Shown here: positions 1 through 64,000 of the stretch, piece after piece
How the letters are laid out: each line of letters begins with the position of its first letter
How positions within the stretch are numbered: position 1 is the stretch's first letter
Assembly: GCA_016935015.1 (NCBI GenBank)
Contig: JAFGRT010000122.1
Span: 76,310-140,309 of the forward strand
Origin: Acidobacteriota bacterium
Lineage (GTDB): Bacteria > Acidobacteriota > JAAYUB01
Reading direction: 5' to 3'
Length of the DNA stretch: 64,000 nucleotides
Made by a program: the position numbers and the translations under genes
Notes under the pieces: generated by a model
Seen by the model: the letters and a program-made list of their open reading frames with translations, nothing else
What the model was told of the DNA's origin: nothing
Database searches by the model: none

Positions 1-2018
1 TTCAGGTAACTGGTGATGGAAGCGTTTTCGGATCGCTCATCGGCAGAAGTCGCCGCCCGGCGAACGGTGCTGCCGCTATCGGTGTAAGCGGCCAGACTGC
101 GCGACTGGCCGCGGGACGAATAGTCAGAAGCCGATGGAGAGGGCTCCTTTCGTTCTTTGCTGCGTGTTGTCGAACTGGAAGATTGCGAGCGGGACGAGCT
201 GGAACTGGACTGGCTGCGGGTGCTGGACTGCGAGCGCGTGGTGGTGGAACGGGATTGGGAACGGGTGGTGGTGGTCGAGCCGCTGCCGGCACTGCGTGAA
301 CTGGACGAGACTCCCGAGCGATTTCCGGACGTACTGCGCGAGGAAGAAGAGACCGAGTCCCTGCTTCGCACGTTACTCGGAGTGACACTCGAGCGACCGG
401 ACGAGTAGCGCTGAATATCCGTGCCTGACCGTGACGTTACGCTGGGTTCTGAGACCCGACGGGAACGGGACCGATCCTGCACATTGTCTTGACTGACGGC
501 CGGCCGGCCGCGGTTCAGTGACTCGTTGGAGGAATACACCCCGCCGGTGCGAGTGGTCGCGGAGCGGTTGCTGAACGAGGCGCTGTTCCGGCTTCGGTCC
601 GTGGATGAAATGGACGGCGTGGCTTGCCCCCGATTGTTCTCGGTACTCAGGGACCTGGAACGTCCGCTGCTGTCCGGCGATGGGGTCAACCCGCCAGCCG
701 ACCGGGTTCGGGTGTACTCCCGCTGCTCTGCCCGGGCCGGATCCACCTTGGGAACGGTCTGCACCATCCGCTCACGCTGGAACAACTGCCGGGTGACCTG
801 TTCATCCGGTCGGAAGATCGTTGCCGCTTCGCTGCGGGCCTGGGTTCTCGAGATGGCATTGCCGCTGTAAATTCCTCGACCAATGGGCTTCCCGCGCCGG
901 AAATCATCTTCATTCACATAAGTCACGGCGTCGCTGTGTCGGCCATTCGCCAGGTTGTAGTAGTTGTTGACGGTGACGTAGTTGTTCTGGATGAAGGTTC
1001 GATGATGTCCCCAGCCGTGATAGTAGCCGTAGTAATAGTCGCCCGGTCCCAGGGGCAACCAGCCGACATAGCCGTAACCAATGCTGAATCGCACCAGTCC
1101 GGGTGACCAGTGGTGAATGCCCCAATAATTCCCGGGCATCCAGACCCAACCGAAAGAATGGTGATGGTGCCAGCGGCCGTAATGATACGGCAGCCAGCCC
1201 CACGGATCATAGGAGATCCAGGTCCAGCCCCAGCGGTGCGTGTACCGCCAGTAGCCGTAACGGTAGGGTGCCCACCCCGCAACGTACGCCGTGGGGGCCC
1301 AGCAATAGCCGTAATCAGCAATGTAATACCAGCGTCCGTGACTATCCAGATCATAGGCCCCGTAACGCACCCCCATATCTTCGGGCAGATAGCGCTTGGA
1401 TTCGATGGAGGCGTAGCGGGAATCCCGCCGTTCGCTCCAGTTGTCGAAGGCATCCATCCGGTCGGCGTTGCCCTGGACGAACTTGGTGCCATCGGGCGGA
1501 ATGAACAGCCGTCCGTTCTCCCTGACTTGCCGGTTGACGCTGTCGTTGATGAATCGGGCTTCACCGTAGCGAACGATGAGCTCCACGGCTTTATCCTGCA
1601 TGACATTGATCCGGTAAACCCCGGAATCCTTCATGACAACTTCCCCGAGGGGGGTACGGATGAGGTAGTCCACATCGCTGCGCACGTTGACAATCAGTTC
1701 ACCCATGGGAAATTCGACATAGACATAATCCATATCCAGACGCACGAAGGACAGTTCGCTGAACTGGTTCAGACGCAGGAACGAGCCGTCGTCGATCTCT
1801 ATCTCCAGCAGACCGTCCCGGTCCAATACCAACCGATCATTGACCTGCAGGGGCAAATTGACATCCACCGTGCTCCATCCGGTGGTGCCGGCTTCCTGCA
1901 TGCTGACATCTCCATCCACATAACTGACACGTGGAATACGGAGAACATCCTCACCCGCCAGGCAAAAAGAAAGGACCAACATACTCATCAACATGTTCAG
2001 GACGAATCTTTTTGCCAT
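1..2018 (-). CDS. Secreted FecR/DUF6600-like protein (3'-partial, runs off window). It has a signal peptide and a W/Y/G/H-rich repeat region followed by a ~250-aa Ser/Arg/Thr-rich low-complexity tail. It is not in the supplied ORF track.
   Basis: Minus-strand ATG at 2018, preceded by AGGAGGAGAACA (Shine-Dalgarno) and an in-frame TGA at 2033-2031. I read the frame codon by codon and found no stop down to position 3. N-terminus MAKRFVLNMLMSMLVLSFCLAGEDV is signal-like. Repeats of the WAPYRYGYW / WGWLPYHYGRW type follow. The listed plus-strand ORFs 624..1106 and 1110..2087 are its antisense shadow in the same codon register. Confidence 0.6.
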   Translation of the reverse strand, partial: MAKRFVLNMLMSMLVLSFCLAGEDVLRIPRVSYVDGDVSMQEAGTTGWSTVDVNLPLQVNDRLVLDRDGLLEIEIDDGSFLRLNQFSELSFVRLDMDYVYVEFPMGELIVNVRSDVDYLIRTPLGEVVMKDSGVYRINVMQDKAVELIVRYGEARFINDSVNRQVRENGRLFIPPDGTKFVQGNADRMDAFDNWSERRDSRYASIESKRYLPEDMGVRYGAYDLDSHGRWYYIADYGYCWAPTAYVAGWAPYRYGYWRYTHRWGWTWISYDPWGWLPYHYGRWHHHHSFGWVWMPGNYWGIHHWSPGLVRFSIGYGYVGWLPLGPGDYYYGYYHGWGHHRTFIQNNYVTVNNYYNLANGRHSDAVTYVNEDDFRRGKPIGRGIYSGNAISRTQARSEAATIFRPDEQVTRQLFQRERMVQTVPKVDPARAEQREYTRTRSAGGLTPSPDSSGRSRSLSTENNRGQATPSISSTDRSRNSASFSNRSATTRTGGVYSSNESLNRGRPAVSQDNVQDRSRSRRVSEPSVTSRSGTDIQRYSSGRSSVTPSNVRSRDSVSSSSRSTSGNRSGVSSSSRSAGSGSTTTTRSQSRSTTTRSQSSTRSQSSSSSSRSQSSSSTTRSKERKEPSPSASDYSSRGQSRSLAAYTDSGSTVRRAATSADERSENASITSYL

Positions 2019-2076
2019 TGTTCTCCTCCTTCAAAAACTTCGCTCACTTATTCTGATCCGAAAACGAATCTAAAGT

Positions 2077-3105
2077 TCAGTTTTTAGAAGATTTTTTCCA
2101 CAATTTGCGTCCGATTGCGGCAGCGATTCTGTCAATATCCAACAAAAGGGTGGGCAGATCGGCGGGAAACATGGACTGGTCACCATCCGACCAGGCGATG
2201 GAAGGTTGCGGGTGGATCTCGATCATGACGCCGTCGGCGCCGGCGGCGACAGCGGCGCGAGACATGGCCGGCACCAGTTCGCGGCGACCGGTGCCGTGGC
2301 TGGGATCGACGATAACGGGCAAGTGGGTTTCTCGTTTCAAGAACGGGATCGCGCTTAAATCCAGGGTGTTGCGGGTATGATCAGAGACGGTCCGAATACC
2401 TCGCTCACACAGAATGACGTTGCGATTGCCGCTGATGACGATGTACTCGGCCGCCATCAGGAACTCCTCAAGGGTGGCCGCCATACCCCGCTTGAGAAGG
2501 ACGGGTTTGCCCAGCTCACCGACGGCTCTGAGTAGTGAGAAATTGTGCATGTTGCGGGAACCGATCTGAATGACATCCACGATATCGGCCAGCAAGCGCA
2601 GACAGCGATCATCCAGGGCTTCAGTGACCAGCAGCATCCCCATGTTCTTTAACTCCCGAAGGATGGAAAGGCCACTCTCTCCCAGTCCTTGAAAAGAATA
2701 GGGGGAAGTCCGGGGTTTGAAAAGCCCGCCCCGGAAAAATACCAGACCGCTCTTTTGCATGAGAGTCGCCAGTTCACGAGCGATGGGTTCCGATTCGATG
2801 GCGCAAGGACCGGCGATGACATGCACATATTCGCCGCCGATGAGCACATCGGCGAAAGCGATGGTGGTATCGGCAGGATGATAGCGGCGGGACGTAAGCT
2901 GGTAGGGGGTTCCCAGCCGGAATTGATGGGTGACCAGGGCGCTTTCCGCCAGCAAGGTGGCGGCTCGGTCGGATGGATTTTCGGTGATCAGCAAATGACT
3001 TTCGTCGAATTTCACCAGATAACTCTCGACTCCCTCTTTCCGCAGTCGTCCGCGTAAGGTATCGATTCGCTCGGCGTCGGCATAATTGGCAAGTTTGCAA
3101 ATCAT
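2077..3105 (-). CDS. aroF: 3-deoxy-7-phosphoheptulonate (DAHP) synthase, class I-beta, with an N-terminal ferredoxin-like/ACT regulatory domain
   Basis: 342-aa ORF. The C-terminal catalytic barrel carries KPRTSPYSFQGLG and RNMHNF motifs typical of Thermotoga/Bacillus-type DAHP synthases. The ~90-aa N-terminal extension is regulatory. Confidence 0.85.
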   Translation of the reverse strand: MICKLANYADAERIDTLRGRLRKEGVESYLVKFDESHLLITENPSDRAATLLAESALVTHQFRLGTPYQLTSRRYHPADTTIAFADVLIGGEYVHVIAGPCAIESEPIARELATLMQKSGLVFFRGGLFKPRTSPYSFQGLGESGLSILRELKNMGMLLVTEALDDRCLRLLADIVDVIQIGSRNMHNFSLLRAVGELGKPVLLKRGMAATLEEFLMAAEYIVISGNRNVILCERGIRTVSDHTRNTLDLSAIPFLKRETHLPVIVDPSHGTGRRELVPAMSRAAVAAGADGVMIEIHPQPSIAWSDGDQSMFPADLPTLLLDIDRIAAAIGRKLWKKSSKN

Positions 3106-3130
3106 GTTTATTTATCCTGAGTGAGAACGC

Positions 3131-3159
3131 ATTATAGTCAAAAAAAGGGGCGATATCAA
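3131..3159 (-). promoter_or_regulatory. Candidate sigma70 promoter for aroF: -35 TTGATA, 17-bp spacer, -10 TATAAT (read on the minus strand), ~20-nt leader
   Basis: Plus-strand attata at 3131-3136 and tatcaa at 3154-3159 give a consensus-like -10/-35 with 17-bp spacing just upstream of the aroF ATG (3105). An AGGA ribosome-binding site lies between them. Confidence 0.4.
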
Positions 3160-3525
3160 TTTATTTATCTGTACTGTACCGGGGGTTGAATCTCCTGAAT
3201 ATTCGGCATAGTTACTGTTGCGCCAAAAATACAGTTCAATAGTCCGGAGACAGTTTTTCGACAACATACACTGCGCCAAAAAGATGGATGTCGGCGACGA
3301 TGTCGGAGATTTTTGGGGTGGTTATTTTGTAGAGGTGAAGGTATTGTTCTCGGTGCCACCGAAGCAGGCACGACGACACGGATTGCACAAATTATTAGCA
3401 ATTTGTTAAAGTGGCTGAAGAGAGTAAAAATATGGCACCTGCGAACATGAATTTCTCCAAATTATCCACAATTTCTGTTGAATTTTTTTGTGGGCCTCCA
3501 ACTTTTCGTACAGGTGTGATACACG

Positions 3526-4266
3526 TCACTGTATAAAGACCAGACTCTTATATTTTTTCCCTGTTATATCCGATATTTTACGGCTATATCTTGAGATAAA
3601 ACTCGATATATTGGAAGATACTCCGGCAGTGTCTGTTACCTCATCCGGCGGCCGGCGAAGCATGCACGTCTGCAAGGCGACAAATTTCTCCATTTCCGGC
3701 CGCTCGGATGATTCGCCGGGTAAACGGCAGGCTTCGCAGACAACAGCCAGATCCGCGTCCTGAAAAAAGGCCGGCGGATTCTCCCCACTGAACGGTCGAT
3801 GACAACGTCCGCAGACGCCCACATCGGGATGCCATCCTTCCAGCCGCAGCAGCCAGAAGTAGAAATAGAGAAGATCAGCGGGAGTATATCCGCGATGGGC
3901 TATGCATGAAACCAGAGCACTCACCAGACGATAGATTCGGGCACCGTACTGTGGGTCGATTTCCACCGACAAGAGCACTTCGGCCATGTGGGAGCAGAAA
4001 TAGAAATCGGACAGGCGTTCCGGCTGAAGATAAAAGCCTTGGTTGAGGGACGCCTCGAAAAGCCGCCCCAGCTGATGGGGATCGTCGGCGGAAAAGCGGA
4101 TGGATACCAGATTGAAAGGAGAGATGATGCCGTGCAGGGCATTCTGGGGCCGCTTCAGGCCCCGGCAGATCAGTCGTAATTTGCCGCTTTGTCTCGTCAG
4201 GACGACAACGATGGCATCCGACTCGGCGTAAGGGTAGATTCTGAGCACAAAGGCATCATCTTCCAT
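3526..4266 (-). CDS. recO: DNA repair protein RecO
   Basis: 246 aa. N-terminal OB-fold region and a C-terminal C4 zinc motif (CGRCHRP...CEAC) typical of RecO. Confidence 0.8.
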   Translation of the reverse strand: MEDDAFVLRIYPYAESDAIVVVLTRQSGKLRLICRGLKRPQNALHGIISPFNLVSIRFSADDPHQLGRLFEASLNQGFYLQPERLSDFYFCSHMAEVLLSVEIDPQYGARIYRLVSALVSCIAHRGYTPADLLYFYFWLLRLEGWHPDVGVCGRCHRPFSGENPPAFFQDADLAVVCEACRLPGESSERPEMEKFVALQTCMLRRPPDEVTDTAGVSSNISSFISRYSRKISDITGKKYKSLVFIQ

Positions 4267-4275
4267 GCCGGGCCC

Positions 4276-5655
4276 CTATAATCCGAAAAGGCCGAACAGA
4301 ATGGTCGCCAGACCCAGAAAAGTGGAAAAGCCAATGATGTCATTCAGGGTGGAAACAAATATCGGCGAGGAGAGTGCCGGATCGATCTTGGACCACTTCA
4401 ACAGTAGCGGGATGACGGTGCCCCAGATGGCGGCCAGGGTAATGTTCACGAAAATGGCGATGGCCATAACCAGGCCGATGTAGTAGTTTTGTTCCCAGAA
4501 ATAACCCAGGAATCCGCTGACCAGCCCCGCCAATGCACCCATGGTCACGCCATTGAACAATCCGACCCGCAACTCTTTCCAGATATATTTGCGGATACTC
4601 TCGGACGCCAGCTCACCGATAGCCAGTCCGCGGACTGTTACCGTCATCACCTGATTGCCGGCGTTGCCGGCCATTCCGCCGACGACAGGAAAAAAGAAGG
4701 CGAGGATGACATAGGCACCGATGGTTCCCTGAAAGGCGGAAACCACCCAGGCCGTGACCAGACCGATTCCGAGATAAATGCCCAACCAGGGGATTCTTTT
4801 CCGGATGGAGGAAAAGGCGGGCGAATAGGTATGATCATCGGCGTCCACGCCGGCCAGGTAAAAAATGTCCTCCGTGGCTTCGGCCTTGATAACATCAATG
4901 ATGTCGTCCACAGTGACCACACCCACAATCCGGTTGGCACCATCTACCACCGGGATGGCCAGCAGATTGTACTTGGCCACCTGCCGGGCGACCTCTTCCT
5001 GATCGGTCTCCGTGTTGACGCTGATGACATTGGTGCGCATGATCTTTTTGAGCGGCAGCCCAGGGGCGTGCAGCAGGAAATGCTTGAGGGACATGACCCC
5101 CACCAGCCGATCCTGCGGATCCACCACATAGATGTAAAAGAACACAGCCGTGTCCTCCCGGGCCTGGATCACCTGAATAGCCTCGCCCACCGTCTGGTCC
5201 TCCCGGAGAGCCAGGAAATCGGTGTTCATGATACGGCCGGCTGTTTCCTCTTCATATTTCAGGAGATCACGCACGGAGGATGATTCTTCGCTGCTCATCA
5301 GGTCCAGGATTTGCCGGGAATCCTCCTCCGGCATGGCCCCCAGGAGTTCCGCCGCATCATCACTGTCCATCTCTTGCAGGACCTTGACCCGCTTCACCAG
5401 CGACAACGTGGACAAGGTCTGTACCCCCTTGACCACGCCCATTTCACTCACAGACTCGGCCGCCAGTTCAAGGTCCATGTCACAAAGCATGTCGACCAGG
5501 CGTGTCCGCTCCGTATCCATCAGGCTATGCAGCACATAGGCAATATCCGCCGAATGTATTTTGCGCAGGATGTTGGCCACATGCTTGAAATCCTTGCGGC
5601 GAATCAGTTTCTTCACCGATTCGAGCAGAACGATGAGTTTTCGGCTGTGTGTCAT
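4276..5655 (-). CDS. mgtE: Magnesium transporter MgtE (N-terminal domain, tandem CBS, 5-TM pore domain)
   Basis: 459-aa ORF with the characteristic MgtE architecture. The C-terminal hydrophobic pore contains a GNAGNQ-like segment. Confidence 0.9.
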   Translation of the reverse strand: MTHSRKLIVLLESVKKLIRRKDFKHVANILRKIHSADIAYVLHSLMDTERTRLVDMLCDMDLELAAESVSEMGVVKGVQTLSTLSLVKRVKVLQEMDSDDAAELLGAMPEEDSRQILDLMSSEESSSVRDLLKYEEETAGRIMNTDFLALREDQTVGEAIQVIQAREDTAVFFYIYVVDPQDRLVGVMSLKHFLLHAPGLPLKKIMRTNVISVNTETDQEEVARQVAKYNLLAIPVVDGANRIVGVVTVDDIIDVIKAEATEDIFYLAGVDADDHTYSPAFSSIRKRIPWLGIYLGIGLVTAWVVSAFQGTIGAYVILAFFFPVVGGMAGNAGNQVMTVTVRGLAIGELASESIRKYIWKELRVGLFNGVTMGALAGLVSGFLGYFWEQNYYIGLVMAIAIFVNITLAAIWGTVIPLLLKWSKIDPALSSPIFVSTLNDIIGFSTFLGLATILFGLFGL

Positions 5656-5960
5656 GACAACACCTGCAGGTTTTGTTCTCGGGCAGGCTTACCTTGCCCC
5701 ACCGCTTCCGGTGAAAACAGAACGGTCTGAACGATGGCAGCTGTCTCGCTGCGATCACACAATACAATCGGAAGGAATTCCGGTGATTGCGGGCGATCGG
5801 ATATTCGGTCCATTTTCGAAATTCATTGTAATGAATGGATGAACCTGCGGTCAACAACAAGTGTACGATTTAAAAAAATAGACCGGATGCCAACCGAATC
5901 CGCTTGTCAGTCGTATTATGGAATAGAGCGCCTGGCTGACATAGCAGAGAGGGGTACGAT

Positions 5961-6204
5961 CATGGGACAGAGCCTCCCGGGAATACCAAAAGACCTACTG
6001 CTCCATCGTATTATGGACTACCTGGAGCTGCTGAATGAAAGTGATCGAAAGATGTTCATTATGAGGCATTACCAGGGACGATCCGAATCGGAGATTAGTC
6101 GCTCCCTGAAAATTTCGGCCCGTAAGGTACACCGTTCTCTGGATCACTCCTCCCGTCGTATGTTCAGGCATCTGCGTTCTCTTCGCCAAAAACTCTGTCA
6201 CTAG
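5961..6204 (+). CDS. Small stand-alone sigma-70 region-4 (HTH) protein. No region 2 is present, so this may be a sigma-factor fragment.
   Basis: The C-terminal ~60 aa (LLNESDRKMFIMRHYQGRSESEISRSLKISARKVHRSLDHSSRRM) match ECF sigma region 4.2. The upstream part of track ORF 5734..6204 has no region-2 signature. An internal ATG at 5961 follows GAGAGGGG. Confidence 0.4.
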
Positions 6205-6333
6205 GCACGTCCACCCATTCCAACATTCCGTCTGCCGATCGTTTCGGGGCCCCGATCCGCCGTGATGGCGCACTTTTTTCCCGCTTGCCCGCCCCGGCGC
6301 TTTCTGATAGACTTTGGCACCATTGGAGGCGAG

Positions 6334-7365
6334 ATGCGATCCACCTATAAAACCTATGCTCGCATTGTCGAAAAGTTCAAGAGTCTGACCATTCTCCATC
6401 TGGGGGATCTTGTTCTGGATCAGTTCTTGTTTGGGGAAATCTCCCGCATCTCCCGGGAAGCCCCCGTCCTGATCCTGAAGTACAGGGAAACCATCAACAT
6501 CCCCGGCGGCGGCGCCAACGCCATCCACAACCTGCTGACGCTTGGCGCACGGGTGCTGCCCATCGGTGCGCTGGGCCGGGACGAAGCCGGTGGCTGGTTG
6601 TACAAATTTTTCCGTGACATGGGCGTGGATGTGACGGGCATCATGCGCAAGGACGAATATTGCACCCCCGTCAAAACCCGCATTTTGGCCGGGGCGTTTC
6701 ATTCCTCCATGCAACAGATGCTGCGCATCGACCGTGAAAACGTCCGGACGCAGCCCATCTGTTCCGTCCAAGAAATCACCCGTTCGCTGGAAAAGTTCTT
6801 GCCTCAGGTCAACGCCGTCATGATTTCTGATTACGGCTACGGCTTCATTCATGAACACTGTTTTGAACTGCTGCGGGACCACTGCCGCCAGCGGGGTATC
6901 CCCATCATCGTTGACAGCCGCTTCGAAATGCGCCGCTTCAAGGAAGTAACCAGCGTAACTCCGAACATCTCCGAAGTGGAAGAATCTTACCAGACACCCA
7001 TCGGCGAAGATCTGAGCAAAATGGACAAGCTGGCGGCCAAAATCCTCAAGGAATTACACCTGGAGGCGCTGCTCATCACCCGGGGACGCTACGGGATGTC
7101 CCTCTATCAGAAGAAGGAGAAACCAGCCCATATTTCCGTTTTCGGATCCGACGAAGTGTCTGATGTCACGGGTGCCGGCGATACGGTCATCTCGGTCTAT
7201 ACCCTGGCCCTGGCCGCCGGAGCCGATTTCGAGACGGCCGCCCGGCTGTCCAATTACGCCGGTGGCATCGTGGTCATGAAACGTGGTACGGCCACCGTCT
7301 CCACCAAGGAGCTGATGAGTGCCATCCGCAGTGATTTTCGCGAGCGGAAACTCCAGACCATATGA
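6334..7365 (+). CDS. hldA: D-glycero-beta-D-manno-heptose-7-phosphate kinase (RfaE domain I, PfkB family)
   Basis: PfkB carbohydrate-kinase motifs (GGGANAIHN, DVTGAGDT). The start was trimmed to the ATG at 6334 behind GGAGG. A 4-nt overlap with the next gene is typical of split hldE. Confidence 0.8.
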   Translation: MRSTYKTYARIVEKFKSLTILHLGDLVLDQFLFGEISRISREAPVLILKYRETINIPGGGANAIHNLLTLGARVLPIGALGRDEAGGWLYKFFRDMGVDVTGIMRKDEYCTPVKTRILAGAFHSSMQQMLRIDRENVRTQPICSVQEITRSLEKFLPQVNAVMISDYGYGFIHEHCFELLRDHCRQRGIPIIVDSRFEMRRFKEVTSVTPNISEVEESYQTPIGEDLSKMDKLAAKILKELHLEALLITRGRYGMSLYQKKEKPAHISVFGSDEVSDVTGAGDTVISVYTLALAAGADFETAARLSNYAGGIVVMKRGTATVSTKELMSAIRSDFRERKLQTI

Positions 7366-7841
7366 AAAAGAAAATCGTCACGGCAGCCGAAGCAGAGGCG
7401 ATCATCCGCCAAACAAGACGCGAAGGCAAGGTCGTGGTCATGGCCAACGGATGCTTCGACCTGATTCACGTCGGCCATATCCGCTATCTGCAGGCTGCCC
7501 GCCAAATGGGTGACCTGCTGGTGGTGGCCCTCAACAGTGATGCCGGCATCCGGCAACTCAAGGGCAGCGGCCGCCCGATTATGAACCAACACGACCGCTC
7601 CGTTATTCTGGCGGCCATGGAAATGGTGGACTGGATCGTCATTTTCGACGAACCGGATGTCCGGGCCTTGCTGCGCCGTCTTCGACCGGACATCCAGGTC
7701 AAAGGAACGGATTACACCGAAGAGACCGTTCCGGAAAGGGAAGTCGTGCTCGGCTACGGCGGCCGCGTCCGAATCGCCGGCGATCCCAAGGATCATTCCA
7801 CCCGGGATCTGATTGCCGACATCATTGCTCATCATGAATGA
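7362..7841 (+). CDS. hldC: D-glycero-beta-D-manno-heptose-1-phosphate adenylyltransferase (RfaE domain II, cytidylyltransferase fold)
   Basis: 159 aa. The NGCFDLIHVGH(I) nucleotidyltransferase motif is present. Translationally coupled to hldA. Confidence 0.85.
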   Translation: MKKKIVTAAEAEAIIRQTRREGKVVVMANGCFDLIHVGHIRYLQAARQMGDLLVVALNSDAGIRQLKGSGRPIMNQHDRSVILAAMEMVDWIVIFDEPDVRALLRRLRPDIQVKGTDYTEETVPEREVVLGYGGRVRIAGDPKDHSTRDLIADIIAHHE

Positions 7842-8880
7842 TGGCTTTGCGAACATTCTGGTGATTAAGCTCAGTGCGTTGGGGGACATCGTCCATGCCG
7901 TCCCCGCGGTCAACGCCCTGAAACGCACCTTTCCCGCCAGCCGACTGCACTGGTGTGTGGAGGCCCATTGTTCCGTACTGGTCGAACACCTGGCCTGTGT
8001 GGACCGGGTCCATACGGCCCACACCCGGATGTGGCGTCGGGGTAAGAGGTGGACGGGAAGTCAGGGCATGTATCGTTTCATCGCCGGTTTGCGGGACATC
8101 GGCTTCGATGTCTGCCTGGATTTCCAGGGGCTGCTGAAATCCGCTGTTCTGGCAAGGCTTTCCGGCAGCCGGGAACGCATCGGTTGGGAGAAATCCTTGC
8201 TGCGGGAATCCTTGGCTCGACATCTGTACACGCGGACTGTCGGGAATATCGCCTTCGATACACACATGATTGAACAGTGCGCGGCGCAGGTTAAAACGAT
8301 GGGTGTTGTCGCTGTTCCATGGGAATTTCCGTTCCGGCTGCCCGGAACCGCCATCGCTGCAGCCGAAAGTTTTCGCCAATCCCTGCCCCGGGAAACGTAC
8401 GTGCTGCTGAACCCCGGTGCCGGCTGGCCGACCAAGCGCTGGCCGGCCACACTCTTCGGCGAACTGTCCCGACGGATGGAGCATGAGTTGAATCTGACTC
8501 CCGTGATCACCTATGGTCCTGGGGAGGAGCCGCTCCTAGAGGAAATTCGGACGATCTGTCCCGAAGTTGTTCCCGCACCGCTGGGACTGATGGAATTCAT
8601 GGCGATATGCCGGCAGGCCCGCTGCTTTGTCGGCGGTGACACCGGCCCCATGCACCTGGCTTCCGCCGTCGGCACTCCGGTGGTGGCGATGTTCGGTCCT
8701 TCCCTGCCCTCCCGGAACGGGCCGTTCGCCGCAGATGATATCGTCATGTGGCGCGACCTGCCCTGCGCCGGATCGTACCGCCGTCATTGTGATGACTGGC
8801 GCTGCATGGATTTTACCGTCGCTGAAGTTTTCGCCGCGGTGGAACAACGAATCCAGCGGAGGGAATCCCATGGAATGTAA
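7834..8880 (+). CDS. ADP-heptose:LPS heptosyltransferase (glycosyltransferase family 9, WaaC/WaaF-like)
   Basis: GT9 hallmarks are present (ILVIKLSALGD, LNPGAGWPTKRWP, GGDTGPMHLA). The ATG at 7834 overlaps the hldC stop. Confidence 0.8.
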   Translation: MNDGFANILVIKLSALGDIVHAVPAVNALKRTFPASRLHWCVEAHCSVLVEHLACVDRVHTAHTRMWRRGKRWTGSQGMYRFIAGLRDIGFDVCLDFQGLLKSAVLARLSGSRERIGWEKSLLRESLARHLYTRTVGNIAFDTHMIEQCAAQVKTMGVVAVPWEFPFRLPGTAIAAAESFRQSLPRETYVLLNPGAGWPTKRWPATLFGELSRRMEHELNLTPVITYGPGEEPLLEEIRTICPEVVPAPLGLMEFMAICRQARCFVGGDTGPMHLASAVGTPVVAMFGPSLPSRNGPFAADDIVMWRDLPCAGSYRRHCDDWRCMDFTVAEVFAAVEQRIQRRESHGM

Positions 8881-9412
8881 GGTATGGCTGCAAAAATGGC
8901 GCGTACCGCTCGGATTTGCCTTCGCCCTGGTCTTCTTTTTGTTAAGCCGTCCAGACTGGCACCTGCTCCTGGTGGGTGCACCCTCGATCGTCGCCGGCCT
9001 GTGGGTCCGCGTCTGGGCGGCCGGTCATATCCGCAAGAGCAAGGAAATCACCCGGAGCGGCCCCTACGCCCAGAGTCGCAATCCACTGTATCTGGGCAGC
9101 TTTCTCTTGGGCCTCGGCTTTTCTCTGCAGAGCGGGTTGTGGTTCTTTCCTCTGCTCTTCATCATCCTGTTTTTTGCCATTTACTTGCCGGTAATGCGGC
9201 GCGAGGAATGGGAGCTGCAGCGCGTGTTCGGCGAGGAATTTGATCGCTACCGCCAGGCTGTCGCCCTGTTCTGGCCTTGGCCCGGCCGGACGATCGATGC
9301 CGCGGGACGATTCTCCCGGCGGCAGGCTGTGCGGAATCGTGAATACAATTCTCTCTTTGGCGCTCTGGCGGCGGAGGGTATCCTTATGGCCAAGATCGTG
9401 TTTTTTTCATGA
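8870..9412 (+). CDS. Membrane methyltransferase of the isoprenylcysteine carboxyl methyltransferase (ICMT)/PEMT family
   Basis: ~180 aa and 4-5 TM. It carries the C-terminal RxxEExxLxxxFGxxYxxY-type motif (RREEWELQRVFGEEFDRY) typical of ICMT/PEMT enzymes. Its start overlaps the heptosyltransferase stop (ATGGAATGTAA). Confidence 0.65.
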   Translation: MECKVWLQKWRVPLGFAFALVFFLLSRPDWHLLLVGAPSIVAGLWVRVWAAGHIRKSKEITRSGPYAQSRNPLYLGSFLLGLGFSLQSGLWFFPLLFIILFFAIYLPVMRREEWELQRVFGEEFDRYRQAVALFWPWPGRTIDAAGRFSRRQAVRNREYNSLFGALAAEGILMAKIVFFS

Positions 9413-9458
9413 GGCGCTGCACTGGCATTGACCGTAAATCCGCGCCAACGGAAACACC

Positions 9459-10784
9459 ATGGAACCCATTATCGATATCAGCGACCTAAATAAAAAATAC
9501 GCCATCTATGCTCGTCCCTTCGATCGGGTGAAGGAACTGATGATGTTCGGACGGCGCAGTTTCCACCAGGAATTATGGGCGCTCCAGGACATCCAACTCC
9601 GTGTCCGTCCCGGCGAATCCATTGGCTTTATCGGCAGTAACGGTGCCGGGAAAAGCACACTGCTGAAAATGATTTCCGGAATCTCCAGCCCGACTTCGGG
9701 CCGCCTGGCCGTGCGGGGTCGCATCTCCGCCCTCATGGAACTCGGTGCCGGATTTCATGATGATTTCACCGGTCGCGAGAATATCTACATGAACTGTTCC
9801 ATTCTGGGGATGAGCCGGGAGCAGATCAACCGCAAACTCGATGAAATCATTGCCTTTTCCGAGCTGGGCGAATTCATCGATCGACCGATCAAGATCTATT
9901 CGACGGGGATGTTCATGCGACTGGGATTCTCCGTGGCCATCAACACCGAACCCGACATCCTGCTCATCGACGAGATCCTGGCGGTGGGCGACGAATATTT
10001 TCAGACTAAATGCTACGACAAGATCAAGGAATTCCGGAGTCAGGGCAAGACGGTCATCTTCGTGTCCCATTCCACCAACACGGTACGCGGGTTATGCGAG
10101 CGGGCCGTCTGGCTGGAAGGCGGCCGTATCCATGCTGACGGTGACAGTGTGGAGGTCACGGATCTGTATCTTAATTTCCAGCGCAACCGGATCGGACAGC
10201 GCCGCCAGCAGGAGGGCATATCCGAGGAGGCTTCACCACCCGGCGCCGATGCAGCGACATTGGAACCGGCGGAACCGGCCGTGGAAATTCCGGCCCTCAC
10301 CCGCCAGGGGACCCGGGAAGGTGAAATCCACAAGGTGGAAATCCTCGACGGTAACGAGCAACCCCGCGACGTGTTTGATTTTGGCGAGACCATCATCATC
10401 CGGCTTCATTTCCGGGCCCGGGGCCGGGTACCCAATCCAAACGTCGGCGTGTCCATCTGGCGAAACGACAACATCCTGAGCTACGGCTCCTCGTCGGCCA
10501 AGGATGCAGCTGGCCTCGAGGAACTGCCCGCCAATGGCTACGTGGACTATGTCATTCCCGACGCCACGTTGATGAATGGGGATTACGAGGTGTCGGCGGC
10601 CATCTTTTGTCCGGATGATATCCATCCCTACGATTTTCACAACCGGCTGTACCACTTTCAGGTCCGTTGCCGGCGGCGGGACGAAGGCGTGACCTATCTG
10701 AGACACTATTACCGCTATGTGTTCGACAACGGCCGGACAGTCATTACGCGGGAAGCGGACATGACGGCGCCGCGGCGCCGGTAA
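9459..10784 (+). CDS. wzt: Wzt-type ABC transporter ATP-binding protein (O-antigen/teichoic-acid exporter ATPase) with a C-terminal carbohydrate-binding beta-sandwich domain
   Basis: Walker A GSNGAGKST, ABC signature YSTGM, Walker B LLIDE. A ~190-aa C-terminal extension is typical of Wzt glycan-terminus-binding domains. Confidence 0.85.
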   Translation: MEPIIDISDLNKKYAIYARPFDRVKELMMFGRRSFHQELWALQDIQLRVRPGESIGFIGSNGAGKSTLLKMISGISSPTSGRLAVRGRISALMELGAGFHDDFTGRENIYMNCSILGMSREQINRKLDEIIAFSELGEFIDRPIKIYSTGMFMRLGFSVAINTEPDILLIDEILAVGDEYFQTKCYDKIKEFRSQGKTVIFVSHSTNTVRGLCERAVWLEGGRIHADGDSVEVTDLYLNFQRNRIGQRRQQEGISEEASPPGADAATLEPAEPAVEIPALTRQGTREGEIHKVEILDGNEQPRDVFDFGETIIIRLHFRARGRVPNPNVGVSIWRNDNILSYGSSSAKDAAGLEELPANGYVDYVIPDATLMNGDYEVSAAIFCPDDIHPYDFHNRLYHFQVRCRRRDEGVTYLRHYYRYVFDNGRTVITREADMTAPRRR

Positions 10785-10853
10785 TCCGGCAAATCTATCA
10801 TTGATTTCCATTCGCATCCGCAATAAAATGCTGATTTTCGCCGGAGAGCATGC

Positions 10854-12101
10854 ATGCCCCTGAATGACCGCCCCCTGCACATCTGCCTCATCTCCGAAGA
10901 GTACCCGCCCGATACCGGCTGGGGAGGCATTGGTACCTACACCTACAACCTGGCCCGCGGCCTGGTGCAGCAGGGCCAGCGCGTACAGGTGGTGGCCGGC
11001 TGCCTGAAGAGCGCCGCGACCGCGGAAGAAGAGGGTGTCCGGGTGCACCGCATCGGTTTCGCGGCGCCCAAACAACCTGTCAAACGTCTGATCTATCGGA
11101 TTTTCCAGGTGTACACGCACCGGATGCCCTACCTGCGCCGGAAACTCGAATTCGCTCACGCCGCCGCCGGCCTGATCCGGCGTCTGCACGATGCGGATCC
11201 CCTGGATCTGCTCGAAACGGCTGAATATGACGCCAACGGATACTTTGCTACCCGCTGGGGCCGCATCCCGGCCGTTGTAAAGATTCACACCCCGCTGCTG
11301 GTCAATTACCATCTCAACCGGCTGCCTGTTACCCGGGAGGTCCGCTGGTGCGATCGACTGGAACGCCGCCAGACCAGGCGGGCTGCCTGTATCACGACTC
11401 CCAGCCGGGCCATGAAACGCCTGGCGGAAGACTGGTTGCAACCCAGACGGGACATCCGGGTTCTGCCGAACCCCATTGACACGGAGGAGTTTTCGCCCGC
11501 GGGACCGGCGGTCCGCGACCCGGGGCGCTATCTGTTTTATACGGGGCGACTGGAACGGCGCAAAGGCGTCCATATCCTGCTGGAAGCGTTCCGGCGGGCC
11601 CGACATCGAATACCGGAGGTCAAACTGGTGCTGGCCGGGCATGACACTCCCACTTTTCAAACCGACGGCCGAACCGTTTCTTTCCGGGAATATCTGACGG
11701 CGAACGACCTTCTGGCGGACATCGGCGACCGGGTCATTTTTCTGGGCAAGGTGGACCGGCGCGAGTTGCCGGCCTATTACCGGGGCAGCGTGGCCGGAGT
11801 GTTCCCGTCCGAGGAATTTGAAAACTTCCCGTATACCTGCCTGGAAGCCATGGCGTGCGGTCGGGCGGTCATCGTGACGGACTCGGGCGGCATGGCCGAG
11901 ATGGTGACTGACGGCGTCAGCGGGCGGTGTGTGCCGGCCGGAGAAGCCGCCCCGCTGGCCGAAGCCCTGGTTGATGTGGCGCAACGGCCCGACATAACCG
12001 AACGAATGGGGACCGCCGCCCGTGGGCGCATCCTTGAGAATTACAGCATGGCGGCCATCTCTCGCCGGACCCTCGACCTGTATCATGAGGTGTGTTCATG
12101 A
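10854..12101 (+). CDS. Glycosyltransferase family 4 (GT-B, group 1)
   Basis: N-terminal EEYPPDTGWGGIGTY and a C-terminal E-X7-E region (FPSEEFENFPYTCLEAMACG) are present. Confidence 0.8.
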   Translation: MPLNDRPLHICLISEEYPPDTGWGGIGTYTYNLARGLVQQGQRVQVVAGCLKSAATAEEEGVRVHRIGFAAPKQPVKRLIYRIFQVYTHRMPYLRRKLEFAHAAAGLIRRLHDADPLDLLETAEYDANGYFATRWGRIPAVVKIHTPLLVNYHLNRLPVTREVRWCDRLERRQTRRAACITTPSRAMKRLAEDWLQPRRDIRVLPNPIDTEEFSPAGPAVRDPGRYLFYTGRLERRKGVHILLEAFRRARHRIPEVKLVLAGHDTPTFQTDGRTVSFREYLTANDLLADIGDRVIFLGKVDRRELPAYYRGSVAGVFPSEEFENFPYTCLEAMACGRAVIVTDSGGMAEMVTDGVSGRCVPAGEAAPLAEALVDVAQRPDITERMGTAARGRILENYSMAAISRRTLDLYHEVCS

Positions 12102-13033
12102 CCGACGCTCTGGAGACTCAGCGTCCGGATATCTCTGTCCTCGTCTGCACACGCAACCGCAGCGGCGCCCTCCGCGCCTGTGTCGGTTCCATCCTCGACA
12201 GCAGGTACCGGAATTTCGAGCTCCTCATTGTGGATCAGAGTGACGACCCGGAAACCGCTGCCTACGTCCGTTCCCTGGATGATCATCGGATCGAGTACCG
12301 GCCGACGGAAACCCGGGGGTTGTCTCGGGCGCGCAACCTGGCCCTGCGCCTGGCCCGTTCGCCCCTGGTCGCCTTCACCGACGATGACTGTATCTGCGAT
12401 CCGGGCTGGATCGGGGAAATCATACGCGAATTCAAAGAAAACGACGACATTTACGGACTCTTCGGCCGCGTACGTCCATGGGGGGATCGCTGGGACGAAG
12501 GACTGTTCTGTCACTGTCTCATCGATGATCCGGATGAGCGGACCGTCGCTGAGCCGGTTCCGCCCCACAAGTACCTGGGGCACGGTAACAACATGGCCTA
12601 TCGCCGGGAACTATTCCGCCGTGTCGGCCTTTACAATACACAAATGGGCGCCGGTACCCGCATGAAAAGCGGCGAAGATACGGATCTTACCTTCCGGGCC
12701 TTGCGGCAGCGGCTGCCGCTCAAATACTCTCCTGCTCCGCTGGTCTATCACGACAACTGGAACACGTTCGCCCAGGCCGATCGGATGGACCTGGGCTATG
12801 TCCTCGGTTTCGTCATGGTCTTCGGCAAGTTTACCCTGTATGGTGACAAGGTCGCCCGGCGCTGCCTCCGTGACCGGCTTGGCGAACTCATCAAAGATGA
12901 TCTGCGAAACTCGTTTCGCTACAAAAACTGGCCTAAATTCCGGCGGACATGGATCAAGCTTTTCTTTTATTTTCTGGGCTTTTTCCCGGCCCTCTATTTT
13001 CGCATGAAGGGCGACCTGGCCTGGACGGACTAG
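12092..13033 (+). CDS. Glycosyltransferase family 2
   Basis: The ISVLVCTRNR...FELLIVDQSDD...FTDDDC (DxD) GT-A signature is present. 10-nt overlap with the GT4 gene. Confidence 0.8.
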   Translation: MFMTDALETQRPDISVLVCTRNRSGALRACVGSILDSRYRNFELLIVDQSDDPETAAYVRSLDDHRIEYRPTETRGLSRARNLALRLARSPLVAFTDDDCICDPGWIGEIIREFKENDDIYGLFGRVRPWGDRWDEGLFCHCLIDDPDERTVAEPVPPHKYLGHGNNMAYRRELFRRVGLYNTQMGAGTRMKSGEDTDLTFRALRQRLPLKYSPAPLVYHDNWNTFAQADRMDLGYVLGFVMVFGKFTLYGDKVARRCLRDRLGELIKDDLRNSFRYKNWPKFRRTWIKLFFYFLGFFPALYFRMKGDLAWTD

Positions 13034-13097
13034 TACCTGCCATCTTTACCCGTTCCGTAAAAAGAATTTTTCCGCCGCCAGCGTGATGGTGTCGAGG

Positions 13098-13952
13098 CTA
13101 ATGCTTTTCCCTCGCGTCCGGTGACAGGAAATCAGTAATGGTGGGCAGGCTGTTCTCCAGATATTGACGGTATTCAATCCGGCGATATTCCGGCGGCGGC
13201 TGGAATTCCGCCGGTTCGCCGTCCCATTCGTGGATATCACGGGTAACCTTTTCATAGACCGCACTCCCCCGGCGATATTCGACGGAATAGATTTCCAGGC
13301 CGGTGGCGAACAGTTCAAGCAGCCGCGCCTGAATGGCCTGCGCCAGCAAATAATCGTCGCGGCCGCTGAACTCCCTGGCGAAAACGGATGTGACGGCATG
13401 AAACTGACGGAGCACCGGCAGGTATTGATCCAGCGGGAGATAATTTCCCGGTCGAATGGAATCGTCCAGCCAGATCTCGTGGATCAATTCCTTGCCGTAC
13501 AGCAGGCGATACTTCAGGCAATCGCGGCCCCGGTTCTTTTCCCGTTGGTGATAATCAAGCTTGATGCCGGGCAGAAATGAATTGTCTGTTTCATCCATCA
13601 TCGCCTGCTCGGCGAGATGATAGGTTTCCCGCACTTTCCTGGTGAGCTGTGTGATTTCCCGTCGCATCTCGGCCAGTGAGGCATCGATATCCCCCCCATA
13701 CCAGGTGCGGGTGGCGTGATCGATCAAAAAGATTTTGTTTTCATGGATGTTCAATACGAGAGCGCCATCCGGGGTGTTCTCCGACCAATGGCCCTGCCAC
13801 CAGCGATGAACGCTCTCCTCGCTGTATTCAATGCCCTCGCCCAAGCTGCGGACGGTTACGGTGAATTCGAGGCCTTTCTCGGCAAGACCCGACACCGGCG
13901 AAATACAAAGCCACACCAGCAAACCCACCATCATCCAATAATATCTATTCAT
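13098..13952 (-). CDS. Hypothetical secreted protein (signal peptide, then ~260 aa of unknown function)
   Basis: Trimmed to the ATG at 13952 (MNRYYWMMVGLLVWLCISPVSGLA, a classic signal peptide) with AAAGGA upstream. The upstream extension in the track overlaps the nitroreductase gene. Confidence 0.55.
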   Translation of the reverse strand: MNRYYWMMVGLLVWLCISPVSGLAEKGLEFTVTVRSLGEGIEYSEESVHRWWQGHWSENTPDGALVLNIHENKIFLIDHATRTWYGGDIDASLAEMRREITQLTRKVRETYHLAEQAMMDETDNSFLPGIKLDYHQREKNRGRDCLKYRLLYGKELIHEIWLDDSIRPGNYLPLDQYLPVLRQFHAVTSVFAREFSGRDDYLLAQAIQARLLELFATGLEIYSVEYRRGSAVYEKVTRDIHEWDGEPAEFQPPPEYRRIEYRQYLENSLPTITDFLSPDAREKH

Positions 13953-13962
13953 GCTAATCCTT

Positions 13963-14553
13963 TCAGGAGTGATAATCCGGAGCATCCGGCGCGCGGAAAT
14001 CGTTCCATGATACGATTTCCACCAGCTGTTTTCGACGCAAATCGTGGTCGACCGGTTCATCGAGCCGGATGCCTTCGTCCGGGTAACCGGCCACCAGCAA
14101 GGCCAGGATGGTGTAAGCCGGAGGAATGTGCAGCAGACGGCGGATTTTCTTTTCGGAAAACCAGCCGATCCAACACGACCCAAGGCTCAACTCGGTGGCC
14201 ATGAGACACATGTGCTCACCGGCGATGGCCACGTCAAGGCGGTGGCAGTCCTTGTCGATCCATTGGGCCGCCTGGTGGATCAGTGGATGGGGCCGGCCGC
14301 AGAGGACGAACACCAGGGGAGCATCGGCCATCCATTTGTTGATCCGTGTCCCTGCCGGCGCGCACAGAGCCATTTCGCGGATCAGGGCCGGCCGGTCCAC
14401 CGTGACGATATGCCAAGGTTGCTGGTTGCAGGCCGAGGGAGCCAGTCTCGCCGCTTCCAGGATCAGCGCCACCTTCTCCGGTTCCACCGTTTGTGGCCGA
14501 TAGCTCCGCACACTGCGGCGCCGCCGCAGCAGGTCCAAAAAAGCGCTTTCCAT
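13963..14553 (-). CDS. Nitroreductase-family protein (FMN-dependent)
   Basis: The RRSVRSY...APSACNQQPWHIV nitroreductase fold signature is present. The ATG at 14553 is preceded by AAGGAGGA. Confidence 0.75.
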   Translation of the reverse strand: MESAFLDLLRRRRSVRSYRPQTVEPEKVALILEAARLAPSACNQQPWHIVTVDRPALIREMALCAPAGTRINKWMADAPLVFVLCGRPHPLIHQAAQWIDKDCHRLDVAIAGEHMCLMATELSLGSCWIGWFSEKKIRRLLHIPPAYTILALLVAGYPDEGIRLDEPVDHDLRRKQLVEIVSWNDFRAPDAPDYHS

Positions 14554-14646
14554 CCGGAAATCCTCCTTACGCGGAGCTTGTTTGTCAAGGAATCCCATTA
14601 TATAATGATCGGCTGAAAATACGGAAATCCTTTACGGAGAAGAGGC

Positions 14647-14949
14647 ATGACTTCCAAAAAAGCAAAGACCCTGAAAATCAGATGTCCTCACTGCCATTGC
14701 ACCATGAAGATCGACGCCGGCAGCGGGGACGTCCTGCTGGTGGAGAAGCCGGAAAACCGGGAAGTGGAAACCTTCGAGGACGCCCTGGAAATCGAGCGCC
14801 GTCACGAGGAACGCAAGGCCGGACTTTTTGAAGAGGCCATCCGGCTGGAGCGAAAGCGTAAACAGCTGCTCGAGAAAAAATTCAAGGAGTCGCAAAGTTC
14901 CACGGATGACGACGGTTCGCCGCCGCCAAGCCCGTTTGATTTTGCCTGA
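14647..14949 (+). CDS. Small zinc-ribbon (CPHCHC) protein with a charged helical C-terminus; hypothetical
   Basis: 100-aa ORF with a GGAGAAGAGG ribosome-binding site. A CxxC-type motif is near the N-terminus. It sits directly upstream of the citrate lyase genes. Confidence 0.4.
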   Translation: MTSKKAKTLKIRCPHCHCTMKIDAGSGDVLLVEKPENREVETFEDALEIERRHEERKAGLFEEAIRLERKRKQLLEKKFKESQSSTDDDGSPPPSPFDFA

Positions 14950-14995
14950 TCCGGCCGCATGTCGCCGATAAATATTTCCGTTCCGAGGTGAATTC

Positions 14996-16189
14996 ATGGG
15001 TCAAATGCATGCCGAGGCCGGACGCCGTGAAGCTTCCGTCCGCTCTGATTGTTATGTAACCATTGACCGGCGCGATTCCGGTGGGCTGGCCATCGACATC
15101 CGCGGCAAGTCTGAAAGGTTTTATCGATCCTCCATTGTTCAGGCGGTGGAGGCCATGCTCGAACAATACGGGATTCGGGCGGCGGCAGTCCGGATCGATG
15201 ATTTCGGGGCGCTGCCCTTCACCCTGAACGCCCGCCTGGAATGCGCCATCCGGCGGCTGGGCAAGGAATTCGATCACCCGCCGGCCCAGTTTCCGACTTC
15301 CCTTTCCAATTATACCGTCGCTCGGGACCGTTTCCGGCGCAGTCGCCTCTATTTGCCGGGGAACGAGCCGAAGTTTATAGTCAACGCCGGATTGCATCAG
15401 CCCGACGGTATCATCCTCGATCTGGAGGACAGTGTGGCGCCCGCCGAGAAGGACACCGCCCGGATTCTGGTACGGAACGCGTTGCAGGAAGTGGATTTCT
15501 ACGGCGCGGAGAAGATGGTGCGCATCAACCAGCTGCCGCTCGGACTGGCCGATCTTGACGAAATCATCCCTTGCCATGTTCACACCATCCTGATCCCCAA
15601 ATGTGAGAGCGGACAACAGGTCGCAGAAGTCGCTGATCGGATCAGGCATATTCGCGCCAAAACCGAACAGCCGGAGCCGGTATACCTGATGCCCATCCTG
15701 GAGAGCGCCCGGGGCATTCTGCGGGCTGATGAGATCGGTGCCGCCTCGCCGTTGAATGTGGCACTGACCATCGGCCTGGAGGATTTTACCGCCGATATCG
15801 GTGCCGAGCGCACCCAGGAAGGCCGTGAAAGCTTCCAGGCCCGCTCCATGGTGGTCTTGGCCGCCCGCGCCCACGGCCTGCAGCCCATCGATACAGTGTA
15901 CTCCGATGTTCAGAACGAGGATGGCCTGCGGCAAAGCACGCTCGAATCCAAGCAGCTGGGCTTCGAAGGCCGGGGCTGTATCCACCCTCGCCAGATCCGG
16001 GTGATCCATGAGGCGTTCGCGCCATCGCCGCCGGAGATCGAGCGGGCCGGACGGATCGTCGACGCTCTGCGGGAGGCCGAGGCCCGTGGCAGCGGTGTGG
16101 TCGCTTTGGGGAGCAAGATGATCGATCCCCCCGTCGTCAAGCGGGCGCAGAAGATCCTTAAGCTGGCCAAACAGCTCGGACTGCGCTGA
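14996..16189 (+). CDS. citE: Citrate lyase acyl-carrier (gamma, CitD) domain fused to the citrate (pro-3S)-lyase beta subunit / citryl-CoA lyase (CitE)
   Basis: The N-terminal ~95 aa resemble CitD (SVRSDCYVTIDRRDSGGLAIDIRG). The rest is HpcH/HpaI-family CitE (ILDLEDSVAP, MPILESARG, ALTIGLEDFTADIG). Confidence 0.8.
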   Translation: MGQMHAEAGRREASVRSDCYVTIDRRDSGGLAIDIRGKSERFYRSSIVQAVEAMLEQYGIRAAAVRIDDFGALPFTLNARLECAIRRLGKEFDHPPAQFPTSLSNYTVARDRFRRSRLYLPGNEPKFIVNAGLHQPDGIILDLEDSVAPAEKDTARILVRNALQEVDFYGAEKMVRINQLPLGLADLDEIIPCHVHTILIPKCESGQQVAEVADRIRHIRAKTEQPEPVYLMPILESARGILRADEIGAASPLNVALTIGLEDFTADIGAERTQEGRESFQARSMVVLAARAHGLQPIDTVYSDVQNEDGLRQSTLESKQLGFEGRGCIHPRQIRVIHEAFAPSPPEIERAGRIVDALREAEARGSGVVALGSKMIDPPVVKRAQKILKLAKQLGLR

Positions 16190-16227
16190 TCGTCGGAATT
16201 CATTCTGTTTTATCGCCAGGAGAACGC

Positions 16228-17778
16228 ATGATGATTAAAAATGTGCTTGGTCGTGTCTTGCCGGAAGAGATTAACGGTTTGAAAACCATTCCCTACCAGG
16301 GAGTGGGGAAATATATCCCCCGGGGGCGCAAGGCGGCGCCGCCCATCGCTTCCTGCGCCAACTATCCGTCCGACGGTAACAAGGTCGTGTCCAGCCTGCG
16401 AGAGGCCCTGGAAAAATGCGGCCTGCGGGATGGCATGACCCTCTCGGCACACCACCATTTTCGTAATGGCGACAAGTTGATGAACATGCTGTTTGACACG
16501 GCGGCGGAGATGGGGGTCAGGGACCTGATGTTCTATCCCAGCGCCACCTTCCCCTGCCATGAACACCTGATCCGTCATCTGGACGCCGGTGTCATCCACC
16601 ACATCGAAGGCAGCCTGAATGGTCCCCTCGGCGCTTACTGCTCGGCCGGCAAAATGAGGGGGCTGGGGGTGTTGCGTTCGCATGGTGGCCGGTATACGGC
16701 CCTGCAGGATGGCGAGGTCCACGTAAACATCGCCGTCATCGCCGCCCCCACGGCGGATCCCTTCGGCAACGCCACGGGTAGCCGGGGGCCGTCGGCCTGC
16801 GGCCTGCTGGGTTTTGCCCTGGGTGATTCCCAGTACGCCGACAAGGTCATCGTCGTCACCGATAACCTGGAGCCGTTTCCCTGCGCCCCGTTCCAGATCC
16901 ACGGCAATCTGGTGGATTGGGTGGTGGTGGTGGACGAGATCGGTGACCCGTCGAAGATCGTCTCGGGAACCACTGAACTGACCAAAAGCCCGGATCGTCT
17001 CTACATCGCTGAGCTGACCGCCCGCTTCATCGAGGCGGCCGGCATCATGCGAGACGGCTTTTCCATGCAGGCCGGCGCCGGCGGCACAAACCTGGCCTTC
17101 GCCATTTTTCTGCGAGACCTGATGCGCGAGGCCGGCGTCAAGGCACGCTTCATCCGGGGCGGATCCACCAAATACCTGGTGGAGATGCTGGAAGAAGGTC
17201 TCACGGATTTCATCCTCGACGGCCAGACTTTCGACACGGTGGCCGTGGAATCCATCCGGAATCACCCCAACCGGCATGTCACCACTTCGCCGTTCACTAG
17301 CTATAACTATCATTCCAAAGGGAATTTCGCATCCATTGTCGATGTGGCCGTGTTGGGCGCCACCGAAGTGGATATCCAGTTCAATGCCAACGTGGCTACC
17401 CATTCCGACGGGATCCTGCAGCATGGCCTGGGCGGCTGGCCCAACTGCCTGGCCGCCAAGTGCACCATCCTCGCTCTGCCCTCTTTCCGCGACCGCATTC
17501 CGGTACTGGTGGACGAGGTCACCACGGTCTGCGGACCGGGCGAATTGATCGACGTCATCGTCACGGAACGAGGGATTGCCATCAATCCACGTCGACAGGA
17601 TCTCCTTGACGCCACAAAGGATGCGCACTTACCGGTTCGGCCGATCCAGGAAATCCAGGCAGAAGTGGAGCGGATCTGCGGCGGCAAACCCGAACCGCCG
17701 CAATACGGCGAGAATTTTGTGGCGGCCATCAAGTGGGTGGACGGCACGGTGATGGACGCCCTCCGCGAGTTGCGGTAA
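16228..17778 (+). CDS. citF: Citrate lyase alpha subunit (citrate CoA-transferase)
   Basis: 516 aa with a CitF-typical organisation. A GGAGAACGC ribosome-binding site is present and the gene lies immediately downstream of citDE. Confidence 0.85.
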   Translation: MMIKNVLGRVLPEEINGLKTIPYQGVGKYIPRGRKAAPPIASCANYPSDGNKVVSSLREALEKCGLRDGMTLSAHHHFRNGDKLMNMLFDTAAEMGVRDLMFYPSATFPCHEHLIRHLDAGVIHHIEGSLNGPLGAYCSAGKMRGLGVLRSHGGRYTALQDGEVHVNIAVIAAPTADPFGNATGSRGPSACGLLGFALGDSQYADKVIVVTDNLEPFPCAPFQIHGNLVDWVVVVDEIGDPSKIVSGTTELTKSPDRLYIAELTARFIEAAGIMRDGFSMQAGAGGTNLAFAIFLRDLMREAGVKARFIRGGSTKYLVEMLEEGLTDFILDGQTFDTVAVESIRNHPNRHVTTSPFTSYNYHSKGNFASIVDVAVLGATEVDIQFNANVATHSDGILQHGLGGWPNCLAAKCTILALPSFRDRIPVLVDEVTTVCGPGELIDVIVTERGIAINPRRQDLLDATKDAHLPVRPIQEIQAEVERICGGKPEPPQYGENFVAAIKWVDGTVMDALRELR

Positions 17779-17848
17779 AATCTTTACAGCACCCCGCGCG
17801 TATGTTACCGTAAAAGTGAATTTTCCGACATGCAGGGAGTACCAGCCG

Positions 17849-18151
17849 ATGAGGAAACTGATTCGTCCCAGCCAGCAGGAACTTGAGGAATTGCGCCAGC
17901 GTTACTCCAAGGAGCAGAGTTCCCAGGTAAAGCGCGCCCGGATCCCACGGGACGATACCGGCAAGGAAGCGAAGTTTCTGCGCGAATGTATCGACCGCCA
18001 GGTACCTGTGCGGATCAAGCTGCGGGACGGACGCGAAGTCACCGGCGTCATCGAGTATTACGATCAGTCGTTCATCCGCCTCACCGTCCGCCAGGCGCCA
18101 AACGAGTTCATTTACAAGAAGGACATTCTGTACCTGCAGCCCGAGCGTTGA
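17849..18151 (+). CDS. Hfq-like Sm-fold RNA-binding protein with a ~45-aa N-terminal extension
   Basis: Sm1/Sm2-like pattern VPVRIKLRDGREVTGVIEYYDQSFIRL...EFIYKKDILYLQP, compared with Hfq [27 protein letters not shown]...QMVYKHAIST. An internal ATG at 17849 was used. Confidence 0.5.
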   Translation: MRKLIRPSQQELEELRQRYSKEQSSQVKRARIPRDDTGKEAKFLRECIDRQVPVRIKLRDGREVTGVIEYYDQSFIRLTVRQAPNEFIYKKDILYLQPER

Positions 18152-18181
18152 GACGGATCTCCCCATCATCCCCACGTTAAA

Positions 18182-18215
18182 CGGCGGCCACATCGGGCCG
18201 CCGCCGTTGTTTTTC
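18182..18215. terminator. Rho-independent terminator (bidirectional position between convergent genes)
   Basis: CGGCGGCC-acatcg-GGCCGCCG perfect 8-bp stem, followed by the T-run ttgttttt. Confidence 0.6.
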
Positions 18216-18231
18216 GTAAGGCCGACGAAGC

Positions 18232-18651
18232 TCAGGCCGTCAGGGCTTGTAACAGCAGGTACATCCAGTTGACCATCAGGAGAAGCCCTGCTCCGATTGC
18301 CAGGCCGATTTTTTCCCCGCGACTGAACCGGAACCGCACTTCCGGTCCGCCCAGCAACCAGCGCCACAGCACGTAGATCGCCCCCAGCACGCTGCCCAGG
18401 AACAGGATGGCCCCAGCCGGCGATGTCGCCACGGCCTCGAGCGTCAGCCCGTGCATCATCCGGACATAACAGGTGGTCATGCCGCAGCCCGGGCAGGGCA
18501 ATCCCGTTACAGACCGGAAGCCGCAGAGAGGCACCTGAACGGTGTCAAAGGGAAAAAACCGGGCGACCAGAAGGGCGGCAAGGCTGAAGAATCCGAAATA
18601 ATCGAGACTCTCCAGGCGACGCGGCATGTCCCGGCAAAGGATAATCTTCAC
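18232..18651 (-). CDS. DUF2752-like small membrane protein with a CPGCG zinc-ribbon-like motif
   Basis: 139-aa ORF (GTG start abutting the mlaD stop, or ATG at 18627). Motif LPCPGCGMTTCY and 3-4 TM segments. Confidence 0.5.
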   Translation of the reverse strand: MKIILCRDMPRRLESLDYFGFFSLAALLVARFFPFDTVQVPLCGFRSVTGLPCPGCGMTTCYVRMMHGLTLEAVATSPAGAILFLGSVLGAIYVLWRWLLGGPEVRFRFSRGEKIGLAIGAGLLLMVNWMYLLLQALTA

Positions 18652-18652
18652 G

Positions 18653-20014
18653 CTAGAATATGGAAAATTTCACTTTCAAATATTTCTTGGGATTCTTGCG
18701 GATGTCATAGACCAGTTTGGCCATTTCGGCCAAGGACTGGCTCAGGTTCTCGTAGAGTTCCTTGTCCTTGAGCAGCATGCCCAGGGTACCCTGTCCCTGA
18801 TCGATCTGTTCCAGAATGGAGCGGATCTTCTCCAGGGAGTGGCGGGTCTCGACGAAGATGGCATCATCCACCGCGAGCTTGCCCAGGGTCCCCTCCCCCT
18901 TGTTGATGCGCTCCACGATGTGATCGATTTTGGTGGTGATGTTCTCCAAATTGTCGTACAGCTCTGCCTCATGAATCAGCTTGTGCATGGTGCCTTCCGA
19001 CTGGTTCAGCTTGCTGATGAACTGCTTGAGTTCCTTGACCGTATCGGTGATCTCGAGGTAGAGTTCCTTGCTGTGGATGATCTGGCCGAGGGTGCCCTCG
19101 CTCTCATGCAGGTCCTTAAGCAAAAGCTCCGCCTGATCGACAGCCTTGTCCAGGCTCTGGACCGTCGCCGTCAGGGAGTCATGGAGAACCGTGTTGTTGA
19201 TCAATTGACCGATGGTACCGTCCCCGGCATCCAGTTTGGTGGTGATACTGCGGACACTTTCCGAGATTTCGCCGAAATTGGCGATGAGATCGTTGGCGCC
19301 CACCATGAGCTGCCGGATGGTGGCTTCATTGACACCTTCAATAAAGATGTGACCTTCGTCCGTTTTCAAGGGTTTCTGCCCGGAACGCCCGATACTGACC
19401 TCCACATACTTGTCCCCCAGCAGACCGATGGAACCGATGCTCACTTCGGAATCTCTCTTGATCCATTCCGTAAAGTCCTCTTCAATTTTCAGCAGCAGGC
19501 GGATGTTCTGCAGGTTGTTCTGACTGATCTTGAGGTCCTGTTCGATTTTTTCGAGTGACAGCCGCAGGGAAGTGAGCCGCTCCCGCTCGTCCTGCAGGGT
19601 AATATTTACGGACTCTGTTTCCCGGCCGCCGGCCGTGGCATATTTCTCCTCCAGTTGCAGCACGCGGTCCTGGACTTCCTGGATCAGCCGCTGATAGCGT
19701 TGGATATTCTCCCGGTAGGTGGTGATTTTTTGCTGGGTTTCGATGTTGGCCCGTGTCTGGGGCAGATCCTGTTCAAGTGTAATCTCCTCCACGTTGCCGA
19801 CTTCGATGCCATTCAGCCACACCGGCGCTCCCGGTTTCAATCCCTCGATCGTGGGCAGATAGGAGACGGCTGTCGCGCGGGGGGCAAACAGTCCCCGGCC
19901 GCCGCTGACCCGGAAAATCATAAACAGCAGGATGGCGAAACTGCCGATTACGAATAATCCGACCCGAAACTCATGCCAACTGAATTTTTTCTTCTTTCTC
20001 TCCGCCAACGTCAT
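18653..20014 (-). CDS. mlaD: MlaD/MCE-family periplasmic substrate-binding protein, atypical (coiled-coil insertion inside the MCE barrel plus five C-terminal helical repeats)
   Basis: N-terminal TM, then an MCE domain (LKPGAPVWLNGIEVGNVEEITLE ... SIGSIGLLGDKYVEVSIG) interrupted by a ~100-aa heptad-rich insertion. Five ~34-aa repeats beginning xEGTLGxL follow. Confidence 0.75.
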   Translation of the reverse strand: MTLAERKKKKFSWHEFRVGLFVIGSFAILLFMIFRVSGGRGLFAPRATAVSYLPTIEGLKPGAPVWLNGIEVGNVEEITLEQDLPQTRANIETQQKITTYRENIQRYQRLIQEVQDRVLQLEEKYATAGGRETESVNITLQDERERLTSLRLSLEKIEQDLKISQNNLQNIRLLLKIEEDFTEWIKRDSEVSIGSIGLLGDKYVEVSIGRSGQKPLKTDEGHIFIEGVNEATIRQLMVGANDLIANFGEISESVRSITTKLDAGDGTIGQLINNTVLHDSLTATVQSLDKAVDQAELLLKDLHESEGTLGQIIHSKELYLEITDTVKELKQFISKLNQSEGTMHKLIHEAELYDNLENITTKIDHIVERINKGEGTLGKLAVDDAIFVETRHSLEKIRSILEQIDQGQGTLGMLLKDKELYENLSQSLAEMAKLVYDIRKNPKKYLKVKFSIF

Positions 20015-20025
20015 CTCCCCTGGTC

Positions 20026-20820
20026 TTACGTTATGAATTCCTGGATGAAGGGATCATCGGCCCCCTTCAGTTCATTGAGATTGCCTTCGAACACGATACC
20101 GCCTTCCTTGAGAACGCTGAAACGGGTATGAATATAGCATACATCGTCCGTTTCGGAACTCAGAAGGACCGTTTCATTGTCGTTATCCAGCCGGGCCGTG
20201 TATGTGGACAGAAAGAATGCGGCGCTCAGGTCGCTGGTAACAACGATGGAAGTGACCCCTTCCAGGTCCCGCAACTTTACCATGAGATCACAGATAGAGC
20301 GCGCCGTGACAGGATCCAGTCCGGATGTCGGCTCATCGTAGATGAGGATGCGGGGGTTGCCCATCAGGGCTCGGGCAATGGCCACCCGGCGGCGCATTCC
20401 GCCCGACAATTCCGAGGGCATCATGTCGATGGTATGCTCTAGCTCAACAAAACTCAGCAATTGAAGGACCCGCTCCTCGATTTCCTCCTCGGACCATCCC
20501 CCCTCATCGTACAGGCGGTAGGCCACATTCTCACGCACTGTCAAAGAATCGAACAGGGCTCCTTCCTGAAAGACCATCCCCACTTTTTGGCGCACCGCCA
20601 TCATCTCGTTTTCGGTCATGCTGGACAGTTCGTGATCGGCCACCACGATCCGGCCGCTGTCGGCACGGACCAGACCGATGATGATTTTCATGAGCGTCGA
20701 TTTCCCCGAACCACTCGAACCAAGCAAGATCAGGCATTCAGCCGGACCGACATCCATGTGGATGTCCCGCAGGATTTGTTCACCGCCGAAACTGATGCTG
20801 ACATCTTCCAGATGAATCAT
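20026..20820 (-). CDS. mlaF: MlaF-type ABC transporter ATP-binding protein
   Basis: Walker A GSSGSGKST, signature LSGGM, Walker B LIYDEPTSGLD, H-loop. Confidence 0.85.
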   Translation of the reverse strand: MIHLEDVSISFGGEQILRDIHMDVGPAECLILLGSSGSGKSTLMKIIIGLVRADSGRIVVADHELSSMTENEMMAVRQKVGMVFQEGALFDSLTVRENVAYRLYDEGGWSEEEIEERVLQLLSFVELEHTIDMMPSELSGGMRRRVAIARALMGNPRILIYDEPTSGLDPVTARSICDLMVKLRDLEGVTSIVVTSDLSAAFFLSTYTARLDNDNETVLLSSETDDVCYIHTRFSVLKEGGIVFEGNLNELKGADDPFIQEFIT

Positions 20821-20824
20821 ACCC

Positions 20825-21589
20825 TTACCCGGTCAACTCGATGATCAGTTTGTTGAGGAAAAAATCGGAAATGATCACCATGATGGAGGCCGCCACCACC
20901 GCCTGGGTGGTGGATTTGCCGACACCCTGGGTCCCCCCCCAGGTTTCCAGCCCTTTGTAACAGCCGACCATGGAGACGATAAAACCGAATACCAACGGCT
21001 TGGTGAGCCCGCCGATGAGATCGTCATAGGTGATGGAATCAAAAGCCACCGACCAGTATAGGGATGAGCGCAGCTTGAGTTCGTAGAGAGACACCAACCA
21101 ACCGCCGATCAGGCCGAAAAAATCGCAGATGGCCGTCAGCAGGGGGCACATGGTCACGGTAGCCATCATCCGCGGTGTTACCAGTTTTTTTGTCGGATCG
21201 GTGCCCAGGGCGCGCATGGCGTTGATCTGGTCCGTGACGACCATGGAGCCCAGTTCCGAAGCGATACCGGAGCCGATCCGGCCCGCCAGCATCAGCGCCG
21301 TCAGCACCGGACCCAGCTCCCGGACCAGACTGACGGCCACCAGCTGCCCGGTGAGACCGACCGCCCCGAAAGACCGCAACGAGGCCGCCGACTGTAAGGC
21401 CAGCACGGCGCCGGTGAAAAATCCGGTCAGCAGAATGATCGTCAGGGATCCGACGCCGATGATATCCATCTGCTCGAAGGTATCCCGGATGTAGCGCGGC
21501 CGCCGGAAAAGATTGGCGATGGCACGGGTGCTCAACAGGGTAAATTTCTGGATTTGAATCAGTCCGGTGACGATAGCGTTTGCCAACAT
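20825..21589 (-). CDS. mlaE: MlaE-type ABC transporter permease
   Basis: 254-aa polytopic membrane protein of MlaE length and topology, directly upstream of mlaF and mlaD. Confidence 0.8.
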   Translation of the reverse strand: MLANAIVTGLIQIQKFTLLSTRAIANLFRRPRYIRDTFEQMDIIGVGSLTIILLTGFFTGAVLALQSAASLRSFGAVGLTGQLVAVSLVRELGPVLTALMLAGRIGSGIASELGSMVVTDQINAMRALGTDPTKKLVTPRMMATVTMCPLLTAICDFFGLIGGWLVSLYELKLRSSLYWSVAFDSITYDDLIGGLTKPLVFGFIVSMVGCYKGLETWGGTQGVGKSTTQAVVAASIMVIISDFFLNKLIIELTG

Positions 21590-21685
21590 ATTTTTTCTTC
21601 AGAACCTGTTTTGGTTTAGGGCTGTCATGATACACTTTTTACACCACGCCTGCCAAGGAGATAATGCAGAGGCCTTTCAATCTCG

Positions 21686-22570
21686 CTACTCCCGGGGATG
21701 GTATTTCCGATAGATCTCCTGCAAACGGGTTTGGGTGACGAACGTATAGATTTGGGTAGTGGAAATGTCGGCATGGCCGAGCATCCATTGCACCGACCGC
21801 AGATCAGCGCCGTTTTCCAGCAAATGGGTGGCGAAAGAATGACGCAACAGGTGCGGTGTAATGCTTTGCCGGATCCCGGCGGCAACGCCGTACGCCTTGA
21901 TGATCTTCCAGAAACCCTGCCGGGTCATCTTCTGTCCGCTCCGGTTAACGAACAACCAATCAAGGGCCTTCTTGAGCATCAGGTTGCGTCCGTCACGCAA
22001 GTAAAGCCCGATCCAGGCCTGGGCCTCCTCGCCGATGGGGATGATGCGCTCCTTGCCGCCCTTGCCGAGGCAGATCAGGTACCCAATCTCCTGATTCAGG
22101 TCCGTGACTCTGACACGGACCAGTTCGGACACCCGTAAACCGGTGGCATACAGAAGTTCCAGCATCGCCTTGTCCCGGAGGCCGGCCGCTTTTCCGGTAT
22201 CCGGTTGGACCAGCAATCGCTCCACTTCACCTTGCGAGAGATACTTCGGCAACGCCCGCCATCTCTGTGGGGCTTCCAGCAACTCCGCCGGGTCTTTCCG
22301 GATGTGGCCGTCCATCAGCAGATATTTGTAGAATCCCTTGATGGCCGAAATATGCCGGGCAATGGAAGACGGCTTGTAATGATCGAGATAAAATGTCTTG
22401 AGGTAAACCAGCAGGTTTTCGCGCGCCACACCCAGGGGATCCAGTCCATTCCGCACCAGATAGTCTTGAAACCGGGCCAAATCCCGGCCGTAAGCCGCCA
22501 GGGAGTTTTCGCTGAGTCCTTTCTCCACCAGCAGATAATTCAGATATTCAGCGATATGATCGCGACTCAT
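21686..22570 (-). CDS. Tyrosine site-specific recombinase XerC/XerD
   Basis: Catalytic R...HxxR...Y motifs (LRHSFATHLLENGADLRSVQWMLGHADISTTQIYT). Confidence 0.85.
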   Translation of the reverse strand: MSRDHIAEYLNYLLVEKGLSENSLAAYGRDLARFQDYLVRNGLDPLGVARENLLVYLKTFYLDHYKPSSIARHISAIKGFYKYLLMDGHIRKDPAELLEAPQRWRALPKYLSQGEVERLLVQPDTGKAAGLRDKAMLELLYATGLRVSELVRVRVTDLNQEIGYLICLGKGGKERIIPIGEEAQAWIGLYLRDGRNLMLKKALDWLFVNRSGQKMTRQGFWKIIKAYGVAAGIRQSITPHLLRHSFATHLLENGADLRSVQWMLGHADISTTQIYTFVTQTRLQEIYRKYHPRE

Positions 22571-23205
22571 CCGATGTCTCTGAAAAATGGATTCTGTTCC
22601 TTTTCCCGCCCCACGGTGGTCGAAGGGCCATGGCCGGGAAAGAGCTCGACATCGTCGGGCAGGGGCAGGATCTTTTCGCGAATGGATTCGAGCAAGGTGT
22701 CATAATCACCACCCGGCAGGTCGGTTCGTCCCACGCTGCCTCTGAACACCGTGTCCCCTGCAAAGCAGGCCACGTCGGCCAGCAGACAACAGCCGCCGGG
22801 CGTATGACCGGGTGTATGCAGCACCTGGATCTCCACCTGGCCGACCATGACCGTGTCGCCGTCCCGCAGCAGGCGTTCCGGCGGCGGGGACGGCCGGGCG
22901 TTCAGGACAGGCGCCAACCCGAAGATATCTTCGCTCTTCAGCAGAGGCTCATCCAGGGCATGGAGGAGGACCGGAATCCGGAAATGGTCTGCAATATCCG
23001 AATTCCCGGCCACATGGTCGATATGACCATGGGTATTGATAATCATCGCCGGACGCCAGCCCCGCGCTTCGATCTCGCCGATGATACGGCCGGCTTCGGC
23101 ACCGGGGTCAATCACGGCCGCCACCCCGGTCTCCCGGCAGCAAAGGACATAGCAATTGACTTCCAGCGGACCAATGACCAGCCGCAGCATGTCAAAATTT
23201 TTCAT
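22567..23205 (-). CDS. MBL-fold metallo-hydrolase (glyoxalase II-like)
   Basis: HxHxDH motif (THGHIDHVAGN) plus downstream His/Asp ligands. 4-nt overlap with xer. Confidence 0.8.
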   Translation of the reverse strand: MKNFDMLRLVIGPLEVNCYVLCCRETGVAAVIDPGAEAGRIIGEIEARGWRPAMIINTHGHIDHVAGNSDIADHFRIPVLLHALDEPLLKSEDIFGLAPVLNARPSPPPERLLRDGDTVMVGQVEIQVLHTPGHTPGGCCLLADVACFAGDTVFRGSVGRTDLPGGDYDTLLESIREKILPLPDDVELFPGHGPSTTVGREKEQNPFFRDIG

Positions 23206-23226
23206 CAGCGGAATCTACCTTTTTTA

Positions 23227-25125
23227 TTATTTTTTTGAAGGGATCAGGCCGCGCACGATCGTACCCTTTTCAGGATTGATCGTGTGATCCAGCTTCCCCT
23301 CATGGCGGGCGTACACCTTTTGCAAAAGCAGATACTGAAATTCCTTGGCGAAGAGCGTCTCCAGCCGTTCACAGACGGCCTTGTCCAGCTTGTCCTCGGG
23401 TGTGTACCGGATCACGACCTGAATGGACCCGCCCTTGTGCTGCACATCGAGCAGCATCTTTCCTCCGGCGAGAAAATCAAGCAGCCGCAAGATAAACTGC
23501 TGCAGCGCCTGGGACATGATGGCCGGATCGATTTTCAGGACGTTCACATTCGGATCATGGTTGAACTCCACCCCGGTTTTCTTGGACAGCAGTTTGGATT
23601 TAAGGGGGGCCAGGACTTTTTCAAAAAACGGACCTGCCTGAATTTCCCTGATTTGCAGGGGATAATCCTTGTCGGTGATGACCTGAATAAGATCGAACTT
23701 CTGGAGAATCGATTCCAGGCGGTCCGTTTCCACCAGACAGTTCCGGACCCATTCCTGGCTGTTCGTTCCGGCTCCCGCGCCCGTCTCCTGGGTCATTCGC
23801 AGAAAACCGCGCAAATTGGTCAGGCTGACTTTCGCCCCCTGCACCAGCGAAAAGATGGAATTGAAACTGGCCATTTCCTGCAAAGCCTGCTGTTGGTGCA
23901 GCGCCATGTCTTTCTCCGCCAATTTTTCGGTCAGACTTTTAATTTCATCGCGTATTTTTTTCAGGGACCGCCGTTGATCCAGCTCCTGAAGCTCGAGGCG
24001 ATTGCGGGCTTTCATCATCAGGGAGGTCAGATCGGCCATCAGGAGCAGGGTTTCCAGTTCGAGAGGTCCAAAAGGGTGCGGCTCGGCGCATTCAAACACC
24101 AGATGCCCGGCGGGCGCTTCATCCAGCAGCAGCGGCAAAAGGAGAACGGCATTGATCCGTTCGTTATCCGGCTCAACAGAATATGCCTCGCGGAGAGCAT
24201 CCCGGGTGGCGGCGTACAGGAAACGCTCGCCTGCTTCAAACCGCCGGGCCAGTATCGGGAATAGACGATGAATCAGCTGGGAATCCAATAATTTGCCTTT
24301 TTTCAATTCGGGCAACGACTCCGGTGATTCGGAGGTGAGCGCAGCGACGTTCATCTGCACGAAGTGTTCACTGAAGAAACGGTGGAGATTTTCCAGCAGA
24401 GAATCGCAGTCTTCCTGGCTGCTGATTTCCACCAGATAGGTGGACAGCATCCGCGTCCGGTTGTTCAGTAGGCCGATTTCACTCTGCAACAGCTTGAATC
24501 TCACCAGAGACTCGAACATATGCCCCAGTTGGCGGATATCCGCTTCCGTTTCCGGGTCTGGACTCTTTTCCTGAAAGACCATCAATCCCCCCTGAATTTC
24601 CGCCTCTTTGACGAAGGGATAGATCGTCATCAACGGCAGATTCTCCGCCGGCTGGTTGGCCATCATAGCCGGAAAATCAGCCACGCGAACCGTTTGCAGC
24701 TTCCCGCGTGTCCTCGATTCACCGGTGAAAATATTCTCCAGCTGATCCATCGTGGCGGCGGGATCGAGGCAGCTCTCGGGATATGGAAAATGATGATCCG
24801 ATTGGCTGAATTTGTCCCGAAAAATCAGGGCAACGGCCTTCCATTGCAGCCAACTGCAGATTTCATCCAGCAGCAGGCGGAGTTGCTGGACGGATTCCGC
24901 GGGATCGGCTATGGCCGCCATGGTCTTGGCACGGAACGTCTGCTGGCGTGAATTCTCTTCATTCAACTGTCGCTGTTTCTTTTCGTTTAGCGTCAACTCC
25001 TGTTTGAGCCACCGGTTCTTGCGCAAAAAAACCATGAACAGGAAGAAAAAAACGACGATCAGCAACAGCCCCAGTAAAAGAAAATAATCAAAAATACTTA
25101 AAGACATCATGGTTGCAATGTTCAT
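23227..25125 (-). CDS. Membrane-anchored GAF-domain sensor with a degenerate histidine-kinase-like C-terminus
   Basis: N-terminal TM, central GAF-like regions, and a C-terminal HATPase-like remnant. No clear H-box, N box or G boxes. Confidence 0.45.
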   Translation of the reverse strand: MNIATMMSLSIFDYFLLLGLLLIVVFFFLFMVFLRKNRWLKQELTLNEKKQRQLNEENSRQQTFRAKTMAAIADPAESVQQLRLLLDEICSWLQWKAVALIFRDKFSQSDHHFPYPESCLDPAATMDQLENIFTGESRTRGKLQTVRVADFPAMMANQPAENLPLMTIYPFVKEAEIQGGLMVFQEKSPDPETEADIRQLGHMFESLVRFKLLQSEIGLLNNRTRMLSTYLVEISSQEDCDSLLENLHRFFSEHFVQMNVAALTSESPESLPELKKGKLLDSQLIHRLFPILARRFEAGERFLYAATRDALREAYSVEPDNERINAVLLLPLLLDEAPAGHLVFECAEPHPFGPLELETLLLMADLTSLMMKARNRLELQELDQRRSLKKIRDEIKSLTEKLAEKDMALHQQQALQEMASFNSIFSLVQGAKVSLTNLRGFLRMTQETGAGAGTNSQEWVRNCLVETDRLESILQKFDLIQVITDKDYPLQIREIQAGPFFEKVLAPLKSKLLSKKTGVEFNHDPNVNVLKIDPAIMSQALQQFILRLLDFLAGGKMLLDVQHKGGSIQVVIRYTPEDKLDKAVCERLETLFAKEFQYLLLQKVYARHEGKLDHTINPEKGTIVRGLIPSKK

Positions 25126-25313
25126 TTCCCCCCTCCACTCCTTAGCCTTTTATTGGATACCGGCGATCGATGATCTGGATTGATTGATGTAAACGCTTTT
25201 TCTAGAAGTATTTTGACATATAACGGCCGTCGCTGTCAAACTTAAAGTTTTGCTTGCAAAGTATCCAAAAATCAATTATTTTTCTTACCCTGATATTGGT
25301 GAAGGTAAGATTC

Positions 25314-26018
25314 ATGCTAACCGAGAAAATCGGTCAAGGTGGGAAGTGGCTGCTGGATCGTCTGGTCGCCCTGCTCAGTGCCCTGCGGATCAACCCGAAC
25401 TTCCTGACCTTGCTCGGCTTTGTGATCAATATATTTGCGGCCTATTGCCTGGCCTACGGCCAGTTTCTCCTGGCGGCGGCGGTGATCTTTCTGGCCGGCG
25501 CCATGGACATGCTGGACGGCGCCGTCGCCCGCGTCACCCATACCGACTCCCCTTTCGGCGCCTTTTTTGACAGTGTCATCGACCGGTATTCGGACATCAC
25601 CCTCTATCTGGGCCTGATCATCTATTTCGGCCGGGCAGACCGCATGGAGTACGTCGTGTTGGTGGGCATCTGCATCATGGGCTCCATGATGACCAGCTAC
25701 ACCCGGGCCCGGGCCGAAAGTCTCATCGATGCCTGTAAGGTCGGTTTTCTGGAGCGTCCGGAGCGGGTGGTGCTGCTGATCATCGGCACCATCTTCAACC
25801 GGGTGGAACACGTGCTCTGGGTCATCGCCATTCTGTCCAACTGGACGGTCATCAGCCGCATTTTCTACACCCACCGCGAACTCGGCAAGGTAAATATCTT
25901 CCTGCCCATGCAGCATACACCATCCCCCGCCCCGCCGGCTGCCGGAGATGAGACGGTGGCTGCGGCCGAGCTGCCCTCGGGCGATGAGGAGCCAGGACAT
26001 TCATCCAGTGACGAATAA
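25314..26018 (+). CDS. CDP-alcohol phosphatidyltransferase family protein
   Basis: D-G-x2-A-R ... G-x3-D-x3-D motif (DMLDGAVARVTHTDSPFGAFFDSVIDRYSD). The start was trimmed to MLTEKIG. Confidence 0.75.
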   Translation: MLTEKIGQGGKWLLDRLVALLSALRINPNFLTLLGFVINIFAAYCLAYGQFLLAAAVIFLAGAMDMLDGAVARVTHTDSPFGAFFDSVIDRYSDITLYLGLIIYFGRADRMEYVVLVGICIMGSMMTSYTRARAESLIDACKVGFLERPERVVLLIIGTIFNRVEHVLWVIAILSNWTVISRIFYTHRELGKVNIFLPMQHTPSPAPPAAGDETVAAAELPSGDEEPGHSSSDE

Positions 26019-26028
26019 CCCCGGCGTT

Positions 26029-27252
26029 TCATTTTTTCCCACCGACCGTTCGTCTTAGTAGATCACCCGACGCAACCGGAATATCGGGCCGAACCCAGAC
26101 CGTGAGTCCGGAATGGGCTTTTTCCGTCCATTCCCCGCGGTGATTGCGGATGGTTTCCAGGCGCACGGTCCGTAGGCCATCCGGCCGAAAGACTTCCAGC
26201 CGTTCCCGCCGGTCGAAGGTATTTTTTACATGAAGTTCCACGCCGTCGGCCTGTCTTTCGCCGAACAATCCGCAAAAAACGGCACTCTCCCCGTCCGGGG
26301 GCAGCATGTTTGCGATTTCGGTCAAATCCGTCGCCCCTGTCAGAAAGCCGGTGGTATAGCCCCGGTTGGGCAATCGGCACAACTCCTCCTCCCATTTGGA
26401 TTTCATGACGGGCCAGGTGCGGGGGGCGTGCTGGAGGCTGTCCAGGGCCTGCCGATAAACCGCCGTCGTCACTGCCGTATAATAAACGGATTTCATGCGC
26501 CCCTCGATTTTCAGCGCCCGGGGGCCGGCTGTCACGAGTTCCGGCAGCACGGGCAGAGCCCACAGGTCCCGGCTCGAAAAGATACGGGTGTAGTCGGGCC
26601 CCTCGTCCACTTCGTACCATTCACCCTGCCGGCTTTCTTCCGTCACGCGGTAACGCCAGCGGCAGCTATGCGCGCATTCCCCCTGGTTGGCGTCCCGTCC
26701 GGCCAGATATGTGCTCAGGAAGCAGCGGCCGGAGTAAGCCATGCACTGGGCACCGTGAATGAATACTTCCAGCTCGCCGTCGGGCACGGCCCTGCACAAC
26801 CGGCGGATCTGGGCGATGGACAATTCGCGCGCCAGGATGATCCGGCGGACACCCTGACGAAACCAGAAAGCCGCCGCCGCGGAGCTGAGCGTATTGGCCT
26901 GGGTGGAGAGATGAATATCGGTCCCCGGCAGGAGTTCCCCAACCAGATCCAGAACGCCAGGGTCGGACACGATCACCGCATCCACTCCCACATGCCCGAT
27001 TTCCTTCAGGCCTAACCGCAGTGCATGCCAGTCGTCGTCGGTCGGGAAGATATTGGCTGCCAGGTAGACTTTTCTCCCACGAACATGAGCCGTATCCACC
27101 AGATGGGTCAGTTCGGCCACTGACACGCCTTCCGCTTGCCGGCGCAGGTTGAAACCCGGCAAACCGCAGTAGACGGCGTCGGCACCGAAATGGAGTGCCG
27201 TCAGTCCTTTGGCCAGCGTTCCAGCCGGGCTGAGAAGCTCGACGGCTGACAT
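26029..27252 (-). CDS. Peptidase U32 family protein (collagenase-like / RlhA-YegQ family)
   Basis: U32 signature region (E-x-F-x-H-G-A-x-C-x-A-x-S-G-x-C: EVFIHGAQCMAYSGRC). The start ATG overlaps the mltG stop by 1 nt (TGATG). Confidence 0.75.
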   Translation of the reverse strand: MSAVELLSPAGTLAKGLTALHFGADAVYCGLPGFNLRRQAEGVSVAELTHLVDTAHVRGRKVYLAANIFPTDDDWHALRLGLKEIGHVGVDAVIVSDPGVLDLVGELLPGTDIHLSTQANTLSSAAAAFWFRQGVRRIILARELSIAQIRRLCRAVPDGELEVFIHGAQCMAYSGRCFLSTYLAGRDANQGECAHSCRWRYRVTEESRQGEWYEVDEGPDYTRIFSSRDLWALPVLPELVTAGPRALKIEGRMKSVYYTAVTTAVYRQALDSLQHAPRTWPVMKSKWEEELCRLPNRGYTTGFLTGATDLTEIANMLPPDGESAVFCGLFGERQADGVELHVKNTFDRRERLEVFRPDGLRTVRLETIRNHRGEWTEKAHSGLTVWVRPDIPVASGDLLRRTVGGKK

Positions 27253-28238
27253 CACTGCCATCGCTGATATTGCTGGACGGCCCGATTGTGGGTCTCCAGA
27301 TCCGCCGAGAAAAGGTGGCGTCCGTTGTTCATGGACACGAAGTAGAGGTAGCGGGTCCGAGGCGGTTGCAGGACCGCCCGCACCGCCGACAGACCCGGAT
27401 TGCAGATGGGGCCGGGGGGCAATCCGGGGGAGGCATAGGTATTGTAAGGCGATTCGCGACGCAGATCGCTGACATTGACCTTGCCGTCCCACCGTCCCTT
27501 GGCCAGCCATTCGGCGTAGATCACCGTCGGATCGCACTGCAGTTTCATCCCCTTGGCCAGCCGGTTATAAAAAACGGACGCGATGAGAGGCTGTTCCTCC
27601 CGAACGCCGCTCTCTTTCTCCACCAGGGAGGCCAGGGTGACGATTTCTTGCAGACTGAGTTTCGGGGCGGCGGCGGTGATTTCCGGCCAGACCAGGTCAT
27701 CGAAGCGCTGCCGCATGGTCCGGACGATTTGACGTTCATCGTAGTCCAGCGGAAAGGAATAGGTGTCGGGGAAAAGATATCCTTCCAGAGTTTGAGATTC
27801 TTCGGCATACTCGGGTATCAGGGATCGATCCTCGAACAGCCGCATGTATTCCTCGTAGTTCCCCAAACCCTCGGCCGCCAAATGACGGAAGCAGCGTGAC
27901 GCCGTCCAGCCCTCGGGGAAAGTCATCTTCAGGGTGGCAATACGCCCTTCCACCAGAATCTTCGCCACTTCCTGCATGGTCAGGGGTTCGGAAAAATTGT
28001 ACGCCCCGGCCTTGACCTGATGGGCCATCCGGTTGAGGCGGAGATAGTAGACAAAAAGTTCCTGCTCGGCGATGACCCCCTGCTCTTCGAGTAGCTCGGC
28101 GATAGCCGGCGCACGCATGCCCTGCAGGATCAGCAGTCGACGATCGGGTGCCAGATATCCCTGATAGGGCGTGCTCACCGTCAGGCGAATCCAGTGTGCC
28201 CATCGGGCCGAAGGGAACGCTCCGGCCAGAAGGACCAC
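27252..28238 (-). CDS. mltG: Endolytic murein transglycosylase MltG (YceG-like); the true start probably lies upstream, up to ~28292, to include the TM anchor
   Basis: YceG domain (LPPGPICNPG, EKESG). The track ORF begins at GTG 28238, but the in-frame upstream reading RLGLILLAVVLLAGAF forms the expected N-terminal TM helix. Confidence 0.75.
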   Translation of the reverse strand: MVLLAGAFPSARWAHWIRLTVSTPYQGYLAPDRRLLILQGMRAPAIAELLEEQGVIAEQELFVYYLRLNRMAHQVKAGAYNFSEPLTMQEVAKILVEGRIATLKMTFPEGWTASRCFRHLAAEGLGNYEEYMRLFEDRSLIPEYAEESQTLEGYLFPDTYSFPLDYDERQIVRTMRQRFDDLVWPEITAAAPKLSLQEIVTLASLVEKESGVREEQPLIASVFYNRLAKGMKLQCDPTVIYAEWLAKGRWDGKVNVSDLRRESPYNTYASPGLPPGPICNPGLSAVRAVLQPPRTRYLYFVSMNNGRHLFSADLETHNRAVQQYQRWQ

Positions 28239-28266
28239 CGCAAGCAGGATAAGGCCGAGCCGTTTA

Positions 28267-28698
28267 TTACCACTCCTTGCAGACGACAGAATCCGCCTCC
28301 TCCAGAAAACGTTTCAGTATCAGGGCCGCCGCCACGGCATCCGTATCGAATGGCTTCTTTTGCCGGGCTGTCTCTCGCACCGCTAGTAGCTCAAGGGCCT
28401 CCACCGTGGAATACCGCTCGTCCACCGCCAGCAGAGGCAAATGAAACTGCTTTTTTATTTTTTCAGCCAATCGCTCCACCCGCAGAACCGCATCGTTGAT
28501 ATCACCGGAAACATGCAGCGGGTAGCCGAGAACAATTCGGCCGACCTGCCATTCCTGGATCACGGTGCCGATCTCGGCCAGGTCGGCGCGGAAACTCCTC
28601 CGCCGGATGGTTTTGAAGGGACGAACCGTCAAGCCCAGGGCATCACTCAGAGCCAACCCGATGGTTTTTTCGCCGACATCCAACGCCAGGATTCTCAT
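28267..28698 (-). CDS. ruvX: Putative pre-16S rRNA nuclease / Holliday-junction-resolvase-like YqgF (RuvX)
   Basis: MRILALDVGEKTIGLALSD RNase H-like YqgF signature. 143 aa. Confidence 0.85.
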   Translation of the reverse strand: MRILALDVGEKTIGLALSDALGLTVRPFKTIRRRSFRADLAEIGTVIQEWQVGRIVLGYPLHVSGDINDAVLRVERLAEKIKKQFHLPLLAVDERYSTVEALELLAVRETARQKKPFDTDAVAAALILKRFLEEADSVVCKEW

Positions 28699-28932
28699 TG
28701 GGTTTTCCCGTTGCCCTTTTTCTGTTACCGCACGACGACCAATCTGCTTGCGAGCCGGACAACAGGTGTCTCAGTGTTGCCAAGAGATCACCCCGTTGTC
28801 TGACAATCGGGGGGCATTCCACCTCCTTCCGACCTCTTGTATTCTAGCCATATGCCGGAGTAATTAAAAGGACAAATGTCTTTTCTCCATCCGATGCATC
28901 TAGTATAATAACAACCTTTGAGAGGTGCCCTT

Positions 28933-30186
28933 ATGTTCGATCGAGGAAAACTCATCATCATCCTTCTCTCGGCGGTGGTGGTATTGTATACCGTCGTTGG
29001 CGGTTTTCTCGGCAAGGCCATTGCCGAAGACGAAACTTTCAAGAATCTGTCCATCTTCCAGGACATTCTGAAAAAAATCTCCCGCGAATACGTAGAACAC
29101 CCGGAAATGACCCATCTGAAACATGGTGCATTGGAAGGGTTGGTTCAAGGGACGGACTTTTTCTCCAGCTTCCTAAGTCCCGAGGAGTACCGGTTCGTGC
29201 GGGAGAGAATGACGGCCGTGGGTGAGACCGGTCTGATCCTTTCCCCCCGCACCGGGTATTACCGGATCATGCAGGTTCTGCCCGGCACACCTGCCGCGAA
29301 GGCCGGCCTGTTGCCGGGGGAAATCATCGAGGAAGTCGACGACGTCGGCATCAGTGAAAAGACATACATTTACACCCAGGCCTTTCTGCGCGGCCAGCCC
29401 GGCTCCTCGGTAAAACTGGGCATTTCCCGCGGCCGCGAGGAAGAACTGTTCGAAGTCACCCTCAAACGGGCACCGCTCGTCGCAGTGCCAGTGGAGACCA
29501 AAATCCTGCGGCCGGGCATCGGCTATCTGCGGTTGCTGCAGATTCACAGTGCCTCGTTGCCGGAGGTAGAGAAAGGGTTGAAAACGCTTGTGAACAGTGA
29601 TGTAAAGAAACTGGTGCTGGATCTGCGGGGCTGCAGCAACGGTGAACCAGCCGCGGCGATCACCATCGCCGACATGCTCATCGACGAGGGCATCATCACC
29701 ACCCAGAAGGGCCAAAGTATAGCTGATACAACATTTACTGCATCCCCCGAGAAGACTTTGTTTCAGGGGCCCATCGCCGTTTTGACCAATGGCTACACCA
29801 ACGGCGCTGCCGAAATCATTGCCGCCGCCCTCCGCGAGCGCTCCGATGGCACCGTGATTGGACAGAAAACATACGGCACCGCCTCGGAGCAGAAATATTT
29901 CGAGCTGGAGGATGGCTCGGCCATTTACCTTACCTATCTCATCTATCATTCACCGGCGGGGGATCCCATCATGGCCGAAAAATTCTCGAACTCCGGCGTC
30001 AAGCCCGAAGTTAAATCACCAGAAGAGGATTTCGCCCTGTCCCTCTACATCGACTATGAAATGGCTACGGGCGATGAGGCGCAGGAATTTTACAAAAAAT
30101 ATATCGATACAGTCTATCAACGCCAGCTGGAAAAAGCCGTCGAGGTGCTGGAGACGGACGCCCAACCAATCGAAAAAACCGCCTGA
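28933..30186 (+). CDS. S41-family C-terminal processing peptidase homolog (PDZ + S41 fold), apparently lacking the catalytic Ser/Lys dyad
   Basis: N-terminal TM, PDZ region, and an S41 core. Aligning GPIAVLTNGYTNGAAEIIAAALRERSDGTVIGQKTYGT to E. coli Prc FSASASEIFAAAMQDYGRALVVGEPTFGKG places Gly at the Ser430 position and Thr at the Lys455 position. Confidence 0.7.
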   Translation: MFDRGKLIIILLSAVVVLYTVVGGFLGKAIAEDETFKNLSIFQDILKKISREYVEHPEMTHLKHGALEGLVQGTDFFSSFLSPEEYRFVRERMTAVGETGLILSPRTGYYRIMQVLPGTPAAKAGLLPGEIIEEVDDVGISEKTYIYTQAFLRGQPGSSVKLGISRGREEELFEVTLKRAPLVAVPVETKILRPGIGYLRLLQIHSASLPEVEKGLKTLVNSDVKKLVLDLRGCSNGEPAAAITIADMLIDEGIITTQKGQSIADTTFTASPEKTLFQGPIAVLTNGYTNGAAEIIAAALRERSDGTVIGQKTYGTASEQKYFELEDGSAIYLTYLIYHSPAGDPIMAEKFSNSGVKPEVKSPEEDFALSLYIDYEMATGDEAQEFYKKYIDTVYQRQLEKAVEVLETDAQPIEKTA

Positions 30187-30235
30187 ACCACACTCGCGGA
30201 GTCTGCCACCTGCCAACCCAGGAACCGGTCGTGAC

Positions 30236-31018
30236 ATGATTTGGAATTCATTCGAAAAAATCATCGAACCCGATTCGCCCGAAGCGGAGATGCTGGCGCG
30301 GATTGATCCCCAACGAATTCCCCGGCATGTGGCCGTGATCATGGATGGAAACGGCCGCTGGGCCGCGGCCCGCAGCCTGCCCCGCATCGAGGGGCATCGC
30401 GCCGGTGCGGATTCCGTCAAGGAAATCACGGAAACTTCGGTGCGCCTGGGTGTGCACTATCTCACCCTCTACGCCTTCTCCGTCGAGAACTGGAAACGGC
30501 CGATCACGGAGGTCAACGAGCTGATGCGGCTCTTGCGGCGTTATGTCCGGGAAGATCTGCCGACCCTCATGAAACACAAGATTCGGTTGAAGGCTTTGGG
30601 CCGCCTTCATGAACTCGACTACAAGACCCGGACGCTCGTGGAAAAAGCCATTCACCATTCCCGCGACAACACCGGCCTACAGCTGAATATCGCTCTCAAC
30701 TACGGCGGACGGACCGAACTGGTGGACGCCATGCGCGCCTTGGGTCGCCTCTGCACCGACGGCGGGCTGAAACCCGAAGATATCGACGAATCCACCATCG
30801 GCCGGCACCTGTATACTGCCGGCATCCCCGAACCGGATTTGCTGATCCGCACCAGCGGCGAATATCGCATCAGCAATTTTCTGTTGTGGCAAACGGCCTA
30901 CACCGAGTTTTATTTTACCCCGGTGCTCTGGCCGGATTTTCGTAAAATTCATTACTTCGAAGCCATTATCGATTTCCAACAGCGGGAGCGCCGGTACGGT
31001 GGCGTGAAAAACGTCTGA
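30236..31018 (+). CDS. uppS: Ditrans,polycis-undecaprenyl-diphosphate synthase
   Basis: HVAVIMDGNGRWA and the C-terminal RYG motif are present. Trimmed from track ORF 29858..31018. Confidence 0.9.
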   Translation: MIWNSFEKIIEPDSPEAEMLARIDPQRIPRHVAVIMDGNGRWAAARSLPRIEGHRAGADSVKEITETSVRLGVHYLTLYAFSVENWKRPITEVNELMRLLRRYVREDLPTLMKHKIRLKALGRLHELDYKTRTLVEKAIHHSRDNTGLQLNIALNYGGRTELVDAMRALGRLCTDGGLKPEDIDESTIGRHLYTAGIPEPDLLIRTSGEYRISNFLLWQTAYTEFYFTPVLWPDFRKIHYFEAIIDFQQRERRYGGVKNV

Positions 31019-31032
31019 GTTCATAACACAAC

Positions 31033-31842
31033 ATGTGGAAACGAATCCTGTCAGCTCTGGTTCTCATTCCCGCCGTTCTCGCCATCATGGTCTGGGCTCC
31101 GCTCTGGCTTTTTACCCTGGTGGTTTATCTCATTTGCCTGCTTGCCTTTCATGAATTTATCCGCATGGGGCGAAACATCTTTACCGGCTATCGTTTCGGC
31201 CCGGTTTATATACCGGCCGTCCTGGCGGGCGGGGTGGCCATCTATCCCTGGATCGCCGATCATCGCCTCATGGCCCTGCTGGCTTTTTTCCTCATGGCCG
31301 GCGTCACCAGCGTGCTGCTAGCTTCGTGCGTTGAGGAAATCATGACCTTGCTGGCCTGGCCGTTGCTGGGTTTTGTTTACATCTATATCCTTTTTTCCTA
31401 TGTTGTGGATATCCGGTTTTCCTTTGCTCCGGAGAAAGGGCTGCTGTTGCTGCTCTTCTTTCTTCTCATCCAATGGGTCGGCGACACGTTTTCCTATCTC
31501 ACGGGGATGGCCTTCGGCCAACATCGTCTCGCCCCGGCCATCAGCCCCAAAAAGACCCTGGAGGGCACCATCGGCGGATTGGCGGGGAGCGCCTCCGTCG
31601 GCTGGCTGCTGACCGTAGTCGTTCTGACGGACGCCTCACCTTGGCTAGGTCTCCTGTTCGGGCTTCTGGTGGGCGGTTTCGGCCAGTTGGGCGACCTGCT
31701 GGAATCCCAGCTGAAAAGAACCTGTAAAGTCAAAGATTCATCCAATCTCATACCCGGTCACGGAGGTGTTCTGGACCGTCTGGATTCCCTGATATTCACA
31801 GCCCCGCTCTACTTCGGAGTGCTGAAATATTGGCTGATCTGA
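31033..31842 (+). CDS. cdsA: Phosphatidate cytidylyltransferase
   Basis: CTP_transf_1 signature (KDSSNLIPGHGGVLDRLDS). Confidence 0.85.
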   Translation: MWKRILSALVLIPAVLAIMVWAPLWLFTLVVYLICLLAFHEFIRMGRNIFTGYRFGPVYIPAVLAGGVAIYPWIADHRLMALLAFFLMAGVTSVLLASCVEEIMTLLAWPLLGFVYIYILFSYVVDIRFSFAPEKGLLLLLFFLLIQWVGDTFSYLTGMAFGQHRLAPAISPKKTLEGTIGGLAGSASVGWLLTVVVLTDASPWLGLLFGLLVGGFGQLGDLLESQLKRTCKVKDSSNLIPGHGGVLDRLDSLIFTAPLYFGVLKYWLI

Positions 31843-31864
31843 GACCGGTGCGACGGAACGGCAG

Positions 31865-33037
31865 ATGAAAGCGATCACCATATTAGGTTCAACCGGCTCT
31901 ATCGGCACCAGCGCCCTCGACGTCATCCGCTCCCAGCGGAACATCTTCCGGGTGGCCGGCCTGGCCGCCGGCCGGAACATGCGGGCACTGGCCGAACAAA
32001 TCCGCGAATTCGAGCCGGAATGCGTTTCGGTGCTGGATGATGTTGTCGCCACCCAACTGCGTTCGCTGCTGGCTGCGGCGGATTACCCCCCGGACCGCAC
32101 CGAAATCCTGAGCGGTGAGGCCGGAACCTGCGCCGTGGCGGCTCTGCCCGCCGCGGAGGTGGTGATTTCCAGCATGGTGGGTTTTTCCGGTCTGAAACCG
32201 ACCTATCACGCCATCCAGGCCGGCAAGGATATCGCCCTGGCCAACAAGGAGGTCCTGGTGGCGGGCGGGGAATTCATCACCCGGGCCGCCCGACAATGCA
32301 ATGTCAGGCTCGTCCCTGTCGACAGCGAACATAACGCCATTTTTCAATGTCTCCGCGGCGAGAGCACGTCCGAAATCAAGACCATTTGGCTGACGGCCTC
32401 GGGCGGTCCCTTTCGCACTACGCCCCTTGACCAGCTGGTAACGGTGTCGCCGGAGGAGGCCCTCCGTCACCCCACCTGGCGGATGGGACCGAAAATAACC
32501 ATCGATTCGGCCACCATGATGAACAAAGGGTTGGAAATCATCGAGGCTCACTGGCTGTTTGGCCTACCGGCCGATGCCATCCAGGTGGTGGTGCATCCCC
32601 AGTCGACCATTCATTCCATGGTGGAGTTTCAGGACGGATCGTTTATCGCCCAGCTGGGGGTCACCGACATGCGGTTGCCCATCCATTACGCCCTGCACTA
32701 CCCGGCCCGGGCGCCGTTCAACGGCCGGCGGATGGATCCCTTCACCCTCGGCGCGCTGGAATTCCATGCCCCGGATTTCGAAAAATTCCCCTGCCTCACC
32801 CTCGCTTACCAGGCGCTGCGTCAGGGTGGATCCCTGCCCACAATTCTCAACGCGGCCAATGAAGTGGCGGTGGCGGCCTTCCTGCGCGCAGATATCCGGT
32901 TCACGGACATCCCTCGGATTATCGGCGACACCCTGGCGGCCCTGGCCGGCCAAGAGGCCCGAACCCTGGAAGACATTCTCCATCTGAACGAACGCTCCCG
33001 GCAGAGCGCTTACCGGATCGTTCGGGATCTCAAATGA
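31865..33037 (+). CDS. dxr: 1-deoxy-D-xylulose-5-phosphate reductoisomerase
   Basis: N-terminal GSTGSIG NADPH motif. 390 aa. Confidence 0.9.
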   Translation: MKAITILGSTGSIGTSALDVIRSQRNIFRVAGLAAGRNMRALAEQIREFEPECVSVLDDVVATQLRSLLAAADYPPDRTEILSGEAGTCAVAALPAAEVVISSMVGFSGLKPTYHAIQAGKDIALANKEVLVAGGEFITRAARQCNVRLVPVDSEHNAIFQCLRGESTSEIKTIWLTASGGPFRTTPLDQLVTVSPEEALRHPTWRMGPKITIDSATMMNKGLEIIEAHWLFGLPADAIQVVVHPQSTIHSMVEFQDGSFIAQLGVTDMRLPIHYALHYPARAPFNGRRMDPFTLGALEFHAPDFEKFPCLTLAYQALRQGGSLPTILNAANEVAVAAFLRADIRFTDIPRIIGDTLAALAGQEARTLEDILHLNERSRQSAYRIVRDLK

Positions 33038-33139
33038 AACGGCGCCTTCACGGTGTCAACCGATCCGGGGTTTATCCGGGACCCGGTTTGTGATAAGTTC
33101 TCCATTGTGCCGAATCCAGAATGAGGAAACAAAGCCCCC

Positions 33140-34720
33140 ATGGATACCTTGATTGCAATTTTTTCGTTTGTCATCATCCTTGGCGTCATCATCTTCCTGC
33201 ATGAGCTGGGGCATTTCATCGCCGCCCGCTTGTTCCGGATTCGCGTGGAAACATTCTCCCTCGGTTTCGGCAAGCGGCTCTGGGGTTTCGAAAAAAACGG
33301 CGTGGATTATCGCATCAGCATGATCCCCTTGGGCGGTTATGTGAAGATGGCGGGTGAATACTTCGGAGAATCCCGCGGCGGCGACCCTGACGAGTTTCTC
33401 TCCAAGCCGCGCTATCAGCGGGCCATTGTCTCCTTTGCCGGTCCCTTCATGAATTTTCTTCTGGCCGTCTTTCTTCTGACGGCGAACAACGTCATCGGCG
33501 TAGACATGCCCGGTTTCACCCGTGAACCGGCCCGCGTGGGCGACATCGTCGCCGGTTCGCCGGCCGCCGCCGCCGATTTGGAAGTCGGCGACGAGATCAT
33601 CCGCCTGGGAAACGACGCCGTCACCGACTGGCAGGATTTCCAGCTCGAGGCTATTTCGGCGGCCAATGAGACGGTCGCCCTTGAGATCCGTCGCCATGGC
33701 CGCCTTATGCAGACGGAGATCCGCATCGGCGAGGACCTTCAGGATCCGTACAATATCTCTGGTATCAAGCCTTTCGTCCCGGCCAGGATTCAGCAGGTCG
33801 CGCCGGATTACCCGGCCGCCGCGGCCGGTCTGCAGAGTGGTGACGTCATCGCGTGGGTATCCCACGACAATGAATCGGCCAGCGGCTACTTCCACATCTT
33901 TCGTTTCATCTGGAACCGTCCCGGCAAGAAACTCACCTTGCAGGTGCAGCGGGGGGAGCGGACGCTGGAAAAGGTGGTCTATTCGGCGGCGGAAGTCGTC
34001 TCCGTGCCGGAAGGTTCTCCGGCGCAGGGCATGGGCCTGCAGGTCGGGGACATCATTCAGTCTCTCACCCGGGATGACCGCGTCGCCGACCATTTCCCGG
34101 AAATCGTGCAGTGGCTGCACGAAGACTGGTCACCGACCATGTCCCTGGTCGTCCTCCGGAAAAGTAAACCGGTCACCCTGGACGTCCCCCCGACGGCGGC
34201 CGATACCCTGTCCGCGGCCTTGGTGCATCCGGAACAGGCGGAGCCAGAGTCGACGTTCATGGTCCGCGGTGTACTGGGATTCAGTTTTGACTTCGCCTTC
34301 TACAAGGAACAGTATCCCCTTCCCCAGGCCTTGGTGAAATCATTCCGCGACAATTATGAACTGGTACTCCTGACCTACCGGATCCTCGGCAAGGTGCTCA
34401 CGGCGGAACTGTCCCTGAAACAATTCCAGGGACCCATCGGCATCGCCCAAGCGACGGGTGAGGTGGTTAAAACAGGGAAATGGACCAACATATTCGCCTT
34501 TAGCGCCTTGATCAGCATCAACCTGGCCATTCTGAACCTGCTGCCTATCCCGGTGTTGGACGGCGGCATGTTGTTGCTGCTCCTGATCGAGATGGGCCTG
34601 CGCCGTGATCTGCCCCTCCGTCTCAAGGAGCGGATCATCCAGATCGGTTTCCTGATCCTCATCACCTTCATGGCCGTGGTGGTGATGCTGGATATTATGA
34701 AATCCTTCGGGGGAACATAG
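33140..34720 (+). CDS. rseP: RIP zinc metalloprotease RseP (site-2 protease) with tandem PDZ domains
   Basis: HELGHFIAA HExxH motif in TM1, a C-terminal LDG motif, PDZ regions. Confidence 0.85.
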   Translation: MDTLIAIFSFVIILGVIIFLHELGHFIAARLFRIRVETFSLGFGKRLWGFEKNGVDYRISMIPLGGYVKMAGEYFGESRGGDPDEFLSKPRYQRAIVSFAGPFMNFLLAVFLLTANNVIGVDMPGFTREPARVGDIVAGSPAAAADLEVGDEIIRLGNDAVTDWQDFQLEAISAANETVALEIRRHGRLMQTEIRIGEDLQDPYNISGIKPFVPARIQQVAPDYPAAAAGLQSGDVIAWVSHDNESASGYFHIFRFIWNRPGKKLTLQVQRGERTLEKVVYSAAEVVSVPEGSPAQGMGLQVGDIIQSLTRDDRVADHFPEIVQWLHEDWSPTMSLVVLRKSKPVTLDVPPTAADTLSAALVHPEQAEPESTFMVRGVLGFSFDFAFYKEQYPLPQALVKSFRDNYELVLLTYRILGKVLTAELSLKQFQGPIGIAQATGEVVKTGKWTNIFAFSALISINLAILNLLPIPVLDGGMLLLLLIEMGLRRDLPLRLKERIIQIGFLILITFMAVVVMLDIMKSFGGT

Positions 34721-34729
34721 CCGCGCATC

Positions 34730-35824
34730 ATGTCCGCCATACACCGTCGCAAGACACGAACCGTCGCCGTCGGCTCCCTGACCATCGGGGACCCCGCGCC
34801 TGTCACTGTACAATCCATGACCAATACCGACACCCGGGACGTGACGGCGACACTGTCCCAAATCCGCCGGCTGGAAGGGGTCGGCTGCGAGATCATACGA
34901 TTGGCCGTCCCTGATCAGGCGGCGGCCGATGCCCTGCCGGCCATCCGGGCGGAGGTGAAAACGCCGCTGGTGGCCGATATTCATTTCGATTACCGCCTGG
35001 CTCTGGCCGCCTTAGACGCGGGCGTGGACAAGCTGCGCCTCAACCCCGGCAACATCGGCGACCCGCCGCGCGTCCGGCAGGTGGTCTCAGAAGCAAAACG
35101 AAGGCGGATCCCCATCCGCATCGGTGTCAACGCCGGCTCCCTGGCCCGCCCGCTTCTCCGCAAATACGGCCACCCCTGTGCCGAAGCCTTGGTGGAGAGC
35201 GCCCTCCAGCATGTGGCCATCCTCGAAGATCTGAATTTTCGGGACATCGTCATCTCCCTCAAAGCGTCGAACGTGGCCATGTGCGTGGCCGCCTACCGCC
35301 TCATGGCCCGGCAGACGGACTACCCTCTCCATCTGGGCATCACCGAGGCCGGCACCTTCCTGACAGGCACCATAGCCTCGGCCGCCGGCATCGGCGCTCT
35401 TTTGCTGGACGGCATTGGCGACACCATCCGCGTGTCGCTCACGGCGCCGCCCGAAGAAGAGGTGCGGGTCGGTTTCCGTCTTTTGCGGGTGCTGGACGTC
35501 CGCCGGCACGGGCCCCGTTTTATTTCCTGTCCCTCCTGTGGCCGGACCACTGTGGACCTCGTGGGTCTTGCCAATGCCATCGAAGAGCGACTGGCCTGGG
35601 TGACGCAACCCGTCACCATCGCCGTCATGGGCTGCGAGGTCAACGGACCGGGTGAGGCCGCCGAGGCGGACATCGGCTTGGCTTGCGGCCGCAAGGCATC
35701 GCTGATATTCCAAAAAGGGGCGGTAGTAAAAAAAATAACCAACGATCACCTGGTGGAGGAGTTTGTGCGCGAGGTGGCGGTGTTTCTCCACAAACGGGAG
35801 GAGTCGTCCTCATGCGGGGAGTAG
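34730..35824 (+). CDS. ispG: 4-hydroxy-3-methylbut-2-en-1-yl diphosphate synthase
   Basis: GcpE family, with C-terminal CPSCGR...CxxNG Fe-S cysteines. Confidence 0.9.
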   Translation: MSAIHRRKTRTVAVGSLTIGDPAPVTVQSMTNTDTRDVTATLSQIRRLEGVGCEIIRLAVPDQAAADALPAIRAEVKTPLVADIHFDYRLALAALDAGVDKLRLNPGNIGDPPRVRQVVSEAKRRRIPIRIGVNAGSLARPLLRKYGHPCAEALVESALQHVAILEDLNFRDIVISLKASNVAMCVAAYRLMARQTDYPLHLGITEAGTFLTGTIASAAGIGALLLDGIGDTIRVSLTAPPEEEVRVGFRLLRVLDVRRHGPRFISCPSCGRTTVDLVGLANAIEERLAWVTQPVTIAVMGCEVNGPGEAAEADIGLACGRKASLIFQKGAVVKKITNDHLVEEFVREVAVFLHKREESSSCGE

Positions 35825-36261
35825 TCCAGCGGGTATCCGGGGCGGACGTGCGGGTGGACGGCGAATCCGTCGGCCGCATCGGCCCGGGCATTCTCCTGCT
35901 GTTGGGTATCGCCGCCGACGACACCCCGGCGGACGCCGATTACATCCTCAAGAAGACCATTGAACTGCGCATTTTCCCTGACAGTGAAGGCAAGATGAAC
36001 CGTTCGCTGCTGGATACCGGTGGCGAGCTGCTGGTGGTCTCCCAGTTCACCCTCTACGGGGACTGCCGCAAGGGCCGCCGTCCCTCTTACTCCCATGCCA
36101 TGGAGCCCCGCGCGGCTGAATCCATGTACGAGGAATTCATGAAGCGGGCGCGACAGCTGCCCCTTAGGGTTCAGGGAGGCGAATTTCAGGCCATGATGGA
36201 TGTCCGTCTGGTCAACGATGGCCCGGTCACTCTGCTGCTGGACAGCCGCAAGGTCTTCTGA
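35812..36261 (+). CDS. dtd: D-aminoacyl-tRNA deacylase
   Basis: SQFTLYGD motif. Trimmed to the ATG at 35812 (overlaps the ispG end). Confidence 0.85.
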   Translation: MRGVVQRVSGADVRVDGESVGRIGPGILLLLGIAADDTPADADYILKKTIELRIFPDSEGKMNRSLLDTGGELLVVSQFTLYGDCRKGRRPSYSHAMEPRAAESMYEEFMKRARQLPLRVQGGEFQAMMDVRLVNDGPVTLLLDSRKVF

Positions 36262-36289
36262 TCAGAAAGTCAGCACTCCGAACCGGGAT

Positions 36290-37159
36290 TTATTTGGGCA
36301 GCATTCCCCAGGCGATGGCCCCCGGCCCGGCATGGGCGGCGATGGTGGGTCCGCATTCAGCCAGGCGCACTTCTTCCACCGGCATATTCAGTTCTTCCGC
36401 CACTTTTTCCTGCATCATCTTCGCATCAGCCGGGGCATCGACGTGGGCGATCCAGAGGGCAACGGGGCTGTGCTGCAATTCCTTGATGGTCTTGGCCCTT
36501 TCCACCAACATCTCCAGCGCCGCCTGACGGCCACGGGCCCGGTCCACCGGGATCAGTCGTTTATTCTCCAGGTGAATGACGGGTTTGATATTCAATATGT
36601 TGCCCATGAACGCCGCCAGGGCGCTGACGCGGCCCCCCTTGCGCAGCCAGGTGAGATTGTCGACGGTAAAACAGAAATAACTGTCGGCCATATACCGCTG
36701 CAGATAGGTCTCCAGCTGATCGAGGTTTTCCTCTCGGTGCAGGAATTCCGCCGCTTTCTGGACGAGCATGGCCTGGGTGACGCACAGGGAGCCGGTGTCG
36801 ATCTGACGGACACGTTCGGCGAGATTCTGTTTTAAAAACTGCCGCGATCCGCCGGCACTGGCAACACACCCGGAGAGTTCCGACGAAATGTGAAACGAGA
36901 TGACCTGGTCGTAATCCTGCAAGAGCTTTTCGTACATGGCGGCGTATTCGCCGGGGTACGGCGGAGCCGTTTTCACGTCGGCGCGTTTGTGCAGATGCTC
37001 CAGAAACTCATTCCGCTGCAGCGAAATGCCGTCCAGGTAATCGTGGCCCTCCACGAATACGTGAATCGGCATCAGATGGAGCCCGTATTGCTCCACCAGG
37101 CCCGGCGGGAAGTCAGCCGTGCTGTCCACCAGTATTCCAGTTTTTTTCACCTTGGACAC
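36290..37159 (-). CDS. DegV-family fatty-acid-binding protein
   Basis: 289 aa of DegV/EDD-fold length, with an N-terminal GILVDSTAD motif. Confidence 0.8.
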   Translation of the reverse strand: MSKVKKTGILVDSTADFPPGLVEQYGLHLMPIHVFVEGHDYLDGISLQRNEFLEHLHKRADVKTAPPYPGEYAAMYEKLLQDYDQVISFHISSELSGCVASAGGSRQFLKQNLAERVRQIDTGSLCVTQAMLVQKAAEFLHREENLDQLETYLQRYMADSYFCFTVDNLTWLRKGGRVSALAAFMGNILNIKPVIHLENKRLIPVDRARGRQAALEMLVERAKTIKELQHSPVALWIAHVDAPADAKMMQEKVAEELNMPVEEVRLAECGPTIAAHAGPGAIAWGMLPK

Positions 37160-37452
37160 TCCGTTGGATCAAGGATATCTGCCTTTCGATCTCGGCCAAA
37201 CGAAATCATATTATAGTGATCCTTGACCGTGGCATCAAGCCATGTTGTTGAGCGAACCTGTCAATTTGCGTGTTCATTGGCTTTGACTTGATTCCGGCCA
37301 TGTGCTATAAATTATCCACTCTGTCGCGTACAAGGCCGGATGCAAACAACAACACCGCATGACCACTGCTTGACTGCCCGATTCGAATATTGCACAGGCA
37401 GAAACCGGTCTGTACATGATGGCCCATGGACATCCATCGCAAGGAGAATCAT

Positions 37453-38709
37453 ATGAACAAACCCGGTTTTCGCATTCCTCTCGCCCGCCTGGAAGAGGTC
37501 AATGAATTCATGTCTCTCGAAGTGAATCCCCTCACCGAGAGACTGCTGGGCGTCGTGGAAAAATTCGGCGGCGTCGAAGCCATCCGCGAAAAACACACCC
37601 AGGCCGCCCGGCTGGAGACCAAGCTGCAGCGGATCAGGGAATCAGGATCGCCCTACCTGGCGGATCTGGAATGGTTGATGGAACAGCGGGAAAAGAAGGC
37701 CTTCATCTCCATGAATGACTACTACCGCAACATTCTCCAGAACCGCTATGGTGAAGTGTCATTTGCCTCAGACAACGCTGTCACGCTGGAGATCAGTTCG
37801 CTCCATTATTTTCCCTGGCTGATCACCCAGGCCAAGCGGGCCATCGCCGAGCGGGAACTGATGCCGGGCCGATTCATTCGGGTGCGTTTCATGAAGGAAC
37901 AGGAAGCGGACGGCGATCTCCTGGCGGTGACGGCGGCCATGGATATCGTGGGCGCCACCTGGGTGGAGACGCTGGACACCAAAGGTACCGACGGCGCCAA
38001 TGTCCATCTCGGCGGTCCCGAAACCATTACGGGATATTTCGGCGGACCGGGCCAACCCAATCATTATCCGCTGAAATGGGTCGAGGAGTATCTCTACTAT
38101 CACACCAACTACGGTGTCAAACAGGTATTGAACATCAATGCCGGAACGGTTCTGGTCGGCTATCTCCTCCATCAGCTCGGCATTGATATTGAGTTCAAGA
38201 TCTCCGTCTACATGGGCAACGACAATCCCTATTCCGTGCTGTGGACTCTCATGACCGCCAAGATGTTCTCCCGCGATGACGGGACGACTCCCCTCATCGG
38301 CTTCAATTTCGCCAATTCCGTGAACAACGAGACCATCGAGCTGGCGGCTTTCATTCGCAAAGAACTCGGCTTCGAAGACAAGGTCCGTTTCGAGCACCAT
38401 ATCACCGAGACCTGGAAGTCTATCGTGCGCCAGCCGTATGACCGGACGGAGGAACTGATCGAAGTGTCCCGGAAGGTGAAAAACATCAGCGCCAAACACG
38501 AGGGCGGCACACCCGATCAGGAACAACAGCGGGAATTTCCCTCGGATATCCTGACGTATTTCATCCCCAAGGAAGATGTGATCGCCGCCGGCAACATGCC
38601 GAAATTCGAACTGAACTACCTGGACAAGCATGTGGCCCTGAATCACACCGCCGCCGAGCTGATCAAGGCCGGCATTCCGGTAATCGCCGCCTGGAACCTT
38701 CACCAATAA
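37453..38709 (+). CDS. Hypothetical protein (418 aa, no family assigned), first gene of a redox cluster
   Basis: The ATG at 37453 has a perfect AAGGAGA Shine-Dalgarno 6 nt upstream (the track start at 37426 lacks one). Glycine-rich segment GGPETITGYFGGPGQPNHYPL. Confidence 0.55.
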   Translation: MNKPGFRIPLARLEEVNEFMSLEVNPLTERLLGVVEKFGGVEAIREKHTQAARLETKLQRIRESGSPYLADLEWLMEQREKKAFISMNDYYRNILQNRYGEVSFASDNAVTLEISSLHYFPWLITQAKRAIAERELMPGRFIRVRFMKEQEADGDLLAVTAAMDIVGATWVETLDTKGTDGANVHLGGPETITGYFGGPGQPNHYPLKWVEEYLYYHTNYGVKQVLNINAGTVLVGYLLHQLGIDIEFKISVYMGNDNPYSVLWTLMTAKMFSRDDGTTPLIGFNFANSVNNETIELAAFIRKELGFEDKVRFEHHITETWKSIVRQPYDRTEELIEVSRKVKNISAKHEGGTPDQEQQREFPSDILTYFIPKEDVIAAGNMPKFELNYLDKHVALNHTAAELIKAGIPVIAAWNLHQ

Positions 38710-38728
38710 TGCGATTTCGAGGTGCGTT

Positions 38729-39889
38729 ATGATTCCCAATACAACCTTGCAGTGGCCGGGCGTAATCGAATTCGGCGCCGGGAAGCTGAAATCACTGCCC
38801 AATCACCTGGCCGGGCACCGCAGTATCTTCATCCTGGCCGATATACCCGTGAAGGCCGCGCTGGAGCCTGTGATCAGCGATCTAAAGCAGCGACATTGCC
38901 GGGTAATGCTGTCCACGGACGTGGTGCCCGAGCCACCCTTCGAGGCGCTGGAAAAGCTGCTGGAACCGGTCCACGAGTTCGAGCCGGATGCTGTGGTCGG
39001 CGTCGGCGGCGGCTCGGCCATGGATATGGCCAAACTGGTGGCGGTCCTCTTTCCCGGCGAACAGAAGCCGCACGAAGTGGTCGGCATCGGCAATGTGCAC
39101 GGCCGGCCAGTCAAGCTCATCGCCGTGGCCACCACGTCCGGCACGGGGAGCGAGGTCACACCCATCGCCGTGCTGACGGACGTGACCCAGAAACTGAAAA
39201 AGGGTGTTGTCAGTAAATACCTGGTGCCCGATGTGGCCATCGTGGATCCGGAGCTGACCCGTTCCCTGCCGGCGGCGGTAACGGCGGCCACGGGCATGGA
39301 CGCCATGACTCACTGCATCGAGGCCTACACCAATCGCCACGCCCACCCCATCATCGACGTTATCGCCTTGGAGGGGATTCGTCTCATGGGTGGCGCCCTG
39401 GAGACCGCCGTGCATGACGGACAAAACATGGATGCCCGCACGGCCATGGCCCTGGGCAGCCTGTACGGCGGTATGTGCCTGGGACCGGTGAACACGGCCG
39501 CCGTCCACGCCCTGGCCTATCCGCTGGGCGGCGAGTTCAAAGTGGCCCATGGCCTGTCCAATTCGGTGCTGCTCCCCTTCGTGATGGCCTTTAATCTGCC
39601 GGCCTGCATCACCAAGTATGCCAAAATCGCCGCGGCCCTGGGCGTTCCACAAGCCGGGTCCGACGAGGCTATGGCCCGCCAGGCCATCCACGCCGTGCGC
39701 CGGCTGTCCATCAGCTGCGGGATCCCGTCTTCCCTCAATGAGTTCAGCATCCCCGAGCCGGCCATCCCCGCCATGGCCGCCGCCGCTATGCAGGTCAAGC
39801 GGCTGCTGGACAACAATCCCCGCGAGGTCACCCTGGCCGATGCCGAAGCCATTTTCCGTAACGCCTATCACGGACGACTAAACGACTGA
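38729..39889 (+). CDS. Iron-containing (group III) alcohol dehydrogenase
   Basis: GGGS-x-D NAD-binding motif (VGVGGGSAMDMAK) and His-rich Fe ligands (HCIEAYT, HALAYPLG). Confidence 0.85.
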   Translation: MIPNTTLQWPGVIEFGAGKLKSLPNHLAGHRSIFILADIPVKAALEPVISDLKQRHCRVMLSTDVVPEPPFEALEKLLEPVHEFEPDAVVGVGGGSAMDMAKLVAVLFPGEQKPHEVVGIGNVHGRPVKLIAVATTSGTGSEVTPIAVLTDVTQKLKKGVVSKYLVPDVAIVDPELTRSLPAAVTAATGMDAMTHCIEAYTNRHAHPIIDVIALEGIRLMGGALETAVHDGQNMDARTAMALGSLYGGMCLGPVNTAAVHALAYPLGGEFKVAHGLSNSVLLPFVMAFNLPACITKYAKIAAALGVPQAGSDEAMARQAIHAVRRLSISCGIPSSLNEFSIPEPAIPAMAAAAMQVKRLLDNNPREVTLADAEAIFRNAYHGRLND

Positions 39890-39899
39890 GGAGCTCTGT

Positions 39900-41627
39900 A
39901 TGGAAGGATTTTTCAACCGGATTTTACGCATCGATCTTGACACCGAGACGTTTCGCTACGAGTCTCTGAATGATGATCTACTGCGCCGGACCCTGGGCGG
40001 CAAAGGACTCGGCGTGCATTTCCTGCTGACGGAAAACCCGCCGGGTGTGGATCCCCTCGACCCGGAAAACATCTTCGTCATCACCGTCGGACCGGTGACG
40101 GGAACCAAGATGTGGGGGCAATCCCGGTTCGGCGTGTTCAGCAAGAGCCCGGCCACCGGCGGGTACGGTGAGTCTTATTGCGGCGGGACGCTGCCCCCGC
40201 GCATCAAGGGCTGCGGCGTTGACGCCATCATTCTCCGCGGAAGCTGCCCCGCCCTGCGTTCGTTGTATATCGACGCCGACGGTGTCACCTTCCATGACGC
40301 CACGATTCTGGCCGGCGCCCATACCTGCGATGCCGAGGAACATTTCCTCAAACATTCTCCCACCGGCGCCGGGGCCATGGCCATCGGGCCGGCCGGCGAA
40401 AACCGGGTGGTCATGGCCTGCATCAAGGCCGACCGTTGGCGCAGCCTGGGCCGGGGCGGCATGGGCGCCGTGCTGGGCTCCAAGAACGTCAAGGGGATCG
40501 TTTTCAACGGCCGGCAAACATGCCCGATCGCCGACGAGACGGTGGTGAGCGAACTGATCAAAAAAGTGGCGGCCAAGGGCAAAGAATCTCCCGTCACTAA
40601 AATCTACCAGAATTTCGGAACACCCAACCAGGTCAAAGTCACCAACGCCCACAAGTGCTTTCCCACCCGCTATTGGCAAAAGGGTTATTTTGATAAATGG
40701 GAGAACATTTCCGCCGACTATATGCAGGCCCACTTTGATGTGAAGGCCTGCGGCTGCCCTTCCTGCTTTCTCCGCTGCACCAAACACAGCGTGGTTCGGG
40801 AAGGACGGCACGCCGGCCTGGAGATCGAGGGGCCCGAATTCGAGACCCTGTATGCCATTGGCGGCATCAACGAGATCGACAGCCTGGAGGAGATCGCCTG
40901 GCTCAACGATCTGTGCGACCGCTACGGTATCGATACCATGAGCGCCGGCAACATGGCCGGGTTCGCCATAGAAGCCTACAAGGCCGGACGGACGGACTTC
41001 GCCATCGACTACAACCAGCCAGACCGCGTCGCCGAGCTCTTCCGGATGATCACCTGCCGCGAGGGTCTGGGCGACCTGCTGGCCCAGGGCATCAAGACGG
41101 CCGCGGCCACCCTGTGCCTGGAACACATAGCCATCCATGTCAAGGGGTTGGAGCCGGGCGGTTTCGATCCGCGGGTGCTCAAGGGCATGGGGCTCTCCTA
41201 TGCCACGTCGCCGCGGGGCGCCTGCCACCTGCGCGGCACGTTCTACAAGGCCGAGCTGTCGGGCGAAATGGACAAAAACCAGATCGAGGGCAAAGCCCGG
41301 CTGCACATCGACTACGAGGACCGGTCCGCCCTGTTCGACTGCCTGATCTTGTGCCGTTTTTTCCGCGACTTCATCCTGTGGGACGAGCTGCAGCAACTCA
41401 TCACCGCCCTCACCGGCCTGCCCCTGGACAAGAGCGCCCTGCAGCGCCTGGCCAACGACATCACCCAGCGCACCCGCGAATACAACACCCGCGAGGGGCT
41501 TGACGCCACCACCGACACCCTGCCGCCCCCGTTCGTCGAGCAGGCCAACGCCGAAGGTGCCCGCCTCACCCGGGCCGAATTGGAAACCATGGTGCGGGAG
41601 TACAACGAGATCCGTGCCGGCACTTGA
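39900..41627 (+). CDS. Aldehyde:ferredoxin oxidoreductase (tungsten/molybdopterin AOR family)
   Basis: AOR_N plus the catalytic domain; 575 aa. Cysteines for the [4Fe-4S] cluster are present (CxxC...C). Confidence 0.85.
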   Translation: MEGFFNRILRIDLDTETFRYESLNDDLLRRTLGGKGLGVHFLLTENPPGVDPLDPENIFVITVGPVTGTKMWGQSRFGVFSKSPATGGYGESYCGGTLPPRIKGCGVDAIILRGSCPALRSLYIDADGVTFHDATILAGAHTCDAEEHFLKHSPTGAGAMAIGPAGENRVVMACIKADRWRSLGRGGMGAVLGSKNVKGIVFNGRQTCPIADETVVSELIKKVAAKGKESPVTKIYQNFGTPNQVKVTNAHKCFPTRYWQKGYFDKWENISADYMQAHFDVKACGCPSCFLRCTKHSVVREGRHAGLEIEGPEFETLYAIGGINEIDSLEEIAWLNDLCDRYGIDTMSAGNMAGFAIEAYKAGRTDFAIDYNQPDRVAELFRMITCREGLGDLLAQGIKTAAATLCLEHIAIHVKGLEPGGFDPRVLKGMGLSYATSPRGACHLRGTFYKAELSGEMDKNQIEGKARLHIDYEDRSALFDCLILCRFFRDFILWDELQQLITALTGLPLDKSALQRLANDITQRTREYNTREGLDATTDTLPPPFVEQANAEGARLTRAELETMVREYNEIRAGT

Positions 41628-41640
41628 TAGGAGAAAAGTC

Positions 41641-42600
41641 ATGGAGCAGCCACCGAAAATCGTCATTCTGGACGGCCACACCGTCAACCCGGGGGACCTC
41701 TCCTGGGCACCCTTTGAGCAACTGGGCGACCTGACGGTCTATCCCCGCACCGCAGCCGCCGACACGTACGAGCGCAGTCGTGAGGCCGAGATCATCATCA
41801 CCAGCAAGGTCGTCCTGGACCGGGCCATGCTGGACCGGCTGCCCCGGCTGCGCTACATCGGTGTCATCGCCACCGGCTACAACGTGGTGGACCTGGCGGC
41901 CGCCCGCGAGCGGGACATCCCCGTAACCAACGTGCCCGATTATTGCACCGAGTCTGTGGCCCAGCTGGTCATGGCCCATCTGCTGGAGCTGGCCCGCCGC
42001 ATCGGCGCCCATAACCGTTCCGTACGCAACGGCGACTGGAGCCGGGCCAAAGACTTCTGCTACTGGATTCATCCCCAGGTGGAGCTCACCGGCAAAACCC
42101 TCGGTCTCATCGGTTACGGCCATATCGGGGGGGAAGTAGCCCGGCTGGCCCGCGCCTTCGGCATGCGCATCATCGCCTTCGACATCTATCCCAAGGACGA
42201 AGACGGTGTCGACTTCGTGTCCCTGGAACGGGTGTTCACTGACAGCGACGTCGTCAGCCTGCACTGCCCCCTGACCGACGAGAACCGGGGCCTCATCAAC
42301 ACCGTCAACCTGCGGAAAATGAAGCCCACGGCCTTTCTCATCAACACGAGCCGTGGTCCCCTGGTCAACGACCGGGACCTGGCCGCCGCCCTGGCCGAAG
42401 GCGTCATCGCCGGCGCCGGCCTGGACGTGCTGTCCACCGAGCCGCCGCCCGAGGACAATCCCCTGCTGGACGCGCCCAACTGCCACATTACTCCCCATGT
42501 GGCCTGGGCCAGCGAGGAGGCGCGTCTACGGCTCATCCGTCTGACGGCGGAAAACGTCGAGTCGTTTCTCAAGGGTAAGCCTATAAACGTCGTTAATTAA
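41641..42600 (+). CDS. D-isomer-specific 2-hydroxyacid dehydrogenase (glycerate/hydroxypyruvate reductase-like)
   Basis: GxGxxG (GLIGYGHIGGEVA) and the catalytic R/E/H triad region. Trimmed to the ATG at 41641 behind AGGAGAAAAG. Confidence 0.85.
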   Translation: MEQPPKIVILDGHTVNPGDLSWAPFEQLGDLTVYPRTAAADTYERSREAEIIITSKVVLDRAMLDRLPRLRYIGVIATGYNVVDLAAARERDIPVTNVPDYCTESVAQLVMAHLLELARRIGAHNRSVRNGDWSRAKDFCYWIHPQVELTGKTLGLIGYGHIGGEVARLARAFGMRIIAFDIYPKDEDGVDFVSLERVFTDSDVVSLHCPLTDENRGLINTVNLRKMKPTAFLINTSRGPLVNDRDLAAALAEGVIAGAGLDVLSTEPPPEDNPLLDAPNCHITPHVAWASEEARLRLIRLTAENVESFLKGKPINVVN

Positions 42601-42621
42601 GCGTATTTTTATGAATTTTGC

Positions 42622-43872
42622 ATGTACCAGGCAGCCGGCATGAGTGTTTCACTCATCAAAATCAGACAGTTTTTTGACTGCGCCCCGGCCGTGGATCCGG
42701 CCGTGCTGCTGCCCACCGAGCTGCGCCGCACCCTGCCCCCCCTCCGCCCCGGTGCCCGCGTGGCCGTGGCTGTTGGCAGCCGCGGGATCCACGCCATCGA
42801 CCGCCAGGTCAGGATCATCATCGACAGTCTCAGGGACGCCGGCGCCGAGCCCTTCCTGGTGCCGGCCATGGGCAGCCACGGCGGCGCCACGGCCGACGGC
42901 CAGGCGGCCGTCCTAGCCAGCCTGGGCCTGGACGAAGCAGGCGTGGGGGCGCCCGTCCGTTCCTCCATGGCCACGGTGGAGCTGCCCGACGACGGCAGCG
43001 GCCGGCGCGTCTTCATGGACCGCCTGGCCTGGGAATCGGACGGCGTCGTCCTGGTGAACCGTGTCAAGCCCCACACCGATTTCCGCGGCCTATACGAAAG
43101 CGGCCTGGTTAAAATGGCGGCCATCGGCCTCGGCAAGCACGACCAGGCGCGGGAGATCCACCGCCACGGAGTGACCGGGCTGCGTGACCTCACGCCGGCC
43201 GCGGCCCGCCGCCTCTTCGCCACGGGTAAAATCCTCCTGGGCGTGGCCATCGTGGAGAACGCCCGCGACGAGCCCATGCTAATCCGTGCCCTGGGGCCCC
43301 ACGAGATCCTGGACGAAGAGCCGGCCCTACTGGAGCTGGCCCGGCAAAACATGCCCGCCCTGCCGGTGGACCGGCTGGACGTTCTGCTGCTGGACGAGAT
43401 GGGCAAGAACATCAGCGGCACCGGCCTCGATCCCAACATCATCGGCCGCATCCGTGTCCTCGGCCAGCCCGAGCCGGAGCGTCCGGCCATCACGCAGATC
43501 GCTGTTTGCGGGCTGACCCCCGAGTCCCACGGCAACGCCATCGGCGTGGGCCTGGCCGACGTCATCACCCGGCGCCTGTTCGACAACATCGATTTGGCGG
43601 CCACCTACGCCAACGTCATCACCACCACGTTCCTGGAACGGGCCAAGATCCCGCTGGTGGCCGACACGCCCGCCGCCGCCCTCAGGGTGGCCCTGATGGC
43701 CTGCGGTCCCCTGGCCCCGGAAGAGATGCGGATTATTCGCCTGCACAACACGCTGCAGCTGGAGGAGATGTACGTCAGCCACGGCGTTCTGAAGGAGCAG
43801 GGGAAGTCGGTGACCATCCGCGGTCAGTGGGACTCTGTCTTCGACGGTACCGGCGAGCTGCGGCCGTTCTGA
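42622..43872 (+). CDS. LarA-like (lactate-racemase N-terminal domain, DUF2088) protein; assignment tentative
   Basis: ~415 aa. The segments VAVGSRGI and AMGSHGGAT resemble LarA-family motifs. Its neighbours are a 2-hydroxyacid dehydrogenase and an AOR. Confidence 0.45.
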   Translation: MYQAAGMSVSLIKIRQFFDCAPAVDPAVLLPTELRRTLPPLRPGARVAVAVGSRGIHAIDRQVRIIIDSLRDAGAEPFLVPAMGSHGGATADGQAAVLASLGLDEAGVGAPVRSSMATVELPDDGSGRRVFMDRLAWESDGVVLVNRVKPHTDFRGLYESGLVKMAAIGLGKHDQAREIHRHGVTGLRDLTPAAARRLFATGKILLGVAIVENARDEPMLIRALGPHEILDEEPALLELARQNMPALPVDRLDVLLLDEMGKNISGTGLDPNIIGRIRVLGQPEPERPAITQIAVCGLTPESHGNAIGVGLADVITRRLFDNIDLAATYANVITTTFLERAKIPLVADTPAAALRVALMACGPLAPEEMRIIRLHNTLQLEEMYVSHGVLKEQGKSVTIRGQWDSVFDGTGELRPF

Positions 43873-43892
43873 TTTCAAAACACTTCATATGA

Positions 43893-45938
43893 CTATTCCA
43901 ATCGGTAGGCCGTCAGGAGGTGGTCCTCGTACGCCGGTGTCAGTTCCAGGATCGTCTCGACGTAATGACTGTTGCCGTAAAAGGGAACGATGATCCAGCG
44001 GAAACCGGCCTGGCGGAGCATTCGACGCATCGTTTCGGCGTCCGGGGCCGACGGCGATTCATAGGGATAGAGCACACAAAACAATCCCTCGCTGGCCGGC
44101 GGATCGGCAAAATACGGCCGGATCCCGACGGTGGTGCTATGCTGCGGACGACCCGCCGGCCCAGGATCGGCCAGTGGCCGGAGAAGCACCGTGTCGCCGG
44201 CGCCGCGCCGGATCGAGGTCGACAGCCGGAACCGCTGCTCTGCCGCATCCGCCACTTCCAGCTCCGTCACCAGCCCCCCCCTGGCCCGGCGGCGCTCGCC
44301 CAGCCAGATGTCATGGGGCCGGCTGGTTTCGATGCACAGACGTCCGGGGCCCTGCAGGTAGCCAAGGGCGACGAAAGTGGATTCTTCCGCCATGGCGGGA
44401 GCGGCGGCCAGGATGTCTGCCGGCCGGCCGGTGCCGTAATGATAATAATCGTTTTCGGCGATGATCTCGCGGATAGGGCTGACCTCGTACTGCTCTAGCG
44501 CAGACTGCGGCACTCGGTTGACCATGCCGTCCCGGCCCATGACTTTCCGGTGGTGAACGGTCTGGAAATACAGGGCGTCGGCGAAATAATGCAGATCCAT
44601 GACACCTTCATCCGGGCTGGAGTTGTGCTGTAGCTGGGTGTAAAACGGGCTGACCGGCAGAGGGTTCATGACGAACGGTACGCCCAGACTTTCGCCCACC
44701 AGTAGTCCACAGACCAGGGTGGCGAAGCCCGCCATCAATTTATCCGATCGCAGCCGGCCGCTGAGGTGATGGACACCGGCGGCCAAAAAAAGGCACCCGG
44801 CGAACCAGGTCATGATATGGAAGCGGATGGGTGAGCGGATGATGCCGGCGCCGGGGATCCCGTCGGCCAGCAGGCCATATGGCAGGGTCACCGACTCATA
44901 GAGCTCACCGCCCGTCCGCAGGTGATACCCCAGGGAAAGGACGAAGAACATTACCAGCCACCCGGTGAAAACACATCGGATCTCCCGCCGGCAGGTGAAC
45001 CAGCCCACGCCGGCCAGCAGCCAGGCCGTCCAGGGGATGAAGTTCTCGGGCGTAACGTTGTTGGCCCGCCAGTGGCCGCCGCCCGAGGCCACCAGCCGGC
45101 CGAAAAGGGACCGCTCGCCGGGGATGACGAACGACGCAAGGTCGGCGTTATCCCGCCGGGCGATGGTCTCAGCCGGCAGGCCCTGACCGGCTTCCCACAC
45201 CATACCGCTGATCAGCGGGCTGAGCACCAGGACGCTGATGAGGATGATGACGGCCGTTCCCCGCGCCCGCAGCAGCAAGAAGCGGATGTCGCACCGTGCC
45301 CGGTACAGAATCAGGAGGAGTGATGCCATCACGCAAAACACAAAATAGTACCAGCTGGTCAGGGCGATGAGGACCAGCCAGCCGGCGGCGGCCAAGGCCT
45401 TCCGGATCCGCCATCCCGCCTCATCCGCCGCCAGCAGGGACTGGACAAAGAACGGGATCCACTGGTAGTGCATCAGGTTGAGGTGCCCGGCTTCGAGCTT
45501 GGCAAAATGATAGGGGCAGAAGGAATAGGCGGTTCCGGCCACCAGGGCGCCCCAGAAACCGAATCCCAGGTAGCGGCCCAGCCGGAACATTCCCAGGCCG
45601 GCCAGGACGAAACTCAGCAGGGCGGACAGGTTGTACACCGTCACCAGCGACAGGAAAGGCTGCAGCGGAATCGAGGCCAGAGTGACCGGTAGATTCCAGG
45701 TATGCAGATAATTGCACAGTCCGGCGGGGAAATACACGAAGTTATGGCAGAACGGATGGATCAGGCTCACTAGGCTGTATTTCAGCCACCACATGTTCCA
45801 GGTGAAGAGAGAGGCGTCCCCGGCGCCGATGAGACGGTCGGACAAATGGACGACGGCGGGATAGGTGGACAGGACGGCCAGAACCAGATAGCCCGTTGTG
45901 GCGACGGTTAGCTCCCGCTTCTCGGTGGCCCGTTTCAT
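43893..45938 (-). CDS. Large polytopic membrane protein, GT-C-fold glycosyltransferase-like (ArnT/PMT/YfhO-like); hypothetical
   Basis: 681 aa, more than 10 predicted TM helices, and a C-terminal soluble domain. Its start abuts the repeat-rich region. Confidence 0.5.
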   Translation of the reverse strand: MKRATEKRELTVATTGYLVLAVLSTYPAVVHLSDRLIGAGDASLFTWNMWWLKYSLVSLIHPFCHNFVYFPAGLCNYLHTWNLPVTLASIPLQPFLSLVTVYNLSALLSFVLAGLGMFRLGRYLGFGFWGALVAGTAYSFCPYHFAKLEAGHLNLMHYQWIPFFVQSLLAADEAGWRIRKALAAAGWLVLIALTSWYYFVFCVMASLLLILYRARCDIRFLLLRARGTAVIILISVLVLSPLISGMVWEAGQGLPAETIARRDNADLASFVIPGERSLFGRLVASGGGHWRANNVTPENFIPWTAWLLAGVGWFTCRREIRCVFTGWLVMFFVLSLGYHLRTGGELYESVTLPYGLLADGIPGAGIIRSPIRFHIMTWFAGCLFLAAGVHHLSGRLRSDKLMAGFATLVCGLLVGESLGVPFVMNPLPVSPFYTQLQHNSSPDEGVMDLHYFADALYFQTVHHRKVMGRDGMVNRVPQSALEQYEVSPIREIIAENDYYHYGTGRPADILAAAPAMAEESTFVALGYLQGPGRLCIETSRPHDIWLGERRRARGGLVTELEVADAAEQRFRLSTSIRRGAGDTVLLRPLADPGPAGRPQHSTTVGIRPYFADPPASEGLFCVLYPYESPSAPDAETMRRMLRQAGFRWIIVPFYGNSHYVETILELTPAYEDHLLTAYRLE

Positions 45939-47712
45939 CCCCTGCCCCCTTCGCTAACGTCAAATGGATGCGTATTTTCGACGACAGAACCTGATCGTCA
46001 GCCAACGTAGCACAACCGAGCCCAAAACACCAGCGGCAGGTTGGAGGAAATGACCCGTTCCAAATTTGGTGTTGGATTTCCATGATACCATCGTTGTCGC
46101 TAACGTCGTCGTCATGGTGATCGACAAAATCGCTGTCGTGGTCGTGATTGTAATCGATTCTTCGAAGTGGCCCGATCCTCACGGACAGTCTTCGGAATAA
46201 TTAAGATTCCGAAATATCCATTGTCCTGATCGTCTACGCAGAAGGATGTAAGGAAGAGTGTGTTCTCTGTGATTACCCTTCATATTCTATTGAACGGAAG
46301 ACGTTTATCGAGTGCGGCGCGGGGAGAGCCTGCGGCGCCGCCACCGGCTACTGGCCCGCAACCCTTACCCGGGGTGGGAGGCAAAGAGCATGGAAAAGTT
46401 CTCTCTTCATCCATCATCCATGGCTTGCCGAAAGAGCATTGTCGATCGTCAGTAATTTATCGAAAAGATCGATTACGATAACAAATACGACAACGAAAGC
46501 GATCAGGAAAGGAGTAGCCAAACGCGATCATGGACAAGAATTTTTCACTTATATTTCAACATGTTTGCCAGGTCCGACCCCGAAACAACTGGCACGATGG
46601 TAGTTCAAGCTTCCAGCTTGAGTGTGGTTGCAAGCAGGATGCTTGCGCTACACCCTAATTTTTGGAGGGCCTTTCAGGCCTCGGGTTCTATCGGAGGGAT
46701 CGTATTTTCGTGGGCTCACGTTGTTCGCCCACGGCTACCATCGGGTTGGCCCTTCGGGCCTCCAGAAGGGGGGAGTCCCGGGGAAAGTGAATACGGGCAG
46801 GCGGCGGGTCGAGAGGTTCGACTACGATTACGACAACGACAGCGAGCCTGACAAGGGCGGCCAGGGGCGATCAGGGCCAAGAGTCATTTCGCTGTCGTTG
46901 TCGTGATCGTCAGCGTGATCGATTCATAGCGGGATATGATCCTCACGTAATTTGTTCGAAATAAATATTTTCCGTTATCCTCCATAGCGGTGGATGGCTC
47001 TGCTGATTCTGCCGGGTCCGTAAAGAAAATTGTCCTGCCGCCCCTGCCCGGGGCGGCAATTTCCTTACGACGTCCTTTCCGGTGGCCGTGCCTCCGGCGC
47101 CGCCACCGGCTACTGGCCCCCCACCCCTGCCCGGGGTGGAAATCAAAGAGCATGGAAAAAACATCATTCCATGCATCATCAAGTCTGTGCTGAAAGATCG
47201 TTGTCGATCATAAGCCTTTCGTCGAGGGGGATCGACTACAATTACGACGACGACAACGACAGCGATTAAGACAACAGCAGCGCGGAGGTCTCAATCAGGG
47301 GCGAGAGTTTTTCGTTGTCACCATTTATTACCGTGAATTATATCCCTGATGGTCTTTGGGTTCGTTACCGATCCCGATAGTGTTGGCACTTTTCTCGACT
47401 ACTCTATCGACTACCATTACGACAACAATAACAACAGCGATCGGGACAGAGGCGGCCAGGACTACACTGTTGGAATCGATGGGGCAAACGAGTCGATTAC
47501 GACGACGACAACAAGAGTTTGCAGATGCAGGCTGTGCGGGAGAGGATGCGAGATCTCCGGTTCCCCTTCTTTTGCTGGCCGGCAGATTGTCTCGGTCGGC
47601 CGCCCGGGCCGGATCAATCCGGGATTGGATTTGACTCGGAGCGAGAAATATGTAACATTGATCGCGAGGCGTCATCTTAAACGCGCAGAGCGATACACCA
47701 AGGGGTTGAACC
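45939..47712. repeat. Repeat-rich ~1.8-kb region. It holds at least 7 degenerate copies, on both strands, of a 30-40-bp (NAC)n motif (atcgaYtacNaYtacgacaacgacagcga). It also holds two paralogous ~180-bp units, each with a GC-rich palindromic box and a tiny MEK... ORF.
   Basis: Motif copies at 46094-46158 (-), 46468-46506, 46817-46846, 46888-46923 (-), 47231-47267, 47406-47441 and 47492-47518. Paralogous units at ~46330-46510 and ~47090-47270. Confidence 0.7.
47030..47269 (+). other. Candidate small ORF ending in IDYNYDDDNDSD (the most intact member of the DY-motif family); coding status unproven
   Basis: Track ORF 47030..47269. An internal ATG would give the 32-aa peptide MHHQVCAERSLSIISLSSRGIDYNYDDDNDSD. 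The paralogous unit at 46330-46510 is frameshifted. Confidence 0.2.
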
Positions 47713-48237
47713 ATGCGGAGGATAGCGATTGCCGGCTCACTGATCCTGCTGCTCCTGGCCGCACCGGCCGCGGCGGCGCCGGCCAAGAAGGTGGTCAAGG
47801 GCGACAAGAAGGAGTTGCGGGGGGTCACCCGCATCTACGTCCAGGCCAATGACAAGGAGTATCGCCGCATCATCGAGACGTACATCATGGAGGAGCTGCG
47901 GGGGATGTCCATCGTTTCCCTCATGTCCGAGGCCGATGCGGTGCTGACGTTCACCTACGAGAATCCGGAACGGAAGAAATCCACCCAGTTCAAGTACAAG
48001 GGGCACAATCCGCGGAAAATGCGGGTGGAGGAGTACGATTACGACAATTTCATCATGCAGGGCCGGGGGGAGATCTTCAAGGTCACGGGGTATGCCCCGG
48101 ACTCCCAGAAAGTGACGCTGCGCCTGCTGGCGGAATGGGAGAGCGGCAAGATCAACCTGGCCGAGGTGACGGACCTGCAGATCGCGCCCCTCGACTTCGC
48201 CAGGGAATTTGTCAAGCTGTGGCGCAAATACAACTAG
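47713..48237 (+). CDS. Hypothetical secreted protein (signal peptide) containing an EEYDYDN motif
   Basis: ATG with an AAGGGG ribosome-binding site. Signal peptide MRRIAIAGSLILLLLAAPAAAAPA. 174 aa. Confidence 0.6.
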   Translation: MRRIAIAGSLILLLLAAPAAAAPAKKVVKGDKKELRGVTRIYVQANDKEYRRIIETYIMEELRGMSIVSLMSEADAVLTFTYENPERKKSTQFKYKGHNPRKMRVEEYDYDNFIMQGRGEIFKVTGYAPDSQKVTLRLLAEWESGKINLAEVTDLQIAPLDFAREFVKLWRKYN

Positions 48238-48252
48238 CGGCGGCGCTGGCCG

Positions 48253-49329
48253 TCATTTCTCCCGATAATTCGGATCGTTGCGGTTGACGATCTGCAACCG
48301 CCGCCACGACGGATCGTCGTCGATGGGCAGCGGCCCTTCCACATCCGTCAGGAAATAATTCCCCTGCCCGTCCGTATAGGCTTTCTCATACATGGGCAGC
48401 CAGGTCTGTCGTCCCGTCTGGGGATCCAGGGCCTCCATCTGCCCGGTGAGGACCTTGTGCACTTCCGTCTGGATATCGCTGCGCGTCTGGCTGCGTTGCC
48501 GCTCCATCTGGCGATCGGCCTCGTTGAGTTGCCGGATGATCTCGTTGTACTGCTGGCCGCGCTGGGCCGAGGCCGCCGCGGCGCGCACCACCCACTGCGG
48601 GTCCAGCCGGAAGGTGCGCAGGCAGAGGTCCATGACCCGGGCGTCCTGGCGCCAGCGCCGGGTGGGGGCCACCCAGCCGAAAGTGCCGACGGTGGACCAG
48701 ATGTTCCCCCCCAGGTTGTACAGGATGGCGTAGATGCGACCGACGCGGGGTGTGCCCGCGATGGTGCACTCGAAATTCACGTAACCGCACTGGGAATGGG
48801 TGGCCACTGCAGGCACAAAGGGCCGCAACTCGGGCGATTCCACCGCCGGGCCGATGATGCGCGGATTCTGGAACTCCTGGGCGGACAGGGCGCCGAAAAT
48901 GACGGTTTGCACGTACTGGGGGATGGTCATGTAGGGGTACTGCCAGCAGCCGTTGAGGACACTGCCATACTGCACCCCCAGCCCCATGCCGGCGCCGGGA
49001 TGGGAGCGCGGATCCTGGAAGTAGAATCGGGGGTACCAGCCAAAAAAGGACTGCCCGTCGGGGCTGGTAACCCGAAAGCGGATGTTGGACTCCACCAGGT
49101 CCACCACGTTCCCGGGCACGCCGCTGCCCACCATGCCGCCTTCGGCCCGCCAGCCACGGGGAATCAGCAGGGTGAAAGCGCCCTGGTACGCCTCGCGGTG
49201 CAGGGTGAGATACGTACCCGGCCCATCCCGCCCAGCCTGGGCCAGGGAAAATCCGCCCATCATGGCCAGCGACATGAGGGCGGCGGCCGCCCGTCGTCGG
49301 ACTGACTGATTCCAGCAACGTTTAGTCAT
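48253..49329 (-). CDS. Hypothetical secreted protein (possible Tat-type signal, RRRAAAAL)
   Basis: Trimmed to the ATG at 49329, preceded by AAGGGAGAG. The n-region carries RRR, followed by a hydrophobic core and AQA. Confidence 0.5.
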   Translation of the reverse strand: MTKRCWNQSVRRRAAAALMSLAMMGGFSLAQAGRDGPGTYLTLHREAYQGAFTLLIPRGWRAEGGMVGSGVPGNVVDLVESNIRFRVTSPDGQSFFGWYPRFYFQDPRSHPGAGMGLGVQYGSVLNGCWQYPYMTIPQYVQTVIFGALSAQEFQNPRIIGPAVESPELRPFVPAVATHSQCGYVNFECTIAGTPRVGRIYAILYNLGGNIWSTVGTFGWVAPTRRWRQDARVMDLCLRTFRLDPQWVVRAAAASAQRGQQYNEIIRQLNEADRQMERQRSQTRSDIQTEVHKVLTGQMEALDPQTGRQTWLPMYEKAYTDGQGNYFLTDVEGPLPIDDDPSWRRLQIVNRNDPNYREK

Positions 49330-49374
49330 CAATGCTTTCTCTCCCTTCACGAGCGTTCAGCCTCCACGACACGC

Positions 49375-50166
49375 CTACATCAGCCCCTGGTACATGCCGC
49401 CGTCGATGAGGAGGGTGGTGCCGGTGATGTAGGCCGCCGGTTCCGAAGCCAGGAAGGCCACCAGTGCCCCGAATTCATCAGGCCGGCCGATGCGCCGTGC
49501 CGGAATGGCGCTCTCCAGGTCAGTGCGCACCTCATCCACCAACCGGTTTTCCCGCTGCGCCCGGTCGGCCAGCAGCTGTTCCACCCGTTCCGTCATGATG
49601 TAGCCCGGGGCGATGGTGTTGGCGGTGATGTTCTCGGCGGCCACCTGGCTGGACAGGGTTTTGATGTACGCCACCACGCCGGCCCGGGACACGTTGGACA
49701 GGGCCAGTTGGGGCAGCGGCTGTTTCACGGAGATGGACGCGGAGGCGATAATCCGACCCCAGCGTTGTCGCCTCATGGCCGGCAGAAAAACGTTCACCAG
49801 CCGGATGGTGCTGAGCAGATTGAGCTCCACGGCGGTGGCATAGTCGTCGGCGCCGAAATCCAGCACCGATCCGGGCGGCGGCCCGCCGGCGTTAGCGAAC
49901 AAGATGTGGGCCGTGCCGCAGTGATCCAGGACCGTTGCGGCGAACCGGGCCACGGCCGCCGGGTTCGTGACGTCGCATTCCAGGGCCAGGACGTCACTAC
50001 CCGTCGCATCCCGGATGGCCTCGGCCGCGGCGGTGATAGCCTCCCGGTCGCGGGAACAGATGGCCACACGGGCGCCTTCGGCGGCCAGGGCTTCGGCTAC
50101 GGCCCGACCCAATCCGCGGCTGGCCGCGGTCACCACGGCCACTTTTCCCTCAATCTGCAGATTCAT
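49375..50166 (-). CDS. Short-chain dehydrogenase/reductase (SDR) family oxidoreductase
   Basis: TAASRGLG cofactor motif plus the catalytic S...YxxxK. AGGAGAGG ribosome-binding site. Confidence 0.85.
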   Translation of the reverse strand: MNLQIEGKVAVVTAASRGLGRAVAEALAAEGARVAICSRDREAITAAAEAIRDATGSDVLALECDVTNPAAVARFAATVLDHCGTAHILFANAGGPPPGSVLDFGADDYATAVELNLLSTIRLVNVFLPAMRRQRWGRIIASASISVKQPLPQLALSNVSRAGVVAYIKTLSSQVAAENITANTIAPGYIMTERVEQLLADRAQRENRLVDEVRTDLESAIPARRIGRPDEFGALVAFLASEPAAYITGTTLLIDGGMYQGLM

Positions 50167-50250
50167 GTCCTCTCCTGATGGCCCACCGGCGCAAGCACCG
50201 AGGTAGACGATCTTTCTCCAGCAGGCAACCTCTGCAGCGCCGGCTTGGCA

Positions 50251-51459
50251 TTACAGCAATCCGGCCAGCCGGGACACTCCCTCCCGAATCAGCTTTTCGT
50301 CGGAATAGGAGAAATTCAGGCGCAGTTCGTTGGTGCGAACGATGCCGGCCGGATAGAACTTGCTGCCGGGAATGAAAGCCACCTTGTGCTGGATGGCCCG
50401 CTCGAAAAGGTCATCGGCGTTGATTTCCGGCGGCAGGGTTACCCAGACGAACATGCCGCCTTCGGGTTGGGTCCACGTCACGCCGTCCGGCATGCAGTCG
50501 GCCAAGGCGTTCAGCATGGCGTCCCGCCTCGGCCGGTACAGATCGATAATCCAGTCGATATGCCGCCGCATATGGCCGGCCTCGATGAAACGGGCCGCCA
50601 CGCGCTGGGTGGCGCAATCGGGGCTGACAGTGGTTTTTTGGGCCCACTTGACCATGGGGCCGATCATCTCCGGCGGCCCCGCCGCGAAACCCAATCGCAG
50701 GCCCGGCCCGAGAATTTTGGAAAAGGATTTGGCAATGGTCACCAGCTGGGGATCGTCAAATTCCGTCCGGGCCAGCTCCCATAAGGTCAGGATCCGTTCC
50801 CCGCTGTAGCGCAATTCGCGGTACGGCTGATCCTCCAGGATGGGAATGCCGAATTCGGCGGCGATGGCGATGATTTCCCGTCGTCGGTTCAAGTCCATGG
50901 TCCGGCCACTGGGATTCTGGAACTCGGGGATGACGTAGATGAATTTCACGGCCGCTTTCCGGTCGTGCAGTCCGCGCAGAGTGTCGCGCAGCTGGTCCGG
51001 AATCATTCCCAGCTCGTCCATCTCGATCCCGGCCAGGCGCGCGCCACAGCTCTCCATGGCCGTAACGGAGCCGGGAAACCCCGGCGCTTCGCAGACGATG
51101 GTATCACCCGGATCGATGAGGGTGCGGGTGAAATAGTAGATCCCGTTGGTGGAGCCAACGGTGATCATGATCTCCTCATCCGAAAGATAGGGCACTTCCT
51201 CAAATGCTTTCAGCGCCTGCTTGAAGAACCGGTCGCCGTCGCTGGCGCCATATTGCAGAACATCCGCCCCCTCCTCGAGGATGACCTGGCTGAACAACCG
51301 GGCCAGCAATTCGCGGGGGAATGAATCGGGACTGGGCAGTCCGCCGGCGAAGGAAATCATCCCTGGTACGCCCTTGGTCACCTTGAGAATCTCTCGGATA
51401 AAAGAGTGTTTCATGATCGCCGTGTGCTGCGAGTAGAGCCTCTCGATGGGTTGCTTCAA
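50251..51459 (-). CDS. PLP-dependent aminotransferase, class I/II
   Basis: 402 aa of fold-type I aminotransferase length and pattern, including the SFSK lysine region (KSFSKILGPGLRLG). TTG start behind GGGAGG. Confidence 0.75.
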   Translation of the reverse strand: MKQPIERLYSQHTAIMKHSFIREILKVTKGVPGMISFAGGLPSPDSFPRELLARLFSQVILEEGADVLQYGASDGDRFFKQALKAFEEVPYLSDEEIMITVGSTNGIYYFTRTLIDPGDTIVCEAPGFPGSVTAMESCGARLAGIEMDELGMIPDQLRDTLRGLHDRKAAVKFIYVIPEFQNPSGRTMDLNRRREIIAIAAEFGIPILEDQPYRELRYSGERILTLWELARTEFDDPQLVTIAKSFSKILGPGLRLGFAAGPPEMIGPMVKWAQKTTVSPDCATQRVAARFIEAGHMRRHIDWIIDLYRPRRDAMLNALADCMPDGVTWTQPEGGMFVWVTLPPEINADDLFERAIQHKVAFIPGSKFYPAGIVRTNELRLNFSYSDEKLIREGVSRLAGLL

Positions 51460-51626
51460 GAATTCCTCCCTGATGGACAGATGGTAAGGAGATCAGGCCC
51501 TCAAGTATACCTGGAGCGAGAACCGAATTCAATCTTCTTGGTCATGCGGCCGGTATCCATTTCTTGCGTTCACCGATCCCAACCTGTACAATTTGACCGA
51601 CAGCGAAACCAGGGGCCCCTCGCACG

Positions 51627-52079
51627 GTGATGAGGACTGATTTGCAAAACAACGGCCTTGACCGAATCAATGCCACTGACAACCATACCGAGAAATCGGC
51701 CTTCCGCTGGTCGCCGGTGTTGCTCTCCGCCCTGGTCTGCCCCGGCCTGGGACAGTGGGTCCAGCGGCGTCGGTGGTTGGGCCTGCTGCAGATGGTCCTG
51801 GCCGTCGGGCTCGTGATCAGCTTTCTGGCCGTGGTATTCATGGACATCCTGGCTCTGATCCCCGAGTGCCCGCCCCTGGATCCGGCCGAGCTCATCGCCC
51901 TTTCCTTCGAGATTTCAGCGACCGTAACCTATCAGAACGGCGCCGCCTACGGGCTGGTCCTCATTCTGTTGATGGTCGTCTATCTGTACTCCGTTCTGGA
52001 CGCATTCGTCTATCAGCGCCGGGCCGCTGTCGCGCCGGCGCAGCACCCGCGCGAGACGGGCGGCGACCGACGGTTGTGA
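51627..52079 (+). CDS. Hypothetical small membrane protein (3 TM)
   Basis: 150-aa ORF with three hydrophobic helices. No family recognised. Confidence 0.35.
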   Translation: MMRTDLQNNGLDRINATDNHTEKSAFRWSPVLLSALVCPGLGQWVQRRRWLGLLQMVLAVGLVISFLAVVFMDILALIPECPPLDPAELIALSFEISATVTYQNGAAYGLVLILLMVVYLYSVLDAFVYQRRAAVAPAQHPRETGGDRRL

Positions 52080-52180
52080 TTTCAGTTCAAATCGCCGTTG
52101 AAATATACTACAATAGTTATTCAGGCGAACGATCCCCGTTCAGGAGCTCTTGGGAAACAGAATCTGTCGGTTACTGGCAC

Positions 52181-54745
52181 ATGGATGTACGTTCCATTAC
52201 CCGTTATCTGAAAAGGCAGCTTAAACCCGCCGGCGCGCAATGGTTTGTGGTGTATGAACGGTTGCTGGGATCCACGCTTTTCTACCCCCTGTTCGATCTC
52301 CACCTGGCCCGTCATGCGCCCGATCCCGACTTCGCGGTCGTCGATGACGTTTTCCTCCGCCGCTTGACCACGACGGGCCGCATCCGGAAATCCGTTTCGA
52401 CCCATCACTCGGCAGCCACCGGCCAGACCATCGTCTTCTATAGCCCGGATTTCGTTCATTCCGCCCTGCAGCAGGATTACCGCATCGTCTTCGGCACCTC
52501 GAACCGGGACCGGAGCCTGCAGCCCCAGCAGATTCGACCGCTCTTGCCACGCCTGGAATCTTGTCTCCTGCCGCTCATCCGGAACACCCACTCCCGCTTC
52601 CGGCGCATTTGCCGGCCCTGGGTCCAGGAGATCCGCCAAGCGTACTTCAAGGATCTGTCCTATCGCGACGCACTGACCCGCGCACTGGAACTGGTCGCGG
52701 GGGTCTGCGGCTCATGCGCGGGACGGATCCTGCTCCGCTCCAATATGTCACACACCACCACCTATGTGTCCGCCGACCAGGACCGATCCATCGACTCAGA
52801 ACAGGTGCACCGGATCTTCCGCGTGCTGCTGGACAACGGCGGCCCGGTCCGGATTCCGGAGAGCGTCTTGGCCCGACAGGACCTGCCTGGTTTTCGCGGA
52901 CTTTTTTTCCACCTCGAGGACGAAAATTTCTCCGCCGCCATCCTCCTCCTTTTTGACAGCCAGGCTAACGGCCACGGTGATATCTTCGGTATCCTTCGCG
53001 AAATGGTGCTGCAAGTCAGCCATTTTCTGGCCGAAACCTCACCCCTCAATGCCAAATTGCGCGACTCCTTCATAAACCGTGATTTGCAGAACGCGGTCAT
53101 GGGCCTGCTTCCCTTGCTCGAACGGGATGAATTCATCCATTCCCTGCCCTGTATGATTCGTGAATATCTGCGTGTCGGCTATGTCGCTTTTTATCTTCCG
53201 GAAAGCGAAGGTTTCAACTGGCGGCGGCATCAGCATGACGGAGAGATTCAGCCCACATCGACGGGGCAACTGCGTGAGGCCCATTCCAATTGTCTTCTCA
53301 TGCAGTGCGTCCACAGCGGGAAAACCATTCTAAAAACGGTGCTCAGCGGCAAGGAGAAATCCCAGGTCCTGGACTCGCCATCCATTGCCTCCGTCCTGTA
53401 TTATCCCTTGCAGGAGAAGGGCGAAGTCGTGGCGCTACTCAAAATCGCCGATCATACGCCCTCGGCCATCACATTCGCCCATCTGCATCGGCTGCGCATG
53501 CTCGAACCCTATCTGATCACCGCTCTGGAAAACATCAGCCGCTATCACATCCTGCTGCAAATGGTCTTCCGGGATTCAGAGACCGGTTTGCTTAATCGCC
53601 GCGGCTTCGAAGAACAGATCGCCCGGCAGCTGGACGTGGGCAAAACCCGCGGCCGGCACTTCGCCATCATGTTCATCGGCCTCGATCGATCCGAAAGCCA
53701 TTTTCATTCGCCCTCCCTCATGTCGCGGCGACGCCTTCTGCTTGCCCATTCGCAATGGCTGCAGGTCAAATTACCTCCGACGACCATCATCGGATTTGAC
53801 GGAGAAAGCACCTTCCAGGCCCTGATAACGGAGATGGACCTCAACGAAGCACTGAAACTCGCCCGGAACATCTGCTGGGAACGCAAGATGCTGCATGCCG
53901 AAGAAAATGAAACGGTTACATATTCTATCGGCGTCTCTTCATTCCCTCTCAACGGCACCAATGTCGAAGCCTTGTCCCTGGCAGCCGAGCAGGCACTGAT
54001 GATCAGCCGCTACCAGGGCGGCGATACCGCTTCCATCATGGGCAGCGAAATTCTCAAGAAGCTGTCGCTGGAAATTCTGTCGGGACTGCTGGGCCGGCGG
54101 ACGTTCAAAACGGGCCCTGAGCTGTTGGACGGGGTGATGGAAAAGATCTCCATTCGGGATCAGGACCAGAACGGCCTGACCGTTTTCGAGGTCATCAATT
54201 CCCTGGTCACGGCCGTCGACGCCAAGGACCACTATACCGGCAACCATTCATCGGAGAGCAGCATTTTTTCCGTGGCCCTGGCCAAGCGGCTGGGTCTCGA
54301 TGAACAAGCCGTGGAACGGCTGCGTATCGCCTCCAAGCTCCATGACGTCGGCAAGATCGGAATCCCGGAATACATCCTCTGCAAGCAGGAGAAACTCAGT
54401 ATCGATGAAATGGAGGTCATGAAACGGCATTCCGAAATCGGCGCGCGCATCATCCGGCCCATCTCCTCCCTGCGCCATATCGCCGACATCATCGAACACC
54501 ACCATGAGCGCTGGGACGGGACCGGTTACCCCAATAACCTCAGGGGCGAGGAAATCCCACTGGAATCGCGGATCCTGGCGGTGGTGGACGCCTTTCACGC
54601 CATGATCAGTGATCGTCCGTACCGTAATGCCATGTCACGGGAGACAGCCCTTGAAGAAATTGCCCGGGAGGCGGGGCACCAGTTCGATCCCTATATTTCG
54701 CGCCAGTTTGTGGATTTGATGCACGAGCGGAAGACGGCCCTGTAA
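52181..54745 (+). CDS. Multidomain c-di-GMP signalling protein: GAF domains, a degenerate GGDEF, and an HD-GYP phosphodiesterase
   Basis: Intact HD-GYP signature (HDVGKIGIPE ... HHERWDGTGYP). The GGDEF region reads IGFDGESTF instead of GG(D/E)EF. Trimmed from the 996-aa run-on ORF to the ATG at 52181. Confidence 0.7.
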   Translation: MDVRSITRYLKRQLKPAGAQWFVVYERLLGSTLFYPLFDLHLARHAPDPDFAVVDDVFLRRLTTTGRIRKSVSTHHSAATGQTIVFYSPDFVHSALQQDYRIVFGTSNRDRSLQPQQIRPLLPRLESCLLPLIRNTHSRFRRICRPWVQEIRQAYFKDLSYRDALTRALELVAGVCGSCAGRILLRSNMSHTTTYVSADQDRSIDSEQVHRIFRVLLDNGGPVRIPESVLARQDLPGFRGLFFHLEDENFSAAILLLFDSQANGHGDIFGILREMVLQVSHFLAETSPLNAKLRDSFINRDLQNAVMGLLPLLERDEFIHSLPCMIREYLRVGYVAFYLPESEGFNWRRHQHDGEIQPTSTGQLREAHSNCLLMQCVHSGKTILKTVLSGKEKSQVLDSPSIASVLYYPLQEKGEVVALLKIADHTPSAITFAHLHRLRMLEPYLITALENISRYHILLQMVFRDSETGLLNRRGFEEQIARQLDVGKTRGRHFAIMFIGLDRSESHFHSPSLMSRRRLLLAHSQWLQVKLPPTTIIGFDGESTFQALITEMDLNEALKLARNICWERKMLHAEENETVTYSIGVSSFPLNGTNVEALSLAAEQALMISRYQGGDTASIMGSEILKKLSLEILSGLLGRRTFKTGPELLDGVMEKISIRDQDQNGLTVFEVINSLVTAVDAKDHYTGNHSSESSIFSVALAKRLGLDEQAVERLRIASKLHDVGKIGIPEYILCKQEKLSIDEMEVMKRHSEIGARIIRPISSLRHIADIIEHHHERWDGTGYPNNLRGEEIPLESRILAVVDAFHAMISDRPYRNAMSRETALEEIAREAGHQFDPYISRQFVDLMHERKTAL

Positions 54746-54758
54746 CTCCCCGGCAGCC

Positions 54759-55865
54759 TCAATCTCCGAAACTGATGCCCAGATCCCGCGCCGTCAGGAT
54801 GGAGTCACAATCCAGGGGCACGCATTTCATGCGCCGTGTCGCCTCGGCCAGGGGCACATAATTCACCGTCGGCGGATCCAGTGCCACCATGATTCCGGAT
54901 TGGCCTTCGTCCAGGGCCCGCACGGCGGCTGCACCGAAGCGCAAGGAGATCAGCCGATCGAAGGTGGAAGGGGATCCGCCGCGCAAAAGATGGCCGAGCA
55001 CCACGGCCCGGGTTTCTTTACCCGTGAGTTCCGCCAGGTCATGGGCCACGAGGTCTCCAATCCCGCCCAGCCGCTCCTGGCGGCCGATTTCCTTGGATTT
55101 CACCGCGACATGACCACCCACCGCCTTGGCCCCCTCGGCCACCACGACGATGGAAAAATGGCGCCCCTTGCGATCACGCTCCTCTATCTTTTCAGCCACT
55201 TTCGTCAGGTCATAGGGTATTTCGGGAATCAGGATCGCGTCGGCCGTGCCGGAGATGCCGGCATTCAGGGCGATCCAGCCGGCATAGCGGCCCATGACCT
55301 CCACCACCATCACCCGCTGGTGGGCTTCAGCCGTAGAGTGAAGGCGGTCAAGACAGCTCGTGGCGAACGATACGGCCGTGTCAAAACCGAACGTGATTAC
55401 CGTGCGGTCCAGGTCGTTGTCGATGGTTTTGGGCACGCCGATCACCCGCAGCCCGCGGCGGTAGAGTTCCAGGGCGATGGCCAGCGAACCGTCGCCGCCG
55501 ATGGCCACCAGAGCGTCGATGCCGCGGTTATGCAGGCCGTCGATGATTTCACCGCTACGGTCCATTTCCTGGATGGTACCGTCATGCCGGCGGATAGGAA
55601 AACGCAGCGGATTGCCGCGATTGGTGGTCCCGAGGATGGTGCCGCCGAGATGGGTGATACCGCGGACCGATTCCTCACCCAAGCGGATGATGCCGGTGTC
55701 GCCGAACGCGGCCGGATCGAGCAGGCCGTTGTACCCCTCCCGGATGCCGTAGCATTCCCAGCCCCGATTCAGTCCGGACAGGACGATGGCCCGGATAACG
55801 GCGTTCAGGCCCGGGGCGTCGCCGCCGCCGGTGTTGATGGCGATCCGCTTGATCTTCTCAGCCAT
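54759..55865 (-). CDS. pfkA: ATP-dependent 6-phosphofructokinase
   Basis: GGDGS, PKTIDND and MGR motifs. Confidence 0.85.
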   Translation of the reverse strand: MAEKIKRIAINTGGGDAPGLNAVIRAIVLSGLNRGWECYGIREGYNGLLDPAAFGDTGIIRLGEESVRGITHLGGTILGTTNRGNPLRFPIRRHDGTIQEMDRSGEIIDGLHNRGIDALVAIGGDGSLAIALELYRRGLRVIGVPKTIDNDLDRTVITFGFDTAVSFATSCLDRLHSTAEAHQRVMVVEVMGRYAGWIALNAGISGTADAILIPEIPYDLTKVAEKIEERDRKGRHFSIVVVAEGAKAVGGHVAVKSKEIGRQERLGGIGDLVAHDLAELTGKETRAVVLGHLLRGGSPSTFDRLISLRFGAAAVRALDEGQSGIMVALDPPTVNYVPLAEATRRMKCVPLDCDSILTARDLGISFGD

Positions 55866-55945
55866 GTCGTACCTCCAGTATTTGTACGCATATTACCGTC
55901 GAACGTACCCTGCCCCGCGGTTGTCGGTTCCGGTCTGGCGGCGGA

Positions 55946-57106
55946 TCAGTTTTCAAACGTCCCCTTGACGAGGCGCCGGCCGTCGCGGACGGCCAGGACG
56001 CCGTTCATCACCAGGTGACGGATCTTGTCCTCGCTGTCGAGGACTACCAGGTCGGCGTCGTGACCGATCCGGATTCGTCCCTTGCCGGACAACTTCAGGA
56101 TATCGGCCGCATTGGACGTTACCACCGGCAGTGCCTGCTCCCAGGGGATGCCTTCCCGGCGAACGGCGTCGATCAGTTCCGCCAGGTTGGCCCGGGGCCG
56201 GCCCGTTTCCAGCTTGACCAGGCGGCCGTCACCATCAAACTGCGGCAGTGACCCGCAGGCATCGGATGAAAAGGTGATGTGGGTGCCGGGCACCCCGGCG
56301 GCCAGCAGCCGGACCAAGGCCGCGGAGGGCTTGATTTCGACCTCAGAAAAATACGGATAGGAACTGGTGGTCAGATCCACATAGCCGTGCTTGCCGTATT
56401 CAATGGATTCCTCGAAAATCGTCGCGTTCCGGTTGCAGTGGGTCGGCAGGAACTGGGTCAGCCTGAGTTCGCTGCGGGCCACGGCTTCGTACAGGATCGC
56501 GAAAGGATGATCCGCATCACCCATATGCAGGTTGACGATGCCGGCCTTGCCGCCCAGCATGCCACCCACGCGGGCATGCTCCGCCAGGCGGATAAGCTCT
56601 TCCACTGTGGGAAACGAGGAACGGTGATCGGCAATGGCGATTTCGCCGACGCCGATGATCTCGTCGATGAGGGCGATGTCTTTGCCCACATCGCCCAGGA
56701 TGGTGGGCGGCGGCACCTGGTAGGAGCCGGTGAAGATCCAGCAGGATGCGCCTTCGGCCCGCAATGCCTTGGCTTTCATGAGCACACTCTCCACAGAACG
56801 TGTCAGGCCGTCGGTGCCCAGGCAGCCGATGACCGTCGTACAACCGGCTTCCAGCATTTGGCCGAGCTGCATTTCCGGAGTCCGCGTGGCCGGTCCCCCT
56901 TCACCACCGGCACCGGCGATATGCACATGGCCGTCGATCAGACCCGGCATGGTTATCATCCCTTCGGCTTCAATGATATCCAGAGGGATTCCGGCCGGCG
57001 GAGGGATCTTTTTCTCCAGGGCCACAATTTTTCCGCCGGCCACGAGAATATCCCGCCGGCCGAGGGATTCCGGATCATAAACTTCACCGTTCTTCAGCAA
57101 TAACAT
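55946..57106 (-). CDS. iadA: Isoaspartyl dipeptidase / beta-aspartyl peptidase (amidohydrolase superfamily)
   Basis: GLIDGHVHI metal-binding His pair and overall IadA-like length. Trimmed to MLLLKNGE. Confidence 0.7.
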   Translation of the reverse strand: MLLLKNGEVYDPESLGRRDILVAGGKIVALEKKIPPPAGIPLDIIEAEGMITMPGLIDGHVHIAGAGGEGGPATRTPEMQLGQMLEAGCTTVIGCLGTDGLTRSVESVLMKAKALRAEGASCWIFTGSYQVPPPTILGDVGKDIALIDEIIGVGEIAIADHRSSFPTVEELIRLAEHARVGGMLGGKAGIVNLHMGDADHPFAILYEAVARSELRLTQFLPTHCNRNATIFEESIEYGKHGYVDLTTSSYPYFSEVEIKPSAALVRLLAAGVPGTHITFSSDACGSLPQFDGDGRLVKLETGRPRANLAELIDAVRREGIPWEQALPVVTSNAADILKLSGKGRIRIGHDADLVVLDSEDKIRHLVMNGVLAVRDGRRLVKGTFEN

Positions 57107-57469
57107 ATTGCCACCTCCTGCAGGTCCAAAGGAAGTCACCCGAATCCGCTGGATCTTTGGATGCGTCGGCCACCGCCCCGATCTCGCCCGGCGAACGATT
57201 CCGCGTAAATTTCGGGGGCGTTACCACACAACCGCCAGTCCATCACATGTTTGTGACCGGAAAAGTATAATCTCCCTGCGATCACCCTGTCAAATCCATT
57301 GCTCCTCGACTCTCGGCCATTCGCACGCGACCGCCAATTCGGCTCCCCTCGTCTGCCGGTCAAGACCGGCTCTTGATCTTCGTCGACACAGCCCTTACAA
57401 TGGAAGAAAATCCGGGATGGCCGTATTCATTTTTTTGAGGCTATCCCCGAAACGGAGGACGCAGACGCC

Positions 57470-58540
57470 ATGGTTCACACTGTCCTGGAAAATTCATCCC
57501 GGCCGGACCGACGGGGATGGATGTCCAATCCCGCACCGGCCGGCCGAACCATGACTTTGTTCATCATTCTGCTGGGTGCGGCCGTAGTCTGCTCGCCCGG
57601 TCCAGGGGCATATGCCGGGAACAACGGTCCGGTGATGCATCCCCATCAATCGGGCGAATCCGGGCAAGAGCCTGTGGACGAGCTGTTCGGGTACTACGTC
57701 GTCCGTCGTCCCGGGGTGGAGGAGCTGAAGGTCGTCAAGGGGATCAACCGGCTGGAACCGGGTGATGAAGTACTGGGCGGCCCCTTCAGCCTCACCGACG
57801 CCCAGGCCTTCAAAAAGCAGCGGACAGGGATGACCGACACCGATGTCACGGTGGTGGATAGGTCCGGCGGACCGGTCCAGCCTGCCGAACCCGACGTGGT
57901 GCTCCACCTGAGCCTGGACGCCGTCGTCGACGGCAAAATCCAGGACCGGAGCCAATCCTCATTCACGGCGGTGGTGCACGGTGATCCGCTGCTGGTGGAT
58001 ACACCCAACGGTCGTGGACTGCAATTCGACGGTCGCGACGACTGGCTGCTGCTGCCGGCGGATCCCTATCTCGATATCCACGGCAGCATGACCCTCATGG
58101 TGATGATGAAAATCCCCGAATCGGCGCGCAGCGAAGGTCTGCACATGATCGTCTGGCATGGTGACGAGCGCGGCGGCCGCGATCCCTACAGCTTCTTCAT
58201 CAGCAGCGGGCGCATTCTTTTCCGGCGCGACTTTCCCAAAACCGTCATGGTCGGCTGGTCCCTCTGGAACCTGGATTTCGACCGCTATCACGTGTTCTGC
58301 GGCGTGCACCGCCGCCATGAAGACATCTTCGAAATTTGGGTGGATGGGGAACTGGCGGAATCCATCAAGGGCAGCGGCAAGATCAGTTACGACACCAAAC
58401 GGATGACCACCCAGATCGGCGCCATGGAGTCCGGCCGGAGTCAACATTTTACCGGCATTTTGGATGATGTGAAAATCTTCCAGCGCGCCCTGACACCTGA
58501 CGAACTGCGCCGGGAATCGCTGGCTCTCCTGGGACGCTGA
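57470..58540 (+). CDS. Secreted LamG/concanavalin-A-like lectin-domain protein
   Basis: GGAGGA ribosome-binding site. Signal peptide MTLFIILLGAAVVCSPGPGAYA. The C-terminal GILDDVKIFQRALTPDEL is the LamG_3 hallmark. Confidence 0.65.
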   Translation: MVHTVLENSSRPDRRGWMSNPAPAGRTMTLFIILLGAAVVCSPGPGAYAGNNGPVMHPHQSGESGQEPVDELFGYYVVRRPGVEELKVVKGINRLEPGDEVLGGPFSLTDAQAFKKQRTGMTDTDVTVVDRSGGPVQPAEPDVVLHLSLDAVVDGKIQDRSQSSFTAVVHGDPLLVDTPNGRGLQFDGRDDWLLLPADPYLDIHGSMTLMVMMKIPESARSEGLHMIVWHGDERGGRDPYSFFISSGRILFRRDFPKTVMVGWSLWNLDFDRYHVFCGVHRRHEDIFEIWVDGELAESIKGSGKISYDTKRMTTQIGAMESGRSQHFTGILDDVKIFQRALTPDELRRESLALLGR

Positions 58541-58606
58541 CGGTGGCCGCGCCCGTCGGCAGCCATCGTTTTTTCTTGAGAAATTACTTCATTAAATATG
58601 TTTGAA

Positions 58607-59305
58607 TTACCGAATATTATTTAACAATGAAGAAACGCTCCATTGGCGAATATCCGCCGGCAGGCAAGGTTCCCGGCTGCACAAGGCCAGGATGGCGTCG
58701 GGAGCGGGCTGATACAGGCGCAGGAATAGATCCGGCAGGGGTTGGTCCAATCGCGACTCGAGCCGGAGACGGTCCGGCGCCGTTCCACGGATGAGGATCC
58801 GGTCCAGGGGCAACTGCAGCCCCTGCCCCAGGTTCTTGAGGACGCTCTCCTTGGCGGTCCACAGTTGGTAGAAGGCCTGCGCCTGTTCGACGGGTGTCCG
58901 GCTCAGCAACCAGGCCATCTCCTCGGGCGCGAAAAACCGCCGGGCCACGGCCAGGTCGACACCGCGCACCGCCTCCACATCCACGCCAACGGGCAGGGGT
59001 GAAATCGCCACCGCCACCCATTCACCCGAATGGGAAACATTGAAATGCAGCCCCGTCATGCCGGCCAGGTATGGCTTGCCCCGTGCATCGGTGTCGAACA
59101 CCAGCTGGGCATTGGAAAAACCATGGTCGACGCAGAGCACGGCCCTGACCAGCAATTCTCCCAACAGGGATCGCTGGACGTCGGCGGCGTTCCGGAAGCG
59201 GCGGCAACGCTCCACCCTTTTCGAAGACACCCGGGTCAACAGCCGGTTTTGCTGCTTCTGAAACTCTTCCGCCGCCAGCAGGCGAACGACATGGAGTTCG
59301 GCCAT
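58607..59305 (-). CDS. 4'-phosphopantetheinyl transferase, Sfp type
   Basis: GKP, FNVSHSG, GVDVE and WTAKESVLK motifs. Confidence 0.8.
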   Translation of the reverse strand: MAELHVVRLLAAEEFQKQQNRLLTRVSSKRVERCRRFRNAADVQRSLLGELLVRAVLCVDHGFSNAQLVFDTDARGKPYLAGMTGLHFNVSHSGEWVAVAISPLPVGVDVEAVRGVDLAVARRFFAPEEMAWLLSRTPVEQAQAFYQLWTAKESVLKNLGQGLQLPLDRILIRGTAPDRLRLESRLDQPLPDLFLRLYQPAPDAILALCSREPCLPADIRQWSVSSLLNNIR

Positions 59306-59411
59306 GATTCTCCGTCCATCACGATCTTCTCCCTGTTTTACATCACCGGCCGTTGCTTTTCCAGTCGTTCCTGCCTAAAATGAAGGCGGGAATTTTCTCG
59401 CGGGAAGGAAC

Positions 59412-59885
59412 ATGATGCTGCAACTACACATACCGGGCACGGGCGACCTCACCCTCCGGCACCTGCTGCTGGACTACAACGGCACCCTGGCCCGCGACGG
59501 CACCCTGGTGCCGGGCGTCGCCGATCGCCTCAGGCAACTCGGCGAACAGATGGCCGTCCACGTGGTGACGGCCGATACGTTCGGCAAGGCCCGGGCCCAG
59601 CTGGCGGGGATGCCGCTGACCCTGCACATTCTGGCGGAAGAGTACCAGGCCGAGGCCAAAATGCAGTACATCTGCCGGCTGGGTCCGGCGGAGAGCGTGG
59701 CCGTCGGCAACGGCCGCAACGACCGCCTGATGGTGGCCGCGGCCGCCCTGGGCATCGCCGTCGTCCAGGATGAGGGGGCGGCGGCGGGCTGCCTGGCGGC
59801 GGCCGATGTGGTCTGCCGCACCATCCTTGACGCACTGGACCTGCTGCTCAATCCGCTCCGGCTGAGGGCCACCCTGCGCCAGTGA
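59412..59885 (+). CDS. HAD-like small hydrolase/phosphatase domain protein (motif I is DYNGT, not the canonical DxDGT)
   Basis: LLDYNGTLA at the N-terminus and a downstream GNGRND (motif IV-like). Confidence 0.55.
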   Translation: MMLQLHIPGTGDLTLRHLLLDYNGTLARDGTLVPGVADRLRQLGEQMAVHVVTADTFGKARAQLAGMPLTLHILAEEYQAEAKMQYICRLGPAESVAVGNGRNDRLMVAAAALGIAVVQDEGAAAGCLAAADVVCRTILDALDLLLNPLRLRATLRQ

Positions 59886-59916
59886 ATCGCCGCACCGGAC
59901 GGTGGGAGCACCCGAC

Positions 59917-61104
59917 ATGAGCATGGAGTGGCATTACATTTGTACCGAATGCGGCCGGACGTACGAGATACGGCCGGAAATCATGATCTGTACGCATTGC
60001 TGCCGGCACCAGGAACCGGGCAAGCCGTTGCGCGGGATTCTCGAAGCCCTTGCCGATCGCTGGGACTACGATCCTGACCAGCCGCCCACGAAATTCCTGC
60101 CGGTGGAATCACGGCATCTCCCTCCCATCCCGGTGGGGGATACTCCCCTGTGGGCGCCGCCGCGGCTGCGTCGCCGGCTGCAGCTGCCGGGCCTGTTCCT
60201 CAAGGATGATACCCGCCAACCGACGGGTTCCCTGAAAGACCGCGCCTCGCTGCTGGTAGCCGGACTGGCACGGCGTCACGCCATCGGTGAGGTCGTCGTC
60301 GCCTCCACCGGCAACGCCGCCTCCTCCATGGCCGGGATCGGCGCGGCGGCCGGTCTGACCGTCACCATCCTTGTTCCGGAAACGGCCCCGCCGGCGAAGA
60401 TCGTCCAGGCCCTGCAGTACGGCGCCCGGGTGCACCTGGTGGCCGGCACCTACGACCAGGCCTATGATATGTCCCTGGATTACAGCCGCCGGACGAATGC
60501 CCTCAACCGCAATACGGCATACAATCCGCTGACCATCGAAGGGAAGAAGACAGTGGCGCTGGAGATCTTCCGGCAGCTGAACGGTGTGCCGGACACCGTA
60601 TTCCTCTCCGCCGGCGACGCCGTCATTCTGGCCGGCGTGTACAAGGGCTTCGCCGACCTGCAGCGCTGCGGATTGACGCAATCGATGCCCCATGTGGTGG
60701 CGGTGCAGGCGGCCGGCAGTTCCGCTTTGTACCGGGCCTGGCAACAGGGCGGTTTCGGAGCGGCCCAATCCGCCCGGACCCTGGCCGATTCCATCGCCGT
60801 GGAAATCCCGCGCAACGGTTATTATGCCCTGCAGCTGCTGCACCGTCACCGGGGCGAGTGCCTGACGGTGTCGGACGACGAAATCCTGGCGGCCCAGCAT
60901 ATCCTGGCCGCCGAGAGCGGACTCTTCGCCGAACCCTCAGCCGCCGCTGCCTTGGCCGGCCTGCTCCGTTGCCGGGATCGCCTGCCGGCGGATCAGCGGG
61001 TGGTGGTTCTCATCACCGGTTCCGGCCTGAAAGACATCGCCGCGGCCCGTAAAGGAATCACCATGCCGACCGGCGCCATCCAGCGCGTGGAGGATATCCT
61101 GTGA
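59917..61104 (+). CDS. Threonine-synthase-like PLP enzyme with an N-terminal zinc ribbon
   Basis: CTECG...CTHC zinc ribbon, PTGSLKDRAS lysine motif, fold-type II PLP pattern. Confidence 0.7.
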   Translation: MSMEWHYICTECGRTYEIRPEIMICTHCCRHQEPGKPLRGILEALADRWDYDPDQPPTKFLPVESRHLPPIPVGDTPLWAPPRLRRRLQLPGLFLKDDTRQPTGSLKDRASLLVAGLARRHAIGEVVVASTGNAASSMAGIGAAAGLTVTILVPETAPPAKIVQALQYGARVHLVAGTYDQAYDMSLDYSRRTNALNRNTAYNPLTIEGKKTVALEIFRQLNGVPDTVFLSAGDAVILAGVYKGFADLQRCGLTQSMPHVVAVQAAGSSALYRAWQQGGFGAAQSARTLADSIAVEIPRNGYYALQLLHRHRGECLTVSDDEILAAQHILAAESGLFAEPSAAAALAGLLRCRDRLPADQRVVVLITGSGLKDIAAARKGITMPTGAIQRVEDIL

Positions 61105-61682
61105 ACACACTGGAAGGCGTCGTTCTGGCCGCCGGGAAGTCCACCCGCACCTCCCACCAATATAAAATGGAACTGGATCTCGGCGGCCAGCCGGTAATCC
61201 GCCGCAGCGTGGAATCACTGCTGCCGGTCTGCCGGCGGGTGATTGTCGTGGGCGGTCATAATTACGACCGCCTGTGCCGCTTGGTGGCGGATTGCGGCGG
61301 AGTGGAAACCGTATGCAACCATCAATATGAGCGGGGTATGTTCTCCTCTGTTTGCTGTGGTATCCGCCAGGTGAGGGGTGACGCTTTTTTTCTCCTGCCG
61401 GGCGACATCCCGCTGGTCCGGCCGGAAACCGTGCGCCGTATGGCGGCAGTGGCGGCGGATATCGTCGTCCCCCGTCACGAAGGGCGAAAAGGTCACCCCG
61501 TCCTCGTCCACGCCCGGTTCATCCCCGAGATCCTGGCCATGCCCGCCGACGCCACGCTGCGTGATTTCATGCACCGGCAGGAAATCACTGTCCTGGACGT
61601 AACGGACCATGGTATCGTGATGGATATCGACGATTTGGACGATTATGAAGCCGCCCGAGCATACTGCCACTCCAGGGAATGA
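61101..61682 (+). CDS. mocA: MobA-like NTP transferase (molybdenum-cofactor cytidylyltransferase MocA-type)
   Basis: LAAGKSTR nucleotide-binding loop. GTG start overlapping the upstream stop. Immediately upstream of a molybdo-enzyme gene. Confidence 0.65.
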   Translation: MNTLEGVVLAAGKSTRTSHQYKMELDLGGQPVIRRSVESLLPVCRRVIVVGGHNYDRLCRLVADCGGVETVCNHQYERGMFSSVCCGIRQVRGDAFFLLPGDIPLVRPETVRRMAAVAADIVVPRHEGRKGHPVLVHARFIPEILAMPADATLRDFMHRQEITVLDVTDHGIVMDIDDLDDYEAARAYCHSRE

Positions 61683-63879
61683 CATCGCCGACCCGGTGGC
61701 CCGCCCCGACGCGGCGGCCAAATGCGCCGGCACGGCTCGCTACCTGGCCGACCTGGCGGTACCGGGTATGCTGCACGCCCGCACCGTGCGCTCCACACGG
61801 CCCCGGGCGCGGATCACCAGCCGCCGTCTGCCCCCTCTGCCGGCGGGTTTCTTCGTGGTGGAGGCGCGAGACATACCGGGCCGCAATCGGATCCGGATGC
61901 TGGACGACGACTGGCCATTCTTTGCCGAAGATATCGTCAACCACATAGGCGAACCCATCCTGCTGGTAGTCGGACCGGAGGCGGAGGCGACGGCGATGAT
62001 TGCCTCCCGGGTCATCATCGAGTATGAAGATCTGCCGCCCATTCTTTCCCTCGATGACGCCCTCGCCGGCTTGGCGCCCCCCCTGTACGGCGAAGACAAT
62101 TGCTTTGCCGAGTACAGTTTTCACAAGGGGGACCTGCCGCAGGCCAGGCGTGCCGCCCGGCAGATGGTCAAGGACGGTTTTTCAACCGGCTTTCAGGAAC
62201 ATCTCTATCTGGAACCCCAAGGCGTCCTGGCCGTCCCCGAGGCGGGCCGGCTGACCGTATACGGTTCCATGCAATGTCCCTATTACGTTAAGAAAGCGGT
62301 GGAACAGGCTGTCGGCGAGGGCCGGCACCATGTCCGGATCGTTCAGACGGTGACCGGTGGTGCCTTTGGCGGCAAGGAAGACTATCCTTCCCTGCTGGCC
62401 GGCCAGGCAGCCGTAGCCGCCCTCAAGAGCGGCCGTCCCGTAAGGCTGGTGCTGGACCGGACCGAGGATATCGCCGCCACCACCAAGCGTCACCCGTCCC
62501 GCATTGACTTCACCACCTTTCTGGATGAAAACGACGATCTCCTGGGGATGGACGTGGACATCCTGCTGGACGGCGGCGCCTATTCCGGGCTTTCCTCGGT
62601 CGTGCTGCAGCGGGCCATGTTCGCCGCCAGCGGTGTCTACCGGGTACCCCATCTGCACGTGCATGGCCGCGTCCTGGCCACCAACCAGGTCCCTGCGGGC
62701 GCCTTCCGTGGTTTCGGTGCCCCCCAGGCCTTCTTCGCCATCGAAATGCACCTGGAAAACATTGCCCTGCGCCTGGGCCTCGATCCGCTGGAGTACAAGC
62801 TGCGGCATGCCCTGCGCCGGGGCGACCGCACGTGTACCGACGGCCTGGTGCGAGGCGCCGTCCGGTTGCCGGAAATGGCGACGCGTCTCTGCGAAGCCGC
62901 CGGATATCCGGCCAAGCAGGCCGCCTACACAGCCGGACAGGGACGCTACCGGCGCGGCATCGGTCTGTCACTCTGTTACCACGGCTGCGGTTTCACCGGC
63001 CAGGGAGAGGAACTGATCCAGGGCACCATCGCCTTGCACAAACGGGCCGACGACGCCGTGGAGATCCGCGTGGCTGCCACAGAGATGGGTCAGGGCGCTC
63101 AAACGGTCCTGCCGAAGATCGTGGCCCACTCCCTGGGCATCCCCCTGGATCAGATCCATTACGAAAATCCGGATACGGACATCGTGCCCGATTCCGGTCC
63201 CACCGTCGCCTCCCGTACCACCATGATCGTGGGCGGGCTCCTGCGCGAGGCCGCCCTCGATCTCAAGCGGCATTGGCAATCCGGCCGGGTGATGGACATC
63301 CGCCGGACCTACCACCATCCGCCTCATATCCATTGGGACCAGGAGCATTTCCGCGGCGACGCCTATCCCGAATACGCCTGGGGTGTCAACGTGGTGGAAG
63401 TGGAGGTAGATCTTCTCACTGGGCTTGTCCGCGTCATCAAGATCTGGGCGCAGTTCGACGTAGGAGCGCCTATGGACGAGCGGACCCTGCGCGGGCAAAT
63501 GGAAGGCGGCATCGCCCAGGGGCTGGGGTATGCCTTGTGGGAAAAACTGGAAGTGGACGATGGGAGGGTTCAGCAACAGCGGATCCGTGACTATACCATC
63601 CCCACCTTTATGGACATGCCGCCGGTGGAGAGCGGATCGGTATACAATCCCTATGAATTCGGCCCCTTCGGTGCCAAGGGCGCCGGTGAACTCACCCTGG
63701 TGGGCGTTGCGCCGGCCGTGGCGGCGGCGGTGCAGCAGGCCATCGGCTGTCCGGTGGATATGATTCCTGTCACGCCGGAGATGATTCTCCGGCGGATACG
63801 CAATCGCAAGCATGCCAAGCCCGATTCGGAAATACCTCCGGAATCGTCCCCCCGATCCCGGAGCCGGGCGGACACGTAA
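61645..63879 (+). CDS. Xanthine dehydrogenase / aldehyde oxidase-family molybdopterin-binding large subunit
   Basis: Ald_Xan_dh_C plus the MoCo-binding domain. The start is uncertain: the ATG at 61645 overlaps mocA by 38 nt, and an alternative GTG lies at ~61697. Confidence 0.8.
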
Positions 63880-63881
63880 CC

Positions 63882-64000
63882 ATGCAGATCACGTTCGAAC
63901 TCAACAACGAAACCGTATGCCTGGATGTTGATCCGCTGCGCCCCCTGTTGGACGTACTGCGCGAGGAGCTGGGTCTGACCGGCACCAAGCGGGGCTGCGG
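63882..64000 (+). CDS. (2Fe-2S)-binding small subunit of the xanthine-dehydrogenase-family enzyme (5'-partial, continues beyond the window)
   Basis: The ATG 3 nt after the large-subunit stop gives [39 protein letters not shown], the standard start of CoxS/XdhC-type ferredoxin subunits. Confidence 0.65.

Follow-up and report, generated by a model that had tools for sequence, protein, structure and literature searches.

A predicted exported FecR-like/DUF6600 protein with a disordered polycationic tail from an Acidobacteriota bacterium: a typical member of a large, uncharacterised family

Introduction

FecR and PupR are sigma regulators in which a β-domain is combined with an anti-sigma domain and a transmembrane helix, and their genes are linked with fecI/fecA. 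The FecR fold is periplasmic in the solved relatives. A second kind of module relevant to the present study is found in choline-binding and cell-wall-binding repeats and in the CROPs of clostridial toxins, where short β-hairpins with conserved aromatics follow each other in tandem. In cell-wall- and choline-binding proteins, such aromatic hairpin repeats stack onto glycan. Thirdly, eukaryotic SR proteins carry an RRM together with consecutive RS/SR dipeptides. Acidobacteriota rank among the most abundant bacteria in soil, and little is known of the biology of their envelope and matrix.

The protein described here belongs to the DUF6600 family, for which a literature search found no paper on any member. 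The parts of the literature seen under the name "FecR domain-containing protein" deal with other topics, none of them with the DUF6600 family.

Results

The gene lies on the minus strand at the left edge of the analysed window, a 64,000-nucleotide stretch of an Acidobacteriota contig. Translation of positions 1 to 2033 in the minus frame gives a methionine at ATG 2018 followed by 672 codons without a stop down to base 3 (coding sequence 3-2018), where the gene leaves the window. Directly before this methionine, the frame holds a stop codon and then RRRT, and a Shine-Dalgarno GGAGG read directly from the minus strand at 2029 to 2025 leaves a spacing of 6 nt to the ATG. The open frame and the textbook ribosome-binding site proposed in the first-pass annotation were thus both found, as was each peptide string quoted there. 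The leftward extension suggested at that time was obtained from Logan contig L001, which is identical with the window over 1-2018 and has 5 mismatches in the 13,105 overlapping bases as a whole. It carries the last 191 codons and completes a protein of 863 aa ending in ...SSGRRRR*. The gene is indeed missing from the six-frame track, because the tool excludes by rule any ORF that runs off the source; its absence is a listing artefact without biological meaning.

The minus-strand ORF from ATG 2018 is a real gene. GC3 in its frame is 0.69 to 0.74 as against 0.67 for the neighbouring genes, the GC1/2/3 pattern agrees with these genes, and the first search returned 420 homologues with a top identity of 60%. 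The opposite reading, which takes this frame for an artefact and the plus-strand ORFs 624-1106 and 1110-2087 for the true genes, can point to the presence of both ORFs in the six-frame list. However, neither of them, nor the alternative-frame ORF 923-1606 on the minus strand, has a Pfam match, while the minus frame has thousands of homologues, one Pfam domain and the GC1/2/3 pattern of its neighbours. Comparable antisense overlapping ORFs occur at 53 of 80 homologous loci, which is what one would expect if they are shadows of a GC-rich gene that is conserved. The Pfam, homologue and GC results refute the plus-strand reading and leave it next to no probability. Tandem Repeats Finder detected no repeats in the gene, Rfam and tRNA scans of the whole window gave no matches, and no second copy of the gene was found within the window.

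Residues 1 to 22 (1953-2018, minus strand) read as a signal peptide made of MAKR, a 16-residue hydrophobic core and CLAG. Its hydrophobic 12-mer has a KD of 2.4 with 2 basic residues ahead of it, the AF2 model places a helix over aa 2-19, and cleavage probably occurs after A21 or G22. The signal peptide noticed in the first reading is supported by this segment and by signal-peptide-like N-termini in 235 of 251 family members. A lipoprotein reading of the cysteine was rejected; F stands at position -1, so there is no lipobox. No further hydrophobic segment follows residue 30 (maximum KD19 0.71). The protein is predicted from its sequence to be Sec-exported; no secretion signal other than Sec was detected.

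The signal peptide is followed by an all-β domain at aa 23-215 (1374-1952, minus strand), modelled by AF2 with pLDDT above 90 (folded head: pLDDT 87.8, pTM 0.87). The predicted structure matches BDI_1681 and PupR. Foldseek returned 4m0h/4m0n at E 7.5e-8 and the PupR CCSSD (6ovk_R) at E 8.3e-6; 4m0h and 6ovk_R both had a probability of 1.00 and an rmsd of 2.2 to 2.8 over 129 to 141 columns, with a predicted model as the query. The family profile also reached 4m0h, at E 0.002. The Pfam FecR model PF04773 has no match to this sequence itself at E<=1, and precomputed PF04773 matches exist on 93 of 120 listed homologues; of five individually inspected loci that list the model, four label the match "weak". 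Taken together, the model-based matches indicate that the N-domain has the FecR/PupR periplasmic β-domain fold, in line with the β-rich FecR-like domain first proposed. A Foldseek match to the "cell surface anchoring domain" 5ix9 (E 4e-3, 68 columns) was too marginal to be used. RecA matches of the family profile were rejected as sums of 5-bit matches repeated in artificial RecA concatemers.

The next module, at aa 216-345 (984-1373, minus strand), belongs to DUF6600. Pfam PF20245 matches aa 223-326 (nt 1041-1352) with a score of 94.6 bits, where 27 would suffice (E 4.4e-27; model positions 3-101 of 102). It consists of four Trp-rich β-hairpins with a period of 27 residues and the signature G-x-W-x9-W-x-P-x6-8-W-x-P, the AF2 strands being 228-233/237-242, 255-260/264-269, 282-286/290-294 and 309-314/317-322. 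The W, G and P columns of the hairpins are invariant in the alignment. The composition of aa 216-345 (Y 17%, G 16%, W 12%, H 9%), which includes lineage-specific His runs, agrees with the W/Y/G/H-rich, DUF6600-type repeat region of the first-pass annotation. Foldseek of the hairpins against the PDB gave no fold match (best E 1.6). According to the AF2 model and the alignment, the folded head extends further over aa 346-440 (699-983, minus strand). Here, disordered loops 336-349 and 382-399 lie between the conserved elements VTYV..DDFR, FRxD...RxLFxR and PKVDP, which are modelled with high confidence.

A putative promoter of the ECF/sigma-E type (-35 and -10 blocks about 16 nt apart), GAACTT-N16-TCAGA, lies at 2052-2078 (minus strand), with 33 nt between its end and the ATG; in E. 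coli, the sigma-E consensus reads GGAACTT / TCAAA (PMC1312014). The motif shares bases with the TGA stop codon of the DAHP synthase gene upstream and occurs once in the whole window, and a search of 1900-2400 revealed neither a sigma-70-type promoter nor a terminator. In the form GAAC-N16/17-TC, which was defined post hoc, it stands 30 to 36 nt before the ATG in 6/6 orthologous loci with unrelated spacers, and in 5 of 80 distant loci as against about 1.6 expected. In this clade, an ECF (sigma-E-like) promoter appears to drive the gene, which would then belong to an envelope-stress or envelope-maintenance regulon.

Within the window, the gene is accompanied by those for DAHP synthase, RecO and MgtE. 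Of four orthologous loci with downstream sequence, three encode LptFG one or two genes downstream of it, and LPS-heptose genes lie upstream in five orthologous loci and in the window itself. The LptFG/DAHPS synteny does not extend beyond the clade (>=47% identity). When the ORFs of 80 distant loci were clustered all against all, no conserved neighbour gene emerged; the sole recurrent neighbour, an FHA-type regulator at 13 loci, is read as lineage synteny, and the other clusters are the DUF6600 gene itself or shadow ORFs. A small gene with sigma-70 region 4 only, 3.7 kb away and syntenic in close relatives, was rejected as a cognate ECF sigma since it scores below every curated cut-off and has no detectable region 2.

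These data bear on whether the protein could be a FecR-type signalling component, which would perceive a signal at an outer-membrane transducer and regulate an ECF sigma factor in the manner of FecR and PupR. The FecR/PupR fold of its N-domain, the syntenic region-4-only gene nearby and the ECF-type promoter-like motif before the gene itself would suit such a role. On the other hand, the β-domain begins at aa 23 straight after the signal peptide, and the protein has neither the cytoplasmic anti-sigma domain nor the transmembrane helix of the regulators 6ovk and 4m0h, with which it shares the predicted N-terminal fold. The alignment with the solved sigma-regulator domains takes in only about 130 to 140 of their ~213 residues (TM 0.53), and no full match to their STN-type C-terminal subdomain was seen. 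The locus has no adjacent fecI/fecA-like gene, the 80 loci yield no conserved neighbour, and the small sigma-like protein stays under all curated cut-offs. A signalling function is thus very improbable.

The rest of the protein is a tail of 423 aa (aa 441-863), of which 232 residues (aa 441-672; 3-698, minus strand) lie in the window. It contains 36% S, 14% R, 10% T and 7% G, is 6.6% hydrophobic and has a net charge of +45. The first-pass annotation had seen about 250 residues made up almost entirely of S/R/T/Q and resembling SR proteins. The length fits the window part alone, S/R/T dominance holds, Q is minor (10/423), and the likeness to SR proteins is one of composition: RS/SR dipeptides number 55 in 423 aa as compared with 43.6 in shuffles (1.26x), and basic residues are spaced by 6.5 residues on average without RS runs. 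Judged by its sequence, the tail is no SR-protein RS domain. The disorder and structure prediction proposed earlier describes it as disordered, with AF2 pLDDT below 50 and no secondary structure. Its basic residues are more evenly spaced than in shuffles (variance 20 vs 35, p ~0.009).

The tail is evidently translated, because only the coding frame is open over it (0 stops vs 7 to 16 in the other five frames), all six Ser codons occur at their background frequencies, and the DNA has no repeats. A tail-only homology search over 8000 candidates gave none at E<=1e-3. Within the tail, the clade alignment reveals a conserved island at aa 502-520 (NRGRPAVSQDNVQDRSRSR; 459-515, minus strand) that is a candidate for a short linear motif. 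Its shared pattern across eight aligned clade orthologues (47 to 60% identity to the query) is [NSG]RGRPxV[ST]...QDxSRSR, while the flanking tail is not alignable among clade orthologues. The motif scan took in twelve clade sequences. In P0011, the most distant clade orthologue, the island is weaker.

The FecR-like/DUF6600 family comprises about 13,800 clusters at 50% identity, mostly from Acidobacteriota, with a concentration in those of soil and sediment; some Desulfobacterota also have it, and several copies per genome are frequent. Homologues keep the order signal peptide, FecR-like domain, DUF6600 and basic tail, all present in the 863-aa protein, whose nearest relatives are 54 to 60% identical to it. 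Net-positive tails were found in 194 of 195 members (median +0.07 charge per residue), and 162 of the 195 have >=2 basic residues in the last 5, where 39 are expected from composition. The partner residues differ by lineage (S/G, N, P/A or Q). In about 1 Mb of DNA examined, tails of this type occur solely on DUF6600 genes. Such a tail may be very unusual for exported bacterial proteins at large, as the first reading had it, but in this family a basic tail is the norm, and the present one is among the longest (423 aa; family median 259) and the most Ser/Thr-rich (46%, rank 191/195). The lineage-specific His runs and the clade-specific RGRP...QDxSRSR island set the protein apart from other members. 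It is a typical member of a large, uncharacterised family that is already catalogued.

Could the head alone be functional, with a tail that is either low-complexity sequence under neutral drift or an entropic spacer that binds nothing? Tails cannot be aligned even among orthologues, their length ranges from ~120 to >540 residues, and their composition drifts with lineage, as this reading would predict. But the positive net charge, the scarcity of hydrophobic residues and the basic end (162 vs 39 expected) are held family-wide, the charges are evenly spaced, and a conserved island lies inside the tail. We therefore regard a drifting tail as unlikely. Its open frame, normal codons, lack of DNA repeats, family-wide charge, basic end and even spacing indicate, at the level of sequence, that the tail is selected and not junk.

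Discussion

We propose, with a probability of roughly 45%, that the protein is exported and acts in the envelope or matrix, with a head that docks and a polycationic tail that binds polyanions, under the control of an ECF-type promoter. The compact head (aa 23 to ~435), formed by the FecR/PupR-like β-domain and the four Trp-rich hairpins, precedes the tail and, after export, would dock onto a specific envelope partner. Docking may occur through protein-protein contact of the FecR-like domain or, by analogy, through aromatic hairpins stacking on glycan. The Arg/Ser tail, with its evenly spread charge, would then hold polyanionic polymers by multivalent electrostatic contacts, candidates being peptidoglycan, LPS core/phospholipid head groups, acidic exopolysaccharide and extracellular DNA. 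Envelope or matrix material would be tethered or cross-linked as a result. The promoter-like motif and the LptFG and LPS-heptose genes near the clade orthologues speak for a link with the envelope. Against the model count the lack of a conserved neighbour gene across the 80 distant loci, the restriction of the synteny to the clade and the rarity of the motif outside it, and also that Sec export of a tail with a charge of +45 would be energetically awkward.

Alternatively, a released or surface protein might use its cationic Ser/Arg/Tyr tail to stick the cell to negatively charged minerals such as silica, clays or iron oxides, or to nucleate silica. By analogy, the tail resembles the silica-binding CotB1p (SGRARAQRQSSRGR) and SB7 (RQSSRGR), C-terminal peptides that bind silica ionically with nanomolar Kd (PMC11818168). 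The basic C-terminal end kept across the family and the prevalence of the family in soil and sediment Acidobacteriota would also fit. Nevertheless, this analogy is one of composition and not of sequence homology, no secretion signal beyond Sec was detected, and no biomineralisation genes lie nearby. Hence, we find a mineral-binding role quite unlikely.

A bolder view of the whole family, which we hold to be unlikely, is that it represents an unrecognised class of exported "sticker-and-spacer" proteins forming gels or condensates with polyanions under ECF envelope-stress control. Arg(/Tyr)-rich, RGG/SR-like tails would gel with LPS, exopolysaccharide, extracellular DNA or mineral surfaces, with the Trp-hairpin head, which appears to have a new fold, as the anchor to the cell. 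If true, the low-complexity-domain biology of eukaryotes would have a counterpart outside the cytoplasm.

The window gene is an ordinary member, and the value of the finding lies in family-level regularities rather than in this locus. Its members are exported proteins that join a Trp-hairpin fold, apparently unsolved so far, to a disordered polycationic tail present throughout the family. Should this tail bind envelope or matrix polyanions or minerals, the family would amount to a major structural component of these cells that has been overlooked. A concrete handle for experiments is provided by the conserved sigma-E-like promoter motif.

The protein can be set beside several known systems. 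With Gram-positive serine-rich repeat adhesins it shares neither the long tandem Ser-dipeptide repeats (the DNA has no tandem repeats) nor the LPXTG anchor, since its C-terminus is GRRRR and lacks a hydrophobic segment, and no SecA2/Y2 (accessory Sec) was seen among the annotated ORFs. Of a sortase or exosortase sorting signal (e.g., PEP-CTERM), the basic cluster alone is present (tail 6.6% hydrophobic; maximum KD19 of 0.71 after residue 30). The likeness to choline-/cell-wall-binding repeats and CROPs lies in the tandem aromatic hairpins and may be taken as a functional analogy only. No Pfam HMM of these repeats (PF01473 and relatives) and no PDB fold matched, and the DUF6600 module differs in its period (27 vs ~20 residues) and in its own GxW...WxP...WxP signature. 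Like the tail, the basic C-terminus of Bacillus CotB1 and diatom silaffins (silaffin R5) are Arg-rich and disordered, without homology to it. In contrast to eukaryotic SR proteins, the 863-aa protein has neither an RRM nor consecutive RS/SR dipeptides. Eukaryotic RS/RGG proteins are nuclear and not homologous in sequence, whereas this protein is predicted to be exported; yet their low-complexity domains resemble its tail in disorder, Arg-richness, Ser/Gly spacers and some Tyr, and many DUF6600 family members end in RGG-like strings of the GGRGGRGR type.

The complete gene and its product

Translation bore out the long minus-strand gene (window 1-2033) proposed by the first-pass annotation, and all the peptides quoted there were found in it. 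A stop codon and four residues precede a Met at 2018, and from this ATG (-) 672 stop-free codons run to base 3, leaving the frame open to the window edge; a Shine-Dalgarno-type GGAGG lies 6 nt 5′ of the start. The gene is indeed absent from the six-frame track, solely because ORFs that leave the source sequence are excluded from that list under its own rule. The plus-strand ORFs 624-1106 and 1110-2087, which could have been real instead, found no support in Pfam, and neither did the alternative-frame ORF 923-1606 (-). Of 80 homologous loci, 53 have similar overlapping antisense ORFs; such shadow ORFs are to be expected opposite a GC-rich gene that is conserved.

Using the exact protein of the upstream neighbor (window 2077-3105), we found a 16-kb Logan contig that matches window 1-2018 exactly, has 5 differences in 13,105 overlapping bases, and reaches 615 bases past the window edge. 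Its complete ORF has 863 codons and the C-terminus ...SSKSSTSSGRRRR*. Thus, the final 191 residues lie outside the window, and the low-complexity tail, put earlier at ~250 residues, is present but measures 423.

Residues 1-22 (MAKR, a 16-residue hydrophobic core, and CLAG), judged by eye and hydropathy, are predicted to be a classical Sec signal peptide, in agreement with the first-pass annotation; signal-peptide-like N-termini occur in 235 of 251 family members. The window protein has no second hydrophobic segment (maximum 19-residue KD 0.71), which places the entire protein on one membrane side. An AlphaFold2 model of aa 1-440, built on a 116-sequence alignment, was confident (pLDDT 87.8, pTM 0.87). 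It comprises an all-beta domain (aa 23-215), the DUF6600 region (aa 216-345; Y 17%, G 16%, W 12%, H 9%), and a further folded stretch (aa 346-440) whose conserved elements, to ~aa 435, belong to the same predicted head with high confidence. The suspected DUF6600-type aromatic repeats scored 94.6 bits in Pfam, where the cut-off is 27. They are predicted to form four beta-hairpins with a period of exactly 27 residues (228-242, 255-269, 282-294, and 309-322), which align as G-x-W-x9-W-x-P-x6-8-W-x-P, the G, W, and P positions being invariant columns in the family alignment. A second model, of aa 216-672, kept DUF6600 at pLDDT ~90; from ~aa 390 onward pLDDT was <50, with no secondary structure except one short helix.

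When the predicted model was compared with the PDB by Foldseek, the N-domain resembled the putative anti-sigma factor BDI_1681 (4m0h/4m0n, E 7.5e-8) and the PupR cell-surface signalling domain (6ovk_R, E 8e-6); the family profile also reaches 4m0h by sequence (E 0.002). The window protein by itself has no PF04773 match in Pfam, and 93 of the 120 homologues listed carry this domain. Therefore, the earlier label of a FecR-like, beta-rich N-domain is correct as to fold. Foldseek found no solved relative of the Trp-hairpin module. For the aa 1-440 model, Foldseek also returned, as a marginal match (E 4e-3, 68 columns, target TM 0.72), the NMR structure 5ix9, which has 76 residues and bears the title 'cell surface anchoring domain'.

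A polycationic tail across a large family

The tail (aa 441-863) consists of S 36%, R 14%, T 10%, and G 7%, with a net charge of +45 and 6.6% hydrophobic residues. Over its 423 codons there are 0 stops in the true frame vs 7-16 in the other five, GC3 is 0.69 as in neighboring genes, Ser uses all six codons in the proportions of background genes, and Tandem Repeats Finder reported no tandem repeats. Thus, the tail is translated and is not slippage or junk. The homology search retrieved no homologues of the tail alone, and orthologous tails are unalignable except for the basic end and one island (aa 502-520, [NSG]RGRPxV[ST]...QDxSRSR), which is weaker in P0011, the most distant aligned clade orthologue.

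With the head as query, a word-indexed search returned 420 proteins (best 60% identity) and an exhaustive one 13,785 cluster representatives at E<=1e-3, including 2,702 at E<=1e-30. GTDB species genomes hold at least 599 family loci, overwhelmingly in Acidobacteriota (Bryobacterales, Terriglobia, Aminicenantes), with a minority labelled Deltaproteobacteria/Desulfocapsaceae and other taxa. Some genomes carry tandem or multiple copies: two tandem FecR/DUF6600 paralogues lie at 5100-6827 and 7001-9124 of locus L008, in one 5-Mb genome, and the MAG JAUYBU01 has two separate loci (L038 and L068). We found no paper under the name DUF6600.

Among the 195 family tails with a length of 100 residues or more (median 259, maximum 543), 194 are net positive (median +0.07 per residue), and Arg accounts for 96% of basic residues. 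Their partner residues vary with lineage (S/G, N/S/Y/H, P/A/Q, or G-rich and RGG-like); in Ser/Thr content the window tail, at rank 191 of 195, is one of the richest. At least two of the last five residues are basic in 162 of the 195, vs 39 expected from composition. Furthermore, in the ~1 Mb of DNA examined, each ORF with such a tail was a DUF6600 gene. Thus, a tail described earlier as very unusual is, within its family, a hallmark, maintained in its charge and composition. The tail is under selection for charge; that it is a functionally neutral spacer is improbable.

Genomic context and a candidate promoter

The window is ordinary chromosome, with LPS-heptose genes, Wzt, glycosyltransferases, citrate lyase, MlaFED, MltG, Ctp, and UppS-CdsA-Dxr-RseP-IspG. 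A conserved envelope-biogenesis cluster at 28918-35824 (+) encodes Ctp (S41 protease), UppS, CdsA, Dxr, an RseP-like M50 site-2 protease, and IspG; the RseP homologue would fit ECF sigma-E-type signalling in this organism. A small protein at 5734-6204 (+) has sigma-70 region 4 alone (Sigma70_r4_2, E 1e-7; no region 2 detected) and falls under every NCBIfam cut-off; close relatives keep it in synteny, with called lengths of 80-173 aa. Large Pfam-negative ORFs lie at 43893-45938 (-) (681 aa), 37426-38709 (+) (427 aa), and 13098-14183 (-) (361 aa), the first of which, with many hydrophobic segments at its start, looks like a membrane protein.

The ~2 kb at 45,950-47,900 have no convincing ORFs, and scans for Rfam families and tRNAs gave no hits there. 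This region holds at least eight diverged copies of a ~35-nt element, ATCGAYTAC.ATTACGAC.ACGACAACGACAGCGAT, in both orientations (forward at 46468, 46811, 47231, 47406, and 47496; reverse at 46090, 46130, and 46889), and a 136-nt direct repeat (46328-46463 and 47090-47225, 76% identity).

The upstream gene (2077-3105, -), across a 58-nt gap, encodes a type I-beta DAHP synthase (NF006421, above cut-off), the enzyme with which aromatic amino-acid synthesis begins. It lies directly 5′ of the gene in 5/5 orthologous loci examined, whose proteins are 47-60% identical to the query, and LptFG lies downstream in 3 of the 4 with downstream sequence seen. A DAHP synthase adjoins an exceptionally Trp/Tyr-rich protein in the window and all five orthologous loci, a pairing that may be mere synteny. 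Gene context differs at 43-51% identity, and no neighbor is conserved across 80 distant loci. In the sister lineage at that identity, a gene for the uncharacterised GWxTD domain (PF20094) lies directly 3′ of or near the DUF6600 gene (L007 9013-9786, overlapping its stop codon; L090 8005-8775; L089 2166-4229).

No sigma-70-type promoter or terminator was found between the DAHP synthase and the gene. In 6/6 orthologues (the window, 2052-2078 (-), and L002, L005, L091, L092, and L093), GAAC[TA][TAC]-N16/17-TC[ACT][AG][AT] ends 30-36 nt 5′ of the ATG; the spacer sequences are unrelated, and two of the loci have the motif clear of the neighbor's stop codon. The window copy, GAACTT-N16-TCAGA, follows an A/T-rich stretch and is the only match in 64 kb. 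Upstream of distant homologues the motif is weakly enriched (5/80 vs ~1.6 expected). Since it was defined after being seen, it is a lead and not proof, a candidate sigma-E/ECF-like promoter that would drive expression within the clade.

Discussion

The first-pass description and domain guesses were correct overall. The gene is real, and its exported, modular product combines a FecR-fold domain, a Trp-hairpin module, and a disordered polycationic tail. The family is large, catalogued, and unstudied, and the present protein is one more member of it; the value lies in regularities of the family (the charge of the tail, its basic end, the Trp-hairpin fold, and the candidate sigma-E-like promoter) and in nothing unique to this locus. 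We propose that an ECF-type promoter could drive expression within the clade, that the head may dock onto an envelope partner, and that the tail may bind polyanions electrostatically, which would tether or cross-link envelope or matrix material. That the tail binds minerals or silica, as an analogy with CotB1p/SB7 suggests (PMC11818168), appears slightly less probable even than the neutral spacer.

Although the tail is SR-protein-like in its S/R/T-rich composition, an RS domain was ruled out: it has 55 RS/SR dipeptides vs 43.6 in shuffles, and its basic residues, about one every 6.5 positions, are more evenly spaced than those of shuffled tails (variance 20 vs 35, p ~0.009). The window motif GAACTT / TCAGA closely resembles the consensus for sigma-E in E. 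coli, GGAACTT / TCAAA (PMC1312014). A FecR-type anti-sigma factor was likewise ruled out, with no fecI/fecA linkage, and a signalling role for the FecR-like domain is unlikely. The anti-sigma domain and transmembrane helix of the FecR/PupR sigma regulators are absent from the window protein, which has their beta-domain fold in common.

Follow-up and report, generated by a model that had tools for sequence, protein, structure and literature searches.

In the synthetic homoserine cycle (He et al. 2020; reviewed in PMC8879981), pyruvate and formaldehyde give 4-hydroxy-2-oxobutanoate (HOB), which is converted into homoserine. LarA homologues epimerise 4-deoxy-threonate/erythronate, racemise 2,4-dihydroxybutyrate and also act on 2,3-dihydroxyisovalerate and 2-hydroxy-3,3-dimethylbutyrate (PMC11770544). 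For those of group 22, Table S1 of PMC7583248 reports as neighbours IlvD/Edd dehydratases (30 %), SDRs, TRAP transporters and sugar kinases, and the DUF1537 kinase family is placed in four-carbon acid-sugar catabolism by references given in PMC12994016 and PMC10580937.

In the window analysed here (the whole 64,000-nucleotide stretch, to which all positions refer), a group-22 LarA homologue and three redox genes follow a gene of an unnamed family, G1. We consider the five genes to be one operon and, at about even odds (roughly 0.5), G1 to be a new enzyme at the HOB/homoserine node and the redox genes to form a hydroxy-acid version of that module.

Organization and conservation of the five-gene block

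The window is 100 % identical to an Acidobacteria MAG (P0001 and P0271). All of the open reading frames (5/5) lie on the + strand in the order G1, Fe-ADH, AOR, D-2-hydroxyacid dehydrogenase and LarA homologue, with gaps of 19, 10, 13 and 39 nt between successive genes. Upstream, a DegV gene (36290-37159, - strand) is divergent from G1. When the DNA of the intergenic region (37160..37452) was read directly, the ribosome-binding site of G1 was found as AAGGAG at 37441-37446, 6 nt 5' of the ATG. By the same direct reading, the 2-hydroxyacid dehydrogenase gene starts at ATG 41641 with AGGAG upstream. The LarA homologue frame is open from 42622, and ATG 42640 agrees with the N-termini of the family.

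Six terminator-like sites were found against 5.5 expected from shuffles; this lack of enrichment is consistent with a single transcript for the five genes. A sigma-70 scan found no + strand promoter in 37160..37452, where the promoter is presumably located, and an Rfam search of 36500-44500 (E <= 1) returned no family save one chance-level match.

The block recurs in at least five further lineages. The same order is kept at L087, L167/L012 and L168, where G1 is 90 %, 67 % and 68 % identical, respectively; the block is inverted beside G1 at L007 and lacks the AOR gene at L008. The position of G1 within the block is constant across lineages with 63-90 % G1 identity. Such recurrence points to a functional unit, beyond chance. 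Judged from sequence, the five genes appear to form a single conserved operon of an anaerobic Acidobacterium and are probably co-transcribed. The initial annotation had described five co-directional, tightly spaced genes acting as one unit, a Shine-Dalgarno sequence before the first of them and four enzyme families for the others; the layout (gaps of 10-39 nt), the ribosome-binding site and the conserved unit were borne out, and all four families were correct by Pfam and NCBIfam.

G1 is a conserved and isolated protein family

G1 (37453..38709, + strand, 418 aa), which had been left without an assignable family, matched no Pfam or NCBIfam model, and neither phmmer nor a profile search found a match among PDB sequences. 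As suggested in the initial annotation, it may well be a new enzyme of the route. When G1 was compared with FbaA, PykF and PanB using hhalign, the probabilities were below 1 %; no sequence-level tie to any characterised enzyme was found in these searches. More than 8000 relatives were collected, the top 120 of them at 62-100 % identity. Members occur in both Bacteria and Archaea, in at least 582 GTDB species (Asgard archaea, Thermoplasmatota, Bathyarchaeia, Desulfobacterota, Chloroflexota, Myxococcota and Spirochaetota are among the groups represented) and at no fewer than 578 metagenome loci; every G1 locus came from a MAG or metagenome. Pairwise identities were all 58-76 %, and 50 % clustering of 1.84 billion proteins gave only about three full-length G1 representatives. 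The family is widespread, extremely conserved and without distant relatives, and appears to be under very strong constraint.

The AlphaFold2 (AF2) model of G1 (pLDDT 89.7, pTM 0.90) consists of a helical N-domain of about 100 residues and a (beta/alpha)8 barrel (TIM barrel). The top PDB match in Foldseek was a class II FBP aldolase (E-value 1e-4, TM 0.35), and further matches included psicose epimerase, enolase-superfamily members and homocitrate synthase (TM 0.3-0.38, E-values 1e-4 to 1e-2, probability up to 1.0). These enzymes are metal-dependent enolising TIM barrels. The modelled resemblance of G1 to metal-dependent aldolases and isomerases is weak, and with TM-scores of just 0.3-0.38, metal dependence and enolate chemistry are guesses. 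In an alignment of 38 sequences about 120 residues are invariant, many of them polar; those on barrel strands include E113, R143/R145, K249, E314-H315-H316 and K348-H349-E350. Residues 187-207 form the motif GGPETITGYFGGPGQPNHYPL. On the basis of the model, G1 may be regarded as the founder of an unnamed TIM-barrel enzyme family.

Gene neighbourhoods across 150 G1 loci

When 150 non-redundant G1 loci were compared, PanB was by far the commonest neighbour, adjoining G1 in 52 of them. Homoserine dehydrogenase (Hom), which passes NF004912, adjoins G1 in 25/150, with AOR and an aminotransferase after it. DHDPS or DHDPS-Fae adjoins G1 in 20/150; these DHDPS-type proteins are often fused to a formaldehyde-activating enzyme, whose Fae domain passes TIGR03126, and they have the Schiff-base Lys in 30/30 cases and the aspartate-semialdehyde-binding Arg of DapA in 0/30. 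An ELFV-CBS dehydrogenase adjoins G1 in 10/150 loci, AsnC/Lrp regulators occur at 24/150, and an aminotransferase or AOR lies within 5 kb in 40/150 and 33/150, respectively. thrC was found near G1 in Lokiarchaeum and at L010, in the order thrC > proposed homoserine kinase > G1 > aminotransferase. Fe-ADH lies directly downstream of G1 in 4 non-redundant loci (within 5 kb in 5) and also follows it in L167 and L168; a LarA homologue accompanies G1 in about 3-5 loci only. The main partners of G1 are therefore PanB, the DHDPS-type aldolase(-Fae), homoserine dehydrogenase, aminotransferases and thrC, not the four genes that follow it in the window. The initial annotation had proposed a pathway interconverting acids, aldehydes and alcohols: the gene unit stands, and a module for C4 2-oxo/2-hydroxy/2-amino-4-hydroxy acids describes the pathway better than such a generic route.

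PanB, DHDPS(-Fae) and Hom largely exclude one another from the place next to G1, the pattern expected of alternative links to one shared intermediate. Together with thrC, these contexts converge on the HOB/homoserine node, and HOB/homoserine is the sole compound linking the PanB, DHDPS(-Fae) and Hom contexts.

The frequency of PanB also raises the possibility that the adjacent PanB is a genuine ketopantoate hydroxymethyltransferase and that G1 acts on 2-oxoisovalerate, ketopantoate or pantoate, either in a so far overlooked step by which pantoate is made or degraded or as a dihydroxy-acid dehydratase analogue making 2-oxoisovalerate. The aminotransferase and ELFV dehydrogenase would then link to valine, and the redox genes of the window would oxidise a pantoate-like 2,4-dihydroxy acid. 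G1-linked PanB indeed passes the panB equivalog TIGR00222 (310 bits; cut-off 207.6), valine and leucine dehydrogenases are among the ELFV-type dehydrogenases, CoaE and FolC lie downstream of G1 in L002, and two of the LarA homologue substrates given above (2,3-dihydroxyisovalerate and 2-hydroxy-3,3-dimethylbutyrate) would suit such a route. However, no panC, panD, panE or ilv gene was found near any PanB-G1 pair, and the homoserine dehydrogenase, thrC and AOR contexts are at odds with pantoate. Pyruvate, rather than a 3,3-disubstituted oxo acid, is the Schiff-base partner of DHDPS-family aldolases, and ketopantoate lacks the C3 proton that enolate chemistry needs. In addition, G1-linked PanBs are unusually conserved (median mutual identity 66 %) and co-vary with G1 (r = 0.59), which suggests a dedicated paralogue. 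We consider a role of G1 in pantoate metabolism improbable.

G1 has no recurrent partner in 36/150 loci, many of them on short contigs, and its neighbours vary by phylum. Moreover, at L169-L172 FeADH-AOR-2HADH-LarAH and FeADH-LarAH-AOR blocks are found with no G1 beside them. G1 might accordingly lie outside the chemistry of its neighbours, as a regulator, a chaperone or an unrelated housekeeping enzyme near amino-acid genes, and the four redox genes of the window would be a self-contained aldehyde/hydroxy-acid module. This is very unlikely, however: G1 is tightly linked to its partners at the level of translation (median distance about 3 nt for Hom, about 20-60 nt for the others), its identity co-varies with theirs, its place in the block is fixed across lineages, and a TIM barrel with so many invariant polar residues looks like an enzyme.

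A proposed role at the HOB/homoserine node

Under the HOB/homoserine reading, we tentatively take G1 for a new metal-dependent lyase, and its substrates are probably four-carbon oxo or amino acids related to homoserine. Acting on a 4-substituted 2-oxobutanoate, it would catalyse metal-assisted enolate chemistry at C3/C4, in an elimination/hydration or similar lyase step that produces or uses up HOB. The enzymes coupled to this node would differ between genomes. HOB and pyruvate plus a C1 unit may be interconverted by a PanB-type enzyme or a DHDPS-type pyruvate aldolase-Fae fusion, HOB and homoserine by an aminotransferase or amino-acid dehydrogenase, and homoserine dehydrogenase with AOR may connect homoserine, aspartate semialdehyde and aspartate; thrB2/thrC would lead from homoserine to threonine. 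If PanB/DHDPS act on the C-C bond and the aminotransferase on HOB/homoserine, the context leaves the step of G1 undefined. From these contexts we infer the node itself, what G1 catalyses and which way flux runs. Against this reading, the G1-linked PanB scores as an ordinary panB, and the known PanB substrate is 2-oxoisovalerate, not pyruvate. It also counts against it that HOB is called a non-native metabolite, used solely in a synthetic pathway (PMC8879981).

The window would represent the hydroxy-acid version of the HOB module, with chemistry that we infer from the gene families. Fe-ADH (38729..39889, + strand, 386 aa; Pfam Fe-ADH 138 bits, ADH_Fe_C 177 bits) and the AOR family protein (39900..41627, + strand, 575 aa; AFOR_N 217 bits, AFOR_C 326 bits) may work at C4, the first between alcohol and aldehyde and the second, via ferredoxin, between aldehyde and carboxylate, for example towards malate/oxaloacetate. 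Every NCBIfam equivalog scored below its cut-off for Fe-ADH (top ErcA 265 bits and FucO 264 bits), which appears closest to lactaldehyde reductase and ErcA-type models. The AOR translation has a CxxCxxxC motif (CPSCFLRC), and its nearest PDB sequence is P. furiosus AOR 1aor (285 bits; FOR 1b25, 229 bits). The D-isomer-specific 2-hydroxyacid dehydrogenase (41641..42600, + strand, 319 aa; 2-Hacid_dh_C 206 bits, 2-Hacid_dh 96 bits) has PRK06487, '2-hydroxyacid dehydrogenase', as its top NCBIfam model (350 bits, below the cut-off of 448). It would interconvert 2-oxo and D-2-hydroxy acids and, with the LarA homologue, work at C2 between the 2-oxo and the D-/L-2-hydroxy acid, e.g. 2,4-dihydroxybutyrate.

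The LarA homologue (42640..43872, + strand, 410 aa) passes NF052515, 'nickel pincer cofactor-dependent isomerase, group 22' (481.7 bits, cut-off 400), and shares 52 % and 46 % identity with two proteins that Desguin 2020 placed in group 22. It matches Pfam Lar_N weakly (19.6 bits, cut-off 23.3), and phmmer found no match to it among PDB sequences. In its AF2 model (pLDDT 91.3) the top 11 PDB matches in Foldseek are all LarA-family structures. It shares with LarA the fold and the Arg/His/His/Lys/His set, R48, H80, H145, K158 and H174 being invariant and equivalent to LarA R75, H108, H174, K184 and H200; the catalytic His pair, the Lys tether and the Ni-His are thus present. It is a putative nickel-pincer-nucleotide-dependent C2 racemase/epimerase of a small hydroxy acid. 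We rejected it as a lactate racemase, as LarA Y294, Q295 and K298 are replaced by D, T and I in group 22. The suggested lactate or aromatic hydroxy-acid role was not indicated either, group 22 usually neighbouring sugar-acid or four-carbon acid genes.

These neighbours suggest another route, in which G1 is a new 2,3-dihydroxy-acid (aldonate/tetronate) dehydratase, a functional analogue of IlvD/Edd. A polyol or aldose would be converted by Fe-ADH and AOR into an aldonic acid, which the LarA homologue would epimerise at C2 and G1 would dehydrate to a 2-keto-3-deoxy acid; a DHDPS-type aldolase would release pyruvate and an aldehyde for oxidation by AOR. The logic is that of the non-phosphorylative Entner-Doudoroff and Dahms pathways. 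At L173 a DUF1537 acid-sugar kinase, a PdxA-like dehydrogenase and a KdgT permease are encoded downstream of a group-22 homologue, and the IlvD/Edd and sugar kinase neighbours of group 22 and the four-carbon substrates of LarA homologues cited above agree with this. So do the PanB>G1>|<DHDPS<AOR architecture (L101, L106, L119, L145 and L146) and the acid-sugar dehydratases of the enolase superfamily (3ozm, 3op2) among the Foldseek matches of G1. However, sugar kinases, lactonases, aldose dehydrogenases and sugar transporters are essentially absent from the 150 G1 loci, where amino-acid genes (aminotransferases, ELFV dehydrogenase, AsnC regulators, Hom and thrC) dominate among the partners. LarA homologues are rare beside G1, and FeADH-AOR-LarAH blocks also occur without it. 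We regard this route as unlikely, if somewhat less so than the pantoate one; as a C4 acid dehydrates to HOB, it overlaps the HOB/homoserine reading.

Comparison with known systems

The best Foldseek matches of G1 belong to class II aldolases (PF01116), psicose 3-epimerase, the enolase superfamily and DRE-TIM lyases. Like them, G1 has a mobile Gly-rich loop and barrel strands that bear invariant His, Glu, Lys and Arg residues; unlike them, it has the extra 100-residue helical N-domain. HMM and profile-profile comparison with these families found no similarity, and none of their known metal-ligand patterns could be mapped onto G1. PanB is likewise a Mg-dependent enolising TIM barrel, which adds a C1 unit onto C3 of a 2-oxo acid, but G1 is unrelated to it (hhalign probability 0.1 %). 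In other lineages DHDPS-Fae fusions take the place of the G1-linked PanB.

As in the modules of Pyrococcus furiosus-type AOR and alcohol dehydrogenase, the AOR gene of the window directly follows Fe-ADH. Its product is short (575 aa) and divergent (285 bits), and it is ambiguous in direction and in the use of W or Mo. In archaeal G1 clusters AOR is paired with homoserine dehydrogenase, as in the AOR-alcohol dehydrogenase modules of anaerobes.

The neighbours of G1 (pyruvate aldolase-Fae or PanB-type enzymes, aminotransferases, homoserine dehydrogenase and thrC) resemble the synthetic homoserine cycle. However, that cycle was engineered from promiscuous E. coli enzymes, whereas the G1 loci consist of natural, clustered and conserved genes, with G1 as an extra enzyme that has no counterpart in the cycle.

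Organization and conservation of the five-gene cluster

Five consecutive open reading frames (ORFs) were read on the forward strand between 37453 and 43872. When their starts were read from the DNA junctions, they were placed at 37453 (g1, encoding the 418-aa protein G1, which ends at 38709), 38729 (g2, Fe-ADH), 39900 (g3, aldehyde:ferredoxin oxidoreductase, AOR), 41641 (g4, D-2-hydroxyacid dehydrogenase, 2HADH) and most likely 42640 (g5, LarA homologue, LarAH). The genes are separated by 19, 10, 13 and 39 nt and AAGGAG lies 6 nt upstream of the g1 start, in agreement with the initial annotation of five co-directional, tightly spaced genes, the first with a perfect Shine-Dalgarno sequence. Terminator-like sites were no more frequent than in shuffled sequence. 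No Rfam element was found in the window, and riboswitches or further RNA elements, sought as hints to a ligand, were detected neither in the window nor in 21 bacterial loci. The encoded proteins are identical to those of an Acidobacteria MAG. The flanking genes are unrelated to the cluster and consist of dxr-rseP-ispG and a divergently oriented DegV gene on the upstream side and a convergent membrane protein gene on the downstream side. The latter (43893-45938, reverse strand) encodes a polytopic protein of 681 aa with no Pfam or NCBIfam match.

The five-gene cluster is a real, conserved unit. When conservation of the neighbourhood was checked, as had been suggested initially, the order G1-FeADH-AOR-2HADH-LarAH was observed at locus L087 (G1 90 % identical, dxr-rseP-ispG synteny shared), at L167/L012 (67 %) and at L168 (68 %). 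Two variants were also found: at L007 the FeADH-AOR-2HADH-LarAH block is inverted and lies 2.4 kb from G1, and at L008 (a Bdellovibrionales MAG) AOR is absent and a 2-oxoacid:ferredoxin oxidoreductase precedes G1. At L169-L172, relatives of g5 occur with Fe-ADH, AOR and 2HADH and with no adjoining G1. Thus, the four redox genes form a module of their own, which G1 joined in one sub-lineage.

Several other features of these loci were recorded. Directly upstream of the five-gene block, L167:1285-8374 (and L012) encodes both corrinoid iron-sulfur protein subunits, the RACo activator, a CooC-like ATPase, a 343-aa unknown protein and a hydrolase of the histone-deacetylase family. Third-position GC is 0.78-0.88 from 38729 to 51459 (g2-g5 and the genes that come next), compared with about 0.65-0.78 in the rest of the window; the stretch is possibly a compositional island. 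In the close relative at L087, the cluster and the genes upstream of it are as in the window. About 1.8 kb of the window (45940-47710) contains no convincing ORF and its GC content falls to 0.54. A motif of 30-56 nt (ATCGAYTACGAYTACGACAACGACAGCGAT) occurs there at least 8 times in both orientations, together with a 136-nt direct repeat (46328-46463 and 47090-47225, 76 % identical); neither an Rfam family nor a tandem repeat was detected in this region. A 402-aa MocR/PdxR-AT-like aminotransferase (50254-51459, reverse strand) lies beside an SDR gene 6.4 kb downstream of the cluster and is of the same type as the one that follows G1 in bacterial PanB-G1 operons.

Redox enzymes and the LarA homologue

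The products of g2-g5 are ordinary members of known families, and the family calls made initially (Fe-ADH, AOR, 2HADH and a LarA-like protein) were upheld by Pfam and NCBIfam. Scores above the Pfam gathering scores were obtained for g2 (Fe-ADH, 138 bits; ADH_Fe_C, 177 bits) and g4 (2-Hacid_dh_C, 206 bits; 2-Hacid_dh, 96 bits), and neither reached the cut-off of an NCBIfam equivalog. The g3 product exceeded the Pfam cut-offs for AFOR_N (216.9 bits) and AFOR_C (326.5 bits) and matched the solved AOR 1aor (285 bits; E-value 1e-83); its sequence identifies the AOR family and does not separate the tungsten from the molybdenum type. Both AORs tested resembled the AOR of P. furiosus more closely than formaldehyde oxidoreductase (FOR). 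The FOR type was therefore rejected, and there is no sequence support for dedicated formaldehyde or semialdehyde AOR enzymes.

The g5 product passed NCBIfam NF052515 (nickel pincer cofactor-dependent isomerase, group 22) with 481.7 bits over residues 10-393 (cut-off 400) and shared 52 % and 46 % identity with two members of group 22 that Desguin et al. published in 2020 (PMC7583248 supplement). Its AF2 model (pLDDT 91.3) has a two-domain LarA fold. When the model was compared with the PDB using Foldseek, ranks 1-11 were all of the LarA family (9q3j, 9eia, 7s91, 6d6z, 2yjg and 6c1w; E-values 2e-8 to 2e-6) and the next match had an E-value of 1e-2. Residues R48, H80, H145, K158 and H174 (numbered from the 42640 start) are invariant among the two published members and 17-33 aligned relatives. 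They were matched, by motif and spacing rather than by direct alignment with LarA, to LarA R75, H108, H174, K184 and H200, and the K-to-H spacing of 16 is as in LarA. In LarA, R75, H108 and H174 are catalytic, K184 is the cofactor tether and H200 is a nickel ligand. The catalytic His residues (H80 and H145) and the Lys tether (K158) to be looked for in the LarA-like protein were thus present, in a predicted LarA fold.

The substrate site of lactate racemase (LarA group 1) includes Y294, Q295, K298 and the F175/F176 loop. The published group-22 signature differs at these positions (T/D at 175/176; D, T and I at 294, 295 and 298; PMC7583248 supplement), and g5 has the motif PHTD (including H145), so g5 was rejected as a lactate racemase proper. 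A crude motif search of the 64-kb window detected neither the PP-loop of LarE nor the N-terminus of LarC. Published neighbours of group 22 include SDRs, IlvD/Edd dehydratases, TRAP transporters and sugar kinases (PMC7583248). At L173:7001-11393, in a 7.3-Mb genome, the genes downstream of a group-22 LarAH encode an acid-sugar kinase of the DUF1537 type, a dehydrogenase resembling PdxA and a KdgT permease; the DUF1537 kinase family is linked to four-carbon acid-sugar catabolism by references given in PMC12994016 and PMC10580937. The L173 context hints that group 22 epimerises four-carbon acid sugars. Because of this context, the substrate-site differences and the published neighbours, g5 would more likely act on small polyhydroxy or 2,4-dihydroxy acids than on lactate.

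Distribution of the G1 family

The enzyme family of G1 is very widespread and truly without an assignment, and its genomic context is unusually coherent. The first gene had been described as having no assignable family, and the searches concurred: G1 had no match in Pfam or NCBIfam and none among PDB sequences by phmmer, and the family profile returned 0 PDB sequences at E ≤ 10. The exact-sequence look-up of P0001 (100 % identical to the window protein) gave no record, and no paper describing the family was found in the literature. A word-indexed search detected at least 8000 relatives, of which the best 120 were 62-100 % identical, 413-456 aa long and all annotated as hypothetical. In one scan, at least 582 species-representative genomes carried G1; every one of the 80 inspected among them was a MAG or an uncultured/enrichment genome. 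A metagenome scan added at least 578 further occurrences. The species-representative carriers include archaea (Loki-, Thor- and Hermodarchaeota, Thermoplasmatota, Bathyarchaeia and Undinarchaeales) and bacteria (Desulfobacterota, Chloroflexota, Myxococcota, Spirochaetota, Thermotogota and Elusimicrobia). Across 166 loci, pairwise identity was 58 % at the 1st percentile, 64.5 % at the median and 76 % at the 95th percentile, irrespective of domain (about 65 % between Asgard archaea and Deltaproteobacteria). An exhaustive HMM search covered 1.84 billion 50 %-cluster representatives; besides fragments, it recovered in essence a single full-length G1 representative, and it detected no distant relatives.

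Apparent fusions of G1 (P0134 with a BKACE piece, P0225 with AOR and PanB pieces, P0124 and P0140) have odd lengths, look like chimeric or frameshifted calls and were discarded. The 1074-aa and 662-aa ORFs at L094, L095 and L144 were also discarded as open upstream frames of Arg-rich junk.

Predicted fold of G1

In the G1 model (pLDDT 89.7; pTM 0.90), six helices at the N-terminus precede a (beta/alpha)8 barrel, and the Gly-rich stretch (residues 187-200) is a low-confidence loop after strand 3. The best Foldseek matches in the PDB were class II FBP aldolases (E-value 1e-4; probability 1.0), but with a TM score of 0.35 and an rmsd of about 9.4 Å. Psicose 3-epimerase, enolase-superfamily members, homocitrate synthase, DAHP synthase and others followed. 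From these matches the model can be placed only loosely among metal-dependent, enolate-forming barrels. About 120 columns are invariant in an alignment of 38 sequences, including E113, R140/R143/R145, D175/D180, H185, K249, E314-H315-H316 and K348-H349-E350, and this pattern appears enzyme-like.

Sequence-level homology to candidate families was rejected. For class II aldolases (F_bP_aldolase), no Pfam match was found at E ≤ 0.01 and the hhalign probability against E. coli FbaA was 0.1 %; the resemblance is a weak structural one only. The G1 motifs ETLDTKG...GGPETITG (after strand beta3) and FKISV resemble LDTKGPEIRTG and SKIEN of pyruvate kinase. The pyruvate kinase lead was dropped because hhalign gave 0.4 % against E. 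coli PykF and 0.1 % for the G1 alignment against a 52-sequence PanB alignment. By these comparisons, G1 shows no profile similarity to the PEP/pyruvate-binding TIM-barrel superfamily, represented by pyruvate kinase and PanB.

Genomic context of G1

ORFs at the 166 G1 loci were called, clustered and labelled using Pfam and NCBIfam, and removal of near-duplicates left 150 loci. PanB adjoins G1 in 52 of these, mostly directly upstream and frequently as AsnC>PanB>G1>aminotransferase or AsnC>PanB>G1>ELFV-CBS dehydrogenase. Homoserine dehydrogenase (Hom) adjoins it in 25, all in Thermoplasmatota and always in the order G1>Hom>AOR>aminotransferase, often with an adjoining four-subunit 2-oxoacid:ferredoxin oxidoreductase. 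A DHDPS-family aldolase adjoins it in 20, and half of these aldolases are fused to a formaldehyde-activating enzyme (Fae) domain. The three are largely mutually exclusive as the gene touching G1. An aminotransferase lies within 5 kb of G1 in 40 loci and AOR in 33, and AsnC/Lrp regulators occur at 24. In addition, an Elusimicrobia MAG has thrC, a proposed homoserine kinase, G1 and an aminotransferase in this order, and Lokiarchaeum has thrC four genes upstream of G1>aminotransferase. The ELFV-CBS protein (L022:9396-11321 and nine other loci) is about 640 aa long, with a divergent Glu/Leu/Phe/Val-type dehydrogenase core and, at the C-terminus, two CBS domains. Its gene directly follows G1 in 10 loci, and the copies are about 60 % identical across phyla.

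That G1 is a bystander to these genes is very improbable. The PanB partners match G1 in conservation (median identity 66 %) and co-vary with it (r = 0.59), and Hom, AOR and DHDPS-Fae are likewise as conserved as G1 and co-varying. PanB and Hom neighbours pass their equivalog cut-offs (panB and homoserine dehydrogenase), and the Fae domain of the fusions passes TIGR03126. If PanB is taken at face value, G1 could have a pantoate or 2-oxoisovalerate role. We consider this unlikely; the remaining heterogeneous neighbours include no pan, ilv or sugar genes, and a Pfam scan of 117 unlabelled neighbours found no family in more than four and no ilv/pan genes.

The Schiff-base Lys is kept in all 30 G1-adjacent DHDPS proteins. 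The position of E. coli DapA R138 (PSRT motif), the Arg that binds aspartate semialdehyde, is occupied by C, V, I, T or F in 30 of 30, and DapA identity was rejected on this ground; one of the proteins does pass TIGR00674 (243 bits against 206). By their sequences these would be pyruvate aldolases for an aldehyde other than aspartate semialdehyde, and the Fae fusion points to formaldehyde as a candidate. The fusions (474-556 aa; L028:1850-3328 on the reverse strand, L025:9252-12153, L053, L054, L071, L083 and others) adjoin G1 homologues in Anaerolineae, where two copies stand in tandem, and in Bathyarchaeia, Undinarchaeales and Hermodarchaeota. No paper on DHDPS-Fae fusions was found in the literature.

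Proposed role of G1

The neighbours of G1 point consistently to a junction of C1 units (methylene-THF or formaldehyde), pyruvate and the aspartate-homoserine pathway. A PanB-type enzyme or a Fae-coupled pyruvate aldolase would add a C1 unit to C3 of a 2-oxo acid or split it off; starting from pyruvate, this would yield 4-hydroxy-2-oxobutanoate (HOB). An aminotransferase or amino-acid dehydrogenase would interconvert HOB and homoserine, Hom and AOR would connect homoserine, aspartate semialdehyde and aspartate, and thrB2/thrC would consume homoserine. In this scheme HOB/homoserine is the sole intermediate common to all G1 contexts. Since G1 is their constant member, it should make or use HOB or a 4-substituted analogue. 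We give its placement at the HOB/homoserine node a probability of about 0.5, and any single reaction a much lower one. Because of the predicted fold, G1 would most plausibly enolise its substrate with the help of a metal and then eliminate or add a group at C4, or else catalyse an aldol-type step. That G1 is instead a new dehydratase of aldonates or tetronates is rather unlikely; this alternative overlaps with the HOB node because tetronate dehydration gives HOB.

At the HOB node, the window genes would represent a hydroxy-acid variant. 2HADH and LarAH would act at C2 to interconvert HOB and D/L-2,4-dihydroxybutyrate, a known substrate of a LarA homologue (PMC11770544). Fe-ADH and AOR would act at C4, in exact parallel to the Hom and AOR pair of the archaeal G1 clusters.

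G1 is of a rarer kind among conserved hypothetical proteins, having a full-length enzyme fold and occurring in hundreds of uncultured anoxic-sediment species while being absent from Pfam, NCBIfam and the PDB, and the family merits experimental follow-up. Naming its reaction would annotate thousands of genes together and, for nickel-pincer enzymes of group 22, provide a first clue to the substrate. It could also bring to light a step that is missing from the sulfur amino-acid metabolism of anaerobes.

It is conceivable, at low probability, that G1, the PanB-type enzyme or DHDPS-Fae and the aminotransferase form a natural route between pyruvate plus C1 (methylene-THF/H4MPT or formaldehyde) and C4 amino acids via HOB. 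G1 would be a new lyase that swaps the C4 substituent at the oxo-acid level via 2-oxobut-3-enoate. In a sharp version of this reading, G1 would interconvert HOB plus H2S or methanethiol with 4-mercapto- or 4-methylthio-2-oxobutanoate; the adjoining aminotransferase would then complete the conversion of homoserine to homocysteine or methionine (or the reverse) with no O-acylation. If true, this would supply what many sediment anaerobes and archaea lack for making homocysteine or for degrading methionine. To our knowledge, the synthetic homoserine cycle is the one place where such chemistry has been described until now, and we know of no natural enzyme set described for the C1/pyruvate/aspartate-homoserine junction. 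HOB is described as a non-native metabolite of that engineered cycle (PMC8879981), and the reaction of G1 could expose a natural counterpart of the engineered formaldehyde-assimilation step.

Follow-up and report, generated by a model that had tools for sequence, protein, structure and literature searches.

A gene-free gap in an Acidobacteria contig as a possible mosaic of structured non-coding repeats, one of which recurs in at least eight bacterial phyla

The 1.77 kb without genes at 45940-47712 of the window, the 64-kb stretch of an Acidobacteria MAG contig that was analysed here, may well be, in the manner of enterobacterial REP/BIME clusters, a mosaic of repeat modules that are structured and non-coding, and not a gene cassette, a reading of the sequence in which we have roughly even confidence. 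Three types of module would be joined in it and partly duplicated in tandem with a period of ~763 nt: a lineage-restricted GC box with the hairpins H1-H2-H3, the palindrome-forming DY motif, made of CGA-NNN hexamers, and a multi-hairpin Acido-Lenti-1-like module. This reading builds on the observed anatomy of the gap, on its hairpins and their conservation, on the intergenic position of the DY motif elsewhere and on the lack of a consistent reading frame. One ~30-base piece of the gap, the DY motif, recurs with hardly any change across eight or more bacterial phyla, and it does not seem to have been described so far.

The tandem duplication has a period of ~763 nt and a segment length of ~500 nt, its copies lying at roughly 46124-46620 and 46889-47400 (offset 762-765 nt), and it encloses two units, A and B, which a preliminary description of this DNA had taken for a duplicated small gene or leader cassette with one copy decaying. 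The units do align as described there (76% identity over 136 nt, ungapped, 46328-46463 vs. 47090-47225), but they are part of the larger tandem duplication rather than the whole of it, and whilst the duplication and the degenerate copy were borne out, the gene or leader cassette was not. The 64-kb window contains the 21-mer GCCGCCACCGGCTACTGGCCC exactly two times, where shuffles expect 0 occurrences, and L001, a contig of an independent assembly, starts exactly at 47090. The genes flanking the gap both have starts that point into it. A tRNA/tmRNA scan found none, and the whole window had no match in Rfam at gathering thresholds. The features of the gap are as follows.

46088..46127, minus strand: DY copy M1, degenerate (CGA-NNN)n (nhmmer E = 0.002)
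46128..46160, minus strand: DY copy M2, ATCGATTACAATCACGACCACGACAGCGAT (nhmmer E = 7e-9)
46174..46203, plus strand: conserved segment GATCCTCACG...TTCG.AATAA, duplicated copy 1 (partner at 46938-46967)
46328..46463, plus strand: unit A, degenerate GC box (without H1, weakened H3) and mini-ORF region (ATG 46390, TAA 46453-46455)
46466..46505, plus strand: DY copy P1 (nhmmer E = 4e-6)
46605..46654, plus strand: two neighbouring hairpins (folding z = -3.7)
46655..46775, plus strand: Acido-Lenti-1-like three-hairpin module (RF01687 21.5 bits at 46708-46761, E = 0.044)
46815..46847, plus strand: DY copy P2, arm of an inverted pair with M3
46886..46925, minus strand: DY copy M3, arm of an inverted pair with P2
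47037..47057, plus strand: H1, GCCGCCCC-TGCC-CGGGGCGGC, terminator-like by simple scan
47079..47109, plus strand: H2, CCGGTGGC...GCCACCGG, overlapping the start of the 21-nt box
47090..47225, plus strand: unit B, with box GCCGCCACCGGCTACTGGCCC at 47099-47119, H3 at 47121-47139 and mini-ORF at 47152-47193
47121..47139, plus strand: H3, CCACCCC/GGGGTGG
47229..47269, plus strand: DY copy P3 (nhmmer; 94% identity over 36 nt to the Desulfohalobiaceae copy L055)
47404..47443, plus strand: DY copy P4 (nhmmer E = 1e-6)
47490..47517, plus strand: DY copy P5, truncated (nhmmer E = 4e-5)

RNA folding of both units, proposed in the preliminary description, gave three hairpins for unit B (47028-47150; -62.2 kcal/mol, z = -4.5), whilst unit A (46328-46392) folded as its shuffles do (z = +0.3), so the earlier remark that its hairpin is imperfect was correct; in this degenerate copy H1 is missing, H3 is weakened and an excess of folding is absent. 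H3 lies exactly where it had first been placed, and H1, at first given as 47038-47057, is real and one base off, at 47037-47057. A comparison with homologous units, likewise proposed at the outset, was made with L128 and L136, the only GC-box units found beyond the window, which represent one other metagenomic organism: two compensatory base-pair changes (pairs 10/32 and 98/112) fall in H1 and H3. The GC box occupies a single place in the 64 kb, and a metagenome scan gave only these two further loci. The suspicion that the box might be a scattered REP-like element is thus not borne out for the GC box within the 64-kb window, but it does seem to hold for the attached DY motif, which in many other genomes appears as a scattered repeat independent of these mini-ORFs.

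The DY motif is the recurring core of the gap, (CGA-NNN)n, with the consensus TCGAYTACGATTACGACNACGAC(AACGAC)AGCGAG. It had been noticed in the downstream part of each of the two units and is present there, but the copies number eight, not two, five on the plus and three on the minus strand, all within 46088-47517 (1.4 kb) and none elsewhere in the 64-kb window. Copies P2 and M3 form an inverted pair (46815..46925) predicted to fold into a 22-bp hairpin, 95% complementary, around a 43-nt loop (-63.3 kcal/mol; z = -5.9 on both the plus and the minus strand). Neither a strand asymmetry from G-U pairs nor a strand preference in folding energy was seen.

A scan of 185,579 species genomes with the DY pattern gave at least 121 matches; among the matches listed, 37 lie outside long open frames, and ~30 of these share traits that the pattern does not force (G at position 10 in 18/20, GATTAC in the free codons, an inverted partner). 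The carriers among the matches listed are Desulfohalobiaceae (at least 15 contigs with DY copies, often at contig ends), Chromatiaceae, Thiocapsa, Thiodictyon, Verrucomicrobiota, Planctomycetota, Victivallis (Lentisphaerota), Gemmatimonadota, Fermentibacteria and other Acidobacteriota. The motif is usually an imperfect inverted pair in a short intergenic gap, and the 27 pairs occur in both arm orders with stems of 17-35 bp. Nearly all of 38 DY elements are intergenic and stand beside housekeeping genes (cdsA-dxr, ftsY, cheB), mostly at gene 3′ ends or where housekeeping genes whose functions are unrelated follow one another in the same direction. Desulfohalobiaceae copies of ~115-130 nt at unrelated loci are 91-95% identical, and in an orthologous copy shared by two 92%-identical MAGs, 6-nt indels affect the two arms symmetrically between flanks that are ~99% identical. 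In Desulfohalobiaceae the arms fall into two distinct types, which pair worse together than arm A does with the arm-A complements of other copies; co-evolution of the arms within one element was not seen there, and the conserved imperfection of the pairing hints at a specific function. Rfam and NCBIfam, like viral contigs and plasmids, are without the motif, and a literature search for motif strings gave no or almost no matches. Associations with particular neighbours were followed and dropped: homologues of the DUF6311 neighbour (42-45% identity) lie in plasmid-like contexts without the motif, PF05635 (23S rRNA intervening-sequence protein) occurs beside it in one case only (L055), and the pairing with FGE-sulfatase and radical SAM genes is confined to the Ga0209164 organism and missing from the window.

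The segment at 46655-46775 has the two hairpins, GGCUA-containing linker and covarying stems of Acido-Lenti-1, at a score below the RF01687 gathering score of 37; at relaxed thresholds the region yielded this weak match, chance miRNA-like hairpins and nothing else in Rfam. A custom module model gave the window copy 101.9 bits with the window sequence in its training set. Aligned with L136, L128, L073 and L022, the module carries compensatory changes in 8/17 pairs, and this covariation points to a functional RNA, not junk. Elsewhere, RF01687 scored 33.1 bits in L073, beside a DY motif, and 43.3 bits, above the gathering score, in L022, where the module is in the same locus as a DY pair, ~4.5 kb apart. 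In the window, L128, L136, L073 and L122 (counted as five organisms) the module lies 35-100 nt from DY motifs. The first hairpin of 46605..46654 (GTAGTTCAAGCTTCCAGCTTG) is a near-match to the Acido-Lenti-1-flanking sequence in Lentisphaera araneosa (supplementary alignment of PMC2864571), and the sequences that flank Acido-Lenti-1 in the 2010 alignment (PMC2864571) contain neither the DY motif nor the GC box.

These observations bear on a possible alternative, to which we give some weight though well short of calling it probable, in which the units are structured small-RNA genes in a tandem array, the GC box and the module are RNA domains, and the DY hairpins are 3′ or processing stems. The compensatory changes in H1, H3 and the module pairs, the significant folding (z = -4.5, -5.9 and -3.7) and the closeness of DY motif and module in five organisms argue for it, as does Acido-Lenti-1 itself, which has been placed among the likely trans-acting sRNAs and in L. 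araneosa is arranged in 200-nt tandem arrays (PMC2864571). However, folding energy favours neither strand, convincing promoters or U-tract terminators were not found around the units, unit order and DY orientation vary among the window, L128, L136 and L122, and unit A is decayed. Moreover, at most of the loci searched in Desulfohalobiaceae, Chromatiaceae, Verrucomicrobiota and Planctomycetota the DY hairpin stands by itself, within operons and without the module (L022 being an exception).

Some observations also sit uneasily with the mosaic reading, namely the nucleotide-level conservation across phyla, unusual for the normally species-specific REP/REPIN families, the clustering rather than scattering of the motif in the 64-kb window, the conserved imperfection of the arms and the covariation of the module. 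A more speculative proposal, which we consider doubtful, is that (CGA-NNN)n is the nucleic-acid half of an undescribed cross-phyla system, an RNA or ssDNA hairpin read by a dedicated putative protein and coupled to Acido-Lenti-1-type modules. The protein might then be a transposase that has been domesticated, a recombinase, or an RNA-binding protein of ring shape that recognises CGA at 6-nt spacing, and Acido-Lenti-1 would gain a genomic context, perhaps a function, for the first time.

The eight DY motifs, in both orientations in a long gap faced by two gene starts, and their sequence-specific conservation could suggest dsDNA sites for a regulator, partition or nucleoid protein, with the gap as control region of the flanking genes. 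We think this unlikely, as divergent gene starts flank only 2/22 gaps elsewhere with both neighbours determined, the 6-nt period is at odds with the DNA helix pitch, and a conserved neighbouring regulator gene was not seen among the neighbours scanned. A replication origin was rejected for want of DnaA boxes and a skew switch, and a sigma-54 promoter for the poor -12 element beside a conserved TGGCAC.

The original reading, in which the units are genes for a small protein or a leader peptide (M-x3-S-F-H-x-S-S ... I-V-V-D ... D-Y-D-N-D-S-D), appears very improbable, also in the form of an acidic RiPP precursor whose window copies are pseudogenes. Its mini-ORFs do follow the hairpins where they had been placed (MEKFSLHPSSMACRKSIVDRQ at 46390-46455; MEKTSFHASSSLC at 47152-47193), and the frames end as described, with IDYNYDDDNDSD in B and RKDRLR in A. 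The MEK and DY stretches of unit A share one frame, split by a single TAA at 46453-46455; in L136 one ORF spans MRDAHSFHESS, IVVD and two in-frame DY motifs; indels between copies across this stretch are in frame; NAY codons specify Asp, Asn, His and Tyr only; and in L128 a radical SAM/SPASM gene and an FGE-sulfatase-domain gene adjoin the DY clusters. However, both MEK ORFs of the window are broken (TAA in A; TGA and a frameshift in B), the ORF is missing in L128, and in L136 its start is moved by one codon and it stops only after an antisense run through the neighbouring gene. Differences between unit B and L136 split 3:6:7 over codon positions 1:2:3 (a hand count from the alignment), so that an excess at third positions is lacking. 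At least five DY copies, from several genomes, lack a start in the DY frame and are preceded by a stop 0-4 codons upstream, adjacent DY motifs are shifted in frame by 1-nt indels, and the two arms share a frame in only 16/27 pairs. Would-be synonymous bases are conserved across phyla, third-position T and C being kept in GC-rich and GC-poor taxa alike. NCBIfam has no matching family, and a set of 5.8 billion proteins gave only three ORF calls for a translated Desulfohalobiaceae copy of the element and no protein family. A maturase homologue is absent from the window. The downstream gene (47713) is 440 nt away with its own promoter-like site in front, which makes a leader function for it unlikely, and with the ORF unconserved the hairpins do not have the make-up of leader-peptide attenuators, as had been considered.

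Other coding readings were tried and rejected: a RiPP precursor (no intact conserved ORF; the window is without homologues of the L128 radical SAM or FGE-like genes), a DY peptide as such (absent starts, adjoining stops), an arginine-rich CGA frame (short ORFs in two copies only, by inspection), a queuosine-codon leader, NAY being the queuosine-decoded codons (queuosine genes unlinked, ORF absent), and a DGR variable region (second-position A invariant, by inspection). An antisense Val/Ile peptide, as in a type I toxin or an ilv-type leader, had appealed since NAY reads as RTN on the opposite strand, where the third position is free; it was rejected as the third positions of GTA/ATC are conserved and the starts and stops are not, nor does this frame provide the small hydrophobic ORF, with start and stop, of a type I toxin-antitoxin system.

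Under the mosaic reading, the DY motif would serve as recognition sequence for a family of repeats multiplying in genomes and moving between phyla, its spread depending on a putative hairpin- or sequence-specific factor. Arrays may lengthen through unequal recombination and through slippage by 6 nt at a time, and the long imperfect hairpins, if transcribed, could act as RNA 3′-end, processing or stability structures. We only infer the mobility, since no transposase or partner gene was found among the neighbours scanned and no target-site duplications or empty sites were seen. Intergenic palindromic repeats are normally private to one species. A 30-nt non-coding motif near-unchanged from Acidobacteria to Desulfobacterota, Chromatiales and the PVC phyla would imply either a widely shared trans-acting partner or frequent cross-phylum movement, and either would be a new handle on how repeats spread and affect transcripts. 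The repeated adjacency of the DY motif to Acido-Lenti-1-like modules would also be the first context for an RNA motif that has been known, as an orphan, since 2010. When such regions are annotated, mini-ORFs that read as acidic 'DYDYDND' or are rich in Val should not be called.

Among known systems, integron attC sites (R″/R′ boxes RYYYAAC ... GTTRRRY, with an integrase) were rejected, the ends being ATCGA/TCGAT by inspection and the neighbours housekeeping operons. The likeness to MITEs lies in two inverted arms of ~35 nt, which enclose a core that is short or ~300 nt long, and in near-identical copies at unrelated loci; in contrast to MITEs, the DY arms point inward or outward, so that the element has no fixed outer end, the window duplication reaches past the arms, and no target-site duplication or parent insertion sequence was found, aligned Desulfohalobiaceae copies being without duplicated flanks. 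Rickettsia palindromic elements are palindromic repeats with one reading frame open on both strands, and the DY motif resembles them in NAY/RTN triplets that are never stops and in indels of 3- or 6-nt steps, but no clear insertion within a gene was seen and the arms are not consistently in frame. With Acido-Lenti-1 the window shares Acidobacteria and Lentisphaerae as carriers, an intergenic position, tandem arrays and a divergent copy, although the Rfam model includes neither the DY motif nor the GC box. REP, BIME and REPIN sequences of Enterobacteria and Pseudomonas are extragenic 30-40 nt motifs, mostly inverted doublets forming imperfect hairpins, that occupy, in either orientation, the gaps of co-directional or convergent gene pairs, at times as mosaics with other short modules, and reach many near-identical copies in some genomes, in species- or genus-specific families. 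Unlike these, the DY motif is kept to the nucleotide across at least eight phyla, its arm of CGA-NNN hexamers is itself no palindrome and lacks a GTAG-type 5′ tetranucleotide, its window copies are clustered rather than scattered, and no RAYT (Y1 HUH transposase) gene was seen among the neighbours scanned. It nevertheless consists, like them, of extragenic inverted doublets that form hairpins, and shares their length, their position in gene gaps, their mosaic clustering and, at unrelated Desulfohalobiaceae loci, their near-identity of copies.

Units A and B lie in a 1.77 kb gap without a credible gene (45940–47712), in which GC content is 0.52–0.56 against about 0.63–0.65 in the surroundings. 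The genome is a metagenome-assembled Acidobacteria genome, a neighbouring 681-aa protein being identical to the NCBI entry ‘MAG: hypothetical protein JXQ27_11895 [Acidobacteria bacterium]’. The gap and its borders contain the following features:

43893–45938, minus strand: DUF6311-like membrane protein, bordering the gap on one side
46605–46654, plus strand: two tight hairpins (z = -3.7)
46655–46775, plus strand: divergent Acido-Lenti-1-like three-hairpin module (sub-threshold Rfam match plus covarying stems)
47037–47057: hairpin H1 of the unit B fold
47079–47109: hairpin H2 of the unit B fold
47121–47139: hairpin H3 of the unit B fold
47713–48237, plus strand: 174-aa secreted-looking protein, bordering the gap on the other side

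The best-supported reading, to which we give about an even chance, is that the gap is a mosaic of non-coding, structured repeats that resembles REP/BIME clusters. With P and M denoting plus- and minus-strand copies of the DY motif, its modules run in the order box A, P1, the two hairpins, the Acido-Lenti-1-like module, a P2/M3 hairpin, box B, P3, P4 and P5. The closest homologues of the DUF6311 neighbour (42–45% identity, five loci) are on plasmid-like contigs carrying RepA, relaxase/MobC, toxin–antitoxin pairs and insertion sequences.

The preliminary description of two paralogous units, each with a GC-rich hairpin box and a mini-ORF beginning MEK, was borne out as a whole: a gap-free alignment of the two spans 136 nt with 76% identity (46328–46463 vs. 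47090–47225), and the hairpins and both mini-ORFs lie, to within one base, where it had placed them. The window contains exactly two occurrences of the 21-mer GCCGCCACCGGCTACTGGCCC, where none would be expected. Beyond what had been described, the units are enclosed in a ~500 nt tandem duplication (roughly 46124–46620 vs. 46889–47400, offset 762–765 nt). An independent short-read Logan contig from the same organism is 100% identical to window 47090–48700 and starts exactly at the repeat boundary, the start of unit B, which fits the assembly break expected at a genuine repeat. TGGCAC occurs on the plus strand at 46590–46595 and 47384–47389, downstream of P1 and P3, a position kept in both duplicated copies; these sites resemble a sigma-54 -24 element, with a poor -12 element.

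Unit B folds into three hairpins (-62.2 kcal/mol, z = -4.5), and the fold of unit A is no more stable than those of shuffled sequences (z = +0.3). One metagenome scan with a 20-mer of the GC box found two truly homologous loci, L128 (533 kb contig) and L136 (425 kb contig), both belonging to a single metagenome, in which the modules of the window occur in rotated order. The hairpins are conserved: H1, H2 and H3 are kept in the window, L128 and L136, with two compensatory base-pair changes (G-C to U-A and A-U to G-C), L128 and L136 having identical H1 and H3 sequences. The box is not a common scattered repeat, having no occurrence in the window outside the gap and being found in only one other organism. 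In that organism (Ga0209164), paralogous FGE-sulfatase-domain genes (552 and 573 aa) adjoin the DY clusters (L128 2839–6470; L136 1913–3634), followed in L128 by a radical SAM/SPASM gene; the window holds no homologues of these genes. That the units are sRNA genes is the main rival explanation, one we regard as possible but distinctly less probable than a repeat mosaic.

The gap carries a divergent Acido-Lenti-1-like module, as judged from sequence scores and covariation. Rfam RF01687 matches at 46708–46761 with 21.5 bits, below the gathering score of 37; higher scores were obtained in Victivallis (L073, 33.1 bits, ~80 nt from a DY motif) and in the Thiodictyon locus L022 (43.3 bits), which likewise carries DY motifs. 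An alignment of the window, L128, L136, L073 and L022 contains three hairpins, and 8 of their 17 base pairs show compensatory changes. A model built from it found three further copies, two in L136 and one, scoring 30 bits (E = 7e-7), in L122, an Acidobacteriota locus whose DY motif is 75 nt away. The stems of the window module covary with the copies in all five of these loci, and such modules lie 35–100 nt from DY motifs in five organisms. Weinberg et al. (PMC2864571) characterised Acido-Lenti-1 no further than as a probable trans-acting RNA from Acidobacteria and Lentisphaerae that in some cases lies close to group II introns, and their alignment includes 200-nt tandem arrays in Lentisphaera araneosa (PMC2864571). 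The first of the two tight hairpins, GTAGTTCAAGCTTCCAGCTTG (46609–46632), nearly matches an Acido-Lenti-1 flank in that species (supplementary alignment, PMC2864571).

The DY motif is, as DNA, a run of CGA-NNN hexamers with the consensus TCGAYTACGATTACGACNACGAC(AACGAC)AGCGAG. Of its eight copies, which all lie within 46088–47517, five are on the plus strand and three on the minus; a profile search found no other in the window. P2 (46815–46847) faces M3 (46886–46925) in a 22-bp hairpin (95% complementary, z = -5.9 on either strand), and P3 shares 94% identity over 36 nt with a Desulfohalobiaceae copy. A pattern scan covering 185,579 species, each represented by one genome, returned at least 121 matches in at least 119 stretches. 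Among the 121 matches listed, 84 are inside long open frames, those inspected being Asp-rich protein loops (e.g. FG-GAP-type calcium loops); about 30 of the other 37 form one family with common features beyond those forced by the pattern, mostly with an inverted partner. Carriers among the matches listed are two Desulfohalobiaceae MAGs (at least 15 contigs, often at contig ends); Chromatiaceae, Thiocapsa, Thiodictyon and another gammaproteobacterium; Candidatus Moanabacter, Opitutales and another Verrucomicrobiota member; a Planctomycetota MAG; Victivallis vadensis; Gemmatimonadota, Candidatus Fermentibacteria and Acidobacteriota; and an unclassified bacterium. Pairs form imperfect stems of 17–35 bp, in both arm orders and with no strand preference in folding. 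The elements (n = 38) are nearly all intergenic, typically with a stop codon 15–60 nt away, and their neighbours are housekeeping genes unrelated to one another (e.g. cdsA–dxr, ftsY, cheB). Of the 22 gaps for which both neighbours were determined, only 2 lie between divergent gene starts. An array of DNA-binding sites, a minor rival, is an unlikely account of these motifs. Searches of 2.9 million viral contigs, 72,556 plasmids and Rfam did not find the motif, and we found no description of it in the searchable literature. It seems, from these searches, to be an intergenic hairpin motif of wide distribution that had not been described before. Adjacent intergenic DNA in several phyla is rich in imperfect 6–9-mer word repeats, such as CTATGCT.., CACAGATTT.., GCAAAATGCTAAATGC.., GGAATGATGGAAG.., CACAGAGA.. 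and (GACAGC)n (loci L081 2170–2345; L093 4950–5325; L073 445–560; L029 2500–2570; L022 4660–4690; L032 2340–2400).

No conserved reading frame runs through these elements. When the motif is read as Asp/Tyr codons, three of the eight copies in the window have no start after the preceding stop and ahead of the motif, just one meets a stop soon downstream, and in other genomes a stop lies 0–4 codons upstream of at least five copies. The ‘synonymous’ T of GAT is retained in GC-rich and GC-poor taxa, only 16 of 27 pairs have both arms in one frame, and 1-nt indels in L136 put neighbouring motifs in different frames. A set of 5.8 billion proteins holds three for a translated Desulfohalobiaceae copy and one for the 79-aa unit B ORF, so gene callers almost never call these ORFs, and NCBIfam has no match. 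From these unconserved starts and stops, fixed synonymous bases, mixed frames and near-absent calls, we infer that constraint on the DY motif acts on the nucleic acid. As NAY reads RTN on the opposite strand (Val/Ile codons, third base free), an antisense hydrophobic peptide was also tested, and rejected: its starts and stops are not conserved, and its would-be third positions (GTA, ATC) are fixed across phyla. Similarity of L128 to the unit stops at H3; in L136 the ATG is shifted by one codon, opens MRDAHSFHESSQRLTIVVDEG...DDYDN...DYDNDNDSE and continues antisense through the adjacent gene. In-frame indels and shared S-F-H-x-S-S and I-V-V-D blocks are a weak coding hint, yet a small gene is very improbable, its MEK ORF being missing in L128, without a stop in L136 and broken in the window (in-frame TAA in A; TGA plus frameshift in B), with B and L136 differing 3:6:7 over codon positions 1:2:3 (hand count off the alignment). 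Of the ‘duplicated small gene or leader cassette’ proposed earlier, the duplication and the decay of one copy stand, and the gene or cassette is not supported.

What the analysis shows is the layout of the gap, hairpin conservation, an intergenic placement, many copies and no consistent reading frame. Under the repeat-mosaic reading, the DY family would multiply within genomes and cross phyla, arrays could grow through unequal recombination and 6-nt slippage, and the hairpins may affect transcript ends. None of the readings accounts for the nucleotide-level conservation of a non-coding 30-mer in at least eight phyla with no partner gene in sight. The Desulfohalobiaceae repeat spans ~115–130 nt, shares 91–95% identity between unrelated loci and has two distinct arm types, arm A pairing better with the complement of arm A taken from other copies than the two types pair with each other. 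An orthologous hairpin in the two Desulfohalobiaceae MAGs (L019 81–160 vs. L020 7158–7235) differs by one 6-nt indel per arm plus three substitutions and is still symmetric; the MAGs are 92% identical overall and the immediate flanks about 99%, therefore single copies evolve quickly whilst the family consensus persists. Between cdsA and dxr in a Desulfohalobiaceae MAG (L055 2929–3559), a 133-aa PF05635 gene (23S rRNA intervening-sequence/four-helix-bundle protein) lies between two near-identical DY hairpins whose outer flanks are identical, which looks like the insertion of a cassette at a hairpin; a search for a second such case found none. A second repeat, the GC-rich hairpin GGGCGAGCGCCGCTCGCCC, often brackets the Desulfohalobiaceae DY hairpins in inverted orientation (flanks of L043, L100, L054 and L117), giving nested palindromes of ~200 nt in which a GC-rich hairpin accompanies a DY motif in the way seen in the window units.
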